Shown here one piece after another: positions 1 through 64,000 of a DNA stretch of 64,000 nt; positions within the stretch are counted from its first letter, which is position 1, and the number at the start of each line of letters is the position of its first letter. The stretch comes from a virus. The notes below the pieces were generated by a model, which was given only the letters and a program-made list of their open reading frames with translations, was not told the DNA's origin and did not search any database. The DNA lies in the IMG/VR virus record IMGVR_UViG_3300035698_026991, positions 1,202 to 65,201 of that record, one strand, 5' to 3'. A program made the position numbers and the translations under genes.

Positions 1-3
1 ATA

Positions 4-531
4 TTATTTATTTTTTTCAAACCACCAACTTGGTTGTCTATCATCTCTGATAGGATTATCTTTATCCCACTCGGTCAGTCTCAAACGGTAATTATGGTCT
101 CTTGTATATTCACAGGTCGCTTGTATAACTCCTGTGTTTCCTGTCCTCGTTAAGTACCAGTCGTGGCCTGATACAATTCCACCTATACGAACTTTAGGTG
201 TCCATGTCTCTATATCTTCTTTAACTGATTTATAAGAATGTTCACCATCAATAAATACAAAGTCTAGTGATTCATCTCCAACAAATTTAGCAGCACTAAC
301 ACTAGTATCATGAACGATTGAACAATTTTCATATTTAGATAATCTATCAACTGCTATTTTTTTCTTTGGAAAGATTTTCCCAATTTCCCAACTATCTATT
401 GATAATAGATATACACCAGGTATATTTTCTAAAATAACTTCAGAAAATCTACCATCAAAAACTCCTATCTCAGCACCCTTCTTGAAATCAAGTTCTTTAA
501 AATATTTAATTAATTCTATTCTATTTTTCAT
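4..531 (-). CDS. Class I SAM-dependent methyltransferase (O-methyltransferase-like)
   Basis: Gly-rich SAM-binding stretch GAEIGVFDGRFS and acidic FVFIDGEH motif typical of TylF/CmcI-like MTases. Complete ORF in the minus-strand block. Confidence 0.55.
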   Translation of the reverse strand: MKNRIELIKYFKELDFKKGAEIGVFDGRFSEVILENIPGVYLLSIDSWEIGKIFPKKKIAVDRLSKYENCSIVHDTSVSAAKFVGDESLDFVFIDGEHSYKSVKEDIETWTPKVRIGGIVSGHDWYLTRTGNTGVIQATCEYTRDHNYRLRLTEWDKDNPIRDDRQPSWWFEKNK

Positions 532-532
532 A

Positions 533-787
533 TTATTTATCTAACAAATTATTATTATTAAGACTCTTAAATCCTCTAAATGACTCTGCTCCATATTCTA
601 ATATTTTCTTAAGATCCTTTCTAAAGTGACCTAAACCAATAGTCCACATGTCATCATATAAAGTTCCTATTAAGCAATTAAAATCTTCAACATAAACAAA
701 TTCTATATTTTTATCTTTAAAATATTTAATAAATAGATTATATTCTTCTAAAGACCCAGCGATAATTAATACACGTAATTTTTTCAT
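533..787 (-). CDS. hypothetical protein
   Basis: 84-aa ORF tightly packed between MTase and GT genes, same strand. Confidence 0.4.
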   Translation of the reverse strand: MKKLRVLIIAGSLEEYNLFIKYFKDKNIEFVYVEDFNCLIGTLYDDMWTIGLGHFRKDLKKILEYGAESFRGFKSLNNNNLLDK

Positions 788-788
788 A

Positions 789-1706
789 TTATTTTTTATT
801 ATCTAATAAGTCTTCTTCAATTTTTCTTGCCTCTATAATTTTTTCTCTCCAATCATCTCCCCACCCTGGCATGTCAGGAAACTTCTTCATAAACCATTCC
901 CAGTCATATTTATAATCTTTTGTTGTTAACCAGTAATCACGACAGTAGATACGTCCTTTATTCATTGATTTACCGTGCTCATCGTATTGAGCTGTAGAGA
1001 ATCCATAACCTTTTCCACTTGTACCTTTATGCCAATGAGCATAATAGACTTTTTTATTTACCATCACTCTTCCACCAGAAAACCACGCTTTACACGAGAT
1101 TTCTTGTGCTTCTTGGGTGAAATCACCGTACTTTTCACTGTCTAAAGGTCCAATTAGCTTGTCCCAATAGCTTTTTTTCATAAAGTAAAAACTACCTTGC
1201 ATAGAAGGTGTTTCATCAATTAAAATATCCTCTCTCCCAGGTCTCTTCCAAAGTCCTCCATGTAAACCACAAGATCTATCATTAGGTCTCTGAAAAGGAA
1301 AATCTATATGCATATAATCTATACAAGCTCTTCCATCTTCTATTATCTCCCATTTATCAGGGTCAATTCTATATCTCCTAGGAATAATAACATCCTCATC
1401 CTCACAATCAGCTTTTAAGGCTAAGTCGTAGCCTTGTGACATTAAACAATGTTCATCTATTTTCATTATATGTGTGCCCTTAGCAATAGACATACCTCTA
1501 TTTATACTGTCACGCATTCCTACATTATTAAATTGCGTTCCATGGTGAATAACAATGACACGTTGGTCATTGTTGATCATAGGGCTAGGCCAATATCCAT
1601 CTAGAACTACTATTATTTCAATTTCACCTTCAGCTTTTGAAAGTAAATCGTCAATTGTTTTTTGTAAATAACGTTGATCTCTACTCGGGATAATTACTGA
1701 TAGCAT
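789..1706 (-). CDS. glycosyltransferase family 2 (GT-A fold)
   Basis: N-terminal LSVIIPSRD ... VVLDG motifs characteristic of GT2. 305 aa. Confidence 0.6.
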   Translation of the reverse strand: MLSVIIPSRDQRYLQKTIDDLLSKAEGEIEIIVVLDGYWPSPMINNDQRVIVIHHGTQFNNVGMRDSINRGMSIAKGTHIMKIDEHCLMSQGYDLALKADCEDEDVIIPRRYRIDPDKWEIIEDGRACIDYMHIDFPFQRPNDRSCGLHGGLWKRPGREDILIDETPSMQGSFYFMKKSYWDKLIGPLDSEKYGDFTQEAQEISCKAWFSGGRVMVNKKVYYAHWHKGTSGKGYGFSTAQYDEHGKSMNKGRIYCRDYWLTTKDYKYDWEWFMKKFPDMPGWGDDWREKIIEARKIEEDLLDNKK

Positions 1707-1735
1707 ATATATTCATAATTAATATTTAATAATTT

Positions 1736-1903
1736 TTATTTTTTTTGACCTGGGCCTAGGTCTTTATTAATAACAGAGTCGATTACATTAATTTCTAATG
1801 TTGGTAACTCTTCTATAGTATTTAGACCTAAACAATGTGGACAATTTTGCCATGAGGATCTTCCGTGCGGACACGGTAAATCCTTTTCTTTTTCTTCTTT
1901 CAT
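1736..1903 (-). CDS. small zinc-ribbon protein
   Basis: 55-aa ORF below the ORF-track cutoff, CPHG..CPHC motif. Fills the gap between two GT genes on the same strand. Confidence 0.35.
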   Translation of the reverse strand: MKEEKEKDLPCPHGRSSWQNCPHCLGLNTIEELPTLEINVIDSVINKDLGPGQKK

Positions 1904-1924
1904 ATTATTATTTTAACATAGTTC

Positions 1925-2827
1925 TTACTTGATTGTTTTTGGCTTCTTTCCAGCTGGATCATATTTTTTAGGGACACCTCCTAGTGGGAACATTCTTCCT
2001 TGTTCATCAATATGTTGAACAAAAATTCCTGTATCTACTAAGAACGGATATTTCTTCTTTGAGTATTGTGGCCACCCTGCTTTCTTAAAGATATCGTCTC
2101 TCATTATTCTTTTACAAAAGTTCAGATCAGTTGTACCTCTAACTGAAGAAAATCTTTCTACTTGACCAACCTTAGAGGTTTCAGAAACGTGATCAGGTAA
2201 ATCAAATACTCTTCTAGTCACTTGATCACCAATTCTGTATTCTTCGCTCTCATTCCATAAAGCTCTTATGATAGAACCATGGATCAAGGTTAACCCGAAA
2301 GGAATACCGTCACACCAGACTTTATCTCCTAACTTAAAGTCTTGGAATGAACCATTACCTCTACCTCTATAAAGAATAGGTTCTGCTGGTTGAGACTTTG
2401 TAAAATAAAGACCAGACAACATAGGAACTTTACCTTCGATCATATATTCATTTAATTTAATATAAGTTTCTGGTGGAATAACATTATCTTGTTCTAAAGA
2501 TAAGAACCATTCGTAATTACCTTCAACAACTTGTTTAGCAATTAAGTTCTCAGCATCAGGTAATTGATATTCTAATGGAGAATATGTATTCAACCATTGT
2601 GTCATCTCTACTTGGCTCCAATTAGTCGGTATAATTTGTCCGTATTTTGCCATTACCCATTCTATCCTAACTAAACCTGTTGTTGGTACAGCTAACAAAA
2701 TTCTATTTGTCCAGTTCCCTTTGTTCTTATCTAACTCATGATAAATCTGACTTTGCAAAGATAAATCGTTTCTTTTATTTTTTACTCTTCTTACAGGAAC
2801 ATCTTTTGTTAATTTATTTTTTTTCAT
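1925..2827 (-). CDS. hypothetical protein, possible glycosyltransferase
   Basis: 300 aa. LAVPTTGLVRIEW segment resembles GT-A nucleotide-binding start. Context between GT2 and MTase. Confidence 0.3.
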   Translation of the reverse strand: MKKNKLTKDVPVRRVKNKRNDLSLQSQIYHELDKNKGNWTNRILLAVPTTGLVRIEWVMAKYGQIIPTNWSQVEMTQWLNTYSPLEYQLPDAENLIAKQVVEGNYEWFLSLEQDNVIPPETYIKLNEYMIEGKVPMLSGLYFTKSQPAEPILYRGRGNGSFQDFKLGDKVWCDGIPFGLTLIHGSIIRALWNESEEYRIGDQVTRRVFDLPDHVSETSKVGQVERFSSVRGTTDLNFCKRIMRDDIFKKAGWPQYSKKKYPFLVDTGIFVQHIDEQGRMFPLGGVPKKYDPAGKKPKTIK

Positions 2828-2828
2828 A

Positions 2829-3419
2829 TTATTTAGTTAGCTTAGTATGTTTTTTTAATAATCTTAAATATTCTTTATCAATATTATAGGAAGGAAGAAT
2901 TTCTTTTTTATTTAAAACAACTTCAATGTTACCATTTGAATGCCATGTGTTGATTTTTATTTCCCATGGAAGAGGTGCATATATAGGATATAACTGACCT
3001 CCATTTAATACATCAGTAATAGGAGAAGGATCAAAATAACTCCAAGTCTCTTCATTAACAAAATTACAATGTGTAGGGTCTCTAAACATTCCTGGGGAAG
3101 TCGCATAAGGGGCCCCAATAATAAATTGTCCACCTGGTTTAAGAATTCTCCATGCTTCATTCATCCAAGAAATAAAAATCCCATGTGATGGATTTATATG
3201 TTCCACTACATGAGAAGCAATTGCTAAATTAAAAGATTCCGATGGGACTGCCCATGGGAACTTCTCTAAATCTTGCACTAAATCTACACCGTCTAATTTA
3301 CGATAATCAATACCAAACCAATCTTCACCTTGTTTATTTCCTCCACAACCAATATCTACTCTCGCAAGTTTCCTCTTTGATAAAACACTACGTGTCTTTT
3401 TCGATGTATTCATATTCAT
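2829..3419 (-). CDS. Class I SAM-dependent methyltransferase
   Basis: VDIGCGGNKQGEDWFGID (motif I) and ASHVVEHI (motif II-like) of Methyltransf_11-type enzymes. Confidence 0.6.
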   Translation of the reverse strand: MNMNTSKKTRSVLSKRKLARVDIGCGGNKQGEDWFGIDYRKLDGVDLVQDLEKFPWAVPSESFNLAIASHVVEHINPSHGIFISWMNEAWRILKPGGQFIIGAPYATSPGMFRDPTHCNFVNEETWSYFDPSPITDVLNGGQLYPIYAPLPWEIKINTWHSNGNIEVVLNKKEILPSYNIDKEYLRLLKKHTKLTK

Positions 3420-3494
3420 ATATAATTTTATAATTTAATAATTAAAAGTAACTAATAATGAACCTTTAAAAAAAAGGCCCACTATTAAGCACCT

Positions 3495-4016
3495 TTAAGC
3501 ACTAGCGAACCTTATTTGATATGTAGCATTAATGCTTTGGTTAGTAGCACATGTACTTGAAGCAAATGTGTTACCAGCGAATAATGTTCCTGCGTTAGCA
3601 AGTGAAGTCAAATAGGTGTTGAACAAACCTATATTTGAAACGTCTGCTGATGCTGTTAGGAAACTATTAGCAGAAGAAAATCCTGCTGTAAATTGTGCTG
3701 TTCCTGAAGCAACAACTGATGTCGATACAGCTGCTCTTGAGTTGGTAGTTGCATTTGTTGATCGATGGAAAACTTCTCCATCTAACGTTGTTGCATTTGA
3801 AGCTGGTGCAGATCCTGTTCCAAGTGCCATGTGAGTTACACTTTTCCCTGTTCCTGATACCAACCACCCAACTAAATACTGACGTATTCCAAGGTTTGTA
3901 ATCTGGTTTTCTCTCCAACCAGAATCTCCGACTACTCCTAAACCGTCATCGGTTAGTTGTACTCTAAAGAAACCACGAACTTTCATTCCATCGGAATGAT
4001 TTTTACTTTTTGTCAT
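3495..4016 (-). CDS. putative virion structural protein (Ala/Thr/Ser-rich)
   Basis: 173 aa, beta-rich Thr/Ser/Ala composition typical of phage structural proteins. Lies in the structural block. Confidence 0.35.
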   Translation of the reverse strand: MTKSKNHSDGMKVRGFFRVQLTDDGLGVVGDSGWRENQITNLGIRQYLVGWLVSGTGKSVTHMALGTGSAPASNATTLDGEVFHRSTNATTNSRAAVSTSVVASGTAQFTAGFSSANSFLTASADVSNIGLFNTYLTSLANAGTLFAGNTFASSTCATNQSINATYQIRFASA

Positions 4017-4172
4017 TTATTTATTGTGGATTAAATAATAAAATACTAATCTAGATTAACATTTTTATACGAGTCGACACCCATACAAAAAAACTTATAT
4101 TTTTATTCATAATATAAAAAATGTTCTTAACATTTTTATTATAAACATAAATATAATAAAAAGCAAATGAGT

Positions 4173-4206
4173 AAAAACCCATAGCTAAAAAAAGCTATAG
4201 GTTTTT
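4173..4206 (-). terminator. rho-independent terminator (bidirectional hairpin) after gene 4221..4652
   Basis: AAAAACCCATAGC-loop-GCTATAGGTTTTT. One-mismatch stem flanked by A-run and T-run, immediately downstream of the minus-strand stop. Confidence 0.6.
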
Positions 4207-4220
4207 AATAAAAATTTAAC

Positions 4221-4652
4221 TTATTCTACTACATTAAATGTTTTTGTTTCGTAAGTTTTCTGTATTGTCCTAAACATATTTACTCGATTTGAAAAAGTTA
4301 ATTTCAAATAATATTCTCCTACTGGTAAAGTATTAGGAACTATTTGTGAATAACTTTTTACAGTATGACATCCTATTTCTAGATTCCCTGTTATTTCAGG
4401 AGCTGTAAATATTATTCCATCAACGAATTGTACATTTAAAGAACCTTTGACATCTTTATTTTTACAATAGCAAAATTCTATTGGTAGAGGATCTCCTCTC
4501 TTAAATGTCTCTCCTATAACAATAGGATCTTCTACAAGTTCAAATACTCTTATTGGAAAAAAAGACATATAAGTAAAAATACAAAGTATTAAAGTCATTA
4601 AACCTAAGGTTGTTATCGAAGCTATATTCATTTTTGAATGTTCAATTGACAT
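4221..4652 (-). CDS. membrane-anchored hypothetical protein
   Basis: N-terminal hydrophobic helix (ITTLGLMTLILCIFTYMSFF), 143 aa. Confidence 0.4.
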   Translation of the reverse strand: MSIEHSKMNIASITTLGLMTLILCIFTYMSFFPIRVFELVEDPIVIGETFKRGDPLPIEFCYCKNKDVKGSLNVQFVDGIIFTAPEITGNLEIGCHTVKSYSQIVPNTLPVGEYYLKLTFSNRVNMFRTIQKTYETKTFNVVE

Positions 4653-4839
4653 ATTATTTTGTTACTACTAATGATATTAAAGCAATGATGACAGCGGTTA
4701 ACATTAAAGTTACCAGCCCAAAAACAATCTTTTCAACAAGTTTTATTGCGAAAGAACTACTATTCTTCTTTCCTTGAACTTCGTTGTTCCTTCTTATTGC
4801 TAATTCTATTTTATCTGAATTGTTTTCTGTCATAATTTC

Positions 4840-5835
4840 TTATTGTTGTGGTGATGGACTTACTGATGACGATGGACTTTCAGAAGCAGATGCAGAAGTT
4901 GAAGGACTTAATGAAGCTGAAACTGAAGTCGAAGGACTTACAGAAGCAGACGCAGACGTCGATGGACTAACTGAAGCTGAAACTGATGAGGATGGACTTG
5001 CTGATGCCGAAGGACTCACTGAAAGCGAAACAGATGCAGATGGACTTACTGAAGCTGATGGGCTTAATGAAGCCGATGGGCTATCTGATGCTGATGATGA
5101 TGATGATGGACTAACTGAAGCTGAAACTGATGATGACGGGCTTAGTGAAGCTGAAGAGGATGCAGATGGACTCAATGAAGCAGAAGGACTTGCTGATGCA
5201 GATGGGCTTGCGCCTGTCTTATCAATATCAAGATCTTCTGATAGATTCATTGCTTCTCCTACTTTAATTGAGAAATCAGATAAGTCAGAATTTGTACCAA
5301 CTGCTAATCTATATGTTTGAATACCTGTTACGTTAATCGAATTCAACAAAGTTGAAGACGTTGCAAGGTTTTCTACATAAAGACTCATTGGAAAACCTGT
5401 AACATATGTTTCATTAACATCTACTTGAAGATTTCCATTTACATAAAACTTAACTGCTCCTGCTTCCCATTTCACTCTAAACTCGGTATCTGTCGATGTC
5501 CAAGCTGTTTGCCATGTTATTGTTGTTGATCCAGAATTTGTTCCATCTGAAACTTTTGCTGATATAACAGAATCTGATATATCAAAATAAGCATAAGAAT
5601 CTTTGTTGTATTGTTTGAAACCAAATCTTTTATTATCTCCAAAAGCTGGTGCTGATAAATTAAGGCTGAACACCGCGTCACCACGCATAATGTCACCATA
5701 ATGAATCATGGATGAATCAGAAAGACTTAGTGTCGATCCGCTTACGACTGGAAGACCCCATAGAGTTCTCCACGTTTCTGTGGAATACCCTTCTCTTACA
5801 GGATCGTAGTATATGTTTGTATATTTGTATGACAT
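4840..5835 (-). CDS. virion-associated protein with C-terminal Ser/Ala/Pro hexapeptide-repeat tail
   Basis: 331 aa. N-terminal beta-rich globular part, then about 145 aa of (S-P-S-A-S-x)n repeats at the C-terminus. Same strand as the capsid genes. The opposite-strand ORF 4784..5320 is its shadow. Confidence 0.6.
   Translation of the reverse strand: MSYKYTNIYYDPVREGYSTETWRTLWGLPVVSGSTLSLSDSSMIHYGDIMRGDAVFSLNLSAPAFGDNKRFGFKQYNKDSYAYFDISDSVISAKVSDGTNSGSTTITWQTAWTSTDTEFRVKWEAGAVKFYVNGNLQVDVNETYVTGFPMSLYVENLATSSTLLNSINVTGIQTYRLAVGTNSDLSDFSIKVGEAMNLSEDLDIDKTGASPSASASPSASLSPSASSSASLSPSSSVSASVSPSSSSSASDSPSASLSPSASVSPSASVSLSVSPSASASPSSSVSASVSPSTSASASVSPSTSVSASLSPSTSASASESPSSSVSPSPQQ
4850..5215. repeat. 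coding tandem repeat (18/36-nt period) encoding SPSASx units
   Basis: Repeated units such as GATGGACTTACTGAAGCTGAAACT across about 360 nt. Both strands give open low-complexity frames. Confidence 0.8.
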
Positions 5836-5902
5836 GATGTTTTTATAATAACTTACTAATTATTCCTTAATTATAGCACAGTACCTTTTCTATATTCGTT
5901 AT

Positions 5903-6493
5903 TTAAGCCTTTTTTATTTTTGTGCCTTTATTTTTTTTTGATCCGCTTTTTATAGGATTCATAGGTGTTGGTTCTTCTTCTAACTCTTCTGTTACCTCTT
6001 CTAAATCTGGTAATTCATCAATAACTGGAATCTCTATATCTTCTTCTACCTCCTTTTTAACGGGTTGAGCTAAATCAGAAATTATTTCTTTTAAAACTCC
6101 TGGATTATCTTTTATAAACTCTGGAAGCATTTTAACTGCTTCATCTTGTATCATCTTTCTTAATTGTGGAGTCATTTGAACTTTAGGGGAACCTTCTTTT
6201 TTACCTGCATGTCCGTACTTAATTTCAGTAGTAACATGTTCTGGTTCCATATTAACTCTTGTGTCAGAAAAAGGATCAATTTCTTTTGCCTTAACTTCTA
6301 CAAAGTCTGTGTCATAAGATGGATGATTCCTCAATAGTTCTACTATTGAATCATCTTTGATATCGACTACCCCATCTTGAAACTTAATGTATAAACCTGG
6401 TATGGAATGTGTTCCTAATGCTCTATTACCTTCTATCCCTGGTTTTAGAACGATCATATAATTCGAGTTCTTGCTAACAAATTTTGTTGACAT
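5903..6493 (-). CDS. hypothetical protein with acidic C-terminus
   Basis: 196 aa in the head module. C-terminal EEDIEIPVIDELPDLEEV acidic tract. Confidence 0.4.
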   Translation of the reverse strand: MSTKFVSKNSNYMIVLKPGIEGNRALGTHSIPGLYIKFQDGVVDIKDDSIVELLRNHPSYDTDFVEVKAKEIDPFSDTRVNMEPEHVTTEIKYGHAGKKEGSPKVQMTPQLRKMIQDEAVKMLPEFIKDNPGVLKEIISDLAQPVKKEVEEDIEIPVIDELPDLEEVTEELEEEPTPMNPIKSGSKKNKGTKIKKA

Positions 6494-6588
6494 AATATTT
6501 TTTATTCATAATTATTAATTTTTTCGGCCTTAACCCGAAAGAGAATTTCTTCTCTCCCAGATAAAGCCAAAAAAGGCTATTAAACAAT

Positions 6589-7332
6589 CTATTCCCGAGC
6601 GTAATCAACTTGTAAAAAGTTGGTTGTAGCATCAGTAATAGCTGAATCATTTAACATAACGATTAAATCATTACCGTACCCAGCCTGAATAGGTGAGTCA
6701 GTAAGATCAATTGTTGTAGCTACGTTATCTACGGTTGTCCACTGGTATAGTTGAGTTTCTACGTCTCCGACTGGGTCGTATTCATAGACTCTCAAACCAT
6801 TGGCAGTAGCTCCACTGATATTAGCTTGATATTTAATTCCGTTTATCTTAACACGGTCACTCCCACCTGGAATCTCCGTCTTAAGTGTTGCATCATCATT
6901 TCTCAAAACTCCTCTATCAGCTGATACTCTGTAGAACATTGAGTCGTTTACACTCTGATCCATGAAAACTTCATAGATAGATTCTCCGCCTCTTGTTACT
7001 GCAGTAATCACACTGTCAGGTAGTAATGCACTTGATGCTGTTAATGTAGCTCTAAGCCCATCAATCACTCTAGCTTTCCAAGACAAACCATGATTCTCAT
7101 TGATTTCATCAACAAGTAAACCTAAATTTGTGTATGTAGAAAAAGCTAAAGATCCTGTTGTTGTAGCTGCGTCAGCTAAGGTTATACCAGTAGCTGAAGC
7201 AAGAGTAACTACAGGAGTAGCAGCTGTAGAAACATGTACTATTTCAATAGCTAAACTTTTGTCATCGGTAGTAATACCAGACATAGTTCTCCCCTTTAAT
7301 TCTCTTACTTTCATTTCTGCTAAACTTGACAT
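6589..7332 (-). CDS. capsid-adjacent structural protein (paralog B)
   Basis: 247 aa. Shares N-terminal MSSL.., internal and C-terminal (..LQVDYARE) similarity with 7367..8080. Thr/Ala-rich. Confidence 0.45.
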   Translation of the reverse strand: MSSLAEMKVRELKGRTMSGITTDDKSLAIEIVHVSTAATPVVTLASATGITLADAATTTGSLAFSTYTNLGLLVDEINENHGLSWKARVIDGLRATLTASSALLPDSVITAVTRGGESIYEVFMDQSVNDSMFYRVSADRGVLRNDDATLKTEIPGGSDRVKINGIKYQANISGATANGLRVYEYDPVGDVETQLYQWTTVDNVATTIDLTDSPIQAGYGNDLIVMLNDSAITDATTNFLQVDYARE

Positions 7333-7366
7333 AATATTTTTTTGAATTAATTAGTAAAGTTTAGAG

Positions 7367-8080
7367 CTATTCTCTAGTGTAAAGAGCTTGTAAGTAGTTA
7401 GCTCCAGCATCAGTAAGTGATGTTGAATCAGTAACCATAATTACAAGATCGTTACCTTCCTTAGCAGTAATTGGACCTTTAGTGAAATCGTGTGTTGTTA
7501 ATGTTGCATCAACTGAAGCAGCTGACCAAATTAAGGTCTCTGTTCTTCGAGTTGAATCCCATTCGTAGATACGAACAGCACCTGCTGTTGCAGTATCAAT
7601 ATCTTCGTTGTATTCGAACTTAACTAACTTAACTCTATGACCAGTTGATGGCAATAAATTACCAGCAGTTCTGTCGTAAGTAAGTCTAATGAAAGAAGCA
7701 ATTACTACGGATGTATCAAGATGAACGGTGTAACCCATTTCATCGTTAAGTACATCTGCTGTTATAGCAGCATTTTCCAATAATTCACTTCCGTCTGTAG
7801 CTGTTGTTCGAAGAGCGTCTAGAATTTTACATTCCCAGTTGTTTGCGGCATTAATTGTATCTGCAACATCACCTAAAGTAGTATCAGATGAAAATGTAGA
7901 TGTAGTTGTGCCGTCAGCATCAATTAAAACAAGATTTGTTGCTGTTGTACAAGTAACTGATGTTATTGCAGATGTTCCAACATGCTTTATTCTCAAAGCG
8001 ATTGGACCATCATCAACGTATCTTATTGAAGTTGTTTGTGAAGCTAAAGCTCTAGTCTCTAATGAATTTAAACTTGACAT
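7367..8080 (-). CDS. capsid-adjacent structural protein (paralog A)
   Basis: 237 aa. Paralog of 6589..7332 (C-term ..LQALYTRE). Immediately downstream of the major capsid gene. Confidence 0.45.
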   Translation of the reverse strand: MSSLNSLETRALASQTTSIRYVDDGPIALRIKHVGTSAITSVTCTTATNLVLIDADGTTTSTFSSDTTLGDVADTINAANNWECKILDALRTTATDGSELLENAAITADVLNDEMGYTVHLDTSVVIASFIRLTYDRTAGNLLPSTGHRVKLVKFEYNEDIDTATAGAVRIYEWDSTRRTETLIWSAASVDATLTTHDFTKGPITAKEGNDLVIMVTDSTSLTDAGANYLQALYTRE

Positions 8081-8099
8081 AATATTTTTTTAATTAGCC

Positions 8100-8200
8100 G
8101 TCAATGACCCGTGACTTAATCGGGACGGATCACATACGGGAGGACTCGACACCCTCCCGGATCCGCATGCTTATGATTTTAAATCCCATAAACATGTAGG
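8100..8200 (-). terminator. GC-rich hairpin element downstream of major capsid gene (attenuator/terminator candidate)
   Basis: GGGAGG-ACTCGACA-CCTCCC and CCCG-TGACTTAAT-CGGG hairpins in an otherwise AT-rich intergenic. No clear U-run on the minus strand. Confidence 0.3.
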
Positions 8201-8217
8201 ATTATTTGGATTTCAGA

Positions 8218-9477
8218 TTAACTAGTTACTCCCAATAACAAAGCATGCTTGGATGCTTGTTTTCTCTCTAAACCAGCTTCTGTTATGTATTGATCTACTT
8301 CACCATCAGCATCGGGAGCTTGAATGTTTGTTGATAGTTTAGTGTCTCGGTTGTTCATGTAACGGTATCTAAAGCATTCTAGGTCTAACATAAATGCGTA
8401 ACCTGCGTAATCTTGAACGAACATAGGATTGTGTACAATATTAATTGAACCAAATGCTGTTACCCAATTACTAATCTTCATTCCGTAAGTTGTGTCTAAT
8501 GGTTTTGTTTGGATTTGTCCTCTAGCAATTTCGTTAATTGCTTGTAATACAATACCTCCTGCGAACATTACTTTAGTTTCGTTTCCATAAGTAAATCCTT
8601 CTCTAAGGAATGTATTCATGTCAGGGGCTGTTAAAGGACCACTTTGGTTTTGAACGTATGAGTTACCTGCACTCATGAATTCATGGATTCCTCCTGTACT
8701 TCTTCTTGGGTGACCGTATATACCTGTGTCGGCATATTTTTGACCCCACCAAAAAGCTCTTTCAATATCTAGAGCATGTTCTGTACCTTTCTTTGCTCTC
8801 TGGAAAGGAAGGTCTTTACCTCCGTAAAGATTAGCTTCTTTTTCAGTATTAGATACTGCGATTGTTGTTTTGAAGATTTGTGTATAGTTAGATTGAGGAG
8901 CTGTAAGTGTTGAGTTTACATTTCTCGCACCACTATTTTCTTCATTAACGTTACCGATAATGAAAAGTCCATCACCGTCAGCCATTGTAGCTGCAGCTGT
9001 TGAACCAAATCCTCTGGCAGCAGCAACAAAAGTTGTTGTTGTTACCACTCCAACTGTAAAGGATTCACCTGTTCGAGCGTTTTTAACAACGTCTCCTAAA
9101 GTGAAGATACTACCAGAGCTTGATCCTGCTCCTGTAACAGTAACAGTTTGATCTGCTGCTGCGGAAACAGTACCTGAAACTCGCGCATATCTACCACCGT
9201 AGACATCTTCAAACCATTTGAATTCTGGGTTTCCTGTCCCTGATTTCATTAATCCTGAACCTTTCCAGGATTTTCCGTCAAATACTTTACCTACGTTTGT
9301 AAGCAATGTTACCAATGGATGTTTGTTGGGTTCTAGTAAAAAGATTTTGTCTACAGCATCAACAACTAATCTTTCCTCTGTGGAAGCAGTTGTTGTAGTT
9401 CTTTGATAACCTGTTGCAGATGTATCTGTAACCTGTCCAGTTAAATGGGTAGGTTCGTTATAATAAGGGTATGACAT
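8218..9477 (-). CDS. major capsid protein (HK97-like, putative)
   Basis: 419 aa Gly/Thr-rich protein directly downstream of an acidic coiled-coil scaffold-like gene and of portal/TerL. Order and size fit an MCP. Confidence 0.6.
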   Translation of the reverse strand: MSYPYYNEPTHLTGQVTDTSATGYQRTTTTASTEERLVVDAVDKIFLLEPNKHPLVTLLTNVGKVFDGKSWKGSGLMKSGTGNPEFKWFEDVYGGRYARVSGTVSAAADQTVTVTGAGSSSGSIFTLGDVVKNARTGESFTVGVVTTTTFVAAARGFGSTAAATMADGDGLFIIGNVNEENSGARNVNSTLTAPQSNYTQIFKTTIAVSNTEKEANLYGGKDLPFQRAKKGTEHALDIERAFWWGQKYADTGIYGHPRRSTGGIHEFMSAGNSYVQNQSGPLTAPDMNTFLREGFTYGNETKVMFAGGIVLQAINEIARGQIQTKPLDTTYGMKISNWVTAFGSINIVHNPMFVQDYAGYAFMLDLECFRYRYMNNRDTKLSTNIQAPDADGEVDQYITEAGLERKQASKHALLLGVTS

Positions 9478-9547
9478 AATAATGTTTTGATAATTCTAAT
9501 AATAACTATTAATGTTTTGTTAAGAACAATTTTTTAGATAATACTCA

Positions 9548-10363
9548 TTAGAAGACATTTGGATTCGATTTTGCAGCAATTAGGCTGTCGACAGCTTCTG
9601 AGTCACCCTTTATATGGGTAGCTCTACTAGAGCCTCCTCCAGTATTTAATGCCATCTTTTTATTAGCTTCCGCTAATTCAACTTCTGCTTGCTTTTTAGC
9701 TGCTTTCTCAGATAACTCTCCTTTGACAGCATGATATGCAACAGATACTTCTGTTATATCGTCATGTTTGTCTAGCCATTTATCTATGTCAGTAGCATAT
9801 TTTTCAAAATCAGGTGTTCTTGATATAAAATCTTTAGTAGTAGCTTCGAAAGCACTTAGATCATCACGTCTCTTTAACTCCTTGTCAAAGTCCGCTTTTA
9901 ATCCTTCGGCTTTTTCTTCCACTAACTTTGTTACTTCTTCAGAGGAAGTACCTTTATACCCTTCTTTCCCTAAATCTTTCTTGACTTCTTCGTGAGCTTT
10001 ACTAACTATTTGGGCATCCCCAATGGAAACTTTCCCTTCAAGAGCGGCTTTCGCTAAATCAGTATCTACTTTTCCACTTAAGATGGCTTTAACGATATCA
10101 GGATTTTTATCTAGATTATCTAGCAATGGTTCGATATCAGAAAAGAACTTTCTAAACTGACCCAACTCATCTCCTTGTTTACCGATAAGACTTTCTAACT
10201 CCTTGACTTGGTCCTTACCTTCTTCTATTTTTACTTCTCCTTCTTTTTTTGATGCTTCCCCCTCTTTAACTAAACCACCAATGGCGTTTAAATCAGGAAC
10301 ATTCTCTTCTATAGGAGGACTCCCCGGTTGTCCGGATCCTTCAAATTTATCTTCTTTACTCAT
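9548..10363 (-). CDS. scaffolding protein (putative)
   Basis: 271 aa, very acidic/Lys-rich and predicted coiled-coil. Immediately upstream of the MCP. Confidence 0.5.
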   Translation of the reverse strand: MSKEDKFEGSGQPGSPPIEENVPDLNAIGGLVKEGEASKKEGEVKIEEGKDQVKELESLIGKQGDELGQFRKFFSDIEPLLDNLDKNPDIVKAILSGKVDTDLAKAALEGKVSIGDAQIVSKAHEEVKKDLGKEGYKGTSSEEVTKLVEEKAEGLKADFDKELKRRDDLSAFEATTKDFISRTPDFEKYATDIDKWLDKHDDITEVSVAYHAVKGELSEKAAKKQAEVELAEANKKMALNTGGGSSRATHIKGDSEAVDSLIAAKSNPNVF

Positions 10364-10407
10364 ATATTTTTTTCATAATTAATTTCTAATCGACTAAGCT
10401 TAAACGA

Positions 10408-10584
10408 CTACTTTTTTTTCTTTCCAAATTTTTTATCAGAAAGTTTTTTGGTGATGTCTTCTAGACTGACACCCTCCTTTTTGTCATCTTTTTTTAAATC
10501 GTCTGTGATTTTCGATAAGACTTTTGAAATAGTATTACTTTCAACACCGATTTCTCTGTCTAAATTATCGTAATTTTTATTCAT
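10408..10584 (-). CDS. small Lys-rich protein
   Basis: 58-aa ORF below the cutoff, found by manual translation. Same strand, fills a gap. Confidence 0.3.
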   Translation of the reverse strand: MNKNYDNLDREIGVESNTISKVLSKITDDLKKDDKKEGVSLEDITKKLSDKKFGKKKK

Positions 10585-10596
10585 AATATTATTTGA

Positions 10597-10749
10597 TTAA
10601 TAACAACGTTTCCCTCCAATTCCGTTTTTTATCGACCGCTTTTTTCTTCTTTGAAGTTTCTTTTTAATACTTACTGCATCTACTTTCATTCTACCTTCAG
10701 ATTCTGAAGTTGCAGTTGTTGTTGGCCCTGAATAATTTGATGTTTCCAT
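10597..10749 (-). CDS. small basic protein
   Basis: Listed ORF 10597..10794 probably starts at the internal METSNY.. Overlap with the upstream gene is resolved this way. Confidence 0.25.
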   Translation of the reverse strand: METSNYSGPTTTATSESEGRMKVDAVSIKKKLQRRKKRSIKNGIGGKRCY

Positions 10750-10750
10750 A

Positions 10751-10996
10751 TTATTTTTCAGGATTAGCTGGTTCTCCCCAACCATTACCACCATATTCGT
10801 TATCTACAGGTTTATTAGGCACTCTTTTGTCGTCTTCTTTCTTTTTATTCTTTCTCTTTCTCATTTTTCTTTGATTGACAATACGATCAATCAACCTTTG
10901 AGTTACCTTTGTTGATTCTTCAGATTTAAGTCTACCCTTCTTAATTGAAGGATCAATCTTTTCTCCGATATCTGCTAATAGACTTTTTAATGACAT
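10751..10996 (-). CDS. small basic protein
   Basis: Listed 96-aa ORF probably initiates at the internal MSLKSLLADIGEK preceded by an AT-rich leader. Arg/Lys-rich C-terminus. Confidence 0.35.
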   Translation of the reverse strand: MSLKSLLADIGEKIDPSIKKGRLKSEESTKVTQRLIDRIVNQRKMRKRKNKKKEDDKRVPNKPVDNEYGGNGWGEPANPEK

Positions 10997-11051
10997 AATA
11001 TTTATTCGTTTAAATTGGTAATAATGGTAATGATAACACAAGTTCCTTAAT

Positions 11052-11414
11052 TTATACTACTCCGTAAGCTCCTCCTAGATCATTTTTACTTTCTGCATCG
11101 TCTTTATCTTTATTCGCTTTCTTCTCTTTATTGAATTTAAGACTAAGAACTGCGTCTTGTAAATCTAACATTCCAGTTATTGCACCTTGATATCTTGCAA
11201 TCTTTGTGGGCTCTTTAACTGGGTCTAGGGATAGAAATGATCCTTGTACAGTACCAATTCTCTCTTGTGTATACTTTAAGATAGCAATCCAGATAGGTGT
11301 TCCTTCTAAACCTTTTAGAATTTCCTTCATATCTACGGCTGTCATCTTACTAATGTTTTCTCTGATCTCGTCTGTGAAATAGTTTTGTATTTCATTTGTT
11401 GTTTCTTTTTTCAT
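11052..11414 (-). CDS. hypothetical head-module protein
   Basis: 120 aa between portal and scaffold on the same strand. Confidence 0.4.
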   Translation of the reverse strand: MKKETTNEIQNYFTDEIRENISKMTAVDMKEILKGLEGTPIWIAILKYTQERIGTVQGSFLSLDPVKEPTKIARYQGAITGMLDLQDAVLSLKFNKEKKANKDKDDAESKNDLGGAYGVV

Positions 11415-11433
11415 ATATATATTTAATTAATTA

Positions 11434-13542
11434 TTAACTTTGTAAACTACTTGCTCTATTCATCAAAGCACTTTCTGGATTACTATTATTTCCTGAAGAA
11501 ACATTAGTATTCACTTTTCCACCTCTACTAAAACCTCTTGGGTTTGTTGTAGGTAATGGAATCCTTGATGCTGTTGGTGGTGCTCCAGCGTCCAATAAAT
11601 TAATTGGTGATCCGGCTTGAGCAAATTGTGAGGCCCCATCTTTTCCTCCTCTCAACATTGCTAAAGCTTGATTTGCTATCTCTGGAGATATATTTGTTGT
11701 AGCAGTAGAAGGGGCAACGTTCGCTGGTGAAGGAGGAAGTTCTTCTCCCATCCCTTGTTGCATTGCTGCTTCCTCTGGGCTTAATGGCATTCCATCAGGA
11801 CCCATTGGGACTTCTTCTTCTTGCTCATCTTTTGTTATTGTGTCTAATGACCAGTTCCAATCAGTTAATATCTTCTGTGTTAGTTTTTGAGGATCAACGA
11901 ATGGTAAGTTGATTAATAATTGGAATAGATCCATATCTTGCTTCTTCTTAATATCTTGTTGTCCAGCGATAGAAGGAAGAACAAGTGCTCTATAATCAAA
12001 GTTACCCATAAGGTCATCTTTTTCAATTAATGGGAAAGCTTCCTTACCGTCATCTCCAACAATTCTTATTATCATATCTTCAGTAAAGAACTGTCGTGAC
12101 ATATCCATCCAGTATCTCATCAATAGTGCGTAACCTTCACCTAAGTGGTTAACATAAAGTCTAACTCTTTCTAGTGTTGATTCTCTTAAGTGTCTTACTT
12201 CTGTTGCTGAACCAGCTCCACCTCCTACACCCATAGAGAAATCATCTATACCTGAGGCATATCTCATATCTGCTTTTAGAAGATCTTCTTCTTTGTAAGC
12301 ACTAGCTTTAATATCACTAAATTGTACTTCTCTTACTCCATTTGGATCAACTGAATAAATGATACCGAATGGTCTTGTTACTAATTCGTCTTTATTTATA
12401 TTTGCTAAAGGATTAACAATCCACATCTTGTGAATGGATAAAGTTGTTGCATCAAGTCTTTGGTTCTTGATCATGTTCATCATTATCTGAGGATTTTCAA
12501 GAATCATTGGTAAACTGTACCCTTCAAATTCACCCGGTACCTTTAAGTAAGGGAAATCAATGAAAGCTGCTTCTTTAAAGTCATAAGGGATTGGCATAGA
12601 GCCACCATCAAATATTGGTGTATAAGCAGAACCTACATGCACTGAATATTTATCAGCAAAAGGTTGTGTCCACTCGAATACTTCGTACATCTGTAAATTA
12701 GGATTTGCAGAGTTATTATACTTATCGTCACCTGCTCCAAAAGAAGAAATATCATACGTTTTAGAACCTTTAACTGTCAATCTACTATTTTGTTTTACCT
12801 GAGTCCTGATAGAAGCATAATCTTGCAAATCTCCACCAGAATGATTTAATGCCAAAGCTAATCTCTCTGGATCTGCCCCTGGATATTTTCTTCTAATCTC
12901 TGGTTCTGTCAAAACAAGTCTTTTAAACCAGTATTGTTTATTTTCTCTTTTTGTATTATGCCAATCGTACCAAAGCGTATAGTTATCTACCCATTCTGCA
13001 CAAGGAGCATCATAAAATGTTCTTTCTTCTTCTTTCCATGTTGGTTTTGCTGTAATATCTTTTGTTTGTAAGAATTTTTGTTTCCTAACATCCTTTTTCC
13101 AAAATGCTTGCAAATATCCTGTCCCATAAATAAGGGAAGCCCTAACAACATCTTCAGTTGTAGTATCCATATGAGAAATTTCCCATAGGTAATCACCTAG
13201 TTGTTGTTGTTTACCTGTTTTTGCTTGATCTTCTGCTGTTCTACCTTGAACACTGAATTCAGGTCTAGCATCTAAAACTCTGGGCATAAGTGTTTCTACA
13301 ACTGCTTGTGTATAAGGAACAAATATATTCGACTGCCACTTCTTAATTTCTAATTGTCTGTCTCCTGTATAGGCAATATAAAGTTTATAAGACCTATCTA
13401 ACCTTGGTTTAATAACATTCAAAAAATAATTTCTCGCATCATCCATTTGTAAATTGAAATCAGATAGAAGTTGAACTTCCTCTTTTCCATAGTCTGATGG
13501 ATTATATATTTGATGTTTTCCTACTTTTGATTTTTTTGACAT
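11434..13542 (-). CDS. portal protein (putative)
   Basis: 702 aa directly downstream of TerL in the head module. Size and position fit a portal. No motif verified. Confidence 0.6.
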   Translation of the reverse strand: MSKKSKVGKHQIYNPSDYGKEEVQLLSDFNLQMDDARNYFLNVIKPRLDRSYKLYIAYTGDRQLEIKKWQSNIFVPYTQAVVETLMPRVLDARPEFSVQGRTAEDQAKTGKQQQLGDYLWEISHMDTTTEDVVRASLIYGTGYLQAFWKKDVRKQKFLQTKDITAKPTWKEEERTFYDAPCAEWVDNYTLWYDWHNTKRENKQYWFKRLVLTEPEIRRKYPGADPERLALALNHSGGDLQDYASIRTQVKQNSRLTVKGSKTYDISSFGAGDDKYNNSANPNLQMYEVFEWTQPFADKYSVHVGSAYTPIFDGGSMPIPYDFKEAAFIDFPYLKVPGEFEGYSLPMILENPQIMMNMIKNQRLDATTLSIHKMWIVNPLANINKDELVTRPFGIIYSVDPNGVREVQFSDIKASAYKEEDLLKADMRYASGIDDFSMGVGGGAGSATEVRHLRESTLERVRLYVNHLGEGYALLMRYWMDMSRQFFTEDMIIRIVGDDGKEAFPLIEKDDLMGNFDYRALVLPSIAGQQDIKKKQDMDLFQLLINLPFVDPQKLTQKILTDWNWSLDTITKDEQEEEVPMGPDGMPLSPEEAAMQQGMGEELPPSPANVAPSTATTNISPEIANQALAMLRGGKDGASQFAQAGSPINLLDAGAPPTASRIPLPTTNPRGFSRGGKVNTNVSSGNNSNPESALMNRASSLQS

Positions 13543-13575
13543 AATAATATTAATATTATTTTAACACAGTCCTTC

Positions 13576-15048
13576 CTAATAACCACCAGAACTTGGTAAG
13601 TGTTGATCGTAATTAATTTGAGTTAGCGGTTTATCGGACATAACCTTGAATCCCTGACATGCGATTGCTGTAGCAAATATACAGTCATCGTGATATGAGT
13701 CCATTGCAACCATATTGTTCGCGTTGTTAAAAATAAACACAGTCATCTCATCAACGGTCTCTTTACTTCTTATTTTGATATTTCCTTCTCTCGTCATTTG
13801 TTCGAACTCATCAATAAGAATAGGCCTTGTTACTTTTGTAGTCTTCCAACCAAGTTTGTCTGACCACTTACTACCCATTGTATCAAAGTTCGCAGGTCTA
13901 AAATATAACGATGGATATAATAGATTTTTTAATATATTTAAAACAACATTTCCATGCGCCTCTGCTTCTACTACCATTAATGCATTATTATAATGTCTTC
14001 CCCATTTATCTAAAACCTTAGCAAAACGATCTGGTGCTATAAGACCTCTCCAGAAACCAACCTCTTCGCCAGTAGTCCTATCTAAGATTGAACATACAGC
14101 ATAGTCACCTCCAGTAACTCCCTCAGAACAGTCGGCTCCAGCAACGTAGAAATGTCCTTCTTGTGGTTCTTTATATACTCTGAAACCTTCTTCCTCCCTT
14201 ACTTTAGTTTCTTCTCCATTGTCCATTTTTACACTAGCACCTAATTTAAGAACATTTTTCCTTTGTAGAGCAATCGTTTCTTTTGTGAAAACAGACCTAC
14301 CTGATAGAAGAAATTCTAGAGCATAGTTGTTATTAAACTTACGAGGATTATTCATCCTTCGTCTTATAATATCTATTTCTTCTTCTGAGTAGTTCCACCA
14401 CCAGCCGTATTCTTTTTTAATGTAATCATTATCTGATACCCACATTCTATGGAAGTAATCTCCAACGGCTCCAGGAGATGATTCAATAATAATCTTTCCA
14501 TTAACAGGGACAGAAGCTTCAAGTGTCATTAACTTATCTTCAGCATTGTCCCAGAAAGGCACCTCTGTAAGAAGACAGTAGTTAATAGTATATCCACGAC
14601 CCACGTTGTCCGTTGATGGCAAAACAATAATCTTAGAGTCTGACTTAGGGAAAGATATTTCATACTTAGAGTTATAGTGAATAGTAGGCTTAAGAGAGTC
14701 AGGAGTTGTCCTATAAAAAGTTTTAATTTTATCTAAAAGTTCTGCAGTAAGGTCATTGTTATAACCAACAATCGCTGTCGAGACTCCAGCTGTTACAATT
14801 GTTTGATGATACAAAAATCCTGTTACACAGGTTGAGAAACCAATCTGACGAGCCTTCATAATGATTACACGATTGTGTTCTCTCATCGTATTAAAAATAT
14901 CAAGTTGGGCAGGTTTAAGAATAAAGGGAACTAATCCTTTCCCTTCTTTACCTTTGATTTTACAGAAATTTTCTAAGTAAAATCTTGGGTCATTTAATAA
15001 CTCAATGCTGGGTGCTTCATTAATCATATAATTCTGCTGCTTCCGCAT
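13576..15048 (-). CDS. terL: terminase large subunit
   Basis: 490 aa. N-terminal ATPase with KARQIGFST (Terminase_6-like Walker A variant). C-terminal acidic nuclease-like region. Precedes the portal. Confidence 0.75.
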   Translation of the reverse strand: MRKQQNYMINEAPSIELLNDPRFYLENFCKIKGKEGKGLVPFILKPAQLDIFNTMREHNRVIIMKARQIGFSTCVTGFLYHQTIVTAGVSTAIVGYNNDLTAELLDKIKTFYRTTPDSLKPTIHYNSKYEISFPKSDSKIIVLPSTDNVGRGYTINYCLLTEVPFWDNAEDKLMTLEASVPVNGKIIIESSPGAVGDYFHRMWVSDNDYIKKEYGWWWNYSEEEIDIIRRRMNNPRKFNNNYALEFLLSGRSVFTKETIALQRKNVLKLGASVKMDNGEETKVREEEGFRVYKEPQEGHFYVAGADCSEGVTGGDYAVCSILDRTTGEEVGFWRGLIAPDRFAKVLDKWGRHYNNALMVVEAEAHGNVVLNILKNLLYPSLYFRPANFDTMGSKWSDKLGWKTTKVTRPILIDEFEQMTREGNIKIRSKETVDEMTVFIFNNANNMVAMDSYHDDCIFATAIACQGFKVMSDKPLTQINYDQHLPSSGGY

Positions 15049-15547
15049 TAGCTTCTTTCTTTGCGATTACTACACTGTCTGGAACTGGAGGTTGGAAAAC
15101 CTCATATTCTACAACAACAGGTTCCTCACCTTCAACTGCTTTAGCTTCATTCTTATCTCTCACTTCCTGAAGAACATCTTCCCATCCACCACCACCAATC
15201 GCTGTCTCATCATATTTATCCATACCTAAAGATTGTAAAAGCATCTTTAAAGCTTTTAATCTATCTGATGCTTTTGCTCCATCGTCTATTTCACCCTTTA
15301 TATTCTCAACTACATAATCAAAGCTTATACCTGATCTTGCTAGAGCTGAGTGATACTCCTTTCTCATAGCTATTTTATCTAAGGTTCTATAAACATCTGC
15401 TATTGCTTTGACACCTAACATGTCCCTAAGTTTTTTAGGGTCTTGTGTGACTTTAAGAGCTTTAAGCAACATTATCTGTTGTGAAGTATTCTGAGAATTA
15501 TATCCATATTCTCCCTGCACAAAAGTAACTGGTTTTAATTTTTTCAT
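15020..15547 (-). CDS. terminase small subunit (candidate)
   Basis: 175 aa immediately upstream of and overlapping TerL. Call is by position only. Confidence 0.35.
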   Translation of the reverse strand: MKKLKPVTFVQGEYGYNSQNTSQQIMLLKALKVTQDPKKLRDMLGVKAIADVYRTLDKIAMRKEYHSALARSGISFDYVVENIKGEIDDGAKASDRLKALKMLLQSLGMDKYDETAIGGGGWEDVLQEVRDKNEAKAVEGEEPVVVEYEVFQPPVPDSVVIAKKEANAEAAELYD

Positions 15548-16218
15548 ATTCTTTTTTCTCCCTTTTTACTTTGCAATCTCTTATCCAAATCTTTAACATA
15601 ATAAGGATTTCTTCTTGAAATGTTTTGTGTTATTTCGTAACGAGTTCTACCTAGTCTTTCATTTTCTGAATAAACATGATTTATTACATAATCTAAAAAA
15701 GCAGCAAAAGACATTTCTTTATCTTCAGCTTCTTTTAATAACCCAATTTTATCATCCATCTGGTGAACAACAATAAGGTAATCCATTGTTATAAAATTAT
15801 AAGGGAAACTATAATAACTCGGATTATCAAAAGGATTCTCTTCTTCAAAATCAGGGAAAAAGATATTAAAGTAACCTTCTATTCTATTAAAAAAATTACT
15901 TTTATTTATTATTTGGATATCCTTACCGACATTCCTTCTCATAAACTTAACAAACGCATTATTTAAAATGCGTGAGTTTCTGTACATAGGTAGAACAGTT
16001 TTTCTACCGTAATATATAAATTTCCTTCTCAACCAAGAGAGCTTTACACAATTCAAAAATAGATCTGAATAGAAATCATTTAGATACACTTTAAAAAGTG
16101 ATGTATATTCGTCTAGTCCCATTCCGTAAACTGAAACCTCGTCTATGTTTAGTTTAGTTTTGCTTTTTGCAATGTCGGTTGAGAAGACATTCTCATATGT
16201 TTTCTTGTGATGGTGCAT
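15544..16218 (-). CDS. hypothetical protein
   Basis: 224 aa, AT-rich, same strand. Confidence 0.4.
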   Translation of the reverse strand: MHHHKKTYENVFSTDIAKSKTKLNIDEVSVYGMGLDEYTSLFKVYLNDFYSDLFLNCVKLSWLRRKFIYYGRKTVLPMYRNSRILNNAFVKFMRRNVGKDIQIINKSNFFNRIEGYFNIFFPDFEEENPFDNPSYYSFPYNFITMDYLIVVHQMDDKIGLLKEAEDKEMSFAAFLDYVINHVYSENERLGRTRYEITQNISRRNPYYVKDLDKRLQSKKGEKRI

Positions 16219-16720
16219 TATTCATATTCATATTTATATTTCCTTCGTTCTCCACCCCACCTAAAGGAGGCACGGATGGTTGTCCTGTTCCTACCAAAGG
16301 ATCTTCTGTTATTGGGATTTCTTCCCCTAAGGCTTCTTCACCTGAGTCAGGGATTTCTTCTCCTAATAACTTCTCTAATAATACTTCTAGTTGTTTAGAT
16401 GCATCTGGATTTGCTTCTTTTAATTTATCTAAAAATTCTCTAACCTGTGTAGGATCACTAGGATCAACACCCATCTTTTTAAACATATCAAAAAGCTGCC
16501 TCAAAGTGCTTCCTCTGCCTTCTTCGTTTCTGTTTGCTGATGAAAACTTTTGAGAATTATAATCTTGATATTTACCTTCGATTTTAGACATCATCCCAGA
16601 AAGATTAGATTTCATATCGTCTTGGGATAAACCCTCTTCTTGAATTCCACCTACTTCTGGTGGTGAAACTGGGGGTCCTTGAATTGGGGTTCCCTGCATT
16701 TCTCCTAAATTTGGTTCCAT
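16193..16720 (-). CDS. hypothetical acidic protein
   Basis: 175 aa. Preferred over the antisense ORF 16167..16553 because of block orientation. Confidence 0.35.
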   Translation of the reverse strand: MEPNLGEMQGTPIQGPPVSPPEVGGIQEEGLSQDDMKSNLSGMMSKIEGKYQDYNSQKFSSANRNEEGRGSTLRQLFDMFKKMGVDPSDPTQVREFLDKLKEANPDASKQLEVLLEKLLGEEIPDSGEEALGEEIPITEDPLVGTGQPSVPPLGGVENEGNINMNMNNAPSQENI

Positions 16721-16735
16721 AATTTTTTAAATTAA

Positions 16736-17002
16736 TTACTTTTTCTTAAACCCAACTGAGAATCTCATATTCTCAAAAGAATTTTTTGTTCCGCTCCATA
16801 GACCACTGGCAGCCAAACCGACAATAACACCTTGGATAATACCTTCTCCATTAATAACTCCAGACAAAGCGTAAACTGATCCTACTCCTAGCACTAAAGC
16901 AATGAGTGGTAACATTCTTTCTTTAATCCCGAAAATTCTTAATGCTCCTGTAACTCCTAACACAACTGGTATTAAGGTTACTAATTGAATTGTTGTATCC
17001 AT
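16736..17002 (-). CDS. holin-like small membrane protein (candidate)
   Basis: 88 aa with 2-3 hydrophobic helices, directly downstream of the peptidase/PG-binding lysin gene. Confidence 0.35.
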   Translation of the reverse strand: MDTTIQLVTLIPVVLGVTGALRIFGIKERMLPLIALVLGVGSVYALSGVINGEGIIQGVIVGLAASGLWSGTKNSFENMRFSVGFKKK

Positions 17003-17049
17003 ATTTTTTATTCTTATTATTAATAATAATAACTATAACACAAAACTTA

Positions 17050-18120
17050 TTAACTATAAAGTTTGTTTAACATCTTTCTGGTTATTGGACCGACTCTTCC
17101 AAATCCAGGGGAAGTCTTAGAAGCAACAACACTATATCTTAGCTGAAACTCACCGACACCCTTTTTAGTAATAGCTCCGTAGTATCCTGTACTCTCTGTA
17201 TTGATAGGAAAGACACCTTCATATTTTAATATATCCTGAAGTACTTTTATTTCACCATTCGTTTGTCCAAAAACTAAATCATTATTAAAAGTGAATTGAG
17301 GTTTATTTTCTTCTGGAAGTTCATCAAATTTAAAATTCATTGTATATGCAGCAAAGAAGTTTCTTTTATTAAAGAAATCTTCAGTAATTATTCTCTGGCC
17401 TCCCTTACCATGATTAGGTCCCCAAGAATCTTCTATAATAATTGCTTTCTTTCCTTTATACATTGTGAAATCAACAGCGGTTACTGAATGTCTTCCTATT
17501 GATGGTGCTTTTATATCTAAGTTGTTAATTTTAATTTCAGGGACTTCTTTATCCCATTCATTATTCGTAAAGAAGAACCATACCATTATGGGTTTCTTTG
17601 TTACTTGTAACGTAGAAGCTATAGCCTCTATATTCCTTGTTGGTAAAATAAGATAGTTTCCAATTTTAAATATTTCACCCACGTCTTCTTTGTAGTCTTC
17701 TATCACTGTTGTATCCATCTGTAAGTCAGTCATATTCTGTGAAGGGACTAATTGTTCTAATGTAACTCCTTCCTTTGATATTTCAAAAACATCAGTTCCA
17801 CCCATTCCTGGTTGTGGTTTATTAATTCTTTTCTTATAGATATCAGTTGCTGAAAAATGTACGTAACTTTTATTCTTCAACCAGTACATAATCCCCATCA
17901 TCTTTGCCATAGTCTGAGCTACGCAAGATCCTGAACCATCTTGGTTGTAGATAGGAAATTTTCTAATCTGTGAAAAATCTTTTTCAACCCAATTAACAGG
18001 AGTAAAAGAAGTTACAAGTTCCTCTATTTTATAATCCTTATTTTTTTCTTCCTTACTTCTAGTATCGATATTTGCTCCAGAAGTGAAAGTCATTTTTTTC
18101 TTTCTAAAAAAGTTAAACAT
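17050..18120 (-). CDS. endolysin candidate: papain-like cysteine peptidase with C-terminal peptidoglycan-binding domain
   Basis: QDGSGSCVAQT resembles the papain-family Cys active-site motif. C-terminal LQDILKY..GYYGAITKKGVGEFQ..RVGPITRKMLNKL matches the PG_binding_1 pattern. Confidence 0.5.
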   Translation of the reverse strand: MFNFFRKKKMTFTSGANIDTRSKEEKNKDYKIEELVTSFTPVNWVEKDFSQIRKFPIYNQDGSGSCVAQTMAKMMGIMYWLKNKSYVHFSATDIYKKRINKPQPGMGGTDVFEISKEGVTLEQLVPSQNMTDLQMDTTVIEDYKEDVGEIFKIGNYLILPTRNIEAIASTLQVTKKPIMVWFFFTNNEWDKEVPEIKINNLDIKAPSIGRHSVTAVDFTMYKGKKAIIIEDSWGPNHGKGGQRIITEDFFNKRNFFAAYTMNFKFDELPEENKPQFTFNNDLVFGQTNGEIKVLQDILKYEGVFPINTESTGYYGAITKKGVGEFQLRYSVVASKTSPGFGRVGPITRKMLNKLYS

Positions 18121-18132
18121 ATTTTTTTATGA

Positions 18133-21100
18133 TTATTTATTAATGTTTGTTCTCGTTGTATCAAGTGGGTACATTGGGAACCCTGTTCCACTTAGTAATG
18201 ATCGTATTGTTTTTTGCATTACATTTTCTTTTGTCATTTTACCAATCGAGGTCCTACCTTGTGTAGCCATTGCGTTTCTTCTCATTACGTAACTCGGTAA
18301 GTAATTAATTGCCTCTGGTGACATACCTGTCATTCCCAAAGGTACACCTAGATAATTAGCAACTCCTGGGGTTATTGCATCAGTAACATTTCTTAATGCA
18401 TAAGGAGCTCTATCCTTGAAACTAACATTAATCTTTCTTCCTTTTTCATCATAGTTAGGATATAGAGGTTGACCGAATTGTCCCTGTGGACTCTGACCTG
18501 TACCCTTCAAAATCATTGGTTGAATAATAAAGTCTTTAAACATTTGTCCAATAGGATGTTGTAGGATAGGTAATTTATCTAATGTCTTTAATGCTGTACC
18601 CTGAGGAGAATCATCATAAGTTCTTTCTGATGGATTAAGCATATTCATTGTAAGATGTGGAATATAACCCTTAACATCTAAGTTCATCATTCCAAAGAAT
18701 TTTATAACAGTAGGTGAATTTAAGAATTGATTATATTTGTTTTCTAATGCAGCTCTTTCTTCTGGAGTTCTACTAGAGTTAATTTCATTTATTGCAAATG
18801 AAACTTTATTGAAATAAGCTGGGTTGTGCATAAGAGTTTTAGCTGTCTTTGGTAACATAGCATATTGGAATGATAAGAAAGGTGCGCTAACGATAGGTAG
18901 TGATCTCATTATTTTAACGAAATCTGGCATAGCTGAGTAATTCATGTAAGCCTCACTAGAGACTCTTGAAGCTGCTAAAGGTTTTATTTTATACAATCTT
19001 TCTCCTCCAGATATAACTGATGGCAAAACAGAATCTGTTAAATCTACAACGTTACCAACTTTAGCAAGTTCCTCTGCTGTTAAACCTACTTTAGTTAAAT
19101 AAATGAAATTACCAATTTTGAACCCTTGGTCAATACTTTCGTAGTTCTTTGTTAAACCATTAATAATCATATCTGCGTATTTAAGAGTAAAGTTATTTGG
19201 ATCCTCTGCTACTTTTTCTGCAAGCTTAGATCTAAATTTTTCATATCGAGAAGCTTCTGATATCTCACCACTTCCTAACCATGAACTATATTCATCTACA
19301 TTCGTTTTTCTTACATTATTAATAGAGTCTTCCATTCTCGCTTCTGCAGGTGTTGTAAATTTTTTACGATTTTCCTCCAGAACTTTTTCTGCAGTGATTT
19401 CACCACGAGTTTTTTTAGGAACTTCATCAACTGCATTGATTGCTTCGTCAGCAGCTCTAGAAACTTTTCCAACTTGATCTGGAATTTCATCTCCAATCTC
19501 TTTTATAATTTTTTCTACTTTTTTAACTTCATCAGAAAGACTTAATACCTGTCCAGCAAATTGTTTTTCTTGTTTCATCCTTTCAAATATTTCTAATGGG
19601 TTTACCCCCATGATACTTTTGAATACAGTAGGATTCTCTACTGCTAATTTTCTCATTGAATCATCTGCTCCTGTAAATACTTCTAAGAATTGTTTCATAG
19701 GTAATTTACCTTTAGCAAATTTACGCCCCTGCATAACAGCTTCGATATATTTTGGTTTATATGTAGGTAGACCCATCATTGCTCCCATAAAGTAATTACC
19801 TAAATAAGCAACAACATGTGATCCTAAGTTAAGAGGAACTTTGAAAGCTTTAAAAACATGAGTAAAGTTTTCTAAACCAGTAAGGATGTTATTAAGAGCT
19901 TTATAATTAACAAACTCTTTCCCTCCAGAATTCCATACGTCTGCAAGTTTTGTAGCATCTTTCTCAGCTTCAAGCACAGTCTTCTTACTTAAGACACGTC
20001 CAGCTTTCCAATCTTCTATAGTTGTGTTTTTAACTCTTCCAATAAAATCATCATATGACTTTACACCTGTCAAACCTGGGGTTAGAGGTTTATACATCTC
20101 TACCATTAGTTTTTGATCAACTACTTTCCCTGCTTGTTCTAATAAAGCATTCGCATTTTCAATACTATCAAGAATTTTAACTTGCCCACCTTGGAATTCT
20201 TTCTTTAAAGGATGTGAAATTGCTCCATCAGCATCAGTTACTGTATCTCTAATAAATTTCTCAACTTCTTGCTTAGATGTTGGATCAAATCTAGTTACCT
20301 TAGCTTTTGGATTATAATAGTCAGCTAAATCAAGGAAATCAGCTTTTTCTGCATTTCCTGTACCAATGACATCTATTTTACCCATCTCATGGATAACTTC
20401 ATCTTTCTTTTCCATTAAAGTACTTCTTCTTAATGGTGAATAATCAAAGAAGTCTGCTAATATATCTCCCTTTGTTTGACCTAATTTTTTTACACTCTCT
20501 TTACTTAAATGACGAAATCCTGGAATTTTACTTAAAGTTTCGTTTTTACCTCTTATAGCATCTTCAATATATCCTCCTACTTTACCTGATGCAAAACCTT
20601 TCCCCCTCACTAAACCTTTTCCTAAAGCTTCTAATGGGTCCTTACCTATCAATTTATCATATCTATCTGCATCTTTAACTGCCCTTGCAGCGAATCTCTC
20701 TGCTAATGTTTTACTTTTTTCTATTCCCTTAGTTACTGTCTTTGCAGCTGTTTTAAATCCTGCAAACTCACCTGCAGTATCAGCTACCTTACCAACTACT
20801 TTTGTAGCTGTCTTAATAGGAAGGAATTTTGAAGTTGTTATTGCCTTTCTACTTAAGTTAGATGTTAATCCTTTTCCAACAGCTTCAAGTGCGCCTTTAG
20901 CTCCAGATTTGGTTGCTCCTTTTACTAATCCAGTTCCTACTCTAGGAATCAACGCAGCTGAACCAGCTGTCGCCCAGTTAATAGGATCAAACATAACATC
21001 TAATAGGAAACCTAATGTTCCACGGACTGCTCTGTTATCTACACCTTCTTGTTTTAGAATATCTCCAAAGGTAAGACCTTTCTCTCTCGCTGCTTTTGTA

Positions 21101-21438
21101 TTTTCTAATAGACTAGATTTAGTCCCTTGTCCTAAAGCATATTGTGAAACACCAGCAATTGTATTAAGTGGTTTTTGAAGTCCTTCAAGTCCTCTCATAA
21201 ACAAACCTTCCGGTCTCTCAGTTGAGCCAGTACTTTTATCAGAAGCTCCATACCATCTATTACCTATCTGTTCACTTTTAATACCTTCAATCTGTCTTTT
21301 AAGTTTTGTTAAGTTTGAACTGATAGTTAAATCACCCTTACTAGGAGAGGTATTACGAGCATAAGCTGTAGTAGAGTTACTAAGCTGACTTTCCATTGTT
21401 GATCTTAAGTTTTCTAATTCTTGTATTGTTTTTGCCAT
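18133..21438 (-). CDS. large virion-associated protein (1101 aa), function unknown
   Basis: Single long ORF, Lys/Gly/Ala-rich N-terminal third. No recognisable catalytic motif. Confidence 0.4.
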   Translation of the reverse strand: MAKTIQELENLRSTMESQLSNSTTAYARNTSPSKGDLTISSNLTKLKRQIEGIKSEQIGNRWYGASDKSTGSTERPEGLFMRGLEGLQKPLNTIAGVSQYALGQGTKSSLLENTKAAREKGLTFGDILKQEGVDNRAVRGTLGFLLDVMFDPINWATAGSAALIPRVGTGLVKGATKSGAKGALEAVGKGLTSNLSRKAITTSKFLPIKTATKVVGKVADTAGEFAGFKTAAKTVTKGIEKSKTLAERFAARAVKDADRYDKLIGKDPLEALGKGLVRGKGFASGKVGGYIEDAIRGKNETLSKIPGFRHLSKESVKKLGQTKGDILADFFDYSPLRRSTLMEKKDEVIHEMGKIDVIGTGNAEKADFLDLADYYNPKAKVTRFDPTSKQEVEKFIRDTVTDADGAISHPLKKEFQGGQVKILDSIENANALLEQAGKVVDQKLMVEMYKPLTPGLTGVKSYDDFIGRVKNTTIEDWKAGRVLSKKTVLEAEKDATKLADVWNSGGKEFVNYKALNNILTGLENFTHVFKAFKVPLNLGSHVVAYLGNYFMGAMMGLPTYKPKYIEAVMQGRKFAKGKLPMKQFLEVFTGADDSMRKLAVENPTVFKSIMGVNPLEIFERMKQEKQFAGQVLSLSDEVKKVEKIIKEIGDEIPDQVGKVSRAADEAINAVDEVPKKTRGEITAEKVLEENRKKFTTPAEARMEDSINNVRKTNVDEYSSWLGSGEISEASRYEKFRSKLAEKVAEDPNNFTLKYADMIINGLTKNYESIDQGFKIGNFIYLTKVGLTAEELAKVGNVVDLTDSVLPSVISGGERLYKIKPLAASRVSSEAYMNYSAMPDFVKIMRSLPIVSAPFLSFQYAMLPKTAKTLMHNPAYFNKVSFAINEINSSRTPEERAALENKYNQFLNSPTVIKFFGMMNLDVKGYIPHLTMNMLNPSERTYDDSPQGTALKTLDKLPILQHPIGQMFKDFIIQPMILKGTGQSPQGQFGQPLYPNYDEKGRKINVSFKDRAPYALRNVTDAITPGVANYLGVPLGMTGMSPEAINYLPSYVMRRNAMATQGRTSIGKMTKENVMQKTIRSLLSGTGFPMYPLDTTRTNINK

Positions 21439-21452
21439 AATAGAAAATTATA

Positions 21453-21758
21453 TCATAGTCCTTGCTCTCCGAAAGCATGGAAGTACTTTTTTACCTTCCA
21501 GTTTGGGGAAAATTTAACAAGAGTCTTAGCTGGTAAATCGATTATTTCTCCTGTATTGACATTTGTAGTTCTTCGTCCTTTCATTACCTTTAAATTAAAT
21601 TCACCCCAATCAGGTAAATTAATAATTTGTTTATCTTTTAGTTCTCTTGAAATAGTTCTCACCATTCCATAGTAAAAATCTTTAACAGTATCTAAATCTC
21701 TTATACCTGCATTGACTGCAACCTTTCTAAAAAACTCTTCTGTTGGTATACTTTTCAT
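21453..21758 (-). CDS. HU/IHF-family DNA-binding protein
   Basis: GEFNLKVMKGRRTTNVNTGEIIDLPAKTLVKFSPNWKVKK matches the HU arm motif (R.GRNP.TGE.I.I.A...V.F..GK.LK). Confidence 0.6.
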   Translation of the reverse strand: MKSIPTEEFFRKVAVNAGIRDLDTVKDFYYGMVRTISRELKDKQIINLPDWGEFNLKVMKGRRTTNVNTGEIIDLPAKTLVKFSPNWKVKKYFHAFGEQGL

Positions 21759-21774
21759 AATTTTATTATATTAC

Positions 21775-21803
21775 TTGACAAGTGGATTTCATAAGTATAT
21801 CAT
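21775..21803 (+). promoter_or_regulatory. sigma70-type promoter (TTGACA-N17-TATCAT)
   Basis: ACTTGACAAGT extended -35 at 21775, TATCAT at 21798. ATG of the downstream gene at 21810 implies a leaderless or very short leader. Confidence 0.5.
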
Positions 21804-21809
21804 AAGTCT

Positions 21810-22178
21810 ATGACAAATAAAAATTTAAAATCTAAAAAATTAGTAATTGCATGGGATGTTGATGATACTATAATTATCCCTTCAGTAGCAACAGGTTTGG
21901 ATAGAGACGTTCCTAATTACGATACAATAGCAATATACAGATGGTTTCAAGCTCAAGGACATTATATGATAATTTGGTCAGGAGGAGGAAAAGATTATGC
22001 TGAAATGTGGGCAGAAAAATTAGGATTAGAAGCTGATGAAATTATGGCAAAAGATACTCGTTTGAAAGATAGGGTTGATATTTCTTTTGATGACTGTCTT
22101 GTAGATCTAGCTAAAGTGAACGTAAAAGTAAAGAGAATCAAAAATAGCGTTAGTAGAAAAGACTCGAACAAGAATTAG
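21810..22178 (+). CDS. HAD-superfamily hydrolase-like protein
   Basis: VIAWDVDDTII matches HAD motif I (DxDxT). 122 aa. Confidence 0.4.
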   Translation: MTNKNLKSKKLVIAWDVDDTIIIPSVATGLDRDVPNYDTIAIYRWFQAQGHYMIIWSGGGKDYAEMWAEKLGLEADEIMAKDTRLKDRVDISFDDCLVDLAKVNVKVKRIKNSVSRKDSNKN

Positions 22179-22237
22179 GAAATTACGAAATTTTTGATAT
22201 AATTAAGATAGTTCTTTTAACAAATTAGATTCATTCC

Positions 22238-22279
22238 TCCAATCGAAAGATTGGAAAAGGGAGCTCCCCGATTTTTTTT
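22238..22279 (+). terminator. rho-independent terminator (tandem hairpins + T8)
   Basis: TCCAATC-GAAA-GATTGGA hairpin, then the GGGAGCTCCC palindrome followed by TTTTTTTT. Confidence 0.6.
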
Positions 22280-22384
22280 GCTAGTAGTTTAATTTTTTTA
22301 TAACTTTTAAAATTAAAACTAATTAGCAAGTTTAATCTTGTTTTTCCCCCCAGCTATCTTATGCTTGGGGGAATGGATCTGAAA

Positions 22385-22457
22385 GCTTCTATAGCTCAGC
22401 TGGTAGAGCAATAGTTTTGTAAACTATAGGTCGTGGGTTCGATTCCTACTAGAAGCT
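22385..22457 (+). tRNA. tRNA-Thr (anticodon UGU)
   Basis: Manual fold: acceptor GCTTCTA/TAGAAGC, D-arm GCTC-AGCTGGTA-GAGC, anticodon arm ATAGT-TTTGTAA-ACTAT, T-arm GTGGG-TTCGATT-CCTAC. No encoded CCA. Confidence 0.85.
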
Positions 22458-22500
22458 CAGGTATTAGTTCATTGAAAATTGAGGTCAAGAAAAAAAATCT

Positions 22501-22911
22501 ATGAAAGAAGAAAAAGGTTTCCTTAAATGGAAACTACAACAAAAACCAACAGTCAGTGATGTTTCATCACTTGTGAATGTTGGAATACTTACGAAAGAAG
22601 AAGCAAGAAAAATTATTCTTGAACAAACAAACGATGTAAGACAAACAGACATAGAAGCTATTAAAGACGAAATAAAGCTTCTAAGAAAGTTAGTCTTAGA
22701 AAACTCACGAAGCAATCCTATCCAGATTGTTGAAATTATAAGAAGGGAAGTACAAGAAGTCCCTTATCGATGGACAAATCCCTATAATGTTTATTGCTCT
22801 AGCATGTCATCAGGGATATCAGATATTCAGACTGTCCCAGCATTAAGTTCGGACACAGGTGATAATTTAACAAAAAACGAACTTGTAGGTAGTACAATTA
22901 CTAAATTATAA
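22501..22911 (+). CDS. hypothetical protein
   Basis: 136-aa ORF following the tRNA. Confidence 0.4.
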   Translation: MKEEKGFLKWKLQQKPTVSDVSSLVNVGILTKEEARKIILEQTNDVRQTDIEAIKDEIKLLRKLVLENSRSNPIQIVEIIRREVQEVPYRWTNPYNVYCSSMSSGISDIQTVPALSSDTGDNLTKNELVGSTITKL

Positions 22912-23046
22912 GTAACTAATTGACCTCAATATTCAGTGAATTAAATGCTGTATTGATGGTTGAGGGGAGAGTAACTAAATAACCAGGGCAAGGAGATATC
23001 TGAAATCAACAACCTTGCCATCTCTCCTGAGGTATTAATACAGTAT

Positions 23047-23113
23047 ATCTCTGCTATTGGATAGATGACGGGTTCCAAACCTGTCTGAGAGGGTTCGATT
23101 CCTTCCAGAGGTG
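23047..23113 (+). ncRNA. tRNA-like element (possible non-canonical tRNA-Trp, anticodon CCA)
   Basis: Canonical T-arm GAGGG-TTCGATT-CCTTC, 7-bp acceptor ATCTCTG/CAGAGGT (one G-U) and anticodon arm ACGGG-TTCCAAA-CCTGT. The D-arm region is only 14 nt, so it does not fold as a standard tRNA. It sits in a 520-nt ORF-free structured region. Confidence 0.3.
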
Positions 23114-23445
23114 CAAAGATTTCGATCTTACTATGTGTGCTGACCACTCACTAGGGGCAAGTTGCTCGGAGTTAAGTCTCCAATGGTCTAGTTATGAAAC
23201 ATAAACAAAAAGTAAGAAAACATAGGAACAGAGGAAAATTCGTTTTCGAAGACAAATGGAGCTTTAAAAAAAGCTTTAAGAGAGATTATTATTTTAGGAG
23301 AAAGTTTAAGAAAGAAGTATATTTATATTATAGGTAATGTCATATTTCGGAATTGATACAGTTGTGTCATAATTCCGAAAAGTGGTTCTTTAAAAATTGA
23401 GGGTTAAGTCTATTCGGAAAGGATAGAATAATAACTAAAGAATAT

Positions 23446-23832
23446 ATGGAAAATATACCAGAGCCAATGGACAAAAATACAGAACCACAAGGAGTACAAG
23501 GAGTACAAACAACACAAGCAGAAAAAGACGAAAGAGAATACAAAATAAAGTGGAGAGAACTTAAGATAGCGAAAACTCGTTCTTTCGTTCTAAGAAAACA
23601 AATTACAGAAGCATATGAGATCCTAGAGAACATTAGATTCGATTACTTAGGAGATACAATGTTTCGTGATTACATTACAAAAGCAAAAAAAGAGTTAGAA
23701 GGAGCTATGACAGATTTCCTTTTATCAGATGGATATTGGGAAGGAAGAATTAAATTTCACAAGGAAATGTCATTCGAAGAATTTAAGAAAAGACGTGTAG
23801 AAGATATTGGACCAGAGTGTAACGTTAACTAA
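23446..23832 (+). CDS. hypothetical protein
   Basis: 128 aa. Precedes RmlB. Confidence 0.4.
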   Translation: MENIPEPMDKNTEPQGVQGVQTTQAEKDEREYKIKWRELKIAKTRSFVLRKQITEAYEILENIRFDYLGDTMFRDYITKAKKELEGAMTDFLLSDGYWEGRIKFHKEMSFEEFKKRRVEDIGPECNVN

Positions 23833-23869
23833 TTATCAATTTAGCCCTCAATTTTTAGCGAATAAAATT

Positions 23870-24811
23870 ATGAAAATGTTAATAACAGGTGGCGCGGGAT
23901 TTATAGGATCAAACTACATTCATTATGTGATGAAGAAGCATCCTGGTTATACAATTACAAATTTAGATTTATTAACCTATGCAGGTAATTTAAATAATCT
24001 AGTTGGTGTGGACCAGAGCGATGACTACGTTTTTATACAAGGGAATATCCTAGACGAATCATTAGTGAATAGATTAGTTAAAGAATCCGACATTGTTGTT
24101 AACTTTGCTGCAGAAAGTCATGTAGATAGATCAATAGAGAATCCAAACGATTTTACAATTACAAATACACTAGGAACTCAAGTATTATTGAATGCTTGTT
24201 TAAAATATAAAAAGAGATTCCATCAAATATCCACAGACGAGGTATTTGGTGATTTGCCGTTAATAGGGAAGGAGAAGTTCACTGAGAATACTTTGTACAA
24301 TCCTTCTAGCCCTTATTCAGCTTCCAAAGCTGCCGCAGATCATCTTGTACGAGCTTATCACAAAACCTATGGTCTTGATGTAACTATAACTAATTGTTCT
24401 AACAATTACGGAAGATTTCAACACGAAGAGAAGTTTCTACCTAAAATGATCATACAAGCTGTTAAAGGTGAGAAATTACCTATTTATGGTGAAGGAAAGA
24501 ACATGAGAGATTGGATACACGTAGAGGATCACTGTTCGGCCATAGATTTGGTCATTCAAGAAGGAAAAGTAGGAGAGACATACCTTGTAGGTGGTAATGC
24601 ATGCAAAAGCAATATAGATGTAGCAAACGAAATTTTAAAGGCTCTACATAGGGATAAATCCAGCCTCGAATTCGTCACAGACCGTCTTGGGCATGACCTT
24701 CGATACGAAGTAGATTCATCTAAGATAGAGAAAGAGCTCGGGTGGAAGAGAAAGTACAATTTTAAGGATGGATTAAAAGAAACAATTAATTGGTATACAC
24801 CAAGTTATTAA
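23870..24811 (+). CDS. rfbB: dTDP-glucose 4,6-dehydratase
   Basis: MKMLITGGAGFIGSNY Rossmann start, YSASKAAADHLVRAYHKTYGL (YxxxK catalytic motif), NCSNNYG. Start moved to the in-frame ATG at 23870 to avoid overlap. Confidence 0.85.
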   Translation: MKMLITGGAGFIGSNYIHYVMKKHPGYTITNLDLLTYAGNLNNLVGVDQSDDYVFIQGNILDESLVNRLVKESDIVVNFAAESHVDRSIENPNDFTITNTLGTQVLLNACLKYKKRFHQISTDEVFGDLPLIGKEKFTENTLYNPSSPYSASKAAADHLVRAYHKTYGLDVTITNCSNNYGRFQHEEKFLPKMIIQAVKGEKLPIYGEGKNMRDWIHVEDHCSAIDLVIQEGKVGETYLVGGNACKSNIDVANEILKALHRDKSSLEFVTDRLGHDLRYEVDSSKIEKELGWKRKYNFKDGLKETINWYTPSY

Positions 24812-24815
24812 AATT

Positions 24816-25100
24816 ATGAAAATGAAAATATCAAAGAAAAAGAACAATTTAGAGATTATCATCCCGCTGAAGACACATAGAAGTAACCCATACATGGGAG
24901 ATGAATTCCACCCAGAGATGGATAACCTAATTGGGTTGGTAGAGAATGAGAATGATTTTGGTTTTTGTTATCGTATAGATATGGATTACAAAGACAAACC
25001 AGACCAATGGACTGATTATGTCCTAAAACTAGATAAAGATATGGACGAAGAAGAATTTAGAGATTTATGTACAAAGTACAAAATAGACATAGTGGGTTAG
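24816..25100 (+). CDS. hypothetical protein
   Basis: 94 aa, acidic. Confidence 0.4.
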   Translation: MKMKISKKKNNLEIIIPLKTHRSNPYMGDEFHPEMDNLIGLVENENDFGFCYRIDMDYKDKPDQWTDYVLKLDKDMDEEEFRDLCTKYKIDIVG

Positions 25101-25101
25101 C

Positions 25102-25121
25102 TCACTAAAATCACGAGTCAA
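25102..25121. repeat. left arm of perfect 20-bp inverted repeat TCACTAAAATCACGAGTCAA
   Basis: Exact reverse complement present at 25475..25494. Arms sit 1 nt after the upstream stop and immediately after the stop of gene 25141..25461. Confidence 0.9.
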
Positions 25122-25140
25122 GTTAAGTCAAAAAAAAGTC

Positions 25141-25461
25141 ATGTCAAAAAGAGTACAAGAGAAGTTTATAGATCCAACAGCGCCTGTGGTAAAGAAGGGA
25201 GTGGAACATCATGCTGGATGGGTTTATACACAAAGAACATTAGATATTATCAACGGGAATCAGATGGCCATTATAGAAGCCCTTGGATTACCAGATAAAC
25301 AGGAGAATGCGCTTAAGTCTCAAGTCAGACAAGCGCTATACAGACCACAGAGGTTAGCACACTTCCTAACTGCTCAAGAAATGGCAGATAGGAGCGATGA
25401 GGAAGCAGAAACATTAAAGGATTTGCCTTTAGATATTAATACCCTAAGAAACGTAAGGTAG
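25141..25461 (+). CDS. hypothetical protein (gene bracketed by 20-bp inverted repeats)
   Basis: 106-aa ORF. No recognisable domain. Confidence 0.4.
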   Translation: MSKRVQEKFIDPTAPVVKKGVEHHAGWVYTQRTLDIINGNQMAIIEALGLPDKQENALKSQVRQALYRPQRLAHFLTAQEMADRSDEEAETLKDLPLDINTLRNVR

Positions 25462-25474
25462 ATTATTAAAATTA

Positions 25475-25494
25475 TTGACTCGTGATTTTAGTGA
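25475..25494. repeat. right arm of perfect 20-bp inverted repeat TTGACTCGTGATTTTAGTGA
   Basis: Reverse complement of 25102..25121. Confidence 0.9.
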
Positions 25495-26694
25495 ATTACA
25501 TCCAGAACAGGTGGGGCGTCAGCCCCCTCACCGCCAGCCTAGGCAGAAGCGAGAGCGAGGTAAAGCCATACTGAATTTTGATGGTTTTAATATGCATTCT
25601 CGTGATAACTTCATAAAAGCGGTATACCTGTTCCGGATATAGTTCATTAAGTTTTATATTATTGGAGGGTGATAGCAAGTTCGTTCACAGTATTGCTTGA
25701 GCCTAAGGTGTGAATGGAGGGGTAAAACTCTCCAATAGTATAAAATAAATAATATGAAAAAAATTGATTTCAACAAAACGTGTTGTTTCCAATGCGAAAA
25801 AATTTGTGATTCGAAGTTAGATCTTTTAAGCATCAAATTATATGGTATATGCAAAGGATGCATAAAAAAAGGTGGCAAACAAGAAAAACACCTAATGCAA
25901 ACTTACATAAACAGTTAATACCACAAAACGAATAACAACAGGCATATAACAAAGGGTACCTAACTAAAGGTACCCTTTTCATTATTTATTTTTTAGAATT
26001 TTTCACCTTCCCCATTACGCATAACGAGAAACGTACCCTACACCCCCCACCCTATCCCTCTAACCTTCTCTTACGAGTTTTAAGCTATTAACAACACATT
26101 ATACCTATATACGCTTTAAACCTCTTAGGGGTTGAGGAATTAACTGTAAACAGCATTGGGGAGTCTGGTAGTTAGTAGTGAACTGCGCGTAGTTCGTAAT
26201 GTATGGAATTGGAAAAGTGAGTCAGAAATGCAGATGGGTACGTTACCCTTATAGTTACTTGTAATATTGGGACCCCTAACAGACAACCCCCCAACCCCCA
26301 ATTACGAACTCCACACTGCACACAGCACAAAGCGCACATCGTCTATTATGCACACTCTTCGCTCTTCGCTGTGCATAGCTTTTCTCTCATAGTTAAAACG
26401 GTATTCCCTACACACAGACACTTCGTGTCTGTTACAGTGGTTTCTTACAGTTCTTCTCTGCGTTGTTCGTTGTTGGTTGTGTACATCGTATGGTGTAAAA
26501 CTACTTCTTTGAGTATCTAAGGTCGTAACACTAATAGATAGTGTGGATACTCTTATTAGATATTAGTAAGTAGGTTTAGCACCGAACTCCGAGTTTTCCG
26601 TATAAACACTCGTCACGCACATCGCACCACGCACACCTCACAGGTATGCAGCATACATCTATGCAAGCGATAGCATTACGAGATTAAACCTAAC

Positions 26695-27000
26695 TACTAA
26701 GCACCACCGTAGCGAGTTAGTCACAGGAAGTTTATATATATCTAACTAAGACATCTAGATCTACATCTAGACCAGTTAGAGTATGTAAGGCGACTGGAAA
26801 CAAACCCAGTTAGTAAGGACCGTAGATCCTTATATCCTGTTACTAACTCGTTACACACCACCGTAGCGAATTAGCTACAGAAGAATATTTGATATTGCTA
26901 GAATGTCATTATTAGTGAAGAGGACTCTTCACAGCAAGCCAGCTAGAGTCTTGCCTTCTGTTGCTAATTCGTTACACACCACAATAACGAGCTACACGCA
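26695..27000. repeat. degenerate direct repeats (~40 bp, three copies) inside ORF-free CA-rich region
   Basis: CTACTAAGCACCACCGTAGCGAGTTAGTCACAG (26695), TAACTCGTTACACACCACCGTAGCGAATTAGCTACAG (26843) and TAATTCGTTACACACCACAATAACGAGCTACACGCAG (26964). Also the perfect 8-bp IR GTGAAGAG/CTCTTCAC at 26917. Confidence 0.7.
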
Positions 27001-27192
27001 GCGGATAAACATATCCGTCGTGCATCCTGTTCTTTGACATCTTATATTGATAATATCATATTATTTTTACATAGATTACGCATTAGACCTCTAGTCTTCT
27101 GCGTCTAGCTCGTTATAACCTCTATAGCATAACCACTTAGAGTTATGTTATATCACTATTGCTATAACTATAGCATTAACTATATAATCATT

Positions 27193-27627
27193 ATGGAATT
27201 AAAAAACCTTTTAGACTTCTCTATTACTAGAATCATCGCTTTCAATTCAGATAAGACTAGCGCTGAAGTTAAGCTTGGAGAATGTTTCAAATCTTTATCA
27301 GGATCTAACCCTACTATTAAACCAGATTGCAATGTCAAAGATGCGACATTCAGTAATCCTTCTGAATGGGGAGTTAGGGAGTTCACAGTTACTGATAAAG
27401 CAACTGAAGAAGTAATACAAATTACTTCCTATTACCAAAACATCAATGGTCCTGCATCTCGTTTCTTCGTGACCACTGAAGTTGCTAATAAGTTCTTAGC
27501 TAAGGCTAGCAACCTAAAGGAAAGTAGAATCTCAATAGGAGACTTTCAACCTACTGATGAGCAAAGAGCTTACCTAGAGAAGAAACACGATGGTAAGACA
27601 CCAGGTTACGCACCATTGGTAGCATAA
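27193..27627 (+). CDS. hypothetical protein
   Basis: Listed ORF 27145..27627. Probable start at MELKNLLDF (27193) after an AT-rich leader. Confidence 0.4.
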   Translation: MELKNLLDFSITRIIAFNSDKTSAEVKLGECFKSLSGSNPTIKPDCNVKDATFSNPSEWGVREFTVTDKATEEVIQITSYYQNINGPASRFFVTTEVANKFLAKASNLKESRISIGDFQPTDEQRAYLEKKHDGKTPGYAPLVA

Positions 27628-27645
27628 CTAAATAACTATAACTTA

Positions 27646-27701
27646 AGCACTATAACTATTACTATTGCATTTGCAATCTTAGTAGCTATAGTGCTTTTTT
27701 T
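27646..27701 (+). terminator. rho-independent terminator (long imperfect hairpin + T7)
   Basis: AGCACTATA...ATTGCATTTGCAAT...TATAGTGCT followed by TTTTTTT. Confidence 0.55.
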
Positions 27702-27913
27702 ATACACTACGCACGGTTCACTTAAGCGATAGCTACAACTCATAGCTCTCTCTCTACCATGAGCCGAACATATAGCTAATTCTATCAGGGATAATATATA
27801 AAGATAACTTAAGGATATCTAACTAATAAATTTAAGAATACAAACATCAGTACACAATTTAGGCTTTTCAATTTATTTAACTATCTATATTATCCCTACA
27901 GAGTTAGTTATAC

Positions 27914-27932
27914 ATTATTAATTACCTTAACC
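27914..27932 (+). promoter_or_regulatory. conserved 19-nt upstream motif ATTATTAATTACCTTAACC (copy 1)
   Basis: Motif 13 nt upstream of the ATG of the small membrane-protein gene 27945. Confidence 0.6.
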
Positions 27933-27944
27933 ATCAACACAACT

Positions 27945-28088
27945 ATGTTCTTAACTATAATAGCCACACTTCTCGCTGTAGCACTAATGATAGCAGTAGT
28001 AGTGACAACAGACTTCAAGTCTTTCTTCTCAGTTTGTATAACACTACTAGTAGTCGCTTTACTAAGTGTTCTAATAGCAACAATCTAA
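27945..28088 (+). CDS. small hydrophobic membrane peptide (47 aa)
   Basis: MFLTIIATLLAVALMIAVVVTT.. found by manual translation. Preceded by the conserved motif. Confidence 0.4.
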   Translation: MFLTIIATLLAVALMIAVVVTTDFKSFFSVCITLLVVALLSVLIATI

Positions 28089-28093
28089 GAGAC

Positions 28094-28112
28094 ATTATTA
28101 ATTTCCTTAATC
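28094..28112 (+). promoter_or_regulatory. conserved upstream motif ATTATTAATTTCCTTAATC (copy 2)
   Basis: 13 nt upstream of ATG 28125. Confidence 0.55.
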
Positions 28113-28124
28113 ACCTTAAACAAT

Positions 28125-28358
28125 ATGTTTAATATAAAAGATAGAAAAACTCTAAACACTATATCTAAAGTAGTTGGAAAAACATTTAAAGAAATAAGAG
28201 AAATACTCAAACTAGTAAAAAAAGCACTCAAACTAGTGAAAGGAGTAGATACATCACAGGAAAAAACGACAAAAAGACTAAACAACATTGAAAAGAAATA
28301 TTACACAAAGAAAGAAGTTGATACAATAATAAAAAAACTTAAAACCCAAAAGAAATAA
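28125..28358 (+). CDS. small Lys-rich coiled-coil protein
   Basis: 77-aa ORF following motif copy 2. Confidence 0.45.
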   Translation: MFNIKDRKTLNTISKVVGKTFKEIREILKLVKKALKLVKGVDTSQEKTTKRLNNIEKKYYTKKEVDTIIKKLKTQKK

Positions 28359-28369
28359 AGCAAAACCAC

Positions 28370-28388
28370 ATTATTAATTACCTTAACC
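28370..28388 (+). promoter_or_regulatory. conserved upstream motif ATTATTAATTACCTTAACC (copy 3)
   Basis: 14 nt upstream of ATG 28402. Confidence 0.6.
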
Positions 28389-28401
28389 CACCGCAAACAA
28401 T

Positions 28402-28584
28402 ATGAATCACTACCCACCAATTTCATTACTAGTAGCAATCATCCCATCAGCACCTATATTCAGCTTTGGATACCAAGCAATGGGCATAGAACCCACAGGG
28501 TTACTAGTTTCAATATCATTCATCTTATTACTAATTCAAGTCGCAGGACTAGTTACATACATACTAACTGAAGTATGTAAGTAA
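28402..28584 (+). CDS. small membrane protein (60 aa)
   Basis: Two hydrophobic segments. Confidence 0.45.
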   Translation: MNHYPPISLLVAIIPSAPIFSFGYQAMGIEPTGLLVSISFILLLIQVAGLVTYILTEVCK

Positions 28585-28586
28585 GT

Positions 28587-28605
28587 ATTACTAATTCCCT
28601 TAACC
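28587..28605 (+). promoter_or_regulatory. conserved upstream motif ATTACTAATTCCCTTAACC (copy 4)
   Basis: 10 nt upstream of ATG 28615. Confidence 0.55.
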
Positions 28606-28614
28606 AATCCTATT

Positions 28615-28764
28615 ATGCACTATCTTATTCACTTAACTTTATTCTTCGTAGGACTTACTTTAGTCCTACAAGATATACCTACACACCCATTCTTATTCCT
28701 TACAGGTTTCATAGTCTTAGGGATATGGTATGGGAATGTATTCCTATCACCTAATGATTATTAA
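28615..28764 (+). CDS. small membrane peptide (49 aa)
   Basis: MHYLIHLTLFFVGLTLVLQD.. by manual translation. Confidence 0.35.
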   Translation: MHYLIHLTLFFVGLTLVLQDIPTHPFLFLTGFIVLGIWYGNVFLSPNDY

Positions 28765-28775
28765 TCACCTTAATT
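28757..28775 (+). promoter_or_regulatory. conserved upstream motif ATTATTAATCACCTTAATT (copy 5)
   Basis: 12 nt upstream of ATG 28787. Confidence 0.5.
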
Positions 28776-28786
28776 AACTAAAACAA

Positions 28787-28957
28787 ATGAGATGCTTAAA
28801 ATGGTTACAACCACACATATGGGGTAAATGGAAAATGAAAGAAACAGGAAAGATAATAGTAAATGAAAAGAATAAAGGAAGCTATTGGATACAAGAAAGA
28901 GAATGCACATTATGTGGATACAAAGAATTCAAAGAGTCAAAAACAGAACAAATCTAA
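28787..28957 (+). CDS. small KW-rich peptide with C-terminal ECxLCG motif (56 aa)
   Basis: LQPHIWGKWKMKETG...ERECTLCGY. Paralogous to 34355..34522. Confidence 0.4.
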   Translation: MRCLKWLQPHIWGKWKMKETGKIIVNEKNKGSYWIQERECTLCGYKEFKESKTEQI

Positions 28958-28958
28958 T

Positions 28959-28976
28959 ATTATTAATTAACTTAAC
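28959..28976 (+). promoter_or_regulatory. conserved upstream motif ATTATTAATTAACTTAAC (copy 6)
   Basis: 5 nt upstream of ATG 28981. This supports 28981 as the true start of listed ORF 28885..29454. Confidence 0.5.
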
Positions 28977-28980
28977 TGCA

Positions 28981-29454
28981 ATGCACTCAAACATATTAAA
29001 TGCGTTTAATAAGCTAAATCAATCAGCTAGTTCAGTCAACACATCAACCATTACTGCACAAGAACAATATACTCAGTTATTTTGCAATAATGAAATCAAA
29101 AGTAAAGATGGGATGTTAACACAGGTACTTATACAAAAAGGCCTCAATATCAATGAAACAATGAAAGCATCTTCGTTAATAAAACTATTTATCTTTGATA
29201 AAAACATATCTTGGTTCAGAGGGAACAAGACACCAGCTCTTATGTGCAAAGATAATATAATTAAAGTAATACTCAAAAAAGAAAAGTTCACTGATGAAGA
29301 AATGACAAGAACATTAGAGCTTATTCAACTCACAGACCAAGACCCGAACCTTAGTTGGACAACAGATTCAAAACATCAAGTATATGAAGATGAAGACGAA
29401 GACGATGATGATGATGATGATGATGATGATACTTGGGACTATGATGAAGACTAA
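28981..29454 (+). CDS. triplicated-family protein, copy 1 (acidic poly-Asp C-terminus)
   Basis: Shares the FNK.N start, L.DKNISW and LIELTDKD..L.WE.D blocks with 29485..29961 and 29966..30409. Ends with a 13-residue poly-Asp run. Confidence 0.5.
   Translation: MHSNILNAFNKLNQSASSVNTSTITAQEQYTQLFCNNEIKSKDGMLTQVLIQKGLNINETMKASSLIKLFIFDKNISWFRGNKTPALMCKDNIIKVILKKEKFTDEEMTRTLELIQLTDQDPNLSWTTDSKHQVYEDEDEDDDDDDDDDDTWDYDED
29404..29439. repeat. (GAT)12 trinucleotide repeat encoding poly-Asp
   Basis: gatgatgatgat... read directly. Confidence 0.9.
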
Positions 29455-29455
29455 A

Positions 29456-29473
29456 ATTATTAATAACCTTAAC
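29456..29473 (+). promoter_or_regulatory. conserved upstream motif ATTATTAATAACCTTAAC (copy 7)
   Basis: 12 nt upstream of ATG 29485. Confidence 0.55.
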
Positions 29474-29484
29474 AATTAATCACT

Positions 29485-29961
29485 ATGTATAATAAACTAA
29501 TTAGCCAATTCAACAAAGTAAACAACACAACCAAAGCTCCTATAGTAGAACAACCAGCAGTATCAGCTTTCCCAGGATTAAAAACAATGTCAGATATATT
29601 CAATAAAGATAATATGATTAAGCAAATCCTTAGATACAAAAACCTACAAGAGAGAAGAGTAACGAAAGCACTCATGATCATAAAAGTTATCCTACTTGAT
29701 AAAGATATACCTTGGGAAAGAGATTCAGTAGGATTTGCTCTAACTAAAGATAAGATGCTACAGATGATACTAGTAGTAGCTGAGATGCCTACACAAAACA
29801 TCAAAAGAACTATTGGACTTATACAAGAAGCAAACGGAGACACTGAACTTGAATGGTTAGAAGATCGTACATCTAAAATATCAAAAAAACTAGAAGGATT
29901 AGACACAGCAAAGAAAATCGATATGCTTAAAGAGCTAAACGAGAATAATAAACTAGTATAG
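29485..29961 (+). CDS. triplicated-family protein, copy 2
   Basis: Paralog of the flanking genes (LLDKDIPWE, LIQEANGDTELEWLED). Confidence 0.5.
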   Translation: MYNKLISQFNKVNNTTKAPIVEQPAVSAFPGLKTMSDIFNKDNMIKQILRYKNLQERRVTKALMIIKVILLDKDIPWERDSVGFALTKDKMLQMILVVAEMPTQNIKRTIGLIQEANGDTELEWLEDRTSKISKKLEGLDTAKKIDMLKELNENNKLV

Positions 29962-29965
29962 TATT

Positions 29966-30409
29966 ATGAAAGCAAACTTAATAGCCCAGTTCAAAAAGCT
30001 AAAAGACAACGAACCTATAGAGCCCAAACAATTGTCAGATAGCCAAAGAACATACAACGAAATGAGACCTAAAGTGAATAGATACAAGGACATGATGATT
30101 CAAGAAATATTATTATCAAAAGGAATCACACACGAGAAATTAATGGTAGTAAAATCATTAGTTAAATTTGCCCTACTTGATAAAAATATAAGCTGGGAAA
30201 AAGAAACTGAAAACTCATTATTAACTAAAGAAAAAATGATCTCATTAATATTAATAAGAGAAAAAATAGACAACAATACAACAAAAGAAATTCTAAATCT
30301 TATAGAACTAACAGACAAAGACAACACACTTAAATGGGAACAAGACTTCGTATCTGGAATCTATGAAGATAAAGATAGCACTCAACTATGTGCAACCACT
30401 AGTACCTAA
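29966..30409 (+). CDS. triplicated-family protein, copy 3
   Basis: Paralog (LLDKNISWEKE, LIELTDKDNTLKWEQD). No separate motif copy, 5 nt after the previous stop. Confidence 0.5.
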   Translation: MKANLIAQFKKLKDNEPIEPKQLSDSQRTYNEMRPKVNRYKDMMIQEILLSKGITHEKLMVVKSLVKFALLDKNISWEKETENSLLTKEKMISLILIREKIDNNTTKEILNLIELTDKDNTLKWEQDFVSGIYEDKDSTQLCATTST

Positions 30410-30424
30410 TTATTAAAAGTTAAC
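30409..30424 (+). promoter_or_regulatory. conserved upstream motif variant ATTATTAAAAGTTAAC (copy 8)
   Basis: 10 nt upstream of ATG 30434. Confidence 0.45.
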
Positions 30425-30433
30425 AACATCTTT

Positions 30434-30709
30434 ATGGAATTAAAATACGTAATAACCGAACACAATGCATTTGCAATGTTCTCCAAAACAACCAACCACT
30501 CAGATATAGGTCGAGTCCTAGACGGGCAACCGGTAGGAGCTGGGTTCTGCACATTAACACAAGGACATAAACAAGGGTGCAGAGATAATGATTTTGAAGA
30601 TCAAGAAGTTGTAGATGTTCATTGCTATGGAGAAAGTGATTCTCTTGGTATAGCATCAAGAGATAAAGACGAAGAGATTATTAATAACAAGATTAACCCA
30701 GAAATATAA
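30434..30709 (+). CDS. hypothetical protein
   Basis: 91 aa. Confidence 0.4.
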   Translation: MELKYVITEHNAFAMFSKTTNHSDIGRVLDGQPVGAGFCTLTQGHKQGCRDNDFEDQEVVDVHCYGESDSLGIASRDKDEEIINNKINPEI

Positions 30710-30710
30710 T

Positions 30711-31001
30711 ATGTTTACAATAACACTATTACTTATCATAGGTACAATATTAGTTATCGGAGGAATATTCAGAAACGAAGCAGTATTTCAATATAGAAAA
30801 GAACTAATAAATAGGATAGCAGATAGATCAAAGAAAGAAGCCGATGAAGCATACGCAAAAGGAAGTATTGATTCAGAAGAATTAATGAAATTAAACAAAA
30901 GAAGATTTGCTCAATTTGATGCAGTATCATACAACGAAATGCTATTCCAATTTTGGAAACCAATAGATACATTCTATGATATAGAAGACATCCTTTCATA
31001 G
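30711..31001 (+). CDS. membrane-anchored hypothetical protein
   Basis: N-terminal TM helix (ITLLLIIGTILVIGGIF). Confidence 0.4.
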   Translation: MFTITLLLIIGTILVIGGIFRNEAVFQYRKELINRIADRSKKEADEAYAKGSIDSEELMKLNKRRFAQFDAVSYNEMLFQFWKPIDTFYDIEDILS

Positions 31002-31041
31002 AAGAAAAACAAGTCAATAAACAAAGGGAAACAAAAATAAG

Positions 31042-31062
31042 TTAATAATTAAGTCCACTTAA
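31042..31062 (+). promoter_or_regulatory. conserved upstream motif variant TTAATAATTAAGTCCACTTAA (copy 9)
   Basis: Upstream of ATG 31068. Confidence 0.35.
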
Positions 31063-31067
31063 ATAAT

Positions 31068-31493
31068 ATGTTAGTAACAAGAAAATTAATCGTAAACGAA
31101 GGAGGAATCCAAGAAGTAACTGAAGAAAAAGTAAACCAACCAACATCTGTACAAGCTAGAGGAGAAATAGAAATAAAAGTAGAAATGGGAGAAGACAACG
31201 ACGAATTGAATTTCTCAAAAGATGAAATGGTTCTACTTATTTTATCTTTACAAACCAAAGGAATTTTAGATCCAGAAACTACAAAAGAAATGATTAAAAA
31301 AGCAACCACAGATAATAGATTAGAATGGGAAGAAGAAGGAGGAAGAGAAGAAGAAGAAGAAAAAGAAGAAGAAGAAGAATGTAATTGTCCAGTATGTACA
31401 CTAAAAAAAGCATTAGAACAACAAGGACAAAACAAAAATGAACAAATAAATCCTATGAATAGATTTATGGAAAACTTTATTCAAAAACTTTAA
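31068..31493 (+). CDS. acidic protein with Glu-rich tract and CxxC motif
   Basis: 141 aa. EEEGGREEEEEKEEEEECNCPVC. Confidence 0.4.
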   Translation: MLVTRKLIVNEGGIQEVTEEKVNQPTSVQARGEIEIKVEMGEDNDELNFSKDEMVLLILSLQTKGILDPETTKEMIKKATTDNRLEWEEEGGREEEEEKEEEEECNCPVCTLKKALEQQGQNKNEQINPMNRFMENFIQKL

Positions 31494-31504
31494 TCTAAAA
31501 AAAC

Positions 31505-31645
31505 ATGAATCATAAAACAAAAGAAATCATATTGAATATATTCATTATGATCGTTGTGCTTGCTATCATCTTCGTAACTGTATTCTTTGCAACTGATGTT
31601 TCATTAAAGAACGAGATAAATAACAACTGTTTAATAACTAATTAA
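31505..31645 (+). CDS. small membrane peptide (46 aa)
   Basis: MNHKTKEIILNIFIMIVVLAIIFVTVFF.. by manual translation. Confidence 0.3.
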   Translation: MNHKTKEIILNIFIMIVVLAIIFVTVFFATDVSLKNEINNNCLITN

Positions 31646-31652
31646 TACACCA

Positions 31653-32165
31653 ATGAAACAATCAAATACACCAATGAAAACAGTAAAAATCCAATACATC
31701 CGAACCAAACTACAAGTAGAAACTGCAACGGATCTACTTAACAAAACAATAACAGCTAAAAGAAACGAGAAAGCAAAACTCTTGTTTCAAAAGGACTTAG
31801 ACAAAGCAAACCTAATCCTTAAGAAAAACAAAGCGAAAGTTGTTAAAGCTATCACTTTAGCAGAGAAACAAGAGAAAGAACTAGACCTAGAAATAAGAAA
31901 AGCTACACACGGAAAAATACAATTAGACGGTAGAAAGATAGACAAAGATGCATTGAAAACAATAGGACAATTAGGAATAAAGAATAGATACTATTCGACT
32001 ACAATCAAAGAAACAGAAAATACGAATATCGGTGTCTATGAAAACCTAATTAAGCTAGATAAAGAACAAGAAAAAATAGATGCATTCATATTAGAAATGA
32101 TCCTAGGGAAAGTAACAGCAACAGAATTGACAGCACTGATTAATAACATTAAAAAGATAAAATAG
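31653..32165 (+). CDS. hypothetical Lys-rich protein
   Basis: 170 aa. Confidence 0.4.
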   Translation: MKQSNTPMKTVKIQYIRTKLQVETATDLLNKTITAKRNEKAKLLFQKDLDKANLILKKNKAKVVKAITLAEKQEKELDLEIRKATHGKIQLDGRKIDKDALKTIGQLGIKNRYYSTTIKETENTNIGVYENLIKLDKEQEKIDAFILEMILGKVTATELTALINNIKKIK

Positions 32166-32169
32166 TATT

Positions 32170-32349
32170 ATGCAAATAACTCTAATTGTAGCATTCCTAC
32201 TTATTGTTAGCTTAACTCTAATAACTAAGAATGTAGGAATAGGTCTACTAGTAACCGCAGTCATCTTACTCATCTATAAATTAATAAGTCCAGAAAACTT
32301 CTCTGCTGATAATTTGTTTGATGATGACGATGATCTATCCAAACTTTAA
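32170..32349 (+). CDS. small membrane peptide (59 aa) with acidic tail
   Basis: MQITLIVAFLLIVSLTLI...DDDDDLSKL by manual translation. Confidence 0.3.
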   Translation: MQITLIVAFLLIVSLTLITKNVGIGLLVTAVILLIYKLISPENFSADNLFDDDDDLSKL

Positions 32350-32508
32350 TCGTTAACCAACTTAGGTTGGTTAAACCTTGGGGAATTGTTGTGAAAGCAA
32401 CATCTACAGCAATAGCGAGGGTAACCAAAGTGATATTCGTACGGGAATTGAACTTAATTATTCCTTAGAGATTGTCTCCAAGATTTAACCAATCTAAGTT
32501 ATAAGCAA

Positions 32509-32670
32509 ATGAATATAACAATAGAAAAAACAGAGAACGGAGACGGCACTGTCTTCGCAATCGCTCTAATCAACCTAGACGGAAAAAACTTTGCTTTTAG
32601 GTCTGGGATTAGACACTCGGGGACTGAAGCAAGAAACGAAGTCTTCCAATATTTATCAATCATTTATTAA
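32509..32670 (+). CDS. small hypothetical protein (53 aa)
   Basis: Manual translation. Upstream 150-nt region contains the hairpin TTAACCAAC-TTAG-GTTGGTTAA. Confidence 0.25.
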   Translation: MNITIEKTENGDGTVFAIALINLDGKNFAFRSGIRHSGTEARNEVFQYLSIIY

Positions 32671-32686
32671 TTAATTAAATAAGCAA

Positions 32687-32872
32687 ATGGATATAGAAAA
32701 TCTAACCATCCAATTAAACATAAACATACAAGGTAATTGGAATTATAGAATCATTAGTATAGTAAAAGACAAAGAAGAAATACTAGGACAAGGAACTACC
32801 GATTTAACATTCCAAAAAACATTGACAATTGCTTATGAAAAAGCATTAGAGATAAGTAGCTCATTAATATGA
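32687..32872 (+). CDS. hypothetical protein
   Basis: 61 aa, overlaps the next gene by 4 nt (ATGA). Confidence 0.4.
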   Translation: MDIENLTIQLNINIQGNWNYRIISIVKDKEEILGQGTTDLTFQKTLTIAYEKALEISSSLI

Positions 32873-33264
32873 TAAAATTAAAAAACAATTGGGTATCAAA
32901 AGTAGGATACCCAAATATCCAACTTAACCACACAGGATTTCATATCTCTTACAACCCTTCTCTTCTACCATCAATGCCGGATAAAATATTAGAAACACTT
33001 ACAACAGTAGAAAGTAGAACAGGGAAATCAGAAACAGCTTTAGTAGTTAAAACTAATAAAGCAAAATCTGTATTCCCACACGAATATTTTATTCTTAAAG
33101 GAGACTTCAGAAAAGAGTTTGAAGCTTGTGGAGATAATCTAGAAAAGTGTATGGAAGTATACTTAAATAACAAGGAAGAACATGGATCAGGCTTCTCAAC
33201 TGACGTCCCAATAGAGATGTCAGAAGAAGCTAAAAAGCTAATAGAAAAGGAACTTAATAGTTAG
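32869..33264 (+). CDS. hypothetical protein
   Basis: 131 aa. Confidence 0.4.
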   Translation: MIKLKNNWVSKVGYPNIQLNHTGFHISYNPSLLPSMPDKILETLTTVESRTGKSETALVVKTNKAKSVFPHEYFILKGDFRKEFEACGDNLEKCMEVYLNNKEEHGSGFSTDVPIEMSEEAKKLIEKELNS

Positions 33265-33304
33265 CCTTATATATAACACCCGTTTATATAAGAAAAGTCA
33301 ATAT

Positions 33305-33451
33305 ATGGATGAAGAAAAAGAGATAGAAAAACTACAAAAAGAAGAAGAAAAACTATGGAAAGAACTTGGAACTTTAAGCTTTAAACAGAAAACAAACATC
33401 TCAAGACTAATTGAGATAAACATAAAGTTACAAGAGTTCTGCAATAGATAA
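33305..33451 (+). CDS. small coiled-coil peptide (48 aa)
   Basis: Manual translation MDEEKEIEKLQKEEEKLWKELG.. Confidence 0.25.
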   Translation: MDEEKEIEKLQKEEEKLWKELGTLSFKQKTNISRLIEINIKLQEFCNR

Positions 33452-33497
33452 AAGTCAACACAAATTAATAATAACAATAATTAAAAACAACAAATAT

Positions 33498-34316
33498 ATG
33501 AATAACGCAAAACTAGTCGTAGGAATGATAGTAACAGTAGTATTAATCTTATTAATACTAGCACTTAATCCATTTGTACAAATCGAATCAGGAGAAAGAG
33601 GAGTAGTAACAACTTGGGGTGAAGTCCAAGATGATATTATGCAAGAAGGGCTACACTTTAGAATGCCTATAGCACAAGAAATTCACAAAATGGACATCAA
33701 AATTAAGAAATTTGAAGTTGCAGAACTAGCTTATTCTAAAGATGCACAAATAGTAGAAGCTGCAGTTACTCTAAACTATGAGTTAACTCCATCATTTGTT
33801 AAACAAATCTTCACAGAAGTAAGGAAAGATTATGAAAGTATTATAATCACACCTGCCATTAAAGAAGCTATTAAATCAACAATAGCACAATATACAGCAC
33901 AAGGAATAATTGATAATAGACCTAAAGTAAGAATGGACATAAAAGAACTTCTTACAACACAACTAGCACTTGGAGGAATCACAGTTAAAGAAATCGCCAT
34001 CACAAACATTGACTTTGATGATGATTATGAACTAGCTGTTAAACAAAAACAAGTTGCTGAACAAGAAGCTCTTAAAGAAGTAAACATCACAAAATCAGAA
34101 GCAGAAAAGAAGAAACAACAAATCCTTATCGCTCAAGCTCTTGCTGAGAAAACAAGATTAGAAGCACAAGCTCTAGCATCACAACAAGGACAAAAAGTAA
34201 TTGACAAGATCTATGCAGAAGCAGCATTAAAAGCAGCTGAAAATTGGAATGGAGCATTACCAAACAACTTCGTTCCAGGATCCACATTACCAATAATGAA
34301 TATTAAAACACAGTAA
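33498..34316 (+). CDS. SPFH/band-7 (prohibitin/HflC-like) domain membrane protein
   Basis: N-terminal TM helix. GVVTTWGEVQDDIMQEGLHFRMP start of the SPFH domain. C-terminal Ala/Gln/Glu-rich coiled coil (AQALAEKTRLEAQALASQQ) as in HflK/C. Confidence 0.75.
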   Translation: MNNAKLVVGMIVTVVLILLILALNPFVQIESGERGVVTTWGEVQDDIMQEGLHFRMPIAQEIHKMDIKIKKFEVAELAYSKDAQIVEAAVTLNYELTPSFVKQIFTEVRKDYESIIITPAIKEAIKSTIAQYTAQGIIDNRPKVRMDIKELLTTQLALGGITVKEIAITNIDFDDDYELAVKQKQVAEQEALKEVNITKSEAEKKKQQILIAQALAEKTRLEAQALASQQGQKVIDKIYAEAALKAAENWNGALPNNFVPGSTLPIMNIKTQ

Positions 34317-34354
34317 GCACCTTACTGTGCTTATTATTATTAACTAATTTAATT

Positions 34355-34522
34355 ATGATTAAATGTAATAGTTTCCTATATCCACACGAATGGACTAAAT
34401 GGAAAGAAGTCAAAAGAGGACCTGTAGTAAATTCAGAAAAAACAGTCATAGCAAATTATATTGAAATGGAAAGAGAATGTGAACTTTGTGGACTGAAACA
34501 ACTGAAAGAAACAAGAGCTTAA
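34355..34522 (+). CDS. small KW-rich peptide with ECxLCG motif (55 aa)
   Basis: YPHEWTKWKEVKRGP...ERECELCGL. Paralog of 28787..28957. Confidence 0.35.
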   Translation: MIKCNSFLYPHEWTKWKEVKRGPVVNSEKTVIANYIEMERECELCGLKQLKETRA

Positions 34523-34539
34523 TCATTATATATATTATT

Positions 34540-35460
34540 ATGGAAAAAAACACAACAGATGTCTTAGAATATTTTAAGAAGAAAATAGATAGTGATCCAG
34601 AACTAAAAAAACTCTATGATAATGAAAAAGATATTATGCCTAAATACCAAAAAACAACACTAAAGACAATAGACTATCCAGATGCTCCATCAGGCAAGAT
34701 CAATATAAACAAATGGGTACCACCTTTCAAAAAAGTGAAGGGTGGTTACGGATTTGTAGGAGTAGTAGCTGAAGATTCAAAAACAGGACAACTACAATGT
34801 CATCATTGTGGTAAATGGTTTCAACAGTTACAAACTCATATGATTAAGCACGGTCTAAATGGAAAATCATACAGAAAGAAATATGGTCTACTCTCATCAA
34901 CTGCATTGAAATCAAAAAAATTAAGATTAATGCATTCAAAAGTTTGTAGAGCATCACAAGCAGCAGGGAAAATGAACTTAGGCCACAAAGGAGGATATGG
35001 ATTTAAGAAAGGAAATAAAGAAGCAGCGAATAGAAAAGGAACACTCACTAAAGAGGAAGCTAAAAATAGACATGGAGTATGTGATTTACAAATAATGTCA
35101 AAGATAATGGCATTGAGTAGAAAATTAGGTAAAACACCTTCACTCATTGATATAAAAAAAGAATATGGAGGAAGCATTATATCAATAATGCATTCAAGAT
35201 ACGGAAGTTACATCAAATATTGTAAAGATACACTCAAGCTAACACCTTGTATATCAGCACATAACCCAAAACTTAAGAACAAAAAAGAATGGAGAGAACA
35301 CTTAATAAAACTTGGTATAAAAATATCAAAAAAACAAAAAGGAAAGATATTAAGAATCTCTCACCTTCCAATGAAAGAATCCAGATACATATACAAATAT
35401 TTCAATGGAATTAAAAGTTATAGAAAAGCAGTCGAAAAACAATTAAAAATTAATAGCTAA
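34540..35460 (+). CDS. Lys-rich protein with Ros/MucR-type zinc-finger-like segment
   Basis: CHHCGKWFQQLQTHMIKHGLNGKSYRKKYGL resembles the MucR/Ros C-terminal motif (C.ECGK.FK.L..H...HG.T...YR..WGL). Start set at MEKNTTD. Confidence 0.4.
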   Translation: MEKNTTDVLEYFKKKIDSDPELKKLYDNEKDIMPKYQKTTLKTIDYPDAPSGKININKWVPPFKKVKGGYGFVGVVAEDSKTGQLQCHHCGKWFQQLQTHMIKHGLNGKSYRKKYGLLSSTALKSKKLRLMHSKVCRASQAAGKMNLGHKGGYGFKKGNKEAANRKGTLTKEEAKNRHGVCDLQIMSKIMALSRKLGKTPSLIDIKKEYGGSIISIMHSRYGSYIKYCKDTLKLTPCISAHNPKLKNKKEWREHLIKLGIKISKKQKGKILRISHLPMKESRYIYKYFNGIKSYRKAVEKQLKINS

Positions 35461-35466
35461 CACAAT

Positions 35467-35838
35467 ATGAAAAAAAACATAAAAGCTTTAGCAAAAGCTC
35501 TTAAAAGTATACCGACAGAAGAGGAAGAAGAAAAGAAAGCAAAACTAGTAACACTAAAAAAGTTAGCACAAGTAGGTAATATAGGAATTACTATAGGAGG
35601 CTTTAAAAAAGGAGTAGCGAAATGTGTTGATTACTCTGAAGTACAAAGTAACAAAAATTACATAAGCGACTATATTAAACAAGAAAGAGCTAACCAACAA
35701 TTAACTCAAGAAGAGTTGGGATATAAAGCTGACCTATCAAGAAGTACAATAAGTGCAGCTGAAAGAGGCTATGGAATCTCAAAACATACTATGTTTTGTA
35801 TTATTAACTCCTTAGGGAAACAACTAGTAATCCAATAA
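35467..35838 (+). CDS. XRE-family helix-turn-helix transcriptional regulator
   Basis: LTQEELGYKADLSRSTISAAERGYGISKHTMFCIINSLG fits the HTH_3 pattern. Confidence 0.55.
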   Translation: MKKNIKALAKALKSIPTEEEEEKKAKLVTLKKLAQVGNIGITIGGFKKGVAKCVDYSEVQSNKNYISDYIKQERANQQLTQEELGYKADLSRSTISAAERGYGISKHTMFCIINSLGKQLVIQ

Positions 35839-35844
35839 AATCAT

Positions 35845-36129
35845 ATGAAATATACAACACCAACAAATGATAATATCATTAAATTCATAATGAAATATGG
35901 TTTAAGTTTAGTTATTTTTGTCATTTGTTTCTTGTTGGTAGTAGGATTTGTAAAAAAAAATATAAAATTCGCTACCTACTTAGCAGCACCTAAGTGTAGT
36001 ATACAAACACTAGAAGATAGCCAAACAATTTTATATAATCAAAAAGATTTCGAAATTGAAACATTTGATTATAGAAAATATGAATACTCTGGTGATATTG
36101 TATCCATTTATTTAACAGAGATAAAATAA
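35845..36129 (+). CDS. membrane-anchored hypothetical protein
   Basis: TM helix LSLVIFVICFLLVVGFV. Confidence 0.4.
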   Translation: MKYTTPTNDNIIKFIMKYGLSLVIFVICFLLVVGFVKKNIKFATYLAAPKCSIQTLEDSQTILYNQKDFEIETFDYRKYEYSGDIVSIYLTEIK

Positions 36130-36177
36130 CTAAATAAACCCAATTATTATTAAAAAAATAGAACTAATTAAAAACAT

Positions 36178-36597
36178 ATGAAAAGTATAAGAGAAGCAGC
36201 CTTAAGCAAAGAGGAACCAAAGACACCAGCATATTCTTCATCATATCCTAAATACTCAAAACCATCAGATAGCATATATGATAATTATGGATGTGATCGT
36301 TTTGGAGAAGGAGATGATATCGACTCAATGTTTCCAAGATCAAACTACTCACCACCAGACCCAAACCTTGTAATAATTACCTTTAAACTTCAATACACAG
36401 AAATCGGCCCAGAAGCTGATCCTGATAATTCTGCGTTTAACGAAGGAGTTGCTGAAACAAAAGCAACACAACTAGCATACGATAGAACAGAGAAGTTATT
36501 AGGTAAAAAATTCGATTCAAAATATTCTGTATGTTTTAAATCAACAGACAACTATGATGAATACGAAATAGAAGTAGAACTAACACCAAACTATTAA
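36178..36597 (+). CDS. hypothetical protein
   Basis: 139 aa. Immediately upstream of the MoxR/vWA pair. Confidence 0.4.
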   Translation: MKSIREAALSKEEPKTPAYSSSYPKYSKPSDSIYDNYGCDRFGEGDDIDSMFPRSNYSPPDPNLVIITFKLQYTEIGPEADPDNSAFNEGVAETKATQLAYDRTEKLLGKKFDSKYSVCFKSTDNYDEYEIEVELTPNY

Positions 36598-36625
36598 TAA
36601 ATAAATAATAAAAACAAAACTTATT

Positions 36626-37894
36626 ATGATTATGCAACCAAAGACAATCAATTATTCAAAAATAGAAGTTCCTATCAACGACGGATCAAGCCAATTCGTC
36701 CCTAAGGTGGCAGCAAAGTTCATAGACCATGGATCTATCCTAAAGACGCTAGCAATCTCTGTAAGGGACAATTTGCCCATCCTATTGATGGGTGAGTCAG
36801 GAACTGGAAAGACTTCTGCCATAAGATATATGGCTAATCAAACAAAAAACGGATTAAGAAGAGTAAACCTTAACGGAGGAACAACAGCTGATGAATTAGT
36901 AGGAAGACTTCTAATCAATGAAAAAGGAACTTATTGGGTTGACGGAATTCTAACAGAAGCAATGAGAAATGGGGAATGGATTGTATTAGATGAAATTAAT
37001 GCCGCATTACCTGAAGTTCTATTTGTTCTTCAATCAGTCCTAGATGATGACGGTTATCTTGTTCTAACAGAAAAAGACGATAAAGAAATCATACATAAGC
37101 ATAAAGACTTCCGTCTATTTGCTACTTGTAACCCACCTGAATATGCTGGAACCAAAGAATTGAACAAAGCTTTACTATCAAGATTTGCTGTTTGTATTAA
37201 TGCAGAATTTCCACCTGAAAGAAAAGAATTTGAGATAATTGAACACCACCTAGGAAACGCTATTGCATCATCAGAAATGGCAATCAAAATGGTAGGATTA
37301 GCAAATGAAACTAGGAAAGCCAAGGAACTAGGAAAATCAGATTACGCAATTAATACCAGAGACGTACTAAACACCCTTAAGTTAGTCGAATTCGTAGATC
37401 CATTAGAAGCTTTAGGATTAGCTTTCGCTAATAAATTAGATCTAGCAGACAACAAAGCATTAAAGATAATGGCAAAACTACATTTACCAACTAAAAAGAA
37501 AGCACTATCTGTTAGAAAACAAATTAAGAAAGCAATAGATCTAAACATTGGAAAAACTTATCTGTTAGACGGAGATGTTCATAATGCATATTTTGGGTTA
37601 ACTGACGATGAAAAGATGTTCAAATCTTTAATCAGAAATGATTTAGGATTTATCATTGGAAACACAGTCAGAGAAAATGGAATCAAAGGAGACGAATTTG
37701 TGATTGAAGCAACTTACTACGAAGATGAAGATAGTGGAGCAAGCTCAAAAGAACTTTCATCAAAAGGAGAAAAAATAGCAAGTGCAATCAATATTGTTGA
37801 CGGACCTAACAAAGGGAAAAGAGGAATCGTTATACATCACGAAGACCTAGACAAAACACTAGATATCATAAAACTTATTTACGAAATCAATTAA
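36626..37894 (+). CDS. MoxR-like AAA+ ATPase (AAA_5 type)
   Basis: Walker A LLMGESGTGKTSAI, Walker B WIVLDEINAA, sensor-1 RLFATCNP. 422 aa with a C-terminal extension. Confidence 0.75.
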   Translation: MIMQPKTINYSKIEVPINDGSSQFVPKVAAKFIDHGSILKTLAISVRDNLPILLMGESGTGKTSAIRYMANQTKNGLRRVNLNGGTTADELVGRLLINEKGTYWVDGILTEAMRNGEWIVLDEINAALPEVLFVLQSVLDDDGYLVLTEKDDKEIIHKHKDFRLFATCNPPEYAGTKELNKALLSRFAVCINAEFPPERKEFEIIEHHLGNAIASSEMAIKMVGLANETRKAKELGKSDYAINTRDVLNTLKLVEFVDPLEALGLAFANKLDLADNKALKIMAKLHLPTKKKALSVRKQIKKAIDLNIGKTYLLDGDVHNAYFGLTDDEKMFKSLIRNDLGFIIGNTVRENGIKGDEFVIEATYYEDEDSGASSKELSSKGEKIASAINIVDGPNKGKRGIVIHHEDLDKTLDIIKLIYEIN

Positions 37895-37917
37895 TAACCT
37901 AAGATATATTATGCATT

Positions 37918-39408
37918 ATGAAACTAATCGAATTCCAAAAAGTGGGAGAGATGCTCGCTAGAGAGCATAAAATAAGAATCACAGAAGGAAAAGGTTGGGC
38001 AGCAAACATAAAAAACAGAGCAGTATTCTACAAGAAAGATGATATCTATAATCTACCAGAAGACCATATTCTTGGTCTTCTGCTCCACGAGATTGCTCAC
38101 ATCCACTACACACAAGATGTTGCTATGCCCAAAAAGAACGAGGAACTATCAGGAATAACCCTAAATATGTTAGAAGACATATCTGTCGAAAACATAATTG
38201 GTAACGACTATCCAAACGCAGCTGAAATTCTAGAATCAACAAAAGTAGAAGTTCTAGATACATTGATAAAAATGTTACCATCAATGAATAACATATCAGT
38301 ATATGAAAAAGCTTTACTGTATGCTGCAACAAGATTCGAAGGTAGAGGTTATGCCTTTAGCATTACAAAATATGAAAAACTAGGAGAAAAGATTTCAAAA
38401 ATAATGCTAAGAAAGAAAAATGAAATACTTAGAAGAAACGAAACAAAAGACTTAATGCCAATAGTAAAAGAAATTGTTGATCTAATGGTAAAAGAAGAAG
38501 GCGAACCAACAGACGAAGAAAAAGAAAGAATGCAACAAAGTATTTCAAGAGAAGGAAATGCTAATAGTCAACAACAAGGAGGAGAAACACAAGAAGAAAA
38601 AATTGGTAAATTAAAAGCTGGAACAGGTTGGGAAAAAGGACCTGAAATAGATAGACATTTAACTTTTGTTGATCAAATAGCTGACCAAGCTACAAAAATA
38701 GGAAAAGAACTAAGAACAGTTCTTAAAAGAAACAATGCTATGGAATATGGGGGAAGATACCGATCAGGAAAACTCTTAGCAAAAAGATTTGTAAGAGTTA
38801 GAGCTTTAAACGATCGAAACCCATTCACCAGGAGAATTGTTAAAAGTAATCAAAGTTATGCTTTCGCTTTAGCGTCAGATATATCAGGATCAATGTTTAA
38901 TGGAGGAGAAAATAATTATGGAAGTTATGCTTTAAGTTCATTACACATGGTAGGAGAAGCATTAAGATATGCATCAATACCACGATCAATGACTATCTTT
39001 GGAGAATATGCTAACACAGTTGCCCCAATGGGAAAAAGTAAAATAAACTGGGATCAATTAGCAAATGTAATAGATGTTAGAAAAGCTAATCAAGGAGGAA
39101 CAAGAATAGATAAAGCAATAGAAGCTTGTACAAAAGAATTAGGTAAAGTAGTAGCAGAAAGAAAAATAATGATTGTTCTAACAGATGGATCAAGTGATCT
39201 AAGTGATATGAGGAAAGCTCATAAGAAAGCAACAAAAGCAGGCATTGAATGTTTAGGAATTACTATCGGAGATGGTTATAATAGTAGTTATATGGACGAT
39301 ACATTCACTCCTAAGAAAAACACAAAAATTGAAGATACGGGAGATACAGAACTAATAGGAACAGAATTTATTAAAATCTTAAAGACATCCGTAGCAATGT
39401 CTAAATAA
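37918..39408 (+). CDS. von Willebrand factor A (vWA) domain protein, MoxR partner
   Basis: MIDAS DxSxS motif AFALASDISGSM and downstream VLTDGSSD. N-terminal HEIAHIHY could be a metal-binding motif. Confidence 0.7.
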   Translation: MKLIEFQKVGEMLAREHKIRITEGKGWAANIKNRAVFYKKDDIYNLPEDHILGLLLHEIAHIHYTQDVAMPKKNEELSGITLNMLEDISVENIIGNDYPNAAEILESTKVEVLDTLIKMLPSMNNISVYEKALLYAATRFEGRGYAFSITKYEKLGEKISKIMLRKKNEILRRNETKDLMPIVKEIVDLMVKEEGEPTDEEKERMQQSISREGNANSQQQGGETQEEKIGKLKAGTGWEKGPEIDRHLTFVDQIADQATKIGKELRTVLKRNNAMEYGGRYRSGKLLAKRFVRVRALNDRNPFTRRIVKSNQSYAFALASDISGSMFNGGENNYGSYALSSLHMVGEALRYASIPRSMTIFGEYANTVAPMGKSKINWDQLANVIDVRKANQGGTRIDKAIEACTKELGKVVAERKIMIVLTDGSSDLSDMRKAHKKATKAGIECLGITIGDGYNSSYMDDTFTPKKNTKIEDTGDTELIGTEFIKILKTSVAMSK

Positions 39409-39414
39409 ACAATT

Positions 39415-39633
39415 ATGAAAAATTTTGATAGTGCTGACGTAGCAGAAATAGCACATGAGAGAACCAAAGAGGAGTGTAAAAAGAAAAGAATTACACTCGA
39501 CAAACCAGAAGATGAAAATGGAAATATACATTACACCGACAAAGCACAAGATATTTTCAATCATCATTTTGACGAGGTTGAAGCAAAATTTGAAAAAGAC
39601 TTAATAGATTTAGAAACACACAAAAAGAACTAG
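39415..39633 (+). CDS. hypothetical protein
   Basis: 72 aa. Confidence 0.4.
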   Translation: MKNFDSADVAEIAHERTKEECKKKRITLDKPEDENGNIHYTDKAQDIFNHHFDEVEAKFEKDLIDLETHKKN

Positions 39634-39679
39634 TTACAAGTTAAGAACCTGCAGGTCGGCAGTAACCGGCCAATAAAAA

Positions 39680-40081
39680 ATGGAAAAAGAACTAAAAAGC
39701 TTAGTGATACATATTGACGAACACAGTAAAGGTGGATTTGGGTATTCTATTTACAAAACACAAGAAGATCTAGAAAATGGAGAAGATGAATTAGACGGAG
39801 GAATTTGCACAAGCACATTAGAAAATGCATTAGAAATGGCAACAGATCAAGCAAAAGATTTGTTAAAAAGACTAAACATAAGCAAAAAAGAAGAAGAAAA
39901 AGCAAATTCAGTAATGCAAACAAAACTTCACTTACTTGAAAAAATATTAAAAGATATGAATATTGCTGTAGCTTGTGATGAAGAATGGAATACTATATTT
40001 GGAAAATGGGAAATCGCAATAGATGAGGATACAAACAGACCTGTAATATTTGGTTTAAGTGGAACTGAAATAGATCAATAA
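39680..40081 (+). CDS. hypothetical acidic protein
   Basis: 133 aa. Confidence 0.4.
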   Translation: MEKELKSLVIHIDEHSKGGFGYSIYKTQEDLENGEDELDGGICTSTLENALEMATDQAKDLLKRLNISKKEEEKANSVMQTKLHLLEKILKDMNIAVACDEEWNTIFGKWEIAIDEDTNRPVIFGLSGTEIDQ

Positions 40082-40085
40082 AATT

Positions 40086-40334
40086 ATGAAAACTATAAAC
40101 ATAACATTAATCGATGATTCTGACTGGAAAAATCCTTATCGTAGTCATAGAGATTTTGATGTTCCAAAAAGTCTTAGATATCATTATATTCAAAGAAAGA
40201 TAGAAGAAATTATTCAAGATGAAAAAGAAAACAACAATGAATATTGTGATGAATCAATTTTTGAGAGAATTAGTAATTTAAAAGGATTTAAACCCGTAAG
40301 TCAAACAATAAATTATTTTGAATTTGACTTTTAA
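40086..40334 (+). CDS. hypothetical protein
   Basis: 82 aa. Confidence 0.4.
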   Translation: MKTINITLIDDSDWKNPYRSHRDFDVPKSLRYHYIQRKIEEIIQDEKENNNEYCDESIFERISNLKGFKPVSQTINYFEFDF

Positions 40335-40345
40335 AATTAAATAAA

Positions 40346-40876
40346 ATGAAAAAAAAGAAAACCCCAAGAGAACTTAGAGAAAAAGATGTACCAATGTACA
40401 TAAGCGAAGAAAACAAAATGGACCCAGAAATGTTAAGTAATTTCTTAAACAACAACGGAGAACCCCAACCCGTAATAGAAATGAATCAAGATGAAGTTAT
40501 GCCTTTGTATATATTCATAGCTAAATTCGAAAGTGGAATGGCGAAGACCAAAAAAGATGAAGTCAACATAAATTTAATGATGACAGTCATTCATCTAAAG
40601 GAAACCAACACACTTGAAGTTAGAGGAAGAATGAAATATGAAGATACAGGAAGAAAAACAATATTCAAAATCCCCAAAGTCCTTAAAATCTCAGAACTAA
40701 AGGAAGCAAAAGAAGTCATAAATGAATTTTATACTGGTATGATAAAAGACTTACCTTTTGAACCAACCGATATACCATTCGAACTAGAATTTGGAATAGA
40801 TGAAGATGCTAAAAGTATTATTAAAAAGTTAGACGATAGTAACCAATTTGATATTGGAACTATTAAGAAAAAATAA
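40346..40876 (+). CDS. hypothetical protein
   Basis: 176 aa. Confidence 0.4.
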   Translation: MKKKKTPRELREKDVPMYISEENKMDPEMLSNFLNNNGEPQPVIEMNQDEVMPLYIFIAKFESGMAKTKKDEVNINLMMTVIHLKETNTLEVRGRMKYEDTGRKTIFKIPKVLKISELKEAKEVINEFYTGMIKDLPFEPTDIPFELEFGIDEDAKSIIKKLDDSNQFDIGTIKKK

Positions 40877-40877
40877 T

Positions 40878-41324
40878 ATGCCAAACTGGTGTAATAACAA
40901 CGCAAAAATTGTAGGAGATGAAAAAGAATTGAAAAAGTTCTCGAAAAAAATAAAAAAGAAAAAAGAATTCCTAAATTCATTTATACCAATCCCTAAAGAA
41001 TTAAAAGGGACAACAAGTCCTACAAAAAAAAGAGATTTAAATCTAATACTAAAATACAAAGCAGATAATTGGTATGATTGGAATATAATAAATTGGGGTA
41101 CCAAATGGGATTTTGAAATCTTTGGTCTTAATGATCAAGATGAATATGAAAGAACATTTTCATTTGATTCACCTTGGGGACCACCACTCACAGGATTTAA
41201 GAAAATATCTGAAAAATTTCCAGAACTAACATTCTTTCTAGAATATGAAGAACCTGGTATGGGATTCAAAGGACTAGCAAAAATAAAGAATGGAAAAATT
41301 GATGATAAATGTTTTGATTATTAG
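40878..41324 (+). CDS. hypothetical protein with N-terminal MPNWCNN motif (DUF1281-like by recollection)
   Basis: Start moved to the in-frame ATG 40878. MPNWCNNNAKIVG ... NWGTKWD pattern. Confidence 0.35.
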   Translation: MPNWCNNNAKIVGDEKELKKFSKKIKKKKEFLNSFIPIPKELKGTTSPTKKRDLNLILKYKADNWYDWNIINWGTKWDFEIFGLNDQDEYERTFSFDSPWGPPLTGFKKISEKFPELTFFLEYEEPGMGFKGLAKIKNGKIDDKCFDY

Positions 41325-41339
41325 CTAAGAAATAAAAAA

Positions 41340-41630
41340 ATGAAAGTAATAATCCCAGCAAATAGTCAATTACCAAAACTAAAAGGAAAAACTATTGTAA
41401 CGAAAATCAAAGGAACTCATATGGTATTAGTAGGAGAACAATTACCATCCAAAAACTGGAATATATATACAGAATGTAAAGAAATAAATTACAGAAAAAA
41501 GATATTTGAAAATGTATCAACAGAAAAATTTAATTCATTAACAAGAATATCTCAAAAAAATCTTGCAAATTTCAACTTCAATAATTTCCTAAAAAAGTTT
41601 GTTAAAAAGATTATAAAAATTATTAATTAA
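41340..41630 (+). CDS. hypothetical protein
   Basis: 96 aa. Last gene of the plus-strand block. Confidence 0.4.
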   Translation: MKVIIPANSQLPKLKGKTIVTKIKGTHMVLVGEQLPSKNWNIYTECKEINYRKKIFENVSTEKFNSLTRISQKNLANFNFNNFLKKFVKKIIKIIN

Positions 41631-41632
41631 AC

Positions 41633-41668
41633 AAAAAACCACGAATAATAATATTCGTGGTTTTTTTT
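41633..41668 (+). terminator. rho-independent terminator (bidirectional)
   Basis: AAAAAACCACGAATA-ATA-ATATTCGTGGTTTTTTTT. Perfect 10-bp stem with A-run and T8. Confidence 0.8.
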
Positions 41669-41865
41669 AACAATAGCAATAAAAAAATCATTAATCCCCA
41701 TAAGCCGAAAAAATAGCTTTTTTTAACAAAAAAGTAAGATCAAAATCACAAAAAATAAAATCCAACCTAGTCTTTCATATATCTTATCTAATTTTCTTTC
41801 CATAACGTTTAATTAATTTTTAACTTATAATACACTTTTTATCTTTTTACTAATAATTTTATTTT

Positions 41866-41903
41866 TAAAAAAGGGACTGTTTATACTCAGAATCGTCCCT
41901 TTT
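41866..41903 (-). terminator. rho-independent terminator for minus-strand gene 41921..42190
   Basis: GGGAC-17 nt loop-GTCCC, with A-run on plus (T-run on minus). Confidence 0.5.
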
Positions 41904-41920
41904 ATGAGTTGTTAAATAAT

Positions 41921-42190
41921 CTATTGTTGATTTCTTCTGATGTCATCAATAGCACGAGTAAGTGAATCTTGTAGCTTCTCCAGTTTCCGTTTGATAATAT
42001 AACTGTGATTCTGCACAAGGTGTCTTTTGAGTCCCTTTTTAATCTTTTGAATCTCACTAATGATGCCCCCTGCAAGACAGTTAACTCCAGAGCATTCATC
42101 AAAAGAGCTACTTTGTTTATTCCTAAGTTCAATTTTGAATTGTTTGACATGCCTATCAACCTCCTTTTCCCAATCCGTTCTCTTTTTCAT
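41921..42190 (-). CDS. hypothetical basic protein
   Basis: 89 aa. Preferred over the overlapping 41902..42159. Confidence 0.35.
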   Translation of the reverse strand: MKKRTDWEKEVDRHVKQFKIELRNKQSSSFDECSGVNCLAGGIISEIQKIKKGLKRHLVQNHSYIIKRKLEKLQDSLTRAIDDIRRNQQ

Positions 42191-42350
42191 TTTCTTCTCC
42201 CTCCTTATAAATGTGAGTTGCTTTACAATTCATACAGGTATACATTTTCTTATTAAGAAAATCTTCTGCCCATTCTTCTTTTCTATCAGGACCAATAACT
42301 GCATAACCTTGCAAATTAAGATCCTTACTACCACAAGTTTTACATTTCAT
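42156..42350 (-). CDS. zinc-ribbon protein
   Basis: CKTC...CMNC four-Cys arrangement, 64 aa. Confidence 0.4.
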   Translation of the reverse strand: MKCKTCGSKDLNLQGYAVIGPDRKEEWAEDFLNKKMYTCMNCKATHIYKEGEENEKENGLGKGG

Positions 42351-42616
42351 TAGTCAAACTCCTTTTCATTTAAATAAATTTTAACAAACTTAATTTCACC
42401 TTTCCAGAAGTAGTCAACCAAGTATTCTATAATTTCATCAGGAGTCATATTACCAAATATCCTATGATAATTATTGTGAGCACCAACATTTATGATTGCA
42501 ATATTTTCATTGCAACCATTACCTCCACGACTGGTAGGTATAACGTGATGTCTACTTGGAGAATTTGGGTTTTCATTCTTTCGTCTTGTTTTCCGGCATT
42601 TCTTTTTCCTTCCCAT
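42350..42616 (-). CDS. HNH endonuclease
   Basis: SRHHVIPTSRGGNGCNENIAIINVGAHNNYHRIFG matches the HNH core (H-H ... N ... H..YH). Confidence 0.7.
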   Translation of the reverse strand: MGRKKKCRKTRRKNENPNSPSRHHVIPTSRGGNGCNENIAIINVGAHNNYHRIFGNMTPDEIIEYLVDYFWKGEIKFVKIYLNEKEFD

Positions 42617-42845
42617 TTTGTCCTCCTTTTAATAATATCCCATTTTAACTAAAATGTTATAAATGTAATGGTATTTTTCAAAAGTTAAAGGAATTAAAGT
42701 AACAGCAATTTCAACTATTTTTAATATCATACATACATAGATAATTATTACTATTATTTTTAATGTTTCCATAATTCACCTCCTCTATTTAACTTTAAAA
42801 GAGCTATACCAATTACTTTTATTGTCATCTCAGACACTTATTTTT

Positions 42846-42873
42846 AAAAAAGGGGAAGTTATACTCATTCCCC
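42846..42873 (-). terminator. rho-independent terminator for gene 42887..43177
   Basis: GGGGAA-loop-TTCCCC with A-run on plus. Shares the loop core TTATACTCA with the terminator at 41866. Confidence 0.45.
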
Positions 42874-42886
42874 AAGAGTGTTAAGA

Positions 42887-43177
42887 TTAAATATCAAATT
42901 CGCAATTCTTCACGCCAGTAACAAAGGCGTCCCATTCAGTCAGGGTAAAATCAAGAGTTGTGTCTTCTGGGTCCTTAGTATCTCTGACCTGGACACTCTT
43001 CTTCCCGATTTTGACGGCAACACAGTCGAACCATTTCCAGGTTGCGCTGCTACAGATAAAACCGTCTTTTTCTTTTCGGCCGTCAGCATTCTTAACATAC
43101 CTTGATTTAACAGATTTAATCAGCTTCATTTGAGCCTCCTTATTGATATTTACTTCAAAGAACAGTCCAATTCTCAC
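42887..43177 (-). CDS. hypothetical protein (locally GC-enriched gene)
   Basis: 96 aa. Coding sequence visibly GC-richer than surroundings. Confidence 0.4.
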   Translation of the reverse strand: MRIGLFFEVNINKEAQMKLIKSVKSRYVKNADGRKEKDGFICSSATWKWFDCVAVKIGKKSVQVRDTKDPEDTTLDFTLTEWDAFVTGVKNCEFDI

Positions 43178-43364
43178 ATTAAGAACTGGACAGAGAGGAT
43201 AAGAGATATGTTTTATCTAGAATAAACTCTTATACAGCGGTGCAAACTACATTTGTAATTTATTTTCCGCCTTACCAACTTCATACCCCTTCGGATACTA
43301 CATTGTGCCTTATAGCCGTTTGCAAGGGCTATTATTCAGCCACCTCTCTGTTCAGTTTTCAATA

Positions 43365-43751
43365 TTACTTATTTGTCTCAATCTTTAATACTTTTCTAAA
43401 TAATTTATCATTATGATCCATGTTTTTCATAACCTGTAAATCTACATTAAAAAATGTAGCAATTTTTTGAGCTGTATCTTTCATTAAAGGTCTTTCTAAT
43501 TCTCCTACATATACTTCAACAGGACAAGAAATCATTGAACACATTTCTCTGATATCTTTATCTCCATTTTCCATTTTAACATAGTCATCACCAATTTCTG
43601 CTATTGTGTCCAAAAACAGTGGGGTAGGCGAAATCAACACAATCTTATCGAAGTTTACTTTTGTAGCCAAATCCATCAAGGCATACCCCCCTAAAGAGAA
43701 CCCGAACCAGGTTCTCTTTCCATTTATTTCTCTTTCTTTTATTAAATCCAT
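43365..43751 (-). CDS. alpha/beta-hydrolase-fold fragment protein (GxSxG), paralog 1
   Basis: WFGFSLGGYALMDL nucleophile elbow but only 128 aa. Paralogous to 46148..46561. Confidence 0.45.
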   Translation of the reverse strand: MDLIKEREINGKRTWFGFSLGGYALMDLATKVNFDKIVLISPTPLFLDTIAEIGDDYVKMENGDKDIREMCSMISCPVEVYVGELERPLMKDTAQKIATFFNVDLQVMKNMDHNDKLFRKVLKIETNK

Positions 43752-43752
43752 A

Positions 43753-44538
43753 TTATTTATCTATTAACCACGTCTTACTTATTTCTTCTATCCTCTTTTT
43801 TATATTTGGAAGAGGGTGAGTCATAATTGTTCCCAGCACTGTCGAAACTCTTTTAGCTCTGTCACTTGTTAATTCATCTAGTTCTTTTTTAGAAATAACT
43901 TCGTGAGGATGGTTAAACATTTCCATTATCTCACTAGGTGAGATTGTTCCTTCGTTAAACAAATGATGAGGCCCTCTAACGCCTTGCCTCCCAATCAATT
44001 TACCTATTTCTGGAATCATATCTTCTAAAATGGTTGCAGATTCTTGAGTATTTACAACTTTTGTATACTTCAACAATTTATCAATTGTATTACGAGAATG
44101 ACTTTTCTCTGAAATTAACAATCTTGGACGAATTATTAGAGTATTAGGATCAATTTCCATGATCAGTCGTTCTGCCATTAGTTTTGTTTCTGTATAAAAA
44201 CATTGTGGATTCTGATCACTATCTTCGTATTTTACATCTGTTTCATCATCTGATTTGAAAATACAAGCTGAAGAAAAGAACACATGTTTGACACCAGCGT
44301 TAAGAGCAACAACAGCAACATGTGCCGCATCAATCACATTTACATCGAAAGCTGCCATTTTGTTTTCTTCACACCAATCTATAGATGTTCTCGCTGCCGT
44401 ATTTATCACGACATCATAATCCATTAAATCATTTGTTGTTATATCATTTAATCTCTTATTCCAGATATCAGCTCCTAAATGCTCTGCTAATGGTAGTCCA
44501 ACGAAACCTTTTCCTATTACAAGTATTTTTTTATTCAT
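43753..44538 (-). CDS. NAD-dependent sugar epimerase/reductase, dTDP-4-dehydrorhamnose reductase (RmlD)-like
   Basis: MNKKILVIGKGFVG Rossmann start and YTETKLMAE (YxxxK) motif. 261 aa. Confidence 0.5.
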   Translation of the reverse strand: MNKKILVIGKGFVGLPLAEHLGADIWNKRLNDITTNDLMDYDVVINTAARTSIDWCEENKMAAFDVNVIDAAHVAVVALNAGVKHVFFSSACIFKSDDETDVKYEDSDQNPQCFYTETKLMAERLIMEIDPNTLIIRPRLLISEKSHSRNTIDKLLKYTKVVNTQESATILEDMIPEIGKLIGRQGVRGPHHLFNEGTISPSEIMEMFNHPHEVISKKELDELTSDRAKRVSTVLGTIMTHPLPNIKKRIEEISKTWLIDK

Positions 44539-44846
44539 CTTTTTTTACAATTATCTAATAAATCTTCTTCTGTAGCGTCTGGGAATTCTTTTAAATATTC
44601 CTCTCTAGTAAATCTTTCAGCATTTAATGCTACTACTTTAATAAACTTTCTTTTTCCAATTTTGAATATTGATGTTACGCCGCCAGCTACGTCATCTACA
44701 GTGACAGTCCTCCAATCACTAGGGTGAGGAAGCTTCTCACCAGTCCAGACAATTTGAGTCTTAACTCCTCCTTGCTTAATCAAACGAGTTGCTTCGCCTT
44801 TTGACTTACAGTATTTATGTTTTACTAAAAAATCTTTTATATTCAT
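44535..44846 (-). CDS. hypothetical protein (possible S4-like RNA-binding domain)
   Basis: GEATRLIKQGGVK resembles an S4 domain segment. Weak. Confidence 0.25.
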   Translation of the reverse strand: MNIKDFLVKHKYCKSKGEATRLIKQGGVKTQIVWTGEKLPHPSDWRTVTVDDVAGGVTSIFKIGKRKFIKVVALNAERFTREEYLKEFPDATEEDLLDNCKKR

Positions 44847-44852
44847 ATTTTT

Positions 44853-45071
44853 TTAATTTAATGGTTCTTCTGCCCAGATATAATCACATTTACAACATTG
44901 TCGAATGATCGCTTCAATCGGTTCCCAATCTTTAGTTGGGAAACCTATATTTTCAATATCTTTCATGTCTGGCAAACCATCATTATATTTATCTATCGAT
45001 GTGGACCCTCCACACTTTGGACACTTCCTACTGCTGTCATATTTTTTCATATTTTTATTTTTAGTAACCAA
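44853..45071 (-). CDS. zinc-ribbon protein
   Basis: CPKCGG ... CCKCDY. Confidence 0.4.
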   Translation of the reverse strand: MVTKNKNMKKYDSSRKCPKCGGSTSIDKYNDGLPDMKDIENIGFPTKDWEPIEAIIRQCCKCDYIWAEEPLN

Positions 45072-45475
45072 TCGTACTCAAATGGTTTCTCTAATTTAAT
45101 GTTCTTTCTAATTTTTTTGTCAGGTTTTTGAATTGAATCCCATTCATTCTTTCCGCAATGAATACATTTCCAATGCAGACCTGTTCCAAAAAATCTACGA
45201 AAAGTATTATCACAATTTTTAATATCTTTTTGGGCTTCTCTTACTTTTCTTAGATAATAATCATTGATAGATTCATTTGGATCACTCATCCATGAATAAT
45301 TAGGTTTAACTAATCTAAATTCATGTTGCCCTTTATTCTTCTTACATGGGTATTTCTTCTTCCAAAAACCACTAGGGAATTTTCTATCTTTTTCCTCCCT
45401 GTCTAATTTTGTTCTAATTTGACTAGAAGTTTTATCTGTATAACCCTTTTGTCTAATCTTTTTATATAAGCTCAT
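45047..45475 (-). CDS. hypothetical basic protein
   Basis: 142 aa, Lys/Arg-rich, CIHCG motif. Confidence 0.35.
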   Translation of the reverse strand: MSLYKKIRQKGYTDKTSSQIRTKLDREEKDRKFPSGFWKKKYPCKKNKGQHEFRLVKPNYSWMSDPNESINDYYLRKVREAQKDIKNCDNTFRRFFGTGLHWKCIHCGKNEWDSIQKPDKKIRKNIKLEKPFEYDWLLKIKI

Positions 45476-46151
45476 GATTCTTTTTTACATAGATGCTAGT
45501 TTTTAAAAGAGATTCAGGAGTACCCATGTCACTCCAGAAATGCTTAAGCTTTATAACATTCATCTCACCTTTTTTAAGATACCAGTTATTAACAGCTGTT
45601 ATTTCTAATTCATTTCGTTTCGAAGGTTTCAATGTTCTTATATAATCAAAAACTGTTGAATCATAAACATATAAACCCGTAACTGCTAATGAACTTTTTG
45701 GGTTATCTGGTTTTTCTATGATTAAATTGTCATGAAATACACCGAATCTTTCTGGAGAATCAACCCACTTAGTAAAAATAGTTGGACCTTTAATCTCTGA
45801 CCATTTTATTTTGTCTGCAAAAAAATTATCTCCTAGTATAACTGCAATATTTTCTTCCTTAGAAAAGTCTTCAGCTAAACCTAATGCTTGTGCTATTCCT
45901 CCTGCTTCTTTCTGGACTCTATAAGTTAAATTAACACCAAAGTCAGAACCATCTTTTAGGAAGTTAGCTATATCTCCTACATGATCACTACTAGAAATAA
46001 TAAGAATATCTGTAATAGACATATTCTTAAGGGTTTGTAATGGATACATAATCATAGGGACGTTAACTACAGGGACCATCTGTTTATTCATTACAGATGT
46101 TATCGGTGCTAACCGTGTTCCTTTACCTCCTGCCAGAATTATTCCTTTCAT
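45462..46151 (-). CDS. rfbA: glucose-1-phosphate thymidylyltransferase (short form)
   Basis: MKGIILAGGKGTRLAPIT ... VILGDNFF. Classic sugar-nucleotidyltransferase motifs. Confidence 0.75.
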   Translation of the reverse strand: MKGIILAGGKGTRLAPITSVMNKQMVPVVNVPMIMYPLQTLKNMSITDILIISSSDHVGDIANFLKDGSDFGVNLTYRVQKEAGGIAQALGLAEDFSKEENIAVILGDNFFADKIKWSEIKGPTIFTKWVDSPERFGVFHDNLIIEKPDNPKSSLAVTGLYVYDSTVFDYIRTLKPSKRNELEITAVNNWYLKKGEMNVIKLKHFWSDMGTPESLLKTSIYVKKNHELI

Positions 46152-46561
46152 AATGTTTTTTCTTTATTAGTTTTTAAATTTTTCTTATAAACGTAATTAA
46201 ATAATTCTTTTCCTCCTTTAGATCCTTTTACTATCTTAACCTCCTCTCCTAGATTATAAGCTATTTTTTCTGCGATCTCCTTTAAAACTTCAGACTCTTT
46301 TTCTCCAACAAAGACTTCAACAGGAGAAACTATAAAACCACAGCCTTCTGATAAAGTTTCCTCTAAAAGATAACTTCTAACAATTTTCAAATCCTCCCCC
46401 ATTTTCTTAAAAGTATCTTTAAACAAAGGACTTGGTGAAACTAAAACAACTTTCTCTAATTTCATTTTTTTTGCAAGATCTATTAATGCAATAGCTCCAA
46501 TTCCAAGACCGTAGTAATGTTTTTGATCTCCTACTTTTTTTGTTTTAATTAAACTATTCAT
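46148..46561 (-). CDS. alpha/beta-hydrolase-fold fragment protein, paralog 2 (nucleophile Ser replaced)
   Basis: YYGLGIGAIALIDL ... SPVEVFVGEKE parallels 43365..43751. GLGIG lacks the Ser. Confidence 0.4.
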   Translation of the reverse strand: MNSLIKTKKVGDQKHYYGLGIGAIALIDLAKKMKLEKVVLVSPSPLFKDTFKKMGEDLKIVRSYLLEETLSEGCGFIVSPVEVFVGEKESEVLKEIAEKIAYNLGEEVKIVKGSKGGKELFNYVYKKNLKTNKEKTL

Positions 46562-46562
46562 T

Positions 46563-46751
46563 TTATTTATTTAATCTAAATACAATTTTTAATAACCAGA
46601 TCTGGCAGACAACTATTCCTAATCCAATGAAGAAGTAAGTCCAGTCAGGAATACCTAAGGCAAAAGCCCCATCTAACCCCCCAATAGCTATAAGTCCTGT
46701 TACCCATATAGCTAGACTTTTAAGTGTCTCTAAGTCGTTCTTTTTTTTCAT
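46563..46751 (-). CDS. small membrane protein
   Basis: 62 aa, two hydrophobic helices. Confidence 0.4.
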   Translation of the reverse strand: MKKKNDLETLKSLAIWVTGLIAIGGLDGAFALGIPDWTYFFIGLGIVVCQIWLLKIVFRLNK

Positions 46752-46790
46752 ATTATTTTTTAGTTAATTAATAAGTTAATAATTTCTTTT

Positions 46791-46961
46791 TTAAAATCTC
46801 CAATCTAAAAATATCATTATCATTATCCCGAAAACCATTCCTAAAACCAGGCATGAGAAAAATTCTAATCCTGATGACATTACTGAATTACAAAAATCCA
46901 TTGCTTCAGGTAATGTTTCAAATTTGTTCGATAGTTGTAAGATACATTCTTCTTTTTGCAT
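46791..46961 (-). CDS. small membrane peptide (56 aa)
   Basis: Manual translation MQKEECILQLSNKF...LVLGMVFGIMIMIF. Directly served by the promoter at 46989..47016. Confidence 0.3.
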   Translation of the reverse strand: MQKEECILQLSNKFETLPEAMDFCNSVMSSGLEFFSCLVLGMVFGIMIMIFLDWRF

Positions 46962-46988
46962 ATTTTTTTTAATTAGTTTGTTAATATA

Positions 46989-47016
46989 AGTATATTCTTT
47001 TTAATTCACTTGTCAA
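46989..47016 (-). promoter_or_regulatory. sigma70-type promoter (TTGACA-N16-TATACT) on minus strand
   Basis: Minus-strand reading CTTGACAAGTGAATTAAAAAGAATATACT. Confidence 0.5.
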
Positions 47017-47023
47017 GTAATAT

Positions 47024-55367: not shown

Positions 55368-57065
55368 ATGAAAATTATAAAAGATAAAACTACATATCAT
55401 GAATACGCATTAGAGAATGAATACAATCAAGAAGTTGTTTCTTATTGTAAGTTTTTAAAAGCAACTTTCGGATGGAAGGAGTTCCAATGGGACTCTATCA
55501 GGAAAGTTTGGAGATTTAGTGATCCTATGCTTATTACAATGATCAAAAACAAGTTTAAGGAAACAGATTTAGATGAAGTAAAAAAAGATTTAAAGAAGTA
55601 TCTTATTGAAAAAGAAGAAGAGAAAGAAAGATTTGATAATTCAGTTAGAATAAAAACAACAACATCTACAGACTTTAAACCTAAAGGTATTAAAGGAGAG
55701 CTTTATGAATATCAAAAAATAGGAATTGAGTTTCTATTAAATAGTGGTGGAAGAGCTTTACTAGCTGACTCACCTGGAGTTGGTAAGACAGCTCAATATA
55801 TAGGTTACGCAGTGCATAGTGGTTTTAAAAGAAACCTCGTTGTTTGTCCTGCTTCTGTTAAATTTAGTTGGGAATCAGAAATAAAGAAGTGGACAAAAAA
55901 GAAGTCTTTTATTGTCGACTCACATACAAAGATCGATGAAATATCATACGATGTTGAATTTGTTATTATCAATTTTGATATATTAAAGAAGTTCCATAAC
56001 GAATTTAAGAAATGGAAATGGGATAGTATGGTAGTTGATGAAAGTCAGTTAATTAAAAATCCGTCTGCAATCAGATCGAAAGTAGTTAAAAGCATTGCTG
56101 CTGAAATTCCGAATGTGATTATGTTAACTGGTACACCTGTTCTATCTAGACCTGTCGAGATGTTCAATATGCTTAATATTATTGATGGTAGAGTTTGGAA
56201 TAACTACTTTTCTTATGCAACTAAATATTGTGAAGGGAAACAAGGATATTGGGGATTTGAGGCCAAGGGCGCTAGTAATCTTGATGAATTGAATAGTAAG
56301 ATTAGTAAATACTTTCTTAGGAGAACAAAGGAAGAAGTTCTTAAAGAATTACCACCTAAGAATTATATTACCCTACCTATGAAATTACCTAGAGAAGAAA
56401 GAAAACAATATAACTTAGTTGAGAGCGACTTAGTTAATTATCTGAAGTCTTATAAGAAAGACAAAACAAACAAAGAAATAGCAAAATCAATGAACGCTGA
56501 AAAGTTAGTAAAGCTAAATCTATTGAGAGAGATAAGCACGATGGCTAAACTACCAACTGTTCGGGAGGTTATAGACTCTATAATTGAATCAGGAGAGAAA
56601 GTTTTAGTTTTCTCTAGCTTTAATGCACCTCTGGAAGAGCTAGAAGAACATTATGAGAATAAATCTGTAATGATAACTGGTAAAACTCCAGTAATTGAGA
56701 GAGGAGAAATTGTTAATGACTTTCAAAACAATCCTAAGGTAAAGATTTTTCTAGGTGGTATGCTAAGTGCAGGAACTGGTATAACATTAACAGCAGCTAG
56801 CAATGTTATATTTCTAAATTACCCTTGGAACCCTGCTGACATAGAACAAGCAGAAAATAGAGCTCACCGACCCGGTGCAGATTACCAGTCTTTGAACATC
56901 TATCAAATAGTTGGGAAAGATACAATTGATGAATTTATGAAAAAGTTGTTATCAAAGAAAAAAGAAATAATAGATCAAGTAATTGGAGAAAAGGAAGTTA
57001 AGAAAGTCAACAAATCAATGGTCGATGATTACTTAAAAGAATTAAGATTAAAACATAAAAAATAA
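55368..57065 (+). CDS. SNF2-family DNA-dependent ATPase/helicase
   Basis: Motif I DSPGVGKTAQ, motif II DESQLIKN, motif III LTGTP, motif V GGMLSAGTGITL, motif VI QAENRAHRPG. Confidence 0.85.
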   Translation: MKIIKDKTTYHEYALENEYNQEVVSYCKFLKATFGWKEFQWDSIRKVWRFSDPMLITMIKNKFKETDLDEVKKDLKKYLIEKEEEKERFDNSVRIKTTTSTDFKPKGIKGELYEYQKIGIEFLLNSGGRALLADSPGVGKTAQYIGYAVHSGFKRNLVVCPASVKFSWESEIKKWTKKKSFIVDSHTKIDEISYDVEFVIINFDILKKFHNEFKKWKWDSMVVDESQLIKNPSAIRSKVVKSIAAEIPNVIMLTGTPVLSRPVEMFNMLNIIDGRVWNNYFSYATKYCEGKQGYWGFEAKGASNLDELNSKISKYFLRRTKEEVLKELPPKNYITLPMKLPREERKQYNLVESDLVNYLKSYKKDKTNKEIAKSMNAEKLVKLNLLREISTMAKLPTVREVIDSIIESGEKVLVFSSFNAPLEELEEHYENKSVMITGKTPVIERGEIVNDFQNNPKVKIFLGGMLSAGTGITLTAASNVIFLNYPWNPADIEQAENRAHRPGADYQSLNIYQIVGKDTIDEFMKKLLSKKKEIIDQVIGEKEVKKVNKSMVDDYLKELRLKHKK

Positions 57066-57066
57066 T

Positions 57067-57519
57067 ATGAATGATATAGAAGAAAGAAAAGAGAGAATGT
57101 TAGCGATGAAACTCTCGGGTAAGACTAACGTATATATAGGAAACAACTTCGGTATTACAGGAGAAAGAGTTGCACAAATAATAGGAAGATTAGGACATGT
57201 AGATAGAAAAATTGAAATACTATGTCCTACATGTAAAGAAGTTTTTAAAGCTCATAAATCTGAAAGAAGAAAATATTGTTGTAGAAAATGTTCAAGTATA
57301 TCGAAACAATTAAGACCTGATAAAGCAATCTCTGAATATAACCAAGTAGAACTTCAAGGATTATATAGGGTGAGAAATGAGAAGAAAAAAGAAAAAACGA
57401 AGTTGTACAATCAAAGACCTGAAGTAAGAAAAAGAAATAAAGCATATCAAAAAACAGAAATATATAGGAGTTATCAAAGAAATTATTATCATAGAAAAAA
57501 GAAAATAAATCATGAATAA
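57067..57519 (+). CDS. basic zinc-ribbon protein
   Basis: CPTCKE ... CCRKC. Arg/Lys-rich C-terminus. Confidence 0.4.
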   Translation: MNDIEERKERMLAMKLSGKTNVYIGNNFGITGERVAQIIGRLGHVDRKIEILCPTCKEVFKAHKSERRKYCCRKCSSISKQLRPDKAISEYNQVELQGLYRVRNEKKKEKTKLYNQRPEVRKRNKAYQKTEIYRSYQRNYYHRKKKINHE

Positions 57520-57667
57520 AATAGAAAGAGCATTAGAAATATTGATGGAAGAAAAAAATCTCTTCTGGTGTAAGGAATGTGAAGAGTGGGTATGGAATGT
57601 CGATAAACATTACCCTTTTGATTATTGTGAAAAATGTTTAGAAAAAAATGATGAAGAAAGACGATAA
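57512..57667 (+). CDS. small zinc-ribbon peptide (51 aa)
   Basis: Manual translation MNKIERALEILMEEKNLFWCKECEEW...CEKC. Overlaps the previous stop by 8 nt. Confidence 0.25.
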   Translation: MNKIERALEILMEEKNLFWCKECEEWVWNVDKHYPFDYCEKCLEKNDEERR

Positions 57668-57676
57668 AATAGACCT

Positions 57677-57892
57677 TTGTTTAAGAATTTTTTTGTACTC
57701 AATAGTATTTATATTATTAGTGATTGCAATAAAAGTAAAATAATGAAAAGAGTATTTAAAATAGTAAAAAGAATAGAAACAACTTCTCTTAGAGATGCTT
57801 TAAAGATAGAAAAAGAAGCTGAGATAGTTGAAGTGTTTCATGATCCAAAAGAGAATGCTATAGGTAGTAGATTAACAACTAATAATAAATAA
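57677..57892 (+). CDS. hypothetical protein
   Basis: 71 aa. Confidence 0.35.
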   Translation: MFKNFFVLNSIYIISDCNKSKIMKRVFKIVKRIETTSLRDALKIEKEAEIVEVFHDPKENAIGSRLTTNNK

Positions 57893-57894
57893 TT

Positions 57895-58149
57895 ATGAAA
57901 AAAGCAAGAAAAATTAATGAAAGAATCAAAGATAAACCAAAATATAAAATAGGTGACATTATTGTATATGAAGATAGATATGGAGATAATAATGATACTA
58001 CTTTTTTATATCAATCAAAAATAGTTAAATCTTCTTCTCATATTTTTTTAAGAGAAGGTTCAGAACTTACTTGGGCTTATTATACAAATCAAACTGAAGA
58101 AGATTCAGAAGATTGTTTATACAAAGAAGATATTTTATATAAATTATAA
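57895..58149 (+). CDS. hypothetical protein
   Basis: 84 aa. Confidence 0.35.
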   Translation: MKKARKINERIKDKPKYKIGDIIVYEDRYGDNNDTTFLYQSKIVKSSSHIFLREGSELTWAYYTNQTEEDSEDCLYKEDILYKL

Positions 58150-58166
58150 ACTAATTAAAAATAATT

Positions 58167-59174
58167 ATGCCTAAAAAGAAAGAAGAAAAAGAAGTTAATA
58201 AATTAGATACAGCTCTATCTAATCTAAAAAAGAAATACGGAAATGATTCTGTTATGCAGATGGATAAAAATCTAGATTTCAAAGTCGAGTGGATACCGAC
58301 AGGTTGTTTCTCTTTAGATGAAATCATAGGGAGTGGTTTACCAAGAGGTAGGATCATTGAACTTTTCGGAGCTGAGAGTTCTGGTAAAAGTACAATGTCA
58401 TTATTTTTGATGTCTCAGATACAGAAACAAGGAGGTAAGGTAGCTTTAATAGACGCAGAGAACGCTTTTGATGGATCTTATGCCTCTGATATTGGTTTGG
58501 ATGTCTCAAAATTGCTCTTAGCGCAACCCGGATCACTTGAAGAGAGCATGGACATCATAAAAGAGTTAGTTGAGTCAGAGTCAATGGATATGATAGTAAT
58601 TGATTCAGTTAGTGCTCTTGTCCCTAAATCAGAAGCAGAGGGAGAGGACTTTATGAAAGATACTATGGCTATCCAAGCAAGACTTATGAGTAGGGCTCTT
58701 AGGATATTAGCTGGACCTATCTCTAAATCAAAAACTATAGTAATCTTTATCAATCAGATCAGAGACAAAGTTGGAGTCTTCTTCGGGGCCAAGACAACTA
58801 CAAGTGGAGGAAGAGCTCTAAAGTTCTTTAGTTCAGTTAGGCTAGAAGTTAAGAAAGGTAAGAAGATAGAAAAGAGTGATGTCCAAATTGGAAATCAAAT
58901 TATTTGTACAGCTGTAAAAAATAAAGTTGGTTTTCCTTGGAAAAAAACAGTACTTGATTTATATTATGCTAAGGGGATAGATTTATTTGCTGATGCACTT
59001 GATTATGGAGAGAAGATTGGTGTTATCAAAAAAGATTCTTTATCCTTTATGTTCGGTGAATTAAGATTAGGTATCGGTAGAGACAAGTCAATCAAGGCAT
59101 TAATGAATGATCCTAAGCTTTTCACAGACGTACACGAAGCGATTACTAATCAATCAAAAAAGAAAGATGATTAA
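58167..59174 (+). CDS. recA: recombinase RecA
   Basis: Walker A GAESSGKST, IDAENAFD, GGRALKFFSSVRLEVKKG and conserved loop regions of bacterial RecA. 335 aa. Confidence 0.9.
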   Translation: MPKKKEEKEVNKLDTALSNLKKKYGNDSVMQMDKNLDFKVEWIPTGCFSLDEIIGSGLPRGRIIELFGAESSGKSTMSLFLMSQIQKQGGKVALIDAENAFDGSYASDIGLDVSKLLLAQPGSLEESMDIIKELVESESMDMIVIDSVSALVPKSEAEGEDFMKDTMAIQARLMSRALRILAGPISKSKTIVIFINQIRDKVGVFFGAKTTTSGGRALKFFSSVRLEVKKGKKIEKSDVQIGNQIICTAVKNKVGFPWKKTVLDLYYAKGIDLFADALDYGEKIGVIKKDSLSFMFGELRLGIGRDKSIKALMNDPKLFTDVHEAITNQSKKKDD

Positions 59175-59631
59175 AGGGAAAGGAAAAAAAGTTGTGGAAC
59201 AAGTAGTTTATTCTTTATTACTAGAATATCCTGAATCAAGTTTTTTAAGTATTCAATATGCTTATTCATTTGAAGAAGCTTTATCTTTAGCTAAAGGAGA
59301 ATACTATGAACTACAAAAAAAGATTTCTGGTGATTCATCTCAAGAAGTAAATTATGTTCCTAAAGTAGTTATGTTCGCTAGTAAGAAGATAGAAAATCTT
59401 GTTCAAGATCAAGCAGTAACGGATGAACTTTTTAAACACTATGATAAGACTAAAGAAAAGAAAGAACCTATAAAAAAAGAAACACAGACAAAGTCAGACA
59501 AAGTCGGATCGAAGGGGAATAGTGATTTAATGAAAGAAATTATTAGTAAGAAGGATGTGGATTTGTTTAAAAAGAATTTAAAGATTTTATCGAAGTCAGA
59601 AAGACTTTATATTAGAAATGAATTAAAATGA
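59167..59631 (+). CDS. hypothetical protein
   Basis: Listed ORF 59107..59631. Start moved to MIKGKGKK (59167) to avoid the RecA overlap. Confidence 0.35.
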   Translation: MIKGKGKKVVEQVVYSLLLEYPESSFLSIQYAYSFEEALSLAKGEYYELQKKISGDSSQEVNYVPKVVMFASKKIENLVQDQAVTDELFKHYDKTKEKKEPIKKETQTKSDKVGSKGNSDLMKEIISKKDVDLFKKNLKILSKSERLYIRNELK

Positions 59632-59650
59632 TTTGTCAATCCATTTTTAC

Positions 59651-59679
59651 TTGACAAGTGAAATTGAAAGGATTACAAT
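59651..59679 (+). promoter_or_regulatory. sigma70-type promoter (TTGACA-N17-TACAAT)
   Basis: TACTTGACAAGTGAAATTGAAAGGATTACAAT. About 70 nt upstream of gene 59751. Confidence 0.55.
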
Positions 59680-59750
59680 AGAAGAGTAAAGGTCGGCGTC
59701 AAATTATAAGTTAAGTTAAGTTATTAAAAATTAAGTTAAGAATTAAAATT

Positions 59751-60419
59751 ATGACTAAAGTAAATATATTTAAAGAGGCAAAAGAAAAGGTTGTACCTAC
59801 ATGGGCAAGATTTGAGAAAGATGGAGATACAATACAAGGAACATACATAGGAAAAATTGTAGGACAAATAGACAATTACGACAACGAACAAGTGATTTAT
59901 CAATTACTTCAAGATGATGAATCAATTTTAAATGTTGGTTTTGGATTAAATAAAAAGTTTCTTATTCAAGAAATGAACACAGTTAAGTTTGGTCAAATTG
60001 TAGGCTTTATCTACAAAGGGAAACTTAGTGTGAAAGACAAAAGACGACCTGGAAACATGGTAGAAGTAAAAGATTATGGTGTTCACCAAGACTCTAAAAT
60101 AGTTGATCAGAAATGGTTAGATGAAAACAAGGATAATATGCCTGAGGTTGTTTGTGTGTCTGAGACAGCTAATCAAGCTGAAATTAGACAATCAAAAATT
60201 CAAGCAGATAAAGATTTTGAAGGAATGGGAACATCTGAAGATCAAGACGAACCACCTTTTTTATCAGAGGAAGAAAAGCTTAGTGTTATTGAAAAATTAT
60301 CAAAAGACAAGCTAGGTTCAGTTGATGCTGAAACAGCTAAAGCAGCTGTAATGGAAAAAACAGGGATAGCATTTATTCCTATTAATTACGATGAGATAAT
60401 TGAGAAGTTATCAGAATAA
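59751..60419 (+). CDS. hypothetical protein (possible ssDNA-binding role by context)
   Basis: 222 aa with acidic C-terminal third, between recA and mre11. No motif confirmed. Confidence 0.3.
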   Translation: MTKVNIFKEAKEKVVPTWARFEKDGDTIQGTYIGKIVGQIDNYDNEQVIYQLLQDDESILNVGFGLNKKFLIQEMNTVKFGQIVGFIYKGKLSVKDKRRPGNMVEVKDYGVHQDSKIVDQKWLDENKDNMPEVVCVSETANQAEIRQSKIQADKDFEGMGTSEDQDEPPFLSEEEKLSVIEKLSKDKLGSVDAETAKAAVMEKTGIAFIPINYDEIIEKLSE

Positions 60420-60423
60420 CAAT

Positions 60424-61437
60424 ATGAGTAAAATACTAATAATAGGTGATATGCACCTGAAAGATCATCTTAGTTACTCCGATTATATAAAAGGAGGTAG
60501 ACAAGTTGAAAAAGATGAAATATTAGAATTTATAGTTAATCAATCTTTGGATTGTGATAGTGTAGTTTTCTTAGGAGATTTCTTTAATTCAAAAAATAAC
60601 TCTTCAGAAGTTAATAAACAAGCTGTAAAATTTTTAGAAAGGTTCCACAGTGATGTTCACATCATTAGTGGAAACCATTCTAAGAAGGGAGACGGAACAA
60701 CAGCGTTAGATTTTTTGAAAGAAATTAAGTTTAAAAACTGGCACATTTACACAGAGATTGAGTCAACTGTAGTTTGTGGAAAAGAAGTATGTTTCTTACC
60801 GAACATGCTCAACTCAGAATTAGGTGTGGTTAATAGAGATGAAGCTGAAGAACAAATTCTAAAAAGGATAGGAACTGGAGATATATTATTTGCTCATCAC
60901 GCTATATCTGGAACTACATTCAATGGTCTTAAGACAGAGATATTATCAGAAGTGGTTTTACCAAAGGAAGTTCTAGAGGAAAAATTCAAGTCTGTAATAG
61001 GTGGTCATATTCATGATCCTCAAGAAGTTGGAAGAACATTGATAGCAGGAGGTGTTTTCACAAGTGCAGTAGGTGAAATTGAAAGATTTATTTGGAAAAT
61101 GGACGATGATTTATCAATAGAGAAAATCAAATTACCTTGTAGAGAAATTCATAAGATAGAGAACCCTACAATTGAAAGTCTTAGTAAAATAAAAAGAGAC
61201 TCAATTGTAAAGGTTGTTCTAACTAAGAAAGATGAAATTGATATTGATGATCTAAAAAAAGAATTATCAAAGTTTGATGCTTATCTGTTGATCGAGAACT
61301 ACCCAAATAAAAGGAAGAAAGCGCACATAGAAGAAGGAGCCTTTGATTTCTCTATAGAGTCCCTATTAGGACTTTATGCTAAGGAAAAAAAGGTTGACGA
61401 GAAGTTATTATTAAAAGGACTAGAGTTAATTAGATAA
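60424..61437 (+). CDS. Mre11/SbcD-like calcineurin-type phosphoesterase (nuclease)
   Basis: Motif I IIGDMHL, motif II VVFLGDFFN, motif III SGNHS, motif V GGHIH. Start moved to MSKILIIGD. Confidence 0.7.
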   Translation: MSKILIIGDMHLKDHLSYSDYIKGGRQVEKDEILEFIVNQSLDCDSVVFLGDFFNSKNNSSEVNKQAVKFLERFHSDVHIISGNHSKKGDGTTALDFLKEIKFKNWHIYTEIESTVVCGKEVCFLPNMLNSELGVVNRDEAEEQILKRIGTGDILFAHHAISGTTFNGLKTEILSEVVLPKEVLEEKFKSVIGGHIHDPQEVGRTLIAGGVFTSAVGEIERFIWKMDDDLSIEKIKLPCREIHKIENPTIESLSKIKRDSIVKVVLTKKDEIDIDDLKKELSKFDAYLLIENYPNKRKKAHIEEGAFDFSIESLLGLYAKEKKVDEKLLLKGLELIR

Positions 61438-61614
61438 AAATTATGGAAGATAAAATAATACAAATTTGTGTTTATAAAACACTAGTACTTGGTTTATCTG
61501 AAAAGGGGAATATGTATATAAGTATACATTCTTCTAAAGAAAAGGGATATAAATGGAAACTTTATTCAAAAAGTCCAAAAATTAAAGAAGATTAATAAAT
61601 TAAACAAAAAAATT

Positions 61615-62079
61615 ATGAATAACGATAAATTATTTTTTATAGTGACAGTGAAAGGGATGGGATTAAAAGTTAATGTTCCATCACAAGATTACGGAGATGA
61701 TGAAATTAGTGATGTAGATAAATACATCAAATTAGAAAAAGGTGATTCTATTGCTGCTTATTTTGAGGTAGATGAATCTAACCCAGTATGTTTGTTTACA
61801 ACAAAAGGATTTGGTTATAGATTTAATCTTAGTGATATAAGAGTAATGGGAGAAGGTATGCCTGGTGTGTCTGTTATAGACTTAGATGAAAAAGACCAGA
61901 TAATTACTTCTTTTCAAGCAAAAGAAGATGACGTACTTGAACTTAAAACCATCAACAAGAATATTATAAATCCTTTTGTAAGGGAAATGCCTATTCTTAA
62001 AAGAGGAAGTAAAGGAGTTAGAATAGTTAAACTTGATGATGATGACTATGTTACAGAAGTAGACATCATGGTTGAATAA
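61615..62079 (+). CDS. hypothetical protein
   Basis: 154 aa. Confidence 0.4.
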   Translation: MNNDKLFFIVTVKGMGLKVNVPSQDYGDDEISDVDKYIKLEKGDSIAAYFEVDESNPVCLFTTKGFGYRFNLSDIRVMGEGMPGVSVIDLDEKDQIITSFQAKEDDVLELKTINKNIINPFVREMPILKRGSKGVRIVKLDDDDYVTEVDIMVE

Positions 62080-62208
62080 GGGGTCGAAATCGAATTATTA
62101 GAATAACCTTAATTAAATAAAATTATGGAAGATACAACAATTCACATCATGTTAGCAGTTGCGACTTTTCTCTCAGTTGTTTACACATGGGTAAGAACTA
62201 AATAAAAT

Positions 62209-62754
62209 ATGTCTAAAAAAAATATCAAAAGTTTAGGAATAGATTTAAGTTTAGTAGGGACAGGTATTGTTCTTTTAGAAGATGGTAAATTAAAAAAGAA
62301 AAGGTTAATTAAAAGTAAACCTTGTGGAGATTTACCTATCAATGAGCTAAAGAGAATCAGAAAAATTGTCGACACTATAGAATCTACTCTATCTGATGAC
62401 CTACCGACAATAGCAGTTATTGAAGGGTTGGCATTCATGGCTAGGAATAGTACTTCTTTAGTACAACTTTCAGCTTTGAATTATATGACTAGATCTTTGT
62501 TATTTGAGTATAGAATACCATTCATTATTGTTGCACCTACCAGTTTAAAGAAATTTGTAACTGGTAATGGTGCAGCAAAAAAGGATGTTATGCTCATTGA
62601 AACATATAAAAGATATGGTGTAACTATATTAGATGACAATGAGGCCGACGCATACGCATTAGCACAAGTAGGGTTAGGATTACTTGGTGGTAATAGTAAG
62701 CCACTAATTAAAAAACAGAAAGAAGTCTTAGCTTTATTAGAAAAACAAGTATGA
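62209..62754 (+). CDS. RuvC-like Holliday-junction resolvase
   Basis: N-terminal LGIDLSLVGTGIVLLE (RuvC motif I with catalytic Asp), IEG(E) and C-terminal DDNEADAYALA. Confidence 0.65.
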   Translation: MSKKNIKSLGIDLSLVGTGIVLLEDGKLKKKRLIKSKPCGDLPINELKRIRKIVDTIESTLSDDLPTIAVIEGLAFMARNSTSLVQLSALNYMTRSLLFEYRIPFIIVAPTSLKKFVTGNGAAKKDVMLIETYKRYGVTILDDNEADAYALAQVGLGLLGGNSKPLIKKQKEVLALLEKQV

Positions 62755-63203
62755 GAAACAGAAAAGGACAATTTGTCAAAGGAAATAAAGAATTAGTTAC
62801 TCATAACTTGTCTGAGTCAAGACAATATAATACGTGGAATCATATGATGTCACGATGTTATCGGAAAAAAGATAGTTCATATAAAGACTATGGAGAAAGG
62901 GGAATAAAAGTAATAAAAAAGTGGCATACTTTTATTGGGTTTTGGAAAGATATGAAAGAATCTTATTACGAAGAAGGAACATTAGATCGCATAAATAATA
63001 ATGGGAATTACAATAAGACAAACTGTAGATGGACAACTCAAAAAGAACAATCTAGAAATAAGAGGACAACATTAAAGGTTAATTATTGTGGTGTACAAAT
63101 ATCATTATCAGAATTATGTGAAAAAAATAATATTCCTTATCATAGAGTTTATTTAAGAATATACAGATATGGTTGGGATATAACAAAAGCATTAATAAAA
63201 TAA
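62751..63203 (+). CDS. HNH-like (HNH_3-type) homing-endonuclease-like protein
   Basis: YNTWNHMMSRCY ... TLDRINNNGNYNKTNCRWTTQKEQSRN resembles the DRIDN.G.Y...N.RW.T..Q..N block of phage HNH_3 endonucleases (recollection). Confidence 0.35.
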   Translation: MRNRKGQFVKGNKELVTHNLSESRQYNTWNHMMSRCYRKKDSSYKDYGERGIKVIKKWHTFIGFWKDMKESYYEEGTLDRINNNGNYNKTNCRWTTQKEQSRNKRTTLKVNYCGVQISLSELCEKNNIPYHRVYLRIYRYGWDITKALIK

Positions 63204-63216
63204 TCAATTATAAATT

Positions 63217-63498
63217 ATGAAGACAATGAAAGAGTTAAAGAAAAATCTTTTAAGTGACGAACAAGAAACTATTGTTATAGCTGCTCTTGCAGTTACATTG
63301 AAAGATGAATTTCTATCAGCAGGGTTTCCTCCTGAAGTTTATGCAGATAAATTTGATCAAATAGGGAAAGACTTAGCCATTAACGCCGTTAAGAAAGCAC
63401 AGGTGTTAATTTTGAAGTCAGGAATTATGGATAGTGTATCAGATGACATCGACGAAATAGTAAAAAAAAGAAAGATAAATAAAAAGAAGAAAAAATAA
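63217..63498 (+). CDS. hypothetical protein
   Basis: 93 aa. Confidence 0.35.
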   Translation: MKTMKELKKNLLSDEQETIVIAALAVTLKDEFLSAGFPPEVYADKFDQIGKDLAINAVKKAQVLILKSGIMDSVSDDIDEIVKKRKINKKKKK

Positions 63499-63499
63499 A

Positions 63500-63796
63500 A
63501 TGAAAAAAGCACTTAAAGAAGCAGAAAAAGAATTCGAAACATTAGCTCATGCATACCAAGAAGCTTACCAACCATCTCATAATGAAGATTGGGGGAGAGG
63601 TTTCTGGAGATGTATGGAATATTCTAAATCTTTTCTTAAATTTCATATAGTAACAATATTAGAAGCTCAGAATAAAGAATTAGAAAAAAGAAAAGATACA
63701 GAAGTTGATGAGCAAGCTTCTGAAAATTATAATATTGCTATCGATGAGACAATTGAAGAGAACAATAAAATTATTAAATTAAATAAATCAGAATAA
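63500..63796 (+). CDS. hypothetical protein
   Basis: 98 aa. Confidence 0.35.
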   Translation: MKKALKEAEKEFETLAHAYQEAYQPSHNEDWGRGFWRCMEYSKSFLKFHIVTILEAQNKELEKRKDTEVDEQASENYNIAIDETIEENNKIIKLNKSE

Positions 63797-64000
63797 TATG
63801 GATCAATCAACATCACCTATCCCACCAGTAAATGAGAATATAGAAATGGATTTTTCAACAGCTATAAAAGAAGTAATAGATGGGAAAAAAATAACAAAGT
63901 TAGATTGGGCAAATAGATATATTTATGTCTTTTTGAAAGATGATTTTCTAACTATCTCAAAAGAGGATGGTACATTAAACCAATTGATTATCAGTAAAGA
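63797..64000 (+). CDS. DUF2829-like protein (partial at the window edge, Tad2-like fold candidate)
   Basis: FSTAIKEVIDGKKITKLDWANRYIYV matches the recalled DUF2829 consensus (F.eAl..lk.GkkvrR.gW). ORF runs off the window end. Confidence 0.3.

What the first reader, a model, noticed from the sequence alone, without database searches (positions are those of the whole stretch)
27914..31066. Array of nine copies of a 19-nt motif (ATTATTAATTNCCTTAAC) each placed 4-14 nt upstream of a short ORF
A second promoter or regulatory class distinct from the TTGACA promoters drives a 3-kb island of small genes. The motif lies at variable distance from the ATG, so it is not an RBS. It may be a phage-specific early or middle promoter (T7-like motif logic) or an operator of a phage transcription factor. 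A further variant precedes a micro-ORF at 62103 upstream of ruvC. The island is rich in tiny membrane peptides and unknowns, typical of host-takeover and anti-defence loci.
Basis: seen in the sequence. Interest (0 to 1): 0.7.

Follow-up and report, generated by a model that had tools for sequence, protein, structure and literature searches.

The report
Repeated start-associated leader motif in phage ORFan operon
Seven consecutive small orphan genes of a new ~100-kb phage each start 4-14 bases after a near-identical 18-base sequence; this is a real shared control tag that probably marks each gene's translation start, and it resembles puzzles already known in other phages.

Summary
The repeat is real. 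There are seven copies of ATTATTAAT-NN-CCTTAAC with at most 2 mismatches, at 27914-29473, all on the + strand (8 hits at up to 3 mismatches against 1.03 expected). Conservation stops sharply at the edges of the 18 nt. Each copy begins between -8 and +11 nt from the upstream stop codon and ends 4-14 nt before the next ATG.

The window is a novel ~100-kb SU10-like podophage. Only 6 of 107 genes have a Shine-Dalgarno-like sequence. The family has its own sigma70-type promoter class (acTTGACAAGT-N13-15-TATAAT), often placed so that the mRNA is leaderless.

No array of the 18-mer was found in 839 kb of relatives, nor among the exact-consensus hits in IMG/VR and JGI metagenomes. Its 5' half (ATTATTAA) is a family-wide element upstream of start codons, and in relatives it lies inside predicted 5' UTRs. 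The leaders are almost free of G, unstructured, lack any conserved -35, and occur one per cistron.

Best reading (about 0.4): an mRNA-level start-associated leader or operator cassette for Shine-Dalgarno-independent cistrons, which may also serve as the recombination joint for orphan-gene cassettes. A phage-specific promoter (about 0.27) is not excluded. Only transcription-start mapping can decide. Interest is moderate.

The parts
27914..27931 (+). Motif copy 1, ATTATTAATTACCTTAAC (consensus), 13 nt before the ATG at 27945 (47-aa hydrophobic ORF). It is the first element after the terminator and the non-coding gap.
28094..28111 (+). Motif copy 2, ATTATTAATTTCCTTAAT, 5 nt after the upstream stop and 13 nt before the ATG at 28125 (77-aa basic ORF).
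28370..28387 (+). Motif copy 3 (consensus), 11 nt after the stop and 14 nt before the ATG at 28402 (60-aa hydrophobic ORF).
28587..28604 (+). Motif copy 4, ATTACTAATTCCCTTAAC, 2 nt after the stop and 10 nt before the ATG at 28615 (49-aa hydrophobic ORF).
28757..28774 (+). Motif copy 5, ATTATTAATCACCTTAAT. It contains the upstream stop codon and ends 12 nt before the ATG at 28787 (56-aa ORF with a C-x2-C pair).
28959..28976 (+). Motif copy 6, ATTATTAATTAACTTAAC, 1 nt after the stop and 4 nt before the ATG at 28981 (157-aa ORF, first of three tandem paralogs).
29456..29473 (+). Motif copy 7, ATTATTAATAACCTTAAC, 1 nt after the stop and 11 nt before the ATG at 29485 (158-aa paralog).
30409..30424 (+). 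Degenerate copy, ATTATTAA-AAG-TTAAC (block spacing 3 instead of 5), 9 nt before the ATG at 30434.
30677..30697 (+). Degenerate copy, ATTATTAA-TAACAAGA-TTAAC (block spacing 8), embedded in the last codons of ORF 30434-30709, 13 nt before the ATG at 30711.
31042..31064 (+). Doubtful remnant, TTAATAATTAAGTCCACTTAAAT, before the ATG at 31068.
34336..34353 (+). Weak copy with canonical block spacing, ATTATTAACTAATTTAAT (matrix score 11.9), 1 nt before the ATG at 34355. The downstream gene is a paralog of the gene behind copy 5.
62094..62113 (+). Outlying variant, ATTATTA-GAATAA-CCTTAAT, 11 nt before a 26-aa hydrophobic micro-ORF (62125-62205) between a gyrase-repeat gene and ruvC.
27637..27704 (+). 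Long hairpin (33-nt arms) ending in a T-run. It is a terminator-like end of the preceding unit (promoter at 27034, gene 27196-27627), so the island needs its own start of transcription or read-through.
   Evidence: I1
27865..27893 (+). The only sigma70-like match between the terminator and copy 1 (TTTTCA-17-TATTAT, 9 of 12). It lies inside the right arm of inverted repeat 27787-27812 / 27872-27897. It is a candidate operon promoter but is not statistically distinguishable from chance.
   Evidence: I2

Best explanation
The 18-mer is a start-associated leader element. Together with a short C/A-rich, G-free spacer it forms nearly the whole intercistronic region before each of seven consecutive orphan cistrons, which I take to be one operon.

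I think it works mainly in the mRNA. The AUUAUUAAU half is the phage family's generic AU-rich, unstructured landing sequence for Shine-Dalgarno-independent initiation. The invariant CCUUAAC box, at a fixed 2-nt distance, is a tag specific to this island. It would let one trans-acting factor (a phage protein or RNA, not identified) switch translation or stability of all seven cistrons together, in the manner of a RegA- or SAS-type element. Because homology between the cassettes is limited to these 18 nt, the same element is also the likely joint at which small-gene cassettes (motif + spacer + ORF) were added or exchanged.

Shown: the motif's existence, sharp edges, orientation, position, one-per-cistron rule, G-depletion, lack of RNA structure, lack of a Shine-Dalgarno sequence, lack of sigma70 features, absence from the relatives examined, and the position of the 5' half relative to predicted sigma70-type promoters in relatives (their start sites are not mapped).

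Inferred: that it acts at the RNA level, that a cognate factor exists, and that it has a role in recombination.
For: (1) All seven genes at 27945-29961 have one copy, 4-14 nt from the ATG. Gene 29966, whose ATG follows the upstream stop by 4 nt, has none. A translation signal is needed per cistron; a promoter is not.

(2) Only 6 of 107 genes in the window have a Shine-Dalgarno-like sequence, so another kind of initiation region must operate.

(3) ATTATTAA occurs 44 times in the window, 23 of them in the 13% that is intergenic, and mostly 11-28 nt before a gene ATG. It lies upstream of 11 of 96 non-island genes, against 1.8 expected under a first-order Markov model.

(4) In relatives, the same element begins 6-10 nt after the -10 box of consensus TTGACAAGT/TATAAT promoters, or further inside the predicted leader. 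Examples are L232 (GroEL and two other genes), L062 (ATTATTAATTAAC, 10 nt before the ATG) and L058 (several genes, 11-16 nt before the ATG). It is therefore predicted to be transcribed.

(5) The island leaders are 1.4% G and 21% C, against 10.5% G and 8% C for other genes. The motif is unpaired in the minimum-free-energy fold at 6 of 7 sites.

(6) No conserved -35 exists and no family-type -10 (AGTATAnT) is present.

(7) Strong copies are confined to 1.6 kb of the 64 kb. That is odd for the promoter class of a phage polymerase or sigma factor, but natural for a local cassette element.

(8) Conservation drops to zero at the motif edges and the flanking genes are mostly unrelated (only the two paralogs behind copies 6 and 7 are homologous), as expected if the motif is the only shared homology.

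(9) The weak copy at 34336 precedes a paralog of the gene behind copy 5, and the outlier at 62094 again precedes a tiny hydrophobic ORF. The motif therefore travels with its gene.

(10) Precedent: the start-associated sequences (SAS) of cluster K mycobacteriophages show the same positional logic (PMC3203893).
Against: An 18-nt sequence kept at 89-100% identity is far more than an AU-rich enhancer needs, and no cognate factor was identified.

No complementary RNA exists in the window. The best match is 13 contiguous pairs including G-U at 26162, which is not an outlier among chance matches.

The spacing to the ATG ranges from 4 to 14 nt.

The first copy sits exactly where a transcription unit must begin, after a strong terminator and with no TTGACAAGT promoter. 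That is what a promoter would look like.

The generic ATTATTAA enrichment could be partly compositional. Other AT-only 8-mers are about as common upstream of genes.

There are no expression data of any kind.
Confidence: 0.4

Rival explanations
1. The motif is a phage-specific promoter, read by a phage-encoded RNA polymerase or sigma factor, or by host polymerase with an activator. Each copy would start a transcript with a 5-17 nt leader lacking a Shine-Dalgarno sequence, giving a tandem promoter array that drives a host-takeover island as a temporal class separate from the TTGACAAGT promoters.
For: Its size (18-21 nt), asymmetry, sharp edges and co-orientation with the genes resemble T7-type promoters. 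Copy 1 follows a strong terminator and a 210-nt gap that has no TTGACAAGT promoter, and no terminator is predicted until 34309, so some start signal is needed there. In this family promoters routinely sit right next to start codons: the ATG lies 5-8 nt after the -10 box, giving leaderless mRNAs. So closeness to the ATG does not argue against a promoter. Dense promoter arrays occur in the early regions of large lytic phages (own knowledge: T4, SPO1; PeSL papers PMC2839356 and PMC4122927). A near-identical single copy, ATTATTAATCACTTAAC, follows a hairpin ahead of a gene cluster in relative L059.
Against: No RNA polymerase or sigma factor was found among the window proteins scanned, and the 1101-aa orphan protein has no polymerase motifs. 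About 36 kb of the genome is unseen, however. Strong copies occur only in 1.6 kb and before no structural, replication or other gene class. There is no -35 and no family -10. The base after the motif is usually a pyrimidine. The one-copy-per-cistron pattern is not needed for transcription. The 5' half is predicted to be transcribed leader sequence elsewhere in the family.
Confidence: 0.27
2. The motif is a DNA operator, stoperator-like. A phage DNA-binding protein would bind the asymmetric 18-bp sites and block or modulate RNA polymerase passing through the island, silencing the orphan genes at a given stage. Candidates are the HTH_3 protein at 35467-35838 and the conserved Ros/MucR-domain protein at 34540-35460.
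For: The sites are asymmetric, lie in short intergenic gaps and all face the direction of transcription, as stoperators do (PMC9283540; comparison drawn in PMC3203893). Two candidate DNA-binding regulators are encoded 4 kb downstream. The Ros/MucR-domain protein is conserved across the family, with 131 homologs. CTTAAC and its complement GTTAAG are enriched near other gene starts, in either orientation, which suits a DNA-level reader.
Against: The Ros/MucR-domain protein is family-wide, whereas no motif array was found in the relatives examined. Stoperators are scattered over the whole genome; these copies are not. No integrase or lysogeny module is seen in the window. There is no dyad symmetry of the kind XRE-type dimers usually need. 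This model does not explain the strict link to start codons.
Confidence: 0.13
3. The motif is only a recombination scar or junction. The 18-mer would be the homology used when small-gene cassettes are shuffled between co-infecting phages, or a remnant of local duplication, with no present role in expression beyond being AT-rich spacer.
For: The island is lineage-specific. The paralog family has no homolog among 5.8 billion proteins. Only the 91-aa gene at 30434, which is behind a degenerate copy rather than one of the seven canonical ones, has a few homologs, and these sit in other contexts. No comparable site was found in 839 kb of relatives. Homology is limited to the motif. Tandem paralogs show local duplication.
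Against: Seven copies are kept at 0-2 mismatches while everything around them has diverged beyond recognition, which implies selection on the sequence. The two central positions are free while 16 others are fixed, which is the signature of a recognition site. Orientation and distance to the ATG are constrained.
Confidence: 0.08
4. The motif is an RNA processing site. A sequence-specific endoribonuclease would cut the polycistronic transcript at each motif, either producing short-leader monocistronic mRNAs or inactivating early mRNAs (RegB-like logic).
For: Its intercistronic position and single-stranded, G-free context fit. The family appears to favour leaderless or short-leader mRNAs. T7 RNase III sites and T4 RegB sites occupy comparable positions (own knowledge).
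Against: No nuclease candidate was identified. Known single-strand endonucleases recognise 3-7 nt, not 18. There is no hairpin for RNase III.
Confidence: 0.05

Closest known systems
Start-associated sequences (SAS) of cluster K mycobacteriophages (Pope et al. 2011, PMC3203893; function still unresolved in 2025, PMC12699233)
   Same: Both are short asymmetric motifs present in many copies, in one orientation, a few nucleotides upstream of start codons. Both are restricted to non-structural genes, sit in front of unrelated gene families, and sometimes contain the upstream stop codon. In both cases the proposed role is in translation initiation or a factor-binding site, and the factor is unknown.
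   Different: The sequences are unrelated (GGGATAGGAGCCC against ATTATTAATTACCTTAAC). SAS contains the Shine-Dalgarno core AGGAG; this motif has no G at all and sits in a genome almost without Shine-Dalgarno sequences. SAS is 13 bp and 3-7 bp from the start; this motif is 18 nt and 4-14 nt away. SAS copies are spread over half a genome and conserved across a whole phage cluster; here they are packed into 1.6 kb and no comparable array was found in the relatives examined. No ESAS-like inverted repeats are present.
PeSL cassettes (promoter-early + stem-loop) of T4-type phages (PMC2839356, PMC4122927)
   Same: Both are conserved regulatory repeats that flank small orphan genes in hyperplastic regions. 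In both, the repeat is the only homology between cassettes and is the proposed substrate for modular shuffling.
   Different: PeSLs are recognisable sigma70 early promoters combined with a terminator stem-loop. This motif has neither a -35/-10 pair nor a hairpin.
Phage-specific promoters of single-subunit RNA polymerases (T7, T3, SP6 type)
   Same: Both are about 18-23 nt, sharply bounded and asymmetric, with an AT-rich 5' part followed by a specificity block, and both are co-oriented with the genes.
   Different: T7-type promoters are distributed before the middle and late gene classes genome-wide and need an encoded polymerase. Here the copies are confined to one island and no polymerase was found in 64 kb. 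There is no conserved initiating purine.
Stoperators of cluster A mycobacteriophages (PMC9283540)
   Same: Both are asymmetric sites in short intergenic gaps, oriented with the direction of transcription.
   Different: Stoperators are 13 bp, number 20-30 per genome, and belong to a temperate immunity system with a dedicated repressor. None of these features is seen here.
T4 RegA translational operators and RegB cleavage sites (own knowledge)
   Same: These are AU-rich, unstructured elements at the initiation regions of several early mRNAs, used for coordinated post-transcriptional shut-off.
   Different: RegA sites overlap the AUG and are poorly conserved. RegB cuts the Shine-Dalgarno tetranucleotide GGAG. 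No RegA or RegB homolog was detected among the island proteins scanned.

Membership tests
Sigma70-type bacterial promoter | A -35 hexamer (TTGACA-like) 16-18 bp upstream of a -10 hexamer | tested here: not met
   The 45 nt upstream of all nine sites show no conserved hexamer. Information content outside the 18 nt is about 0.
Sigma70-type bacterial promoter | A -10 hexamer TAnnnT, which in this phage family is AGTATA(A/C)T | tested here: not met
   The only candidate is TATTAA (motif positions 3-8), which lacks the final T. The family -10 seen in 16 TTGACAAGT promoters is absent.
T7-type single-subunit RNA polymerase promoter | A conserved asymmetric motif of about 18-23 bp, co-oriented with the genes | tested here: met
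T7-type single-subunit RNA polymerase promoter | Copies precede the middle and late gene classes across the genome | tested here: not met
   All sites scoring above 20 bits lie within 27914-29473, and none lies elsewhere in the 64 kb.
T7-type single-subunit RNA polymerase promoter | The phage encodes the cognate RNA polymerase | tested here: inconclusive
   No polymerase or sigma family hit among about 50 window proteins scanned. The 1101-aa orphan protein has no polymerase motif and no PDB match. About 36 kb of the ~100-kb genome lies outside the window.
Shine-Dalgarno ribosome-binding site | Purine-rich complementarity to the CCUCC of the 16S rRNA 3' end, 5-10 nt before the start codon | tested here: not met
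   The seven leaders contain 3 G in 210 nt and no GGAG, GAGG or AGGA.
Cluster K start-associated sequence (SAS) | An asymmetric repeat in one orientation, a few nucleotides upstream of start codons of non-structural genes | tested here: met
   Definition from PMC3203893.
Cluster K start-associated sequence (SAS) | Consensus GGGATAGGAGCCC containing the Shine-Dalgarno core | tested here: not met
   The sequence is unrelated and free of G.
Cluster K start-associated sequence (SAS) | Conserved across the related phage cluster | tested here: not met
   No site above 16 bits in 839 kb from about 55 related loci. The exact consensus gave only single-copy hits in IMG/VR and JGI metagenomes.
PeSL cassette | A composite of an early sigma70 promoter and a stem-loop terminator | tested here: not met
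   There is no hairpin at or next to the motif and no -35/-10 pair.
PeSL cassette | Flanks lineage-specific orphan genes in a variable region | tested here: met
   The paralog family has no homologs. No Pfam family reaches its curated cut-off and PHROG matches are weak. The island is absent from relatives.
Stoperator | Many copies dispersed genome-wide plus a cognate immunity repressor | tested here: not met
   Copies are clustered in one island. No lysogeny module was seen. The HTH_3 protein at 35467-35838 is untested as a binder.
Known structured RNA family (Rfam) | A match to a curated covariance model | tested here: not met
   No hit at E <= 1 in 25400-31200. Only a tRNA was found in the whole window.

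The most novel reading that the evidence does not exclude
The 18-mer is a sequence-specific translation tag that works without a Shine-Dalgarno sequence. A dedicated phage factor, or a segment of host rRNA, would recognise AUUAUUAAU-NN-CCUUAAC in the mRNA and so recruit or exclude ribosomes at each of seven orphan cistrons. This would be a cistron-addressing system for translation in a host and phage that largely do without Shine-Dalgarno pairing, and it would give a mechanism for the long-unexplained SAS-type elements.
Probability: 0.2. Interest if true: 0.65.

Novelty: new variant of a known kind. Interest (0 to 1): 0.42.

Why it matters
If the element acts in the mRNA, it offers a compact, testable case of how individual cistrons are addressed for translation when there is no Shine-Dalgarno pairing. 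It would also be a second, unrelated example of the start-associated sequences that have stayed unexplained in mycobacteriophages since 2011.

If it is a promoter, it defines a private transcription class for an orphan-gene island.

In either case it marks seven genes, four of them 47-60 aa and three of those hydrophobic, as one co-regulated and probably recently assembled module in a phage family that has not been described. It also gives a handle (18 nt, two blocks) for reporter and pull-down experiments.

Tried and rejected
Searches for the motif elsewhere:
- The exact consensus gave 10 loci in IMG/VR and 89 in JGI metagenomes, each with one copy and no array on matrix rescanning. These are chance or unrelated hits.
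- Matrix scanning of 839 kb of relatives gave nothing above 16 bits.

Homologs of the island and flanking proteins:
- None were found in INPHARED, in IMG/VR by peptide patterns, or in the 5.8-billion-protein set for the paralog family.
- Exact-sequence look-ups of two window proteins (the 158-aa island protein and the capsid protein) found no contig on record.

RNA-level tests:
- No conserved fold.
- No Rfam hit.
- An antisense partner in the window was rejected: 13 pairs including G-U at 26162 is not an outlier.

Promoter tests:
- No sigma70 -35 was found.
- Bacteroidota-type promoters (TTTG / TAnnTTTG) are not enriched in intergenic DNA: 6 of 108 occurrences. The idea of a Bacteroidota host drawn from the lack of Shine-Dalgarno sequences was therefore dropped.
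- The 1101-aa orphan protein as a virion RNA polymerase was rejected: no polymerase motif, no PDB, Pfam or PHROG hit.

Host and synteny:
- Host inference from RecA failed. About 45% identity to many phyla, with Fusobacteriaceae and Clostridia on top.
- An archaeal TATA-box reading (motif centre about 25-28 nt before the ATG) was rejected because the genes are bacterial (RecA, RuvC, GroES, DnaB/DnaC types) and sigma70 promoters are present.
- Synteny of the upstream flank with relative L239 is not supported.
- The repeat ACCAGCTCAGTATTA in L059 was examined as a possible equivalent. It looks like the -10 region of ordinary family promoters with terminators in between, not the same element.

Weak coincidences noted but not relied on: complementarity of CUUAACC to the conserved 16S segment GGUUAAG, and resemblance to rrn boxA.

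Full report
**Observation.** The stretch 27.9-29.5 kb holds seven + strand copies of ATTATTAATTACCTTAAC with 0-2 mismatches, at 27914, 28094, 28370, 28587, 28757, 28959 and 29456. At up to 3 mismatches the window has 8 hits against 1.03 expected, and 0 of 100 shuffles reach 8. A matrix built from the seven scores them 23-27 bits, and the next sites in the window score 18 and 13. Conservation has sharp edges: about 27 bits over 18 columns and about 0 bits in the flanks. Positions 10-11 are free, so the element is bipartite, ATTATTAAT-NN-CCTTAAC. Each copy starts between -8 and +11 nt from the upstream stop codon and ends 13, 13, 14, 10, 12, 4 or 11 nt before the next ATG. The motif plus a short spacer therefore makes up the intercistronic region. 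The outlier near 62.1 kb is real and precedes a 26-aa hydrophobic micro-ORF.

**Genome context.** The window is phage DNA. It carries an SU10-type capsid and portal, a terminase, a primase-helicase, DnaC- and DnaD-like loaders, GroEL/GroES, RecA, an SNF2 helicase, an SbcD-like nuclease, RuvC, a MoxR-VWA pair and RmlA/B/D-like enzymes. Nothing in INPHARED is close; the best capsid match is 29% identical. IMG/VR holds relatives of 97-102 kb with capsid proteins up to 84% identical. Only 6 of 107 genes have a Shine-Dalgarno-like sequence, and four of those sit together at 41921-43129. The family has its own sigma70-type promoter class, acTTGACAAGT-N13-15-TATA(A/C)T. Five near-identical copies occur in the window and 16 distinct ones across the family. 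Several have the ATG only 5-8 nt after the -10 box, which predicts leaderless mRNAs. Bacteroidota-type -7 boxes are not enriched. The host stays unknown, because RecA is about 45% identical to many phyla.

**The island.** A TTGACA promoter at 27034 drives gene 27196-27627, which ends in a long hairpin with a T-run (27637-27704). The next 210 nt are non-coding and hold no TTGACAAGT promoter, only a weak chance-level sigma70 match at 27865-27893 inside an inverted repeat. Copy 1 follows. No terminator is predicted until 34309. The genes behind the seven copies encode 47-, 60- and 49-aa hydrophobic peptides, a 77-aa basic protein, a 56-aa protein with a C-x2-C pair, and the first two of three tandem paralogs. 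None has a Pfam family above its curated cut-off. The paralog family has no homolog among 5.8 billion proteins.

**Comparative evidence.** No array of the 18-mer was found elsewhere. Exact-consensus hits in IMG/VR and JGI metagenomes are single copies in unrelated contexts. No site above 16 bits exists in 839 kb from about 55 related loci. Relatives reached through the 1101-aa protein, MoxR, the conserved Ros/MucR-domain protein (131 homologs) and the 91-aa island protein do not share the island.

The 5' half of the motif, however, is family-wide. ATTATTAA occurs 44 times in the window, 23 of them in the 13% that is intergenic, usually 11-28 nt before an ATG. It lies upstream of 11 of 96 non-island genes, against 1.8 expected. 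In relatives it is part of a conserved block, ATTATTAATTAATTATGAATAAAAAAT, before late genes. It also begins 6-10 nt after the -10 box of consensus TTGACAAGT promoters (L232 three times; L062 as ATTATTAATTAAC) or lies 11-16 nt before the ATG in L058. In those cases it falls inside predicted 5' UTRs. Two isolated bipartite look-alikes occur in relatives: L059 ATTATTAATCACTTAAC and L058 ATTATTAAAAGCACTTAAC, the latter 3 nt before an ATG. About 0.5 such matches are expected by chance by my own rough estimate.

**Properties of the element.** There is no conserved -35, and the family -10 box is absent. The leaders are 1.4% G and 21% C, against 10.5% G and 8% C for other genes. They are unpaired in the minimum-free-energy fold at 6 of 7 sites. 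There is no Rfam match and no significant antisense partner in the window. No RNA polymerase or sigma factor was found among the window proteins scanned, and the 1101-aa orphan protein is not a polymerase. About 36 kb of the genome is unseen.

**Interpretation.** Five facts point away from a promoter class and towards an element that belongs to each cistron's initiation region:
- There is one copy per cistron.
- Each copy sits hard against the start codon.
- Strong copies are confined to 1.6 kb.
- There are no promoter hexamers.
- The 5' half is predicted to be transcribed leader sequence elsewhere in the family.

The fixed CCUUAAC box, 2 nt after the generic AU-rich block and in a leader that otherwise avoids G, looks like a recognition tag for a common trans-acting factor. 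The sharp edges, with mostly unrelated genes on either side, fit a cassette joint. I therefore rank the readings as follows:
- mRNA-level start-associated leader or operator, also serving as a cassette joint: 0.40
- Phage-specific promoter: 0.27
- DNA operator, stoperator-like: 0.13
- Recombination scar only: 0.08
- RNA processing site: 0.05

The promoter reading keeps real weight. Copy 1 sits where a transcription unit must start, and this family places promoters immediately next to start codons.

**Comparison with known systems.** The closest analogue in behaviour is the SAS of cluster K mycobacteriophages. It has the same positional logic and its function was still unknown in 2025 (PMC3203893, PMC12699233). 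The present motif fails SAS membership on sequence, on Shine-Dalgarno content and on conservation across relatives. PeSL cassettes share the link to orphan genes but not the promoter-plus-hairpin anatomy (PMC2839356, PMC4122927). T7-type promoters share the size and asymmetry but not the genome-wide distribution. Stoperators share the orientation rule only (PMC9283540).

**Verdict.** This is a real, statistically solid, lineage-specific regulatory repeat. It is a new variant of a known kind of phenomenon. Its mechanism cannot be resolved without mapping 5' ends. Interest is moderate.

Noticed in passing
window 8095-8128 (- strand), between the capsid gene (8218-9477) and the next gene (7367-8080): A conserved H-type pseudoknot, CCCG-ATTA-AGTCA-CGGG-TCAT-TGACG, about 15 nt upstream of the downstream ATG. 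In 22 distinct relatives 93.9% of cells pair, against 77% in shuffles (0 of 500 shuffles reach this). All 5 pairs of helix 2 show compensatory changes (for example GATCA/TGATC, AGCCA/TGGCT, GGTTA/TAACC). In many relatives it is preceded by a hairpin with a T-loop-like GGTTCGAACC. There is no Rfam match. It may be a translational or RNA-stability element for the gene after the capsid gene.
   Followed up: yes
window 21775(+), 54217(+), 59651(+), 47016(-), 48563(-); variants at 27034(+) and 50445(-); relatives L050, L053, L062, L232, L233: A family-wide sigma70-type promoter class, acTTGACAAGT-N13-15-TATA(A/C)T, conserved well beyond the two hexamers. In several cases the ATG lies only 5-8 nt after the -10 box, which predicts leaderless mRNAs.
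   Followed up: partly
window 41921-43129 (- strand): Four adjacent small genes carry strong AGGAGG Shine-Dalgarno sequences, while only 6 of 107 genes in the window have any such sequence. A similar Shine-Dalgarno-bearing cluster occurs in relative L062. This could be an acquired module or a separately translated class.
   Followed up: no
window 25940-27190: A stretch of about 1.2 kb without plausible genes. It is richer in G+C (0.38) and holds direct repeats (CACCACCGTAGCGA.TTAG, three copies) and several 18-21 nt inverted repeats. There is no Rfam hit at E <= 1. It may be an origin, a packaging region or an uncharacterised RNA. Relative L239 carries a tmRNA gene (9458-9834) just upstream of its homolog of island gene 30434.
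   Followed up: partly
window about 10364-10420, 6494-6540 and 1707-1740 (- strand upstream regions) and their orthologous positions in relatives: A conserved late-gene upstream block. A short palindrome (TGAGCTCA in relatives, TAAGCTTA in the window) is followed by (ATTATTA)ATTAATTATGAATAAAAAAT and then the ATG. The block contains an out-of-frame ATG. It is conserved across relatives whose proteins are only 40-60% identical.
   Followed up: partly
window upstream of 3495-4016 (-), 8218-9477 (-) and 11434-13542 (-): Three other phylogenetically conserved upstream boxes: the palindrome TTAATCTAGATTA about 25 nt before the ATG of gene 3495-4016; TTGTTTTTAACAC (GTTCTTAACAAAAC in the window) about 35-55 nt before the capsid gene ATG; and an extended -10-like ACTATGGTAAAATA before the portal gene.
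   Followed up: no
window 25141, 55368 and 59751 upstream regions; L059 8620-8640: Repeats of AAGTTAAGT(T/C) in the leaders of several genes downstream of TTGACAAGT promoters. GTTAAG is the reverse complement of the island motif's CTTAAC box, and both 6-mers are enriched upstream of genes.
   Followed up: no
window 34540-35460 (+): A 306-aa protein with a Ros/MucR zinc-finger domain, conserved across the phage family (131 homologs at 41-71% identity, including on contigs of 97-101 kb). It is a candidate AT-rich-DNA-binding regulator and sits next to an HTH_3 protein (35467-35838).
   Followed up: partly
window 28981-30409 and 31068-31493: Three tandem paralogs of 147-158 aa (28-30% identical, with a shared LxDKxIxW motif), plus a fourth protein that shares only the C-terminal half. 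One paralog ends in a poly-Asp tail. No homologs were found anywhere.
   Followed up: partly

What the first reader, a model, noticed from the sequence alone, without database searches (positions are those of the whole stretch)
28981..30409. Tandem triplication of a novel gene family
Three consecutive genes of 157, 158 and 147 aa share conserved blocks (N-terminal FNK.N.., LLDKNISWE, LIELTDKD..L.WE.D). They diverge elsewhere, and copy 1 ends in a poly-Asp run encoded by (GAT)12. Tandem diversifying paralogs in an early-gene island suggest an arms-race function, such as binding different host targets or defence proteins.
Basis: seen in the sequence. Interest (0 to 1): 0.6.

Follow-up and report, generated by a model that had tools for sequence, protein, structure and literature searches.

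The report
Orphan phage gene family, tandemly triplicated
Three neighbouring small genes of an uncultured phage are real, fast-diverging copies of one previously unseen protein family built from a repeated two-helix unit. It is a well-documented example of an ordinary phage pattern, and its function is not known.

Summary
Genes c1 (28981-29454), c2 (29485-29961) and c3 (29966-30409) are paralogs: 30-32% identity, BLASTP E 1e-15 to 3e-20.

- Each protein is itself an internal duplication of a ~45-aa two-helix unit, KDxMIxxIL...LIx...DxxLxWExD (hhalign E 8e-8).
- A fourth gene (31068-31493) carries one such unit followed by a poly-Glu run.
- c1 has (GAT)9, not (GAT)12.

The family is nearly unique. 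An exhaustive profile search of 1.84 billion proteins gave one hit, a 115-aa two-unit protein. It lies in the only known relative of this phage, at the syntenic position and as a single copy.

The genes sit in a hypervariable island. It is 3.9 kb here and 1.4 kb in the relative, with no DNA similarity, while the flanks are about 71% identical. A 20-nt motif (ATTATTAATTACCTTAACCA) precedes seven consecutive small genes, including c1 and c2.

There is no Pfam, PHROG, NCBIfam, PADLOC, PDB or BFVD match, and conserved positions look structural. The best reading is a set of non-enzymatic binding proteins in a plastic accessory module, possibly for host takeover or anti-defence. That role, and early expression, are inferred and not shown. 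Positive selection cannot be tested because synonymous sites are saturated.

The family is new, but the kind of feature is ordinary.

The parts
28981..29454 (+). c1, 157 aa, net charge -17, pI 4.3. N-terminal helix ILNAFNKL; unit A at aa 42-86 (nt 29104-29238); unit B at aa 90-134 (nt 29248-29382); acidic tail EDEDED(D)10TWDYDED.
29404..29430 (+). (GAT)9 microsatellite inside the c1 tail. With the preceding GAC it encodes 10 Asp. It stays in frame and could change length by slippage.
29485..29961 (+). c2, 158 aa, net charge +5, pI 9.35. N-terminal LISQFNKV; unit A at aa 41-85 (nt 29605-29739); unit B at aa 88-132 (nt 29746-29880); Lys-rich tail.
29966..30409 (+). c3, 147 aa, net charge 0, pI 6.6. 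N-terminal LIAQFKKL; unit A at aa 41-85 (nt 30086-30220); unit B at aa 88-132 (nt 30227-30361). It starts 4 nt after the c2 stop and has no upstream motif, so it is probably co-transcribed with c2. AF2 model: pLDDT 76, six helices, and each unit is a helix-turn-helix hairpin.
31068..31493 (+). c4, 141 aa, net charge -16. A divergent single-unit member: unit at aa 51-95 (nt 31218-31352), then a poly-Glu run, CxCPxC, and the C-terminal helix FMENFIQKL. Its ortholog is the 113-aa protein of L001.
   Evidence: The unit HMM hits c4 at E 3e-4 in the six-frame window, next best 0.085. c4 against the L001 113-aa protein gives E 4e-11. AF2 predicts a helix hairpin at aa 51-81 with pLDDT about 70.
27914..29475 (+). 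Seven copies of the 20-nt motif ATTATTAATTACCTTAACCA, starting at 27914, 28094, 28370, 28587, 28757, 28959 and 29456. Each nearly fills a 22-43-nt spacer. In six copies the 18-nt core ends 10-14 nt before the ATG; for c1 the gap is 4 nt. The last two precede c1 and c2.
   Evidence: D1; 12 matches against 3.3 expected; 0 of 100 shuffles reach 12
27761..31686 (+). Hypervariable island: 3.9 kb here against 1.4 kb in the relative (L001 9958-11374). The two have no blastn similarity, while the flanks are about 71% identical. It holds five tiny ORFs (27945, 28125, 28402, 28615, 28787), c1-c3, a 91-aa ORF (30434), a 96-aa ORF (30711) and c4.
27193..27704 (+). Left conserved flank: a 144-aa gene (67% aa identity to its L001 counterpart) followed by a 33-nt inverted repeat and a T-run at 27637-27704, which looks like a terminator. 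This sets the island off as a separate transcription stretch.
   Evidence: I1

Best explanation
c1, c2 and c3, with the single-unit c4, form a lineage-restricted family of small, soluble, all-helical proteins that are probably not enzymes.

Shown:
- The building block is a ~45-aa helix-turn-helix hairpin followed by an extended D-x-x-L-x-W-E-x-D segment.
- An old internal duplication made a two-unit protein. Gene duplication then gave three tandem copies here, against one in the only known relative.
- The locus lies in a hypervariable island between conserved flanks.
- The copies differ strongly in charge and in their C-terminal tails.

Inferred:
- The two hairpins pack into one compact helical domain, held together by the invariant Leu, Ile and Trp. 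This serves as a scaffold.
- The fast-changing surface, the copy-specific tails (poly-Asp in c1, Lys-rich in c2, short in c3, poly-Glu in c4) and a shared LIxxF(N/K)K(L/V) helix mediate binding to other macromolecules.
- The genes are expressed from a phage-specific 20-nt promoter-like or regulatory motif, as part of a plastic accessory module.
- The copies have diverged to bind different host or defence targets.
For: - Paralogy.
- Internal duplication: hhalign of the A-unit profile against the B-unit profile gives probability 94.5%, E 8e-8. A and B units cluster by type across both phages. A DNA trace links c1 unit B to c2 unit A (D9).
- Fourth member.
- Rarity: one hit (P0001, E 1.5e-11) among 1.84e9 representatives.
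- P0001 lies in a syntenic relative as a single copy.
- Hypervariable island between flanks about 71% identical.
- dN is 3-6 times that of flanking orthologs.
- The only invariant residues over ten units are K1, L9, D32 and W37, with I26 nearly invariant. There is no conserved His, Cys, Ser or acid pair that would suggest catalysis.
- AF2 model of c3: pLDDT above 90 over both hairpins, pTM 0.66, all helical.
- Net charges are -17, +5, 0 and -16.
- The strict pattern [LI][IL]xxF[NK]K[LV] occurs only at the N-termini of c1-c3 in the six-frame window. It occurs only once in six-frame L001, at the C-terminus of the single-unit protein.
- The motif precedes seven consecutive genes and also P0001 in L001.
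Against: - There is no expression data and no partner data.
- The host is unknown.
- The alignment behind the model has only three sequences.
- The N-terminal helix has pLDDT of only about 55.
- The 20-nt motif could be something other than a promoter.
- With one relative genome, the direction of copy-number change is unresolved, and positive selection is untestable.
Confidence: 0.5

Rival explanations
1. DNA-mimic anti-restriction proteins of the Ocr, ArdA or Arn type. The acidic copies would imitate DNA and soak up restriction enzymes or other DNA-binding defence proteins.
For: c1 (net -17, pI 4.3) and c4 (net -16) are strongly acidic and carry poly-Asp or poly-Glu runs. The L001 ortholog of c4 also has a long Asp/Glu/Asn run. 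The genes lie in an accessory region.
Against: c2 is basic (pI 9.35) and c3 is neutral (pI 6.6), and P0001 has no tail at all. The negative charge is therefore not a family property. It sits in low-complexity tails and not on the folded core. There is no sequence or fold similarity to any solved DNA mimic.
Confidence: 0.12
2. Small DNA- or RNA-binding regulators. Each helix-turn-helix hairpin would contact nucleic acid, and the paralogs would control different phage or host promoters.
Confidence: 0.13
3. Assembly or scaffolding chaperones, or other virion-associated proteins.
For: c2 gives a weak PHROG hit to a head scaffolding protein (phrog_2932, E 0.0099). The proteins are helical and charge-rich.
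Against: The hit is weak and is seen in only one copy. The genes lie about 8 kb from the structural module (portal, terminase and capsid at 8-15 kb), on the other strand and in a different transcription unit. Structural genes of the two phages are about 80% identical in DNA, whereas this locus is hypervariable.
Confidence: 0.04
4. Chance ORFs or an assembly artefact, not real genes.
For: The DNA is AT-rich and easily gives long ORFs. An antisense 145-aa ORF overlaps c2.
Against: The similarity is at protein level (E down to 3e-20) while the DNA is only about 50% identical. A homolog with the same two-unit layout is found on four contigs from independent JGI, ENA and Logan data sets. The reading frames are packed and co-oriented with short spacers.
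Confidence: 0.01

Closest known systems
Hyperplastic regions and PeSL cassettes of T4-like phages (Arbiol et al. 2010, PMC2839356; Comeau et al. 2014, PMC4122927)
   Same: Blocks of small, mostly orphan genes sit between conserved core genes. They differ by insertions and deletions between related phages. A short conserved regulatory motif repeats in front of the small genes and could act as a recombination point.
   Different: PeSLs are composite: a stem-loop terminator plus a sigma-70 early promoter. Here the 22-43-nt spacers hold only a 20-nt motif, with no stem-loop and no sigma-70 consensus. The phage is unrelated to T4; its terminase is at most 27% identical to that of any cultured phage. 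A role for the motif in recombination is not shown.
Host-takeover and anti-defence early proteins of lytic phages (for example T7 Ocr and Gp2, T4 AsiA and Arn, SPO1 gp44). Analogy from general knowledge.
   Same: Small, soluble, often acidic proteins that are not enzymes. They are encoded in a module of short co-oriented genes and are poorly conserved between phages.
   Different: There is no sequence or fold similarity to any of them. Timing of expression and targets are unknown. This family is a repeat protein that has expanded in tandem.
P0001, the 115-aa protein on JGI contig Ga0105050_10001592 (L001 10001-10348)
   Same: The only homolog found. It has the same N-terminal helix and the same A and B units, the same genomic position between the 144/145-aa gene and the 89/96-aa gene, and the same upstream motif.
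   Different: It is a single copy, lacks the helix at aa 25-36, has no C-terminal tail, and is about 27-31% identical to c1-c3.

Membership tests
New two-unit family (c1, c2, c3, P0001) | Significant full-length similarity between members | tested here: met
   BLASTP E 4e-16, 3e-20 and 1e-15. Profile against P0001: E 1.5e-11 in a library of 1.84e9 proteins.
New two-unit family (c1, c2, c3, P0001) | Two tandem ~45-aa units (K-D/E-x-M/I-h-x-x-h-L ... L-I ... D-x-x-L-x-W) | tested here: met
   hhalign of A against B units: 94.5%, E 8e-8. The HMM finds two units in each of c1-c3 (E 1e-20 to 1e-22), though these six hits are circular because the HMM was built from those same six units. The independent test is P0001, where both units are found (E 4e-8 and 7e-6).
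New family, single-unit branch (c4, L001 113-aa protein) | One unit recognisable by a profile built from the two-unit proteins | tested here: inconclusive
   c4 matches at E 3e-4, ungapped, against a next best of 0.085. Its ortholog in L001 is not found directly at E up to 1 and is linked only through c4 (E 4e-11). AF2 shows the helix hairpin at pLDDT of only about 70.
PeSL regulatory cassettes (T4-like phages) | Conserved motif repeated before small genes of a hypervariable region | tested here: met
   Seven copies at 27914-29475. The island is variable relative to L001.
PeSL regulatory cassettes (T4-like phages) | Composite structure: stem-loop terminator followed by a sigma-70 early promoter | tested here: not met
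   The spacers are 22-43 nt. No inverted repeat accompanies the motif. The sigma-70 and terminator scan shows no enrichment, and none of its hits is centred on the motif.
DNA-mimic anti-restriction proteins (Ocr, ArdA, Arn) | Strong negative charge as a property of the folded protein in all members | tested here: not met
   Net charges are c1 -17, c2 +5, c3 0 and P0001 -5. The acidic residues of c1 and c4 are in low-complexity tails.
DNA-mimic anti-restriction proteins (Ocr, ArdA, Arn) | Sequence or fold similarity to a solved member | tested here: not met
Pfam PF17634 GP67 (phage G1 gp67) | Score above the Pfam gathering threshold | tested here: not met
   12.1 bits against a cut-off of 27, E 0.27, and confined to the acidic tail of c1.
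Helix-turn-helix DNA-binding domains | Match to any HTH profile | tested here: not met
   No HTH family at E up to 1 in Pfam or NCBIfam. By contrast, the neighbouring gene at 35467-35838 matches HTH_3 at 4e-8.
Known anti-phage defence or candidate defence proteins (PADLOC) | Match to any PADLOC model | tested here: not met
   Zero families at E up to 1 for c1-c4 and P0001.

The most novel reading that the evidence does not exclude
The ~45-aa unit is a new protein-binding fold, and the shared LIxxF(N/K)K(L/V) helix is a common docking peptide. That helix is N-terminal in the two-unit proteins and C-terminal, after an acidic linker, in the single-unit ones. The family would then be a modular set of adaptors that bring different tails to one host hub. 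It would have expanded by recombination between copies of the 20-nt motif, in a cassette system analogous to but distinct from PeSLs, under pressure from host defences.
Probability: 0.2. Interest if true: 0.55.

Novelty: new member of a known kind. Interest (0 to 1): 0.3.

Why it matters
If these proteins prove to be host-takeover or anti-defence factors, they would add a new fold and a clean natural experiment to the catalogue of phage counter-defence tools. One copy in one phage can be compared with three diverged copies, differing in charge and tails, in its sister. The 20-nt motif in front of seven consecutive genes would give a handle on transcription or cassette exchange in an uncultured phage lineage. 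As it stands, the finding is a well-characterised orphan family in a plastic region. That is common in phage genomes, and nothing here changes how such regions are understood.

Tried and rejected
Searches that gave no useful match:
- Pfam, PHROGs, NCBIfam and PADLOC scans of all four proteins and P0001 gave only noise, E at or above 0.009.
- tblastn of c3 and megablast of the locus against INPHARED phages: no match.
- Word-indexed search of 5.8e9 proteins with the three-gene alignment and with the ten-unit alignment: nothing.
- IMG/VR scans with A2 and A3: nothing.
- JGI metagenome scan: only the contig already known.
- GTDB genome scan: nothing.
- PDB sequence profile: only E 0.36.
- The AlphaFold-database libraries were not available.
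- Exact-sequence look-ups of c1-c4: not on record.

Analyses that could not answer the question:
- Pairwise dN/dS is uninformative because pS is about 0.6.
- Ordering the duplications from unit identities gave conflicting signals: LpA is nearest c1A, while LpB is nearest c2B.
- A search for a two-barrel RNA polymerase motif (DxDGD) in the 1100-aa orphan protein, as a possible reader of the 20-nt motif, found nothing.
- Rfam on the locus and on the whole window found only tRNA-Thr.
- The host could not be identified. Terminase, capsid and primase-helicase are at most 32% identical to those of cultured phages from many phyla.

Full report
**Observation**

The + strand of 28981-30409 carries three back-to-back ORFs: c1 (28981-29454, 157 aa), c2 (29485-29961, 158 aa) and c3 (29966-30409, 147 aa). 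Pairwise BLASTP shows end-to-end similarity of 30-32% identity, with E-values of 4e-16, 3e-20 and 1e-15. The DNA keeps only a 41-nt trace of the paralogy, spaced 501 and 481 nt apart (D4). The nucleotide sequences are about 50% identical overall, so the constraint is on the protein.

One detail is wrong. The Asp run of c1 is 10 residues, encoded by GAC plus (GAT)9 at 29404-29430, not (GAT)12.

Each protein contains two tandem ~45-aa units in perfect register. They are K-D/E-x-M/I-h-x-x-h-L, about 12 variable residues, then L-I-K/Q, then D-x-x-L-x-W-E-x-D.
- A profile of the three A units matches a profile of the three B units with 94.5% probability and E 8e-8.
- c1 unit B and c2 unit A still share a 38-nt stretch that is 74% identical (D9).
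- An HMM of the six units, run over the six-frame translation of the whole window, recovers the six units, as it must since it was built from them. It adds one more site, aa 51-95 of the 141-aa ORF at 31068-31493 (c4), at E 3e-4. The next best match is at 0.085.
- In c4 the unit is followed by a poly-Glu run, a CxCPxC motif and a C-terminal helix.

The locus therefore holds seven copies of the unit within 2.5 kb.

**Structure**

AlphaFold2 on c3 used only the three paralogs as alignment. It gives pLDDT 76 and pTM 0.66, with pLDDT above 90 over both units. The model has six helices, and each unit is a helix-turn-helix hairpin (aa 41-51 with 56-71, and 88-98 with 103-118) followed by the extended D..L.W segment.

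A model of c4 is poor overall (pLDDT 52). It still predicts the same hairpin at aa 51-81 with pLDDT of about 70.

Across ten aligned units the invariant residues are K1, L9, D32 and W37, and I26 is nearly invariant. This is a structural pattern of core and capping residues, not a catalytic one.

**How rare the family is**

- Pfam, PHROGs, NCBIfam and PADLOC give only noise.
- The following give nothing: the INPHARED phage records, the word-indexed 5.8-billion-protein collection (two queries), IMG/VR (two queries), GTDB genomes and PDB sequences.
- The exhaustive hmmsearch of 1.84 billion representative proteins returned exactly one protein, P0001 (115 aa, E 1.5e-11).
- P0001 has the same N-terminal helix and the same A and B units, and no tail.

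**The relative**

P0001 is encoded on four contigs from JGI, ENA and Logan data sets. The longest is Ga0105050_10001592, 33.9 kb (L001). That contig is syntenic with the window. It has the same 1100-aa orphan protein, HU-like protein, 144/145-aa protein (66-67% identity), Band_7, Ros/MucR, MoxR ATPase and VWA proteins.

DNA identity is about 80% over the structural genes and about 71% on either side of the locus. Between L001 9958-11374 (1.4 kb) and window 27761-31686 (3.9 kb) there is no blastn similarity at all. Within this island:
- The relative has one two-unit gene where the window has three. The unit HMM finds no other copy on L001-L005.
- The relative has a 113-aa ortholog of c4 (E 4e-11 over the unit), which also carries a long acidic run.
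- The window additionally has five tiny ORFs (three of them hydrophobic) and a 91-aa ORF that the relative lacks.

A and B units cluster by type across both phages, and the c4-type unit is nearest the B type. The internal duplication is therefore older than both the gene duplications and the split of the two phages.

It cannot be decided whether the triplication happened in this lineage or the relative lost copies. LpA is closest to c1A, at 33%, while LpB is closest to c2B, at 44%.

**Rate of change**

Nei-Gojobori estimates give dN of 0.68-0.78 among c1, c2, c3 and P0001. Three flanking ortholog pairs give dN of 0.13-0.33. pS is about 0.6 everywhere, so synonymous sites are saturated.

The copies differ sharply in charge: c1 net -17 (pI 4.3), c2 +5 (pI 9.35), c3 0 (pI 6.6) and c4 -16. 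They also differ in their C-terminal tails.

**A shared short helix**

The strict pattern [LI][IL]xxF[NK]K[LV] was derived from the N-termini of c1-c3.
- In the six-frame translation of the window (55,185 aa) it occurs three times, all at those N-termini.
- In the six-frame translation of L001 (13,633 aa) it occurs once, as the last residues (LIKLFNKL) of the single-unit 113-aa protein.
- c4 ends in a looser version, FMENFIQKL.

This suggests a common short helix placed at opposite ends in the two architectures. Its role is unknown.

**Upstream motif**

A 20-nt motif, ATTATTAATTACCTTAACCA, occurs seven times at 27914-29475, always on the + strand (D1). Each copy nearly fills a 22-43-nt spacer. 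In six copies the 18-nt core ends 10-14 nt before the ATG; for c1 the gap is 4 nt. A relaxed search finds 12 matches in the window against 3.3 expected, and none of 100 shuffles reaches 12.

The motif precedes the five tiny ORFs, c1 and c2. c3 starts 4 nt after the c2 stop and has none. Degenerate forms precede the next genes. One copy precedes P0001 in the relative.

The motif has no accompanying stem-loop and does not fit the sigma-70 consensus. None of these genes has an obvious Shine-Dalgarno sequence. I read it as a phage-specific promoter or other expression signal, which could also serve as a short recombination target. Neither role is shown.

**Genome context**

The window is part of a large uncultured phage.
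- A - strand structural module holds capsid, portal and terminase genes.
- It is followed by a tRNA-Thr, a GDP-mannose dehydratase and a 1.7-kb ORF-free stretch.
- A + strand module runs from about 27.1 to 41.3 kb and begins with the 144-aa gene, its terminator-like hairpin and then the island.
- Beyond that are GroEL, primase-helicase, a helicase and RecA.
- The best matches to cultured phages are at most 32% identical.
- The host is unknown.

'Early' expression is an inference from position and from the motif, nothing more.

**Interpretation**

The evidence fits small, non-enzymatic binding proteins on a conserved helical scaffold, with variable surfaces and tails. They sit in a plastic accessory region and have expanded to three copies in one of two sister phages. 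A host-takeover or anti-defence role is the most likely kind of function by analogy with other phages, but nothing here tests it.
- A DNA-mimic role could apply to c1 and c4, not to the family as a whole, because c2 is basic and c3 neutral.
- A nucleic-acid-binding regulator role is not excluded, but no HTH profile or fold match supports it.
- A structural role is unlikely from position and variability.
- Chance ORFs are excluded.

**Verdict**

The family is new in sequence and has no recognisable fold relatives. Orphan paralogs in a hypervariable phage region are, however, a familiar kind of feature. Interest is modest.

Noticed in passing
window 27914-29475 (seven sites); L001 9973-9990: The 20-nt motif ATTATTAATTACCTTAACCA sits before seven consecutive small genes and nearly fills each 22-43-nt spacer. 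It has no stem-loop and no sigma-70 match. One copy is conserved before the homolog in the sister phage. It may be a phage-specific promoter, an expression signal or a recombination site.
   Followed up: partly
window 25460-27140; L001 8459-9159: A 1.7-kb stretch with no credible ORF has higher GC (up to 0.38) than its surroundings. It lies just upstream of the + strand module. Positions 25967-26633 are 67% identical to the sister phage. There is no Rfam match. It could be an origin, a genome end or a large non-coding RNA.
   Followed up: partly
window 43176-43363 (- orientation) and L001 7662-7848: A 190-nt segment is 79% identical between the two phages but lies in a different place and orientation. 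Here it is at the far end of the + module. In the relative it is inside the ORF-free stretch. It may be a mobile or rearranged non-coding element.
   Followed up: no
window ~25110-25140 and ~25470-25490; L001 ~6890-6920: The motif CACGAGTCAAGTTAAGT lies just before the gene at 25141-25461. Its reverse complement (TTGACTCGTGATTTT) lies just after that gene. The same motif precedes a gene in the sister phage.
   Followed up: no
window 27637-27704: A 33-nt inverted repeat followed by a T-run lies after the conserved 144-aa gene (27193-27627), and the relative has a similar arrangement. It looks like a strong terminator isolating a single-gene unit. That gene has no known family.
   Followed up: partly
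c1-c3 N-termini; c4 C-terminus (31464-31490); L001 11052-11075: The short helix LIxxF(N/K)K(L/V) is found only at the N-termini of the two-unit proteins and at the C-terminus of the single-unit protein of the sister phage. There are no other hits in either six-frame translation.
   Followed up: partly
window 27945-28957: Five tiny ORFs of 47-77 aa, each behind its own motif copy, are absent from the sister phage. Three (27945, 28402, 28615) are strongly hydrophobic, and one (28787) has a CxxC pair.
   Followed up: no
window 23807-24811, 43753-44538, 45462-46151, 48759-50381, 33498-39408: Auxiliary genes include GDP-mannose 4,6-dehydratase, an RmlD-like reductase, a sugar nucleotidyltransferase and a full-length GroEL. 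There is also a Band_7, Ros/MucR, HTH, MoxR ATPase and VWA block. The sugar-nucleotide genes suggest cell-surface or DNA sugar modification.
   Followed up: no
window 18133-21438 (-): A 1100-aa protein next to the structural module has no Pfam or PHROG match. It is about 80% identical in DNA to its counterpart in the sister phage, and it has no DxDGD polymerase motif.
   Followed up: partly

Follow-up and report, generated by a model that had tools for sequence, protein, structure and literature searches.

A single, prohibitin-type SPFH protein encoded by an uncultured tailed phage and its possible role at the host membrane

Recent structural work has resolved SPFH cages, such as those of prohibitin, HflK/C, stomatin and flotillin, and the clients of these cages are being actively investigated. 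The same fold is found in many copies in phages and other viruses, and the purpose it serves there is a modest open question; a paper from 2026 stated that it is still not clear why phages have SPFH proteins (PMC13239085). In the T4-like phages 44RR, Aeh1 and RB43, SPFH ORFs have been on record since at least 2006 (PMC1524935), and they were also noted in Vi01-like phages (PMC3220722), in haloviruses (PMC7230728) and in many other phages. Full-text searches of the literature on phage SPFH proteins returned mentions in genome descriptions and no functional study. The gene described here raises the same question for an uncultured phage: which kind of SPFH protein does it encode, is it accompanied by partner genes, and what might the phage gain from it? 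A small phage prohibitin that is encoded by a single gene and has no partner would be a simple model for the assembly of a homo-oligomeric cage, and could be used to probe what viruses need from the membrane quality control of their host. The gene taken alone adds one member to a long-annotated viral family and leaves existing knowledge unchanged.

The SPFH gene and the phage that carries it

The window, that is the whole stretch of 64,000 nucleotides that was analysed, belongs to an uncultured tailed phage with an SU10-type capsid. It encodes the SU10-type major capsid protein (8218-9477), a portal (11434-13542) and a T4-gp17-like large terminase (13576-15048), together with a Prim-Pol/DnaB helicase, an SNF2 helicase, RecA, a GroEL/GroES pair and one tRNA-Thr, whose gene was the sole match of an Rfam scan. 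No nucleotide similarity to 50,697 phage records was detected for the part of the window between 30 and 40 kb. A Shine-Dalgarno-like motif was found in 4% of the genes compared with a background of 9.6%, and the leader sequences are rich in A; the scarcity of such sites gives a hint of a Bacteroidota-like host. The best matches of the phage RecA were metagenomic proteins on related phage contigs and indicated no host.

The SPFH gene (33498..34316, + strand) comprises 272 codons and a stop codon and lies inside a + strand block of mainly small genes (about 27.1-41.6 kb), which separates the structural module on the - strand from the replication genes. This block, the putative 'early-gene island' of the original prediction, encodes eight small membrane proteins. 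The reading frame runs from ATG to stop just as the original prediction had it, and its start codon matches the N-termini of the closest homologues in the alignment. The G+C content of the window is 31%, and only about 8e-5 stop-free runs of that length would be expected by chance from its base composition in six frames. A search of the six-frame translation of the window with the family HMM gave no second match, and the gene is thus single-copy.

Two candidate lysis genes are present in the window, one for a two-TM protein of 88 amino acids (16736-17002) and one for a papain-like, PG-binding protein (17050-18120). Since this candidate cassette lies 15 kb away and on the other strand, the SPFH gene is not part of it.

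Protein anatomy, subfamily and relatives

The gene almost certainly encodes a membrane-anchored SPFH protein of the prohibitin type, present as a single, partner-less copy. The Pfam model Band_7 (PF01145) was matched with E=1.3e-30 (107.2 bits against a cut-off of 23.6), residues 28-203 corresponding to positions 2-175 of the 176-position model, and PHROG 200, a viral SPFH family labelled 'lipoprotein', was matched over residues 3-272 (E=9.4e-43, 147.7 bits). The AlphaFold2 (AF2) monomer model, built on an alignment of 49 homologues (A1), reached a mean pLDDT of 88.4. With Foldseek, human PHB1/2 complexes came out on top among PDB entries (E about 1e-18, probability 1.00), followed by HflK/C, erlin, stomatin, QmcA and flotillin cages (probability 1.00), and vault was also matched. 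Among viral models, annotated SPFH proteins of phages and giant viruses ranked highest, the best structural match in BFVD being the SPFH protein of Rhizobium phage Pasto.

The protein begins with a hydrophobic membrane anchor, LVVGMIVTVVLILLILALN (residues 6-24; 33513..33569, + strand), which has a Kyte-Doolittle mean of 2.97 over 19 residues and is modelled as a helix (residues 3-23, pLDDT about 90). A hydrophobic N-terminal segment is found in 46 of 49 representative phage homologues. One Lys precedes the anchor and one Arg and two Glu follow it, leaving a small charge difference, and a crude positive-inside count over the homologues gave no clear orientation. The SPFH/Band-7 domain (residues 28-203; 33579..34106, + strand), matched in full by the Pfam model, adopts the SPFH alpha/beta fold in the model, with strands in residues 26-96 and helices in residues 98-158 (pLDDT 93-98). 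It leads into a long Ala/Lys/Glu/Gln-rich helix (residues 175-249; 34020..34244, + strand), whose 75 residues, modelled as one helix, are 20% Ala, 15% Lys, 13% Glu and 13% Gln and which is the counterpart of the segment that forms the coiled-coil wall and cap in SPFH cages. The stretch KQVAEQEA at the start of this helix is the most conserved one of the family (A180, K184, Q185, E188, Q189 and A191 are invariant or nearly so in the 49 homologues) and aligns to AKQVAQQEA of PHB1/PHB2. The C-terminal motif W-NG-xLP (residues 250-255; 34245..34262, + strand) was recognized by conservation, W250, G252 and P255 being conserved in at least 90% of the 49 homologues; the confidence of the AF2 model is low here, yet the family profile still aligns as far as residue 269 (PHB1 270). 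The label 'lipoprotein' of PHROG 200 was rejected for this protein, because it contains no cysteine at all and therefore no lipobox.

The search for the closest subfamily led to the prohibitins. In a single-sequence search of the PDB, human prohibitin-2 and prohibitin-1 were found at about 1e-23, and E. coli HflK and HflC at 2e-7 and 3e-6, respectively. The family profile, that is alignment A1 run against PDB sequences, matched PHB2 at 1.3e-47 and PHB1 at 6.7e-44, residues 14-269 being collinear with residues 14-270 of the 272 of PHB1. It matched HflK at 4e-20, HflC at 1e-17, stomatin at 3e-15, erlin-2 at 3e-13, QmcA at 7e-12 and flotillin at 9e-6. The protein is thus of the prohibitin type, termed 'p-prohibitin' or SPFH4 in the scheme of Hinderhofer et al. 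(PMC2636767). An identity as HflK or HflC was rejected on the equivalog models (hflC TIGR01932, 40.7 bits against a cut-off of 134.4; HflK NF008181 of NCBIfam, 28.8 against 660; HflC NF008259 of NCBIfam, 22.7 against 427). Stomatin and flotillin were rejected as well, their profile matches being far weaker than those of PHB1/PHB2.

Most of what the original prediction said of the protein has held. It had described a TM anchor, an SPFH domain and an Ala/Gln-rich coiled coil, and each of these has its counterpart in the single hydrophobic segment, the domain and the single long helix described above. It had also named a profile search as the result on which the fold would stand or fall, and Pfam, the 49-homologue profile run against the PDB and Foldseek, with SPFH cages as its top matches, all support the SPFH fold. 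The sub-label 'prohibitin-like' is accurate in view of the PHB2 match with the family profile. The likeness to HflK/C needs to be narrowed: the protein is homologous to HflK/C and belongs to the same superfamily, but the equivalog cut-offs of both proteins are missed widely.

The PHB1/PHB2 cage of the mitochondrial inner membrane (PDB 8rrh, 9o9z, 9unl) is the best match by sequence, profile and structure. PHB1 has the same length of 272 amino acids, and both prohibitins share the order of anchor, SPFH domain, long helix of the KQVAEQEA type and C-terminal segment, although the phage protein is just 24-27% identical to them. In contrast to the PHB1/PHB2 pair there is one phage gene, so that the protein would form a homo-oligomer; with a single copy in the window, a heterodimer of the PHB1/PHB2 kind is excluded unless a host subunit joins. 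E. coli HflK/HflC (FtsH-modulating cage; PDB 7vhp, 7wi3, 9cz2) shares the superfamily and the general build, whereas the phage locus holds no paralogous pair and its protein lacks the long N-terminal extension of HflK. The stomatin/QmcA-NfeD and flotillin(YqiK)-NfeD operons (SPFH1/2/5) have the SPFH domain and the principle of an oligomeric cage in common with the phage protein, but no NfeD gene adjoins the phage gene or occurs among the window ORFs scanned, a trait it shares with bacterial SPFH4 genes. The stomatin/QmcA and flotillin proteins of SPFH1/2/5 face the cytoplasm.

A large protein collection contained 99 homologues at E<=1e-10, most of them 43-80% identical, nearly all about 265-290 amino acids long and nearly all from metagenomes alone, and a representative library contained 292 clusters at E<=1e-30 and 2,584 at E<=1e-10. 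All six homologue contexts that were inspected are phage-like, with ERF, YqaJ, a GpA-type terminase, Prim-Pol, RNA ligases and many small ORFs. While exact query peptides gave no match in IMG/VR, a scan with the family alignment added 80 further viral loci. The lineage to which the gene belongs is found in many uncultured tailed phages, and the constant length of the 99 homologues and their phage-like contexts suggest that it is functional and under selection.

GenBank phages contributed 116 records, at most 35% identical, most of them carrying prohibitin-family or SPFH annotations; in 108 phage records the match spans at least 80% of the protein length. Haloarchaeal viruses (Halorubrum and Haloarcula viruses) account for 40 of the 116, and other holders are T4-like Aeromonas phages, Ackermannviridae and phages of Fusobacterium, Faecalibacterium, Rhizobium and Burkholderia; giant viruses carry homologues too. 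These SPFH or 'prohibitin family' proteins belong to the same viral protein family, PHROG 200, examples being Acinetobacter phage nACB2 gp101 and the proteins of Burkholderia phage CSP3, Faecalibacterium phage FP_Toutatis, Fusobacterium phage Fnu1, Rhizobium phage Pasto, Aeromonas phage PX29 and the haloviruses HF2 and HRTV-8. What sets the protein apart from those of isolated phages is that its close relatives (45-80%) occur only in metagenomes. It is a divergent new member of a well-known viral accessory family.

These relatives also bear on whether the gene might be a mere passenger, recently captured from a host and without a phage-specific role. SPFH genes are ubiquitous in cells and might be picked up repeatedly, but the closest relatives (40-80% identity) all lie on phage-like contigs, and the only homologues named by their source as bacterial are just 36% and 34% identical. 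A scan of the 185,579 species genomes of GTDB, which needs exact short peptides and may miss mid-range relatives, found only four cyanobacterial loci at 29-30% identity. With length and motifs conserved across the family in addition, a passenger seems hardly credible.

Neighbouring genes and the 3' end of the SPFH gene

Directly downstream of the SPFH gene lies an ORF of 55 amino acids, followed by the genes of a ROS/MucR zinc-finger protein (34540-35460; ROS_MUCR E=4e-8, above the cut-off) and an XRE HTH protein (35467-35838; HTH_3/XRE E=4e-8), and further downstream by those of a MoxR/CobS-like AAA+ ATPase (36626-37894) and a VWA protein (37918-39408). The MucR-like and XRE regulators that had originally been placed beside the gene are thus confirmed. 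The FtsH or NfeD partner gene that had been considered alongside them did not turn up: the window holds no FtsH-like ORF with Walker A and HEXXH together, its only AAA+ protein being the MoxR-like one, and no Pfam family was matched by either of the flanking ORFs or by the three anchored ORFs of 94-143 amino acids that were scanned as having sufficient size for an NfeD protein (4221-4652, 30711-31001 and 35845-36129).

HflK/HflC has a historical link to the lysogeny of phage lambda, and host HflK/C acts on lambda CII. Accordingly, one might think of a lambda-style control of lysis and lysogeny, in which the SPFH protein tunes the degradation of a phage regulator by FtsH, perhaps that of the adjacent XRE or MucR-like protein. 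The homology to HflK/C fits this, as does the position near two DNA-binding regulators, the XRE protein being a weak match to a 'CII-like regulator' PHROG (E=8e-5). A related phage (L092) has a ROS_MUCR gene near its SPFH gene too, but the link with MucR is confined to this same phage lineage, and elsewhere the SPFH gene is not regularly accompanied by these regulators. Moreover, the window genes scanned included neither an integrase nor another lysogeny gene, obligately lytic phages often carry a member of the family, and a protein whose bulk is periplasmic could influence cytoplasmic regulators only indirectly. We consider such a control quite improbable.

The surroundings of the gene in other phages were surveyed by calling ORFs in 89 loci, grouping the SPFH genes at 80% identity (50 groups) and comparing 806 neighbours, five genes on either side, all against all by BLAST. 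No conserved neighbour emerged from this survey; the best cluster recurs in just three groups and never at a fixed position. One SPFH copy per locus was present in 84 of 85 related loci, and the exception resembles a split gene. Small TM proteins adjoin the SPFH gene in 10 of 49 cases at position -1 and in 8 of 49 at +1, compared with 1-8 at other positions, an enrichment that we find unconvincing.

A separate observation concerns N-termini resembling those of type IV pilins (GFT[LV]IEL followed by a hydrophobic run), which occur in two of 2,631 ORFs. Both of these ORFs directly adjoin an SPFH gene, at -1 in locus L029 and at +1 in L032, and the +1 gene in L092 encodes an N_methyl protein according to Pfam. 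The window gave one chance-level DNA match to the prepilin-like motif, inside another gene, and has no such gene, and none was found among the SPFH neighbours of Aeromonas phage PX29.

At the end of the SPFH gene, a hairpin of 9 bp spans the stop codon and is followed by a T-rich tail, giving a terminator-like site (34309..34329, + strand). Its MFE is -11.5 kcal/mol (z=-3.74), and none of 200 shuffled sequences was as stable. The hairpin is a candidate intrinsic terminator or attenuator, or else might stabilise the SPFH transcript at its 3' end. In a comparison over 49 phage groups, the 3' ends of SPFH genes were more structured than those of the other genes of the same loci (median MFE -9.1 versus -6.8 kcal/mol, p=0.001), and the gaps downstream of them were larger (45 versus 6 nt, p=0.0002). 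Their upstream gaps were no different from those of other genes in 49 phage loci. In the window, counts of promoter and terminator consensus sequences between 25 and 42.5 kb were not above those of shuffled sequences, and a convincing promoter of its own was not found for the SPFH gene.

Such an end would suit a moron-type gene which is expressed alone and serves superinfection exclusion or protection of the host, by blocking DNA entry or receptor function for competitors at the membrane. The significant hairpin in the window, and the structured 3' ends and large downstream gaps in the 49 loci, fit the end of a transcription unit; the upstream side, with its ordinary gap and no convincing promoter, does not match the picture of a gene expressed alone. 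In phage PhiSH19 the SPFH gene adjoins an annotated superinfection-exclusion gene (PMC3220722). The variation of neighbours from phage to phage is likewise what a moron would show, but PADLOC-DB 2.0 gave no defence family for the SPFH protein at E<=0.01, and no defence model for the MucR-like or VWA proteins either. There is no integrase among the window genes scanned, and we know of no SPFH protein that acts as an exclusion factor. An exclusion function is unlikely in our opinion.

Possible role at the host membrane

The absence of a protease or NfeD gene of its own in the ORFs scanned, together with the lack of a conserved neighbour, implies that the SPFH protein works either by itself or on components of the host. 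The cages of PHB and HflK/C are located on the side of the intermembrane space or the periplasm and regulate m-AAA/FtsH proteases, as two papers describe (PMC13376388, PMC12048511), and prokaryotic prohibitins (SPFH4) have been predicted to behave like PHB and HflK/C (PMC2636767). Since the two closest characterised subfamilies both enclose and regulate proteases of the FtsH type, the phage protein may modulate the FtsH of the host or its quality control of membrane proteins.

By analogy with these cages, we would expect the SPFH protein to insert into the cytoplasmic membrane of the host after infection, in an orientation that keeps the N-terminus inside the cell and exposes most of the protein on the outer, periplasmic face; this outward-facing topology is somewhat favoured in our judgement. 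There, the conserved helix would mediate the assembly of a homo-oligomeric ring or cage, by which a patch of membrane would be enclosed. Such a ring or cage is probable, and the single gene in the window points to a homo-oligomer; the structure model, being that of a monomer, carries no information on the oligomeric state. The caged client, a weaker point of the proposal, could be a host AAA+ protease of the FtsH type or the substrates of this protease, and a function linked to FtsH is put forward only tentatively. In this way the phage might adjust the turnover of membrane proteins or the integrity of the membrane during infection, and a possible benefit would be the sparing of its own many small membrane proteins, including the eight that the SPFH block encodes. 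Taken as a whole, a homo-oligomeric cage on the periplasmic face that modulates FtsH-type membrane proteolysis is a reading to which we would give slightly less than an even chance. To our knowledge, the hosts of haloarchaeal viruses lack FtsH, and since homologues are present in these viruses, a role involving FtsH cannot hold for the family as a whole; the homologues of giant viruses likewise speak against extending it to all members.

A stabiliser independent of FtsH is a lesser possibility. In this case the ring would scaffold or rigidify the host membrane and keep the proton-motive force and the integrity of this membrane until programmed lysis, and it could also blunt depolarising abortive-infection effectors of the host. 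Flotillin, YdjI-PspA and the T4 rII proteins scaffold or rigidify membranes. The occurrence of the family in strictly virulent phages (T4-like Aeromonas phages, Ackermannviridae and Fusobacterium phages) and in haloarchaeal and giant viruses suggests a generic membrane role, and the eight small membrane proteins of the SPFH block are compatible with it. In Acinetobacter phage nACB2 the SPFH gene lies two genes downstream of rIIB, but this adjacency is a single anecdote, and no neighbour is conserved across the phage groups. Cellular SPFH proteins act in membrane-stress responses (PMC8581546); the closest characterised relatives of the phage protein, however, are two subfamilies linked to proteases, and not flotillin or YdjI.

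A more far-reaching reading can be imagined for the metagenomic clade, as a conjecture that we hold to be rather unlikely. The clade might represent a phage-adapted, homo-oligomeric prohibitin that serves as a counter-measure in the inner membrane of the host, which either cages host FtsH or shields the membrane against depolarising abortive-infection effectors in the manner of T4 rII, and which in some phages would work with an adjacent small pseudopilin-like protein as a novel type of partner replacing NfeD.

Evidence from other phages comes from proteins of the same superfamily. Overexpression of a Band-7-like protein of mycobacteriophage LeBron caused mild toxicity (PMC13148394). SPFH peptides have been found in lysates of Sajous1 and RisingSun (PMC10892097, PMC6034870), the lysates being those of Vi01-like and Erwinia jumbo phages, and phage SPFH homologues are thus expressed during infection.

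Gene order and possible transcript ends around phage SPFH genes

The comparison of 49 phage SPFH loci (one per group of phage SPFH homologues, from L001-L088), although based on crude gene calls, showed that the 3' ends of the SPFH genes tend to carry a stable hairpin (MFE p=0.001 versus other genes) and that the downstream gap is enlarged, with 45 nt after SPFH genes versus 6 nt after others (p=0.0002). Together, the hairpin and the enlarged gap suggest that phage SPFH genes are often the last genes of a transcription unit. A stable hairpin is present at the end of the SPFH gene in the window as well (34309-34329).

The small proteins encoded directly next to SPFH genes include, on three unrelated phage contigs, proteins with an N-terminus resembling that of type IV pilins. 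Two of them (L029, 7514-7903; L032, 4815-5183) carry the motif GFT[LV]IEL ahead of a hydrophobic stretch, and the third (L092, 8864-9061) matches the Pfam family N_methyl. Among the 2,631 ORFs of the loci first analysed, this pilin-like N-terminus was found only in the L029 and L032 proteins, the L092 case being additional. The pilin-like small protein may be an occasional partner of SPFH; no gene for such a protein was found in the window. The closest SPFH gene of an isolated phage, that of Acinetobacter phage nACB2 (35% identity), is annotated as 'protease', and rIIB is located two genes upstream of it (record 74811-77575).

In the window, eight predicted small membrane proteins (46-96 aa), a count that includes the SPFH protein itself, are clustered at 27945-36129, within the plus strand block of the SPFH gene; the other seven are located at positions 27945, 28402, 28615, 30711, 31505, 32170, and 35845 (+). 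Further downstream, at about 2.3 kb from the SPFH gene, a MoxR/CobS-like AAA+ ATPase (36626-37894; AAA_5, E=3e-29; PHROG 249) is followed by a VWA protein (37918-39408), which also has a HEIAH metalloprotease-like motif near its N-terminus.

A repeat array upstream of the small-gene block

Immediately upstream of the plus strand small-gene block lies a stretch of about 1.7 kb (25460-27145) that contains few ORFs and has a G+C content of approximately 0.38 versus 0.31. Within it, at 26700-27120, a motif of about 25 nt, CACCACCGTAGCGAGTTAGTCACAG, is directly repeated in three copies with spacings of 154 and 121 nt, and these alternate with inverted copies of 18-21 nt that are 90-94% complementary. 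The search against Rfam returned no family matches for the ORF-poor stretch or its repeats. The array could represent iterons, a replication origin or a group of operators.

Phage lineage, host and accessory genes

The window encodes a canonical RecA (58167-59174; Pfam E=4e-93), for which one metagenomic homologue with 93% identity and many with 70-80% were found, on contigs of up to 112 kb. In the one context inspected, a contig of 87 kb, Prim-Pol/DnaB helicase is present, as it is in the window. Together, these findings point to a large uncultured phage lineage.

A Shine-Dalgarno-like 4-mer precedes only 4% of the 89 genes of the window, against a background of 9.6%, and the gene leaders are rich in A between -10 and -3 and have T at -1. 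Such a combination is typical of Bacteroidota-like translation initiation and hints at a Bacteroidota-like host.

On the minus strand, a GroEL chaperonin (48759-50381; Cpn60_TCP1, E=4e-61) and a GroES-sized protein (48024-48326), considered a putative GroES by size and position only, would constitute a phage-encoded GroES/GroEL pair. The same strand carries a likely lysis cassette, composed of a holin-like protein of 88 aa with two TM segments (16736-17002) and a protein that combines a papain-family peptidase domain (Peptidase_C1) with a PG_binding_1 domain (17050-18120); the latter combination would be an unusual architecture for an endolysin. Sugar-nucleotide genes are found at 789-1706, 23870-24811, 43753-44538, and 45462-46151, and include an RmlA-type nucleotidyltransferase (E=7e-50), an RmlD-like reductase and a family-2 glycosyltransferase; the gene at 23870-24811 is termed epimerase/dehydratase-like by its N-terminal GxxGxxG motif only. 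Similar genes also occur on related contigs.

What the first reader, a model, noticed from the sequence alone, without database searches (positions are those of the whole stretch)
36178..39408. MoxR-type AAA+ ATPase plus vWA-domain protein gene pair in a phage
There are intact Walker A/B and sensor motifs (LLMGESGTGKTS, VLDEINAA, ATCNP) and a MIDAS vWA motif (DISGSM...TDGSSD). MoxR/vWA pairs act as chaperone or remodelling machines. They are also the cores of recently described NTP-dependent vWA-MoxR conflict (immunity) systems with variable effectors. A phage-borne copy could be an assembly chaperone, an anti-defence or counter-defence device, or a hijacked immune module. The preceding gene (36178..36597) and following small genes (39415..41630) are unknown and could be the effector or partner components.
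Basis: partly seen in the sequence, partly recalled or inferred. Interest (0 to 1): 0.7.

Follow-up and report, generated by a model that had tools for sequence, protein, structure and literature searches.

The report
Phage CobS/CobT-like ATPase–protease pair
This phage carries a divergent copy of the widespread phage "cobS/cobT" gene pair: a ring-shaped ATPase motor and an adaptor protein that keeps an intact zinc-protease site which the one solved bacterial cobalt-chelatase CobT appears to lack, so it is a known kind of module whose real job is still unknown.

Summary
ORFs 36626-37894 and 37918-39408 encode an AAA_5 (MoxR-class) ATPase with all catalytic motifs invariant, and a vWA protein with a complete, invariant MIDAS site. 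The N-terminal HEIAH region is a real zincin domain: the motif is invariant and the predicted fold matches metallopeptidases.

The pair is not new in kind. It is a compact, divergent member of the phage "cobS/cobT" (MoxR plus metallopeptidase-vWA) pair already described in cyanomyophages, jumbo phages, CRP-810-type phages and archaeal tailed viruses. A superfamily profile finds authentic CobT as the best solved relative (E = 1.6e-41), and the ATPase profile ranks CobS and CbbQ about equal.

It fails the tests for the vWA-MoxR immune systems: no third component, no variable effector, no PADLOC hit. It also fails the CobS/CobT family thresholds, and no CobN is present in the window.

Across this family and eight other phage lineages the pair sits in non-structural early or replication regions, and in seven of them among replication or recombination genes.

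Most likely mechanism, by analogy with the CobSTN and NorQD structures: a hexameric motor threaded by the vWA "shaft", with MIDAS-mediated capture of a client that is remodelled and probably cleaved. The client is unknown.

New member of a known kind; moderate interest.

The parts
36178..36597 (+). Small acidic protein (139 aa) just upstream of the ATPase; candidate accessory protein, regulator or substrate
   Evidence: No Pfam, PHROG, NCBIfam or PADLOC hit. Detected by tblastn in 6 of 10 related loci, usually directly upstream of the ATPase. Has a conserved N-terminal peptide (MKSIREAALSKE-like), a variable disordered linker and a conserved alpha/beta domain of about 80 aa. Only 3 close homologues by word search.
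36626..37894 (+). CobS-like MoxR-class (AAA_5) AAA+ ATPase, 422 aa: the motor
   Evidence: Pfam AAA_5 2.8e-29; phrog_249 1.8e-49. Family profile against the PDB: CobS 3.1e-29 (residues 15-280), CbbQ 7.5e-29, NorQ 3e-23, MoxR-proper 2r44 only 1.6e-6. All catalytic motifs invariant.
36791..36814 (+). Walker A (GESGTGKT, residues 56-63)
   Evidence: G56, E57, S58, G59, G61 and K62 invariant in 29 homologues.
36989..36994 (+). Walker B (D122, E123)
   Evidence: Invariant.
37493..37891 (+). Family-specific C-terminal domain of the ATPase (residues about 290-422), absent from the CobS, CbbQ and NorQ matches
   Evidence: Conserved across the family, with Y312, D317, S386, G393, K396 and H404 invariant. 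No Pfam or PDB sequence match. Matches to CobS, CbbQ and NorQ end near residue 270-280.
37918..39408 (+). CobT-like adaptor, 496 aa: N-terminal gluzincin (M48-like) domain, acidic disordered linker, 'shaft', then a vWA/MIDAS domain
37918..38547 (+). Zincin-like N-domain (residues 1-210): helix alpha1, a three-stranded sheet, then 8-9 helices
38086..38100 (+). HExxH zinc-binding and catalytic motif (H57, E58, H61)
   Evidence: Invariant in the family. H57 and E58 invariant and H61 at least 90% conserved in 126 superfamily representatives.
38164..38190 (+). 'NMLEDISVE' helix (N83-E91), the likely third zinc ligand (Glu) of a gluzincin
   Evidence: E86, D87 and E91 invariant in the family. D87 invariant, and N83 and E86 at least 90% conserved, in the superfamily. 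Aligns with CobT 'FDAVEQARVE'.
38548..38682 (+). Variable, acidic, low-confidence linker (residues about 211-255)
   Evidence: Poorly conserved with many indels. pLDDT 48-73. CobT has an unobserved linker of about 90 residues.
38719..38853 (+). Pre-MIDAS 'shaft' element (residues about 268-312, LKRNNAMEYGGRYRSGKL...KSNQ)
   Evidence: L269, K270, N272, G279, G284, K285, F303 and N311 invariant. Aligns with midasin MIDAS 6qt8 and with the CobT region containing the shaft Q373-D414 that inserts into the CobS ring. Low pLDDT of 59-73.
38878..38892 (+). MIDAS DxSxS (D321, S323, S325); completed by T395 and D423
   Evidence: Invariant in the family and the superfamily.
40346..40876 (+). 176-aa ORF loosely linked to the pair
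   Evidence: Homologues in 3 of 10 related loci, not always adjacent. No family hit.
40848..41324 (+). DUF1281_C / Api92-like ferredoxin-like protein, often near the pair
   Evidence: Pfam PF18406 6.4e-12; phrog_12644 1e-16. Present near the pair in 6 of 10 related loci.
41633..41666 (.). Bidirectional terminator-like hairpin closing the + strand block that contains the pair
   Evidence: 15-bp stem flanked by A and T runs, immediately after the last + strand ORF.

Best explanation
The two genes encode a CobS/CobT-type motor-adaptor machine.

Shown here:
- The 422-aa protein is a catalytically competent AAA_5 ATPase of the CobS/CbbQ/NorQ clade.
- The 496-aa protein has a gluzincin-like N-domain with intact HExxH...E motifs, a disordered acidic linker, a conserved pre-MIDAS element and a vWA domain with a complete MIDAS site.
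- The pair is strictly co-inherited.
- The pair lies in the early/replication block of the phage, not in the structural block.

Inferred by analogy with the CobSTN and NorQD structures:
- The ATPase forms a hexameric ring.
- On ATP binding, the pre-MIDAS 'shaft' of one adaptor inserts through the ring.
- The zincin N-domain docks on an ATPase small domain.
- The MIDAS face, pointing away from the ring, captures an acidic residue of a client protein.
- ATP hydrolysis pulls on the adaptor and remodels the client.

Inferred from the strict conservation of the zincin site: in the phage versions the client, or the adaptor itself, is also cleaved. The module would then be an ATP-driven, MIDAS-targeted protease/remodeller, not a cobalt chelatase.

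Speculative: the client is a host or phage protein relevant to the DNA-replication or host-takeover stage. The conserved 139-aa upstream protein may be a regulator, adaptor or substrate.
For: Identity and motifs.

Homology to CobT: hhalign against the CRP-810 'CobT' gives 90% probability, and that protein hits Pfam CobT plus CobT_C. The superfamily profile hits CobT 9uka_G at 1.6e-41.

Mechanistic template: CobT_N is M48C-like and binds the CobS small domain, the CobT shaft inserts into the CobS ring, and CobN sits on the opposite side near the MIDAS. For NorQD, a 'finger' passes through the pore and the authors suggest this binding mode is general for MoxR/VWA pairs.

Purifying selection on both sites: H57, E58, D87, D321, S323 and S325 are invariant in 126 representatives at about 20% identity. 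Of 7 phage lineages chosen only through the ATPase, 6 have a partner with both HExxH and a MIDAS motif.

Context: the pair is adjacent in 10 of 10 related loci. A prim-pol/DnaB helicase lies 0.7-4.6 kb away in 8-9 of 10. No structural genes are linked. Other lineages place the pair beside DnaB/primase, DNA polymerase III alpha, UvsX/primase-helicase, or the sliding clamp, clamp loader and DNA polymerase.
Against: - There is no experimental evidence for proteolysis by any member of this group. The solved bacterial CobT has the same fold in a non-proteolytic role, so the domain could be a pure docking module even with HExxH retained.
- The HExxH invariance in the 126-sequence set is partly circular, because those sequences were found with an N-domain profile.
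- The alignment showing that CobT lacks HExxH is not statistically significant in that segment, and the profile alignment simply starts after it.
- Ring, shaft and stoichiometry were not modelled for this pair.
- Linkage to replication genes is only contextual. In this window the helicase is 11 kb away.
- The client is unknown.
Confidence: 0.55

Rival explanations
1. Auxiliary metabolic genes. The pair is a viral cobaltochelatase CobS/CobT that hijacks host CobN to raise cobalamin synthesis, for example for B12-dependent ribonucleotide reduction.
For: The superfamily is truly homologous to CobT (1.6e-41), and the ATPase's best single-module PDB relative is CobS, about equal with CbbQ. This is the usual annotation and the proposal of Liu et al. 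2021. The location among nucleotide and replication genes would fit a role in dNTP supply.
Against: - The window proteins are far below the curated thresholds: NCBIfam CobS scores 75 against 558 bits, and the Pfam CobT and CobT_C families give no hit at E<=0.01.
- The zincin HExxH...E site is invariant in phage versions, while the solved CobT appears to have no HExxH there and has EQ in place of ED.
- The ATPase has an extra conserved C-terminal domain.
- No CobN-like ORF is present in the window. The only ORF over 1000 aa has no Pfam hit.
- Published authors themselves call the phage function uncertain.
Confidence: 0.15
2. Virion-assembly chaperone plus maturation protease, as proposed for the MoxR and metallopeptidase-vWA pair of group 2.2 jumbo phages, and by analogy with Acidianus two-tailed virus p618/p892.
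For: Identical domain architecture to that described by Iyer et al. 2021, with a precedent in ATV tail development. The phage also encodes its own GroEL, so it invests in folding functions.
Against: In this window the structural module is a separate minus-strand block (about 1-21.4 kb), whereas the pair lies in the plus-strand early/replication block. No structural gene is linked to the pair in 10 related loci or in the 8 other phage lineages inspected.
Confidence: 0.13
3. Conflict module. Either a hijacked vWA-MoxR immune system, or an anti-defence device that degrades or remodels host immunity proteins.
Against: No PADLOC hit of substance. No VMAP, iSTAND, FtsH or beta-propeller third component, and no variable effector domains. 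The pair is a conserved near-core gene set over very divergent phages with a fixed architecture, unlike fast-turnover defence or anti-defence cargo.
Confidence: 0.1

Closest known systems
Phage 'cobS/cobT' cluster, equivalent to the phage MoxR plus metallopeptidase-vWA pair (T4-like cyanophages, where 'cobT' is often annotated 'peptidase'; CRP-810-type roseophages; SSU5-like phage-plasmids; Gordonia, Rhizobium, Stenotrophomonas and Ochrobactrum phages; haloarchaeal tailed viruses; group 2.2 jumbo phages)
   Same: Same two-gene unit. Same adaptor architecture: an N-terminal HExxH...EDxxIE zincin, an acidic linker and a DxSGSM MIDAS vWA domain. N-domain fold matches viral CobT/VWFA proteins. Same non-structural, replication-proximal placement. 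The closest isolated phage by capsid protein, CRP-810, carries the pair.
   Different: Much more compact adaptor (496 aa against 600-810). Only about 23-34% local identity, and no hit to Pfam CobT or CobT_C. The ATPase carries a family-specific C-terminal domain, where other phage CobS-like proteins have N-terminal extensions. The family is known only from metagenomes: 115 clusters, with no cultured representative.
Bacterial aerobic cobaltochelatase CobS-CobT(-CobN)
   Same: Homologous motor and adaptor. Same N-domain topology (alpha1, a three-stranded sheet, then helices; M48-like), disordered linker, shaft plus vWA/MIDAS.
   Different: No CobN in the window. The solved CobT appears to lack the HExxH motif and has EQ for ED, while the phage protein keeps the full zincin site. 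The CobT MIDAS has Asn (N518) in the position I take to be equivalent to T395 here; that equivalence is my assignment. Scores are far below the curated CobS and CobT thresholds.
NorQ-NorD, CbbQ-CbbO and midasin/Rea1 (AAA_5 motors with MIDAS adaptors)
   Same: ATPase clade. [quoted passage not shown] The motor-adaptor-client logic.
   Different: Those adaptors are not known to carry an active peptidase domain (my own knowledge, not tested here). Their clients (cNOR, Rubisco, pre-60S factors) have no counterpart in the phage window.
vWA-MoxR ternary conflict systems (Kaur, Burroughs, Iyer and Aravind 2020)
   Same: A MoxR-class ATPase adjacent to a vWA protein.
   Different: No third component, no C-terminal effector diversity, different ATPase subfamily signal (bpMoxR 21.8 bits against a cut-off of 27), and a phage core-gene behaviour.
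AAA+-coupled zincin proteases (FtsH; Wss1/SPRTN with Cdc48/p97)
   Different: Not homologous as systems. Here the protease is on a separate MIDAS adaptor and not fused to the motor.

Membership tests
MoxR-class AAA+ ATPase, AAA_5 / CobS-CbbQ-NorQ clade | AAA_5 domain above the Pfam gathering score | tested here: met
   PF07728 at 102.4 bits against a cut-off of 22, E=2.8e-29.
MoxR-class AAA+ ATPase, AAA_5 / CobS-CbbQ-NorQ clade | Intact Walker A, Walker B, sensor 1, arginine finger and sensor 2 | tested here: met
   All invariant in 29 homologues.
MoxR-class AAA+ ATPase, AAA_5 / CobS-CbbQ-NorQ clade | Closer to CobS, CbbQ and NorQ than to MoxR-proper or RavA | tested here: met
   Profile against the PDB: CobS 3.1e-29, CbbQ 7.5e-29, NorQ 3e-23, MoxR-proper 2r44 1.6e-6, RavA not hit.
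Cobaltochelatase CobS (equivalog) | NCBIfam TIGR01650 score above its cut-off | tested here: not met
   75.1 bits against a cut-off of 558.55.
Cobaltochelatase CobT | Pfam CobT (PF06213) and CobT_C (PF11775) matches | tested here: not met
   No hit at E<=0.01 for the window protein. Homology is seen only through a superfamily profile (1.6e-41 to 9uka_G) and hhalign to a phage CobT.
Cobaltochelatase CobNST system | Presence of the CobN catalytic subunit, in phage or host | tested here: inconclusive
   No CobN-like ORF in the 64-kb window. The only ORF over 1000 aa has no Pfam hit. The host is unknown, so host CobN cannot be tested.
Phage cobST / MoxR plus metallopeptidase-vWA pair | Adjacent ATPase and vWA genes, co-inherited | tested here: met
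   Adjacent in the window and in 10 of 10 related loci.
Phage cobST / MoxR plus metallopeptidase-vWA pair | vWA protein with an N-terminal HExxH zincin domain and a C-terminal MIDAS | tested here: met
   Motifs invariant. Fold matches zincins and viral CobT-like proteins. Same signature in 9 other phage proteins.
Gluzincin / M48-like metallopeptidase | HExxH plus a downstream Glu on a following helix; zincin fold | tested here: met
Gluzincin / M48-like metallopeptidase | Zinc binding and peptidase activity | not testable with these tools
   Needs biochemistry.
vWA-MoxR ternary conflict systems (Kaur et al. 2020) | Third component (VMAP, iSTAND, FtsH or beta-propeller) | tested here: not met
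   None found among ORFs 36178-41630 by Pfam, NCBIfam or PADLOC. Definition taken.
vWA-MoxR ternary conflict systems (Kaur et al. 2020) | Variable effector domains fused C-terminally to the vWA component | tested here: not met
   The vWA domain is C-terminal and the architecture is fixed in the representatives aligned.
Known anti-phage defence systems (PADLOC) | Significant match to a defence-system model | tested here: not met
   Only generic P-loop matches (at best 3.7e-7 to an RtcR AAA domain) and none for the vWA protein.

The most novel reading that the evidence does not exclude
The phage genes annotated everywhere as 'cobS/cobT auxiliary metabolic genes', including this divergent family, may not be cobalamin genes at all. 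They may be a conserved ATP-driven, MIDAS-targeted zinc protease/remodeller that acts on a host or phage client during the replication or takeover phase. Bacterial CobT would then be a derivative in which the peptidase site has decayed into a docking domain.
Probability: 0.35. Interest if true: 0.65.

Novelty: new member of a known kind. Interest (0 to 1): 0.4.

Why it matters
cobS is treated as a core gene, and even as a community marker, of marine cyanomyophages. The cobS/cobT pair is near-universal in several phage families, yet its function has never been shown.

Three results here make the question sharply testable. The adaptor keeps a strictly conserved zincin active site that the solved bacterial CobT appears to lack. 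The pair travels with replication or recombination genes across unrelated phage lineages. Neither the chelatase nor the immunity family tests are met.

If the protease reading is right, many published inferences about viral boosting of vitamin B12 synthesis would need revision, and a new class of AAA+-coupled targeted proteases would be defined.

This particular window adds a compact, easily expressed variant (422 and 496 aa), but it does not add a new kind of system.

Tried and rejected
- Megablast of the 5.7-kb region against isolated phages gave no match. tblastn of the vWA protein gave only 4 weak phage hits.
- PADLOC gave only generic P-loop noise, so a defence-system reading was rejected.
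- Pfam on the N-domain alone gave only sub-threshold zincin hits, so structure prediction was needed.
- A PDB sequence search with the ATPase C-terminal domain gave nothing.
- A homologue search for the 139-aa upstream protein gave only 3 close relatives.
- The genome-contig scan for hosts gave 3 short MAG contigs (two DPANN, one CPR) that may be mis-binned phage fragments, so no host was assigned.
- The promoter scan was not above the shuffled expectation (41 found against 45 expected), so it was not used.
- I considered an SPFH/Band7 link by analogy with HflKC-FtsH. I rejected it as a conserved feature because the Band_7 gene is found in only 1 of 10 related loci.
- Alteromonas phage R22Y has a short ATPase match but no detectable zincin-vWA partner within 6 kb. 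It is the one exception among the 7 lineages chosen through the ATPase.
Full report
**Observation.** They are separated by 28 and 23 bases, and all the quoted motifs occur in them. The window is a tailed phage genome of about 32% G+C. A minus-strand structural block holds an SU10-type major capsid protein, portal and large terminase. Elsewhere there are GroEL, a prim-pol/DnaB helicase, an SNF2 helicase and UvsX. The pair lies in a plus-strand block running from about 28 to 41.6 kb. That block also holds an SPFH/Band7 protein, a Ros/MucR-like protein and an HTH protein, and it ends at a strong bidirectional terminator-like hairpin at 41633-41666.

**The ATPase.** The 422-aa protein matches Pfam AAA_5 (E=2.8e-29) and PHROG 249, the family annotated 'porphyrin biosynthesis', that is phage CobS (E=1.8e-49). 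Against solved structures, a family profile ranks CobS (3.1e-29, covering residues 15-280), CbbQ (7.5e-29) and NorQ (3e-23) far above MoxR-proper (1.6e-6). Midasin scores highest only because it has six such modules. In 29 homologues with 56-85% identity to the window protein, Walker A, Walker B, sensor 1, the arginine finger and sensor 2 are all invariant. Residues about 290-422 form a conserved family-specific domain with no sequence match in Pfam or the PDB. The protein is far below the NCBIfam CobS and GvpN equivalog cut-offs.

**What family this is.** The only isolated-phage matches to the vWA protein are genes annotated CobT. The CRP-810 'CobT' matches Pfam CobT plus CobT_C, and it aligns with the window family's N-domain at 90% hhalign probability. 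An HMM of the N-domain finds 733 clusters at 50% identity among 1.84 billion representatives, and only about 13 of them belong to the window's close family. In an alignment of 126 of these (about 20% identity to the query), H57, E58, D87, D321, S323 and S325 are invariant, and H61, N83, E86, G324, M326, D423 and G424 are at least 90% conserved. A profile of that alignment finds authentic CobT (9uka_G) as the best solved relative (1.6e-41), ahead of midasin (6e-17) and NorD (1.5e-14). That alignment begins at the ED helix, which reads 'FDAVEQARVE' in CobT. The HExxH helix is not aligned, and a weak pairwise alignment puts 'GDSMALRQARH' there.

**Bias check on HExxH retention.** The 126 sequences were found with an N-domain profile, so their HExxH invariance is partly circular. 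As a less biased test I examined phages selected only through the ATPase. Six of seven lineages have a neighbouring protein with both HExxH...ED and a MIDAS DxS(G/S)S motif: Gordonia Hanem, Prochlorococcus P-SSM2, a Klebsiella SSU5-like phage, Stenotrophomonas DLP_6, Ochrobactrum OC and the haloarchaeal virus HVTV-1. The exception is Alteromonas R22Y.

**What the literature says.** It already knows this gene pair under two names. Iyer et al. 2021 describe a MoxR ATPase plus a vWA co-chaperone fused to an N-terminal metallopeptidase in group 2.2 jumbo phages. They propose a role in virion assembly with proteolytic processing, citing the ATV MoxR-vWA precedent (PMC7824862). Liu et al. 2021 describe a cobST cluster widespread in tailed viruses of eight host orders. 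[quoted passage not shown] Almost all CRP-810-type phages carry cobS and cobT, with the function of phage cobS called uncertain (PMC11288001). CRP-810 is also the closest isolated phage to this window by capsid protein (29% identity).

**Context.** In 10 related metagenomic loci the ATPase and vWA genes are always adjacent. The 139-aa upstream protein is detectable in 6, usually directly upstream. The DUF1281_C/Api92-like protein (window 40848-41324) is nearby in 6, and the 176-aa ORF (40346-40876) in 3. A prim-pol/DnaB helicase lies on the opposite strand 0.7-4.6 kb downstream in 8-9, and no structural gene is linked. In this window the helicase is 11 kb away. In other lineages the pair lies as follows:
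- Gordonia: beside DnaB and primase.
- Klebsiella and Rhizobium phages: beside DNA polymerase III alpha.
- P-SSM2: beside the gp45 sliding clamp and gp44 clamp loader.
- DLP_6: beside UvsX and a primase-helicase.
- Ochrobactrum OC: beside gp46/47-like endonuclease, sliding clamp, clamp loader and DNA polymerase.
- CRP-810: near an integrase, in the region at the left end of the genome.
- HVTV-1: among small unannotated ORFs with an HNH endonuclease nearby.

This placement is non-structural in every case, and replication-proximal in seven of the nine lineages. It argues against a dedicated morphogenesis role, but it does not identify the client.

**Mechanism.** The best template is the CobSTN assembly study (bioRxiv 10.64898/2026.07.21.739949). 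CobS forms a ring. CobT_N is an M48C-like domain with the same topology as my model, and it binds the CobS small domain. A disordered linker of about 90 residues follows. CobT_C is a vWA variant whose shaft (Q373-D414) inserts into the ring on nucleotide binding, and CobN binds on the opposite side next to the MIDAS. The NorQD work reaches the same general model, and its authors suggest that binding mode is general for MoxR/VWA pairs (PMC9976466). The window protein's residues about 268-312 align with the CobT shaft region and are modelled with low confidence, as expected for a protruding element.

I therefore infer a hexameric motor threaded by the adaptor's shaft, with MIDAS capture of an acidic residue on a client and ATP-driven remodelling. 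Because the zincin site is under strict purifying selection in the phage proteins but appears lost in the solved CobT, I infer that the phage machines also cleave something: the client, or the adaptor itself as an activation step. The ring, the shaft insertion, the proteolysis and the client are all inferences, and none was tested here.

**Rivals.**
- The chelatase reading is weakened by the intact peptidase site, the failure of the curated CobS and CobT thresholds, the extra ATPase domain and the absence of CobN in the window. The host is unknown, and true homology to CobST keeps this reading alive.
- The virion-assembly reading has no contextual support in any lineage examined.
- The immune-system reading fails each defining feature of the Kaur et al. 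systems and of PADLOC. An anti-defence role remains possible as a special case of 'host client'.

**Verdict.** The feature is a divergent, compact, metagenome-only family of a known and widespread phage gene pair, so it is a new member of a known kind. Its interest lies in the unresolved function of the whole group and in the testable contrast between an intact zincin site in phage versions and an apparently decayed one in the solved CobT.

Noticed in passing
window 48759-50381 (-): The phage encodes a full-length GroEL-type chaperonin (phrog_5725 E=3.5e-136; Pfam Cpn60_TCP1 4.4e-61). I did not look for a GroES partner.
   Followed up: no
window 33498-34316 (+); L003 5628-6440: An SPFH/Band7 protein lies about 2 kb upstream of the pair. 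A 35%-identical homologue occupies a similar position in one related contig (L003) but is absent from the other nine loci.
   Followed up: partly
window 34486-35460 (+) and 35467-35838 (+): A Ros/MucR-type zinc-finger protein (TTG start, overlapping a 55-aa ORF at 34355-34522) and an HTH_3 protein lie immediately upstream of the block. An HTH_3 gene also precedes the pair in L001 and L012.
   Followed up: partly
window 18133-21438 (-) and 17050-18120 (-): A 1101-aa ORF with no Pfam or PHROG hit sits in the structural block, next to a papain-like (Peptidase_C1) protein. It may be an injected or tail protein.
   Followed up: no
window 40848-41324 (+): A DUF1281_C / Api92-like ferredoxin-like protein (Pfam 6.4e-12) travels with the pair in 6 of 10 related loci. 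Its function is unknown.
   Followed up: partly
L001 14021-15775 and 21036-21485: A related contig (115.9 kb) carries a large serine recombinase a few kb from the pair, followed by cellular-looking genes (a LepA/EF4 fragment and a large PG_binding/Fn3_assoc protein). This suggests that some relatives are integrated prophages and could reveal the host.
   Followed up: no
window 36120-36660: The leaders upstream of the 36178 and 36626 start codons are A/T-rich with no obvious Shine-Dalgarno sequence. This may hint at a host with SD-independent initiation. I looked at only two genes.
   Followed up: no
window 22385-22458 (+): A single tRNA-Thr (anticodon TGT) sits at the switch between the minus-strand structural block and the plus-strand block.
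   Followed up: no
L017, L018, L019 (MAG contigs): The only genome-collection hits are short contigs binned into Nanoarchaeia, Woesearchaeota and Staskawiczbacteria MAGs. They are either mis-binned phage fragments or a hint of DPANN or CPR hosts.
   Followed up: no
L023 2824-3540 (HVTV-1 gene 65): The haloarchaeal virus HVTV-1 encodes a separate SprT-like protein about 2 kb upstream of its CobS-like and zincin-vWA pair.
   Followed up: no
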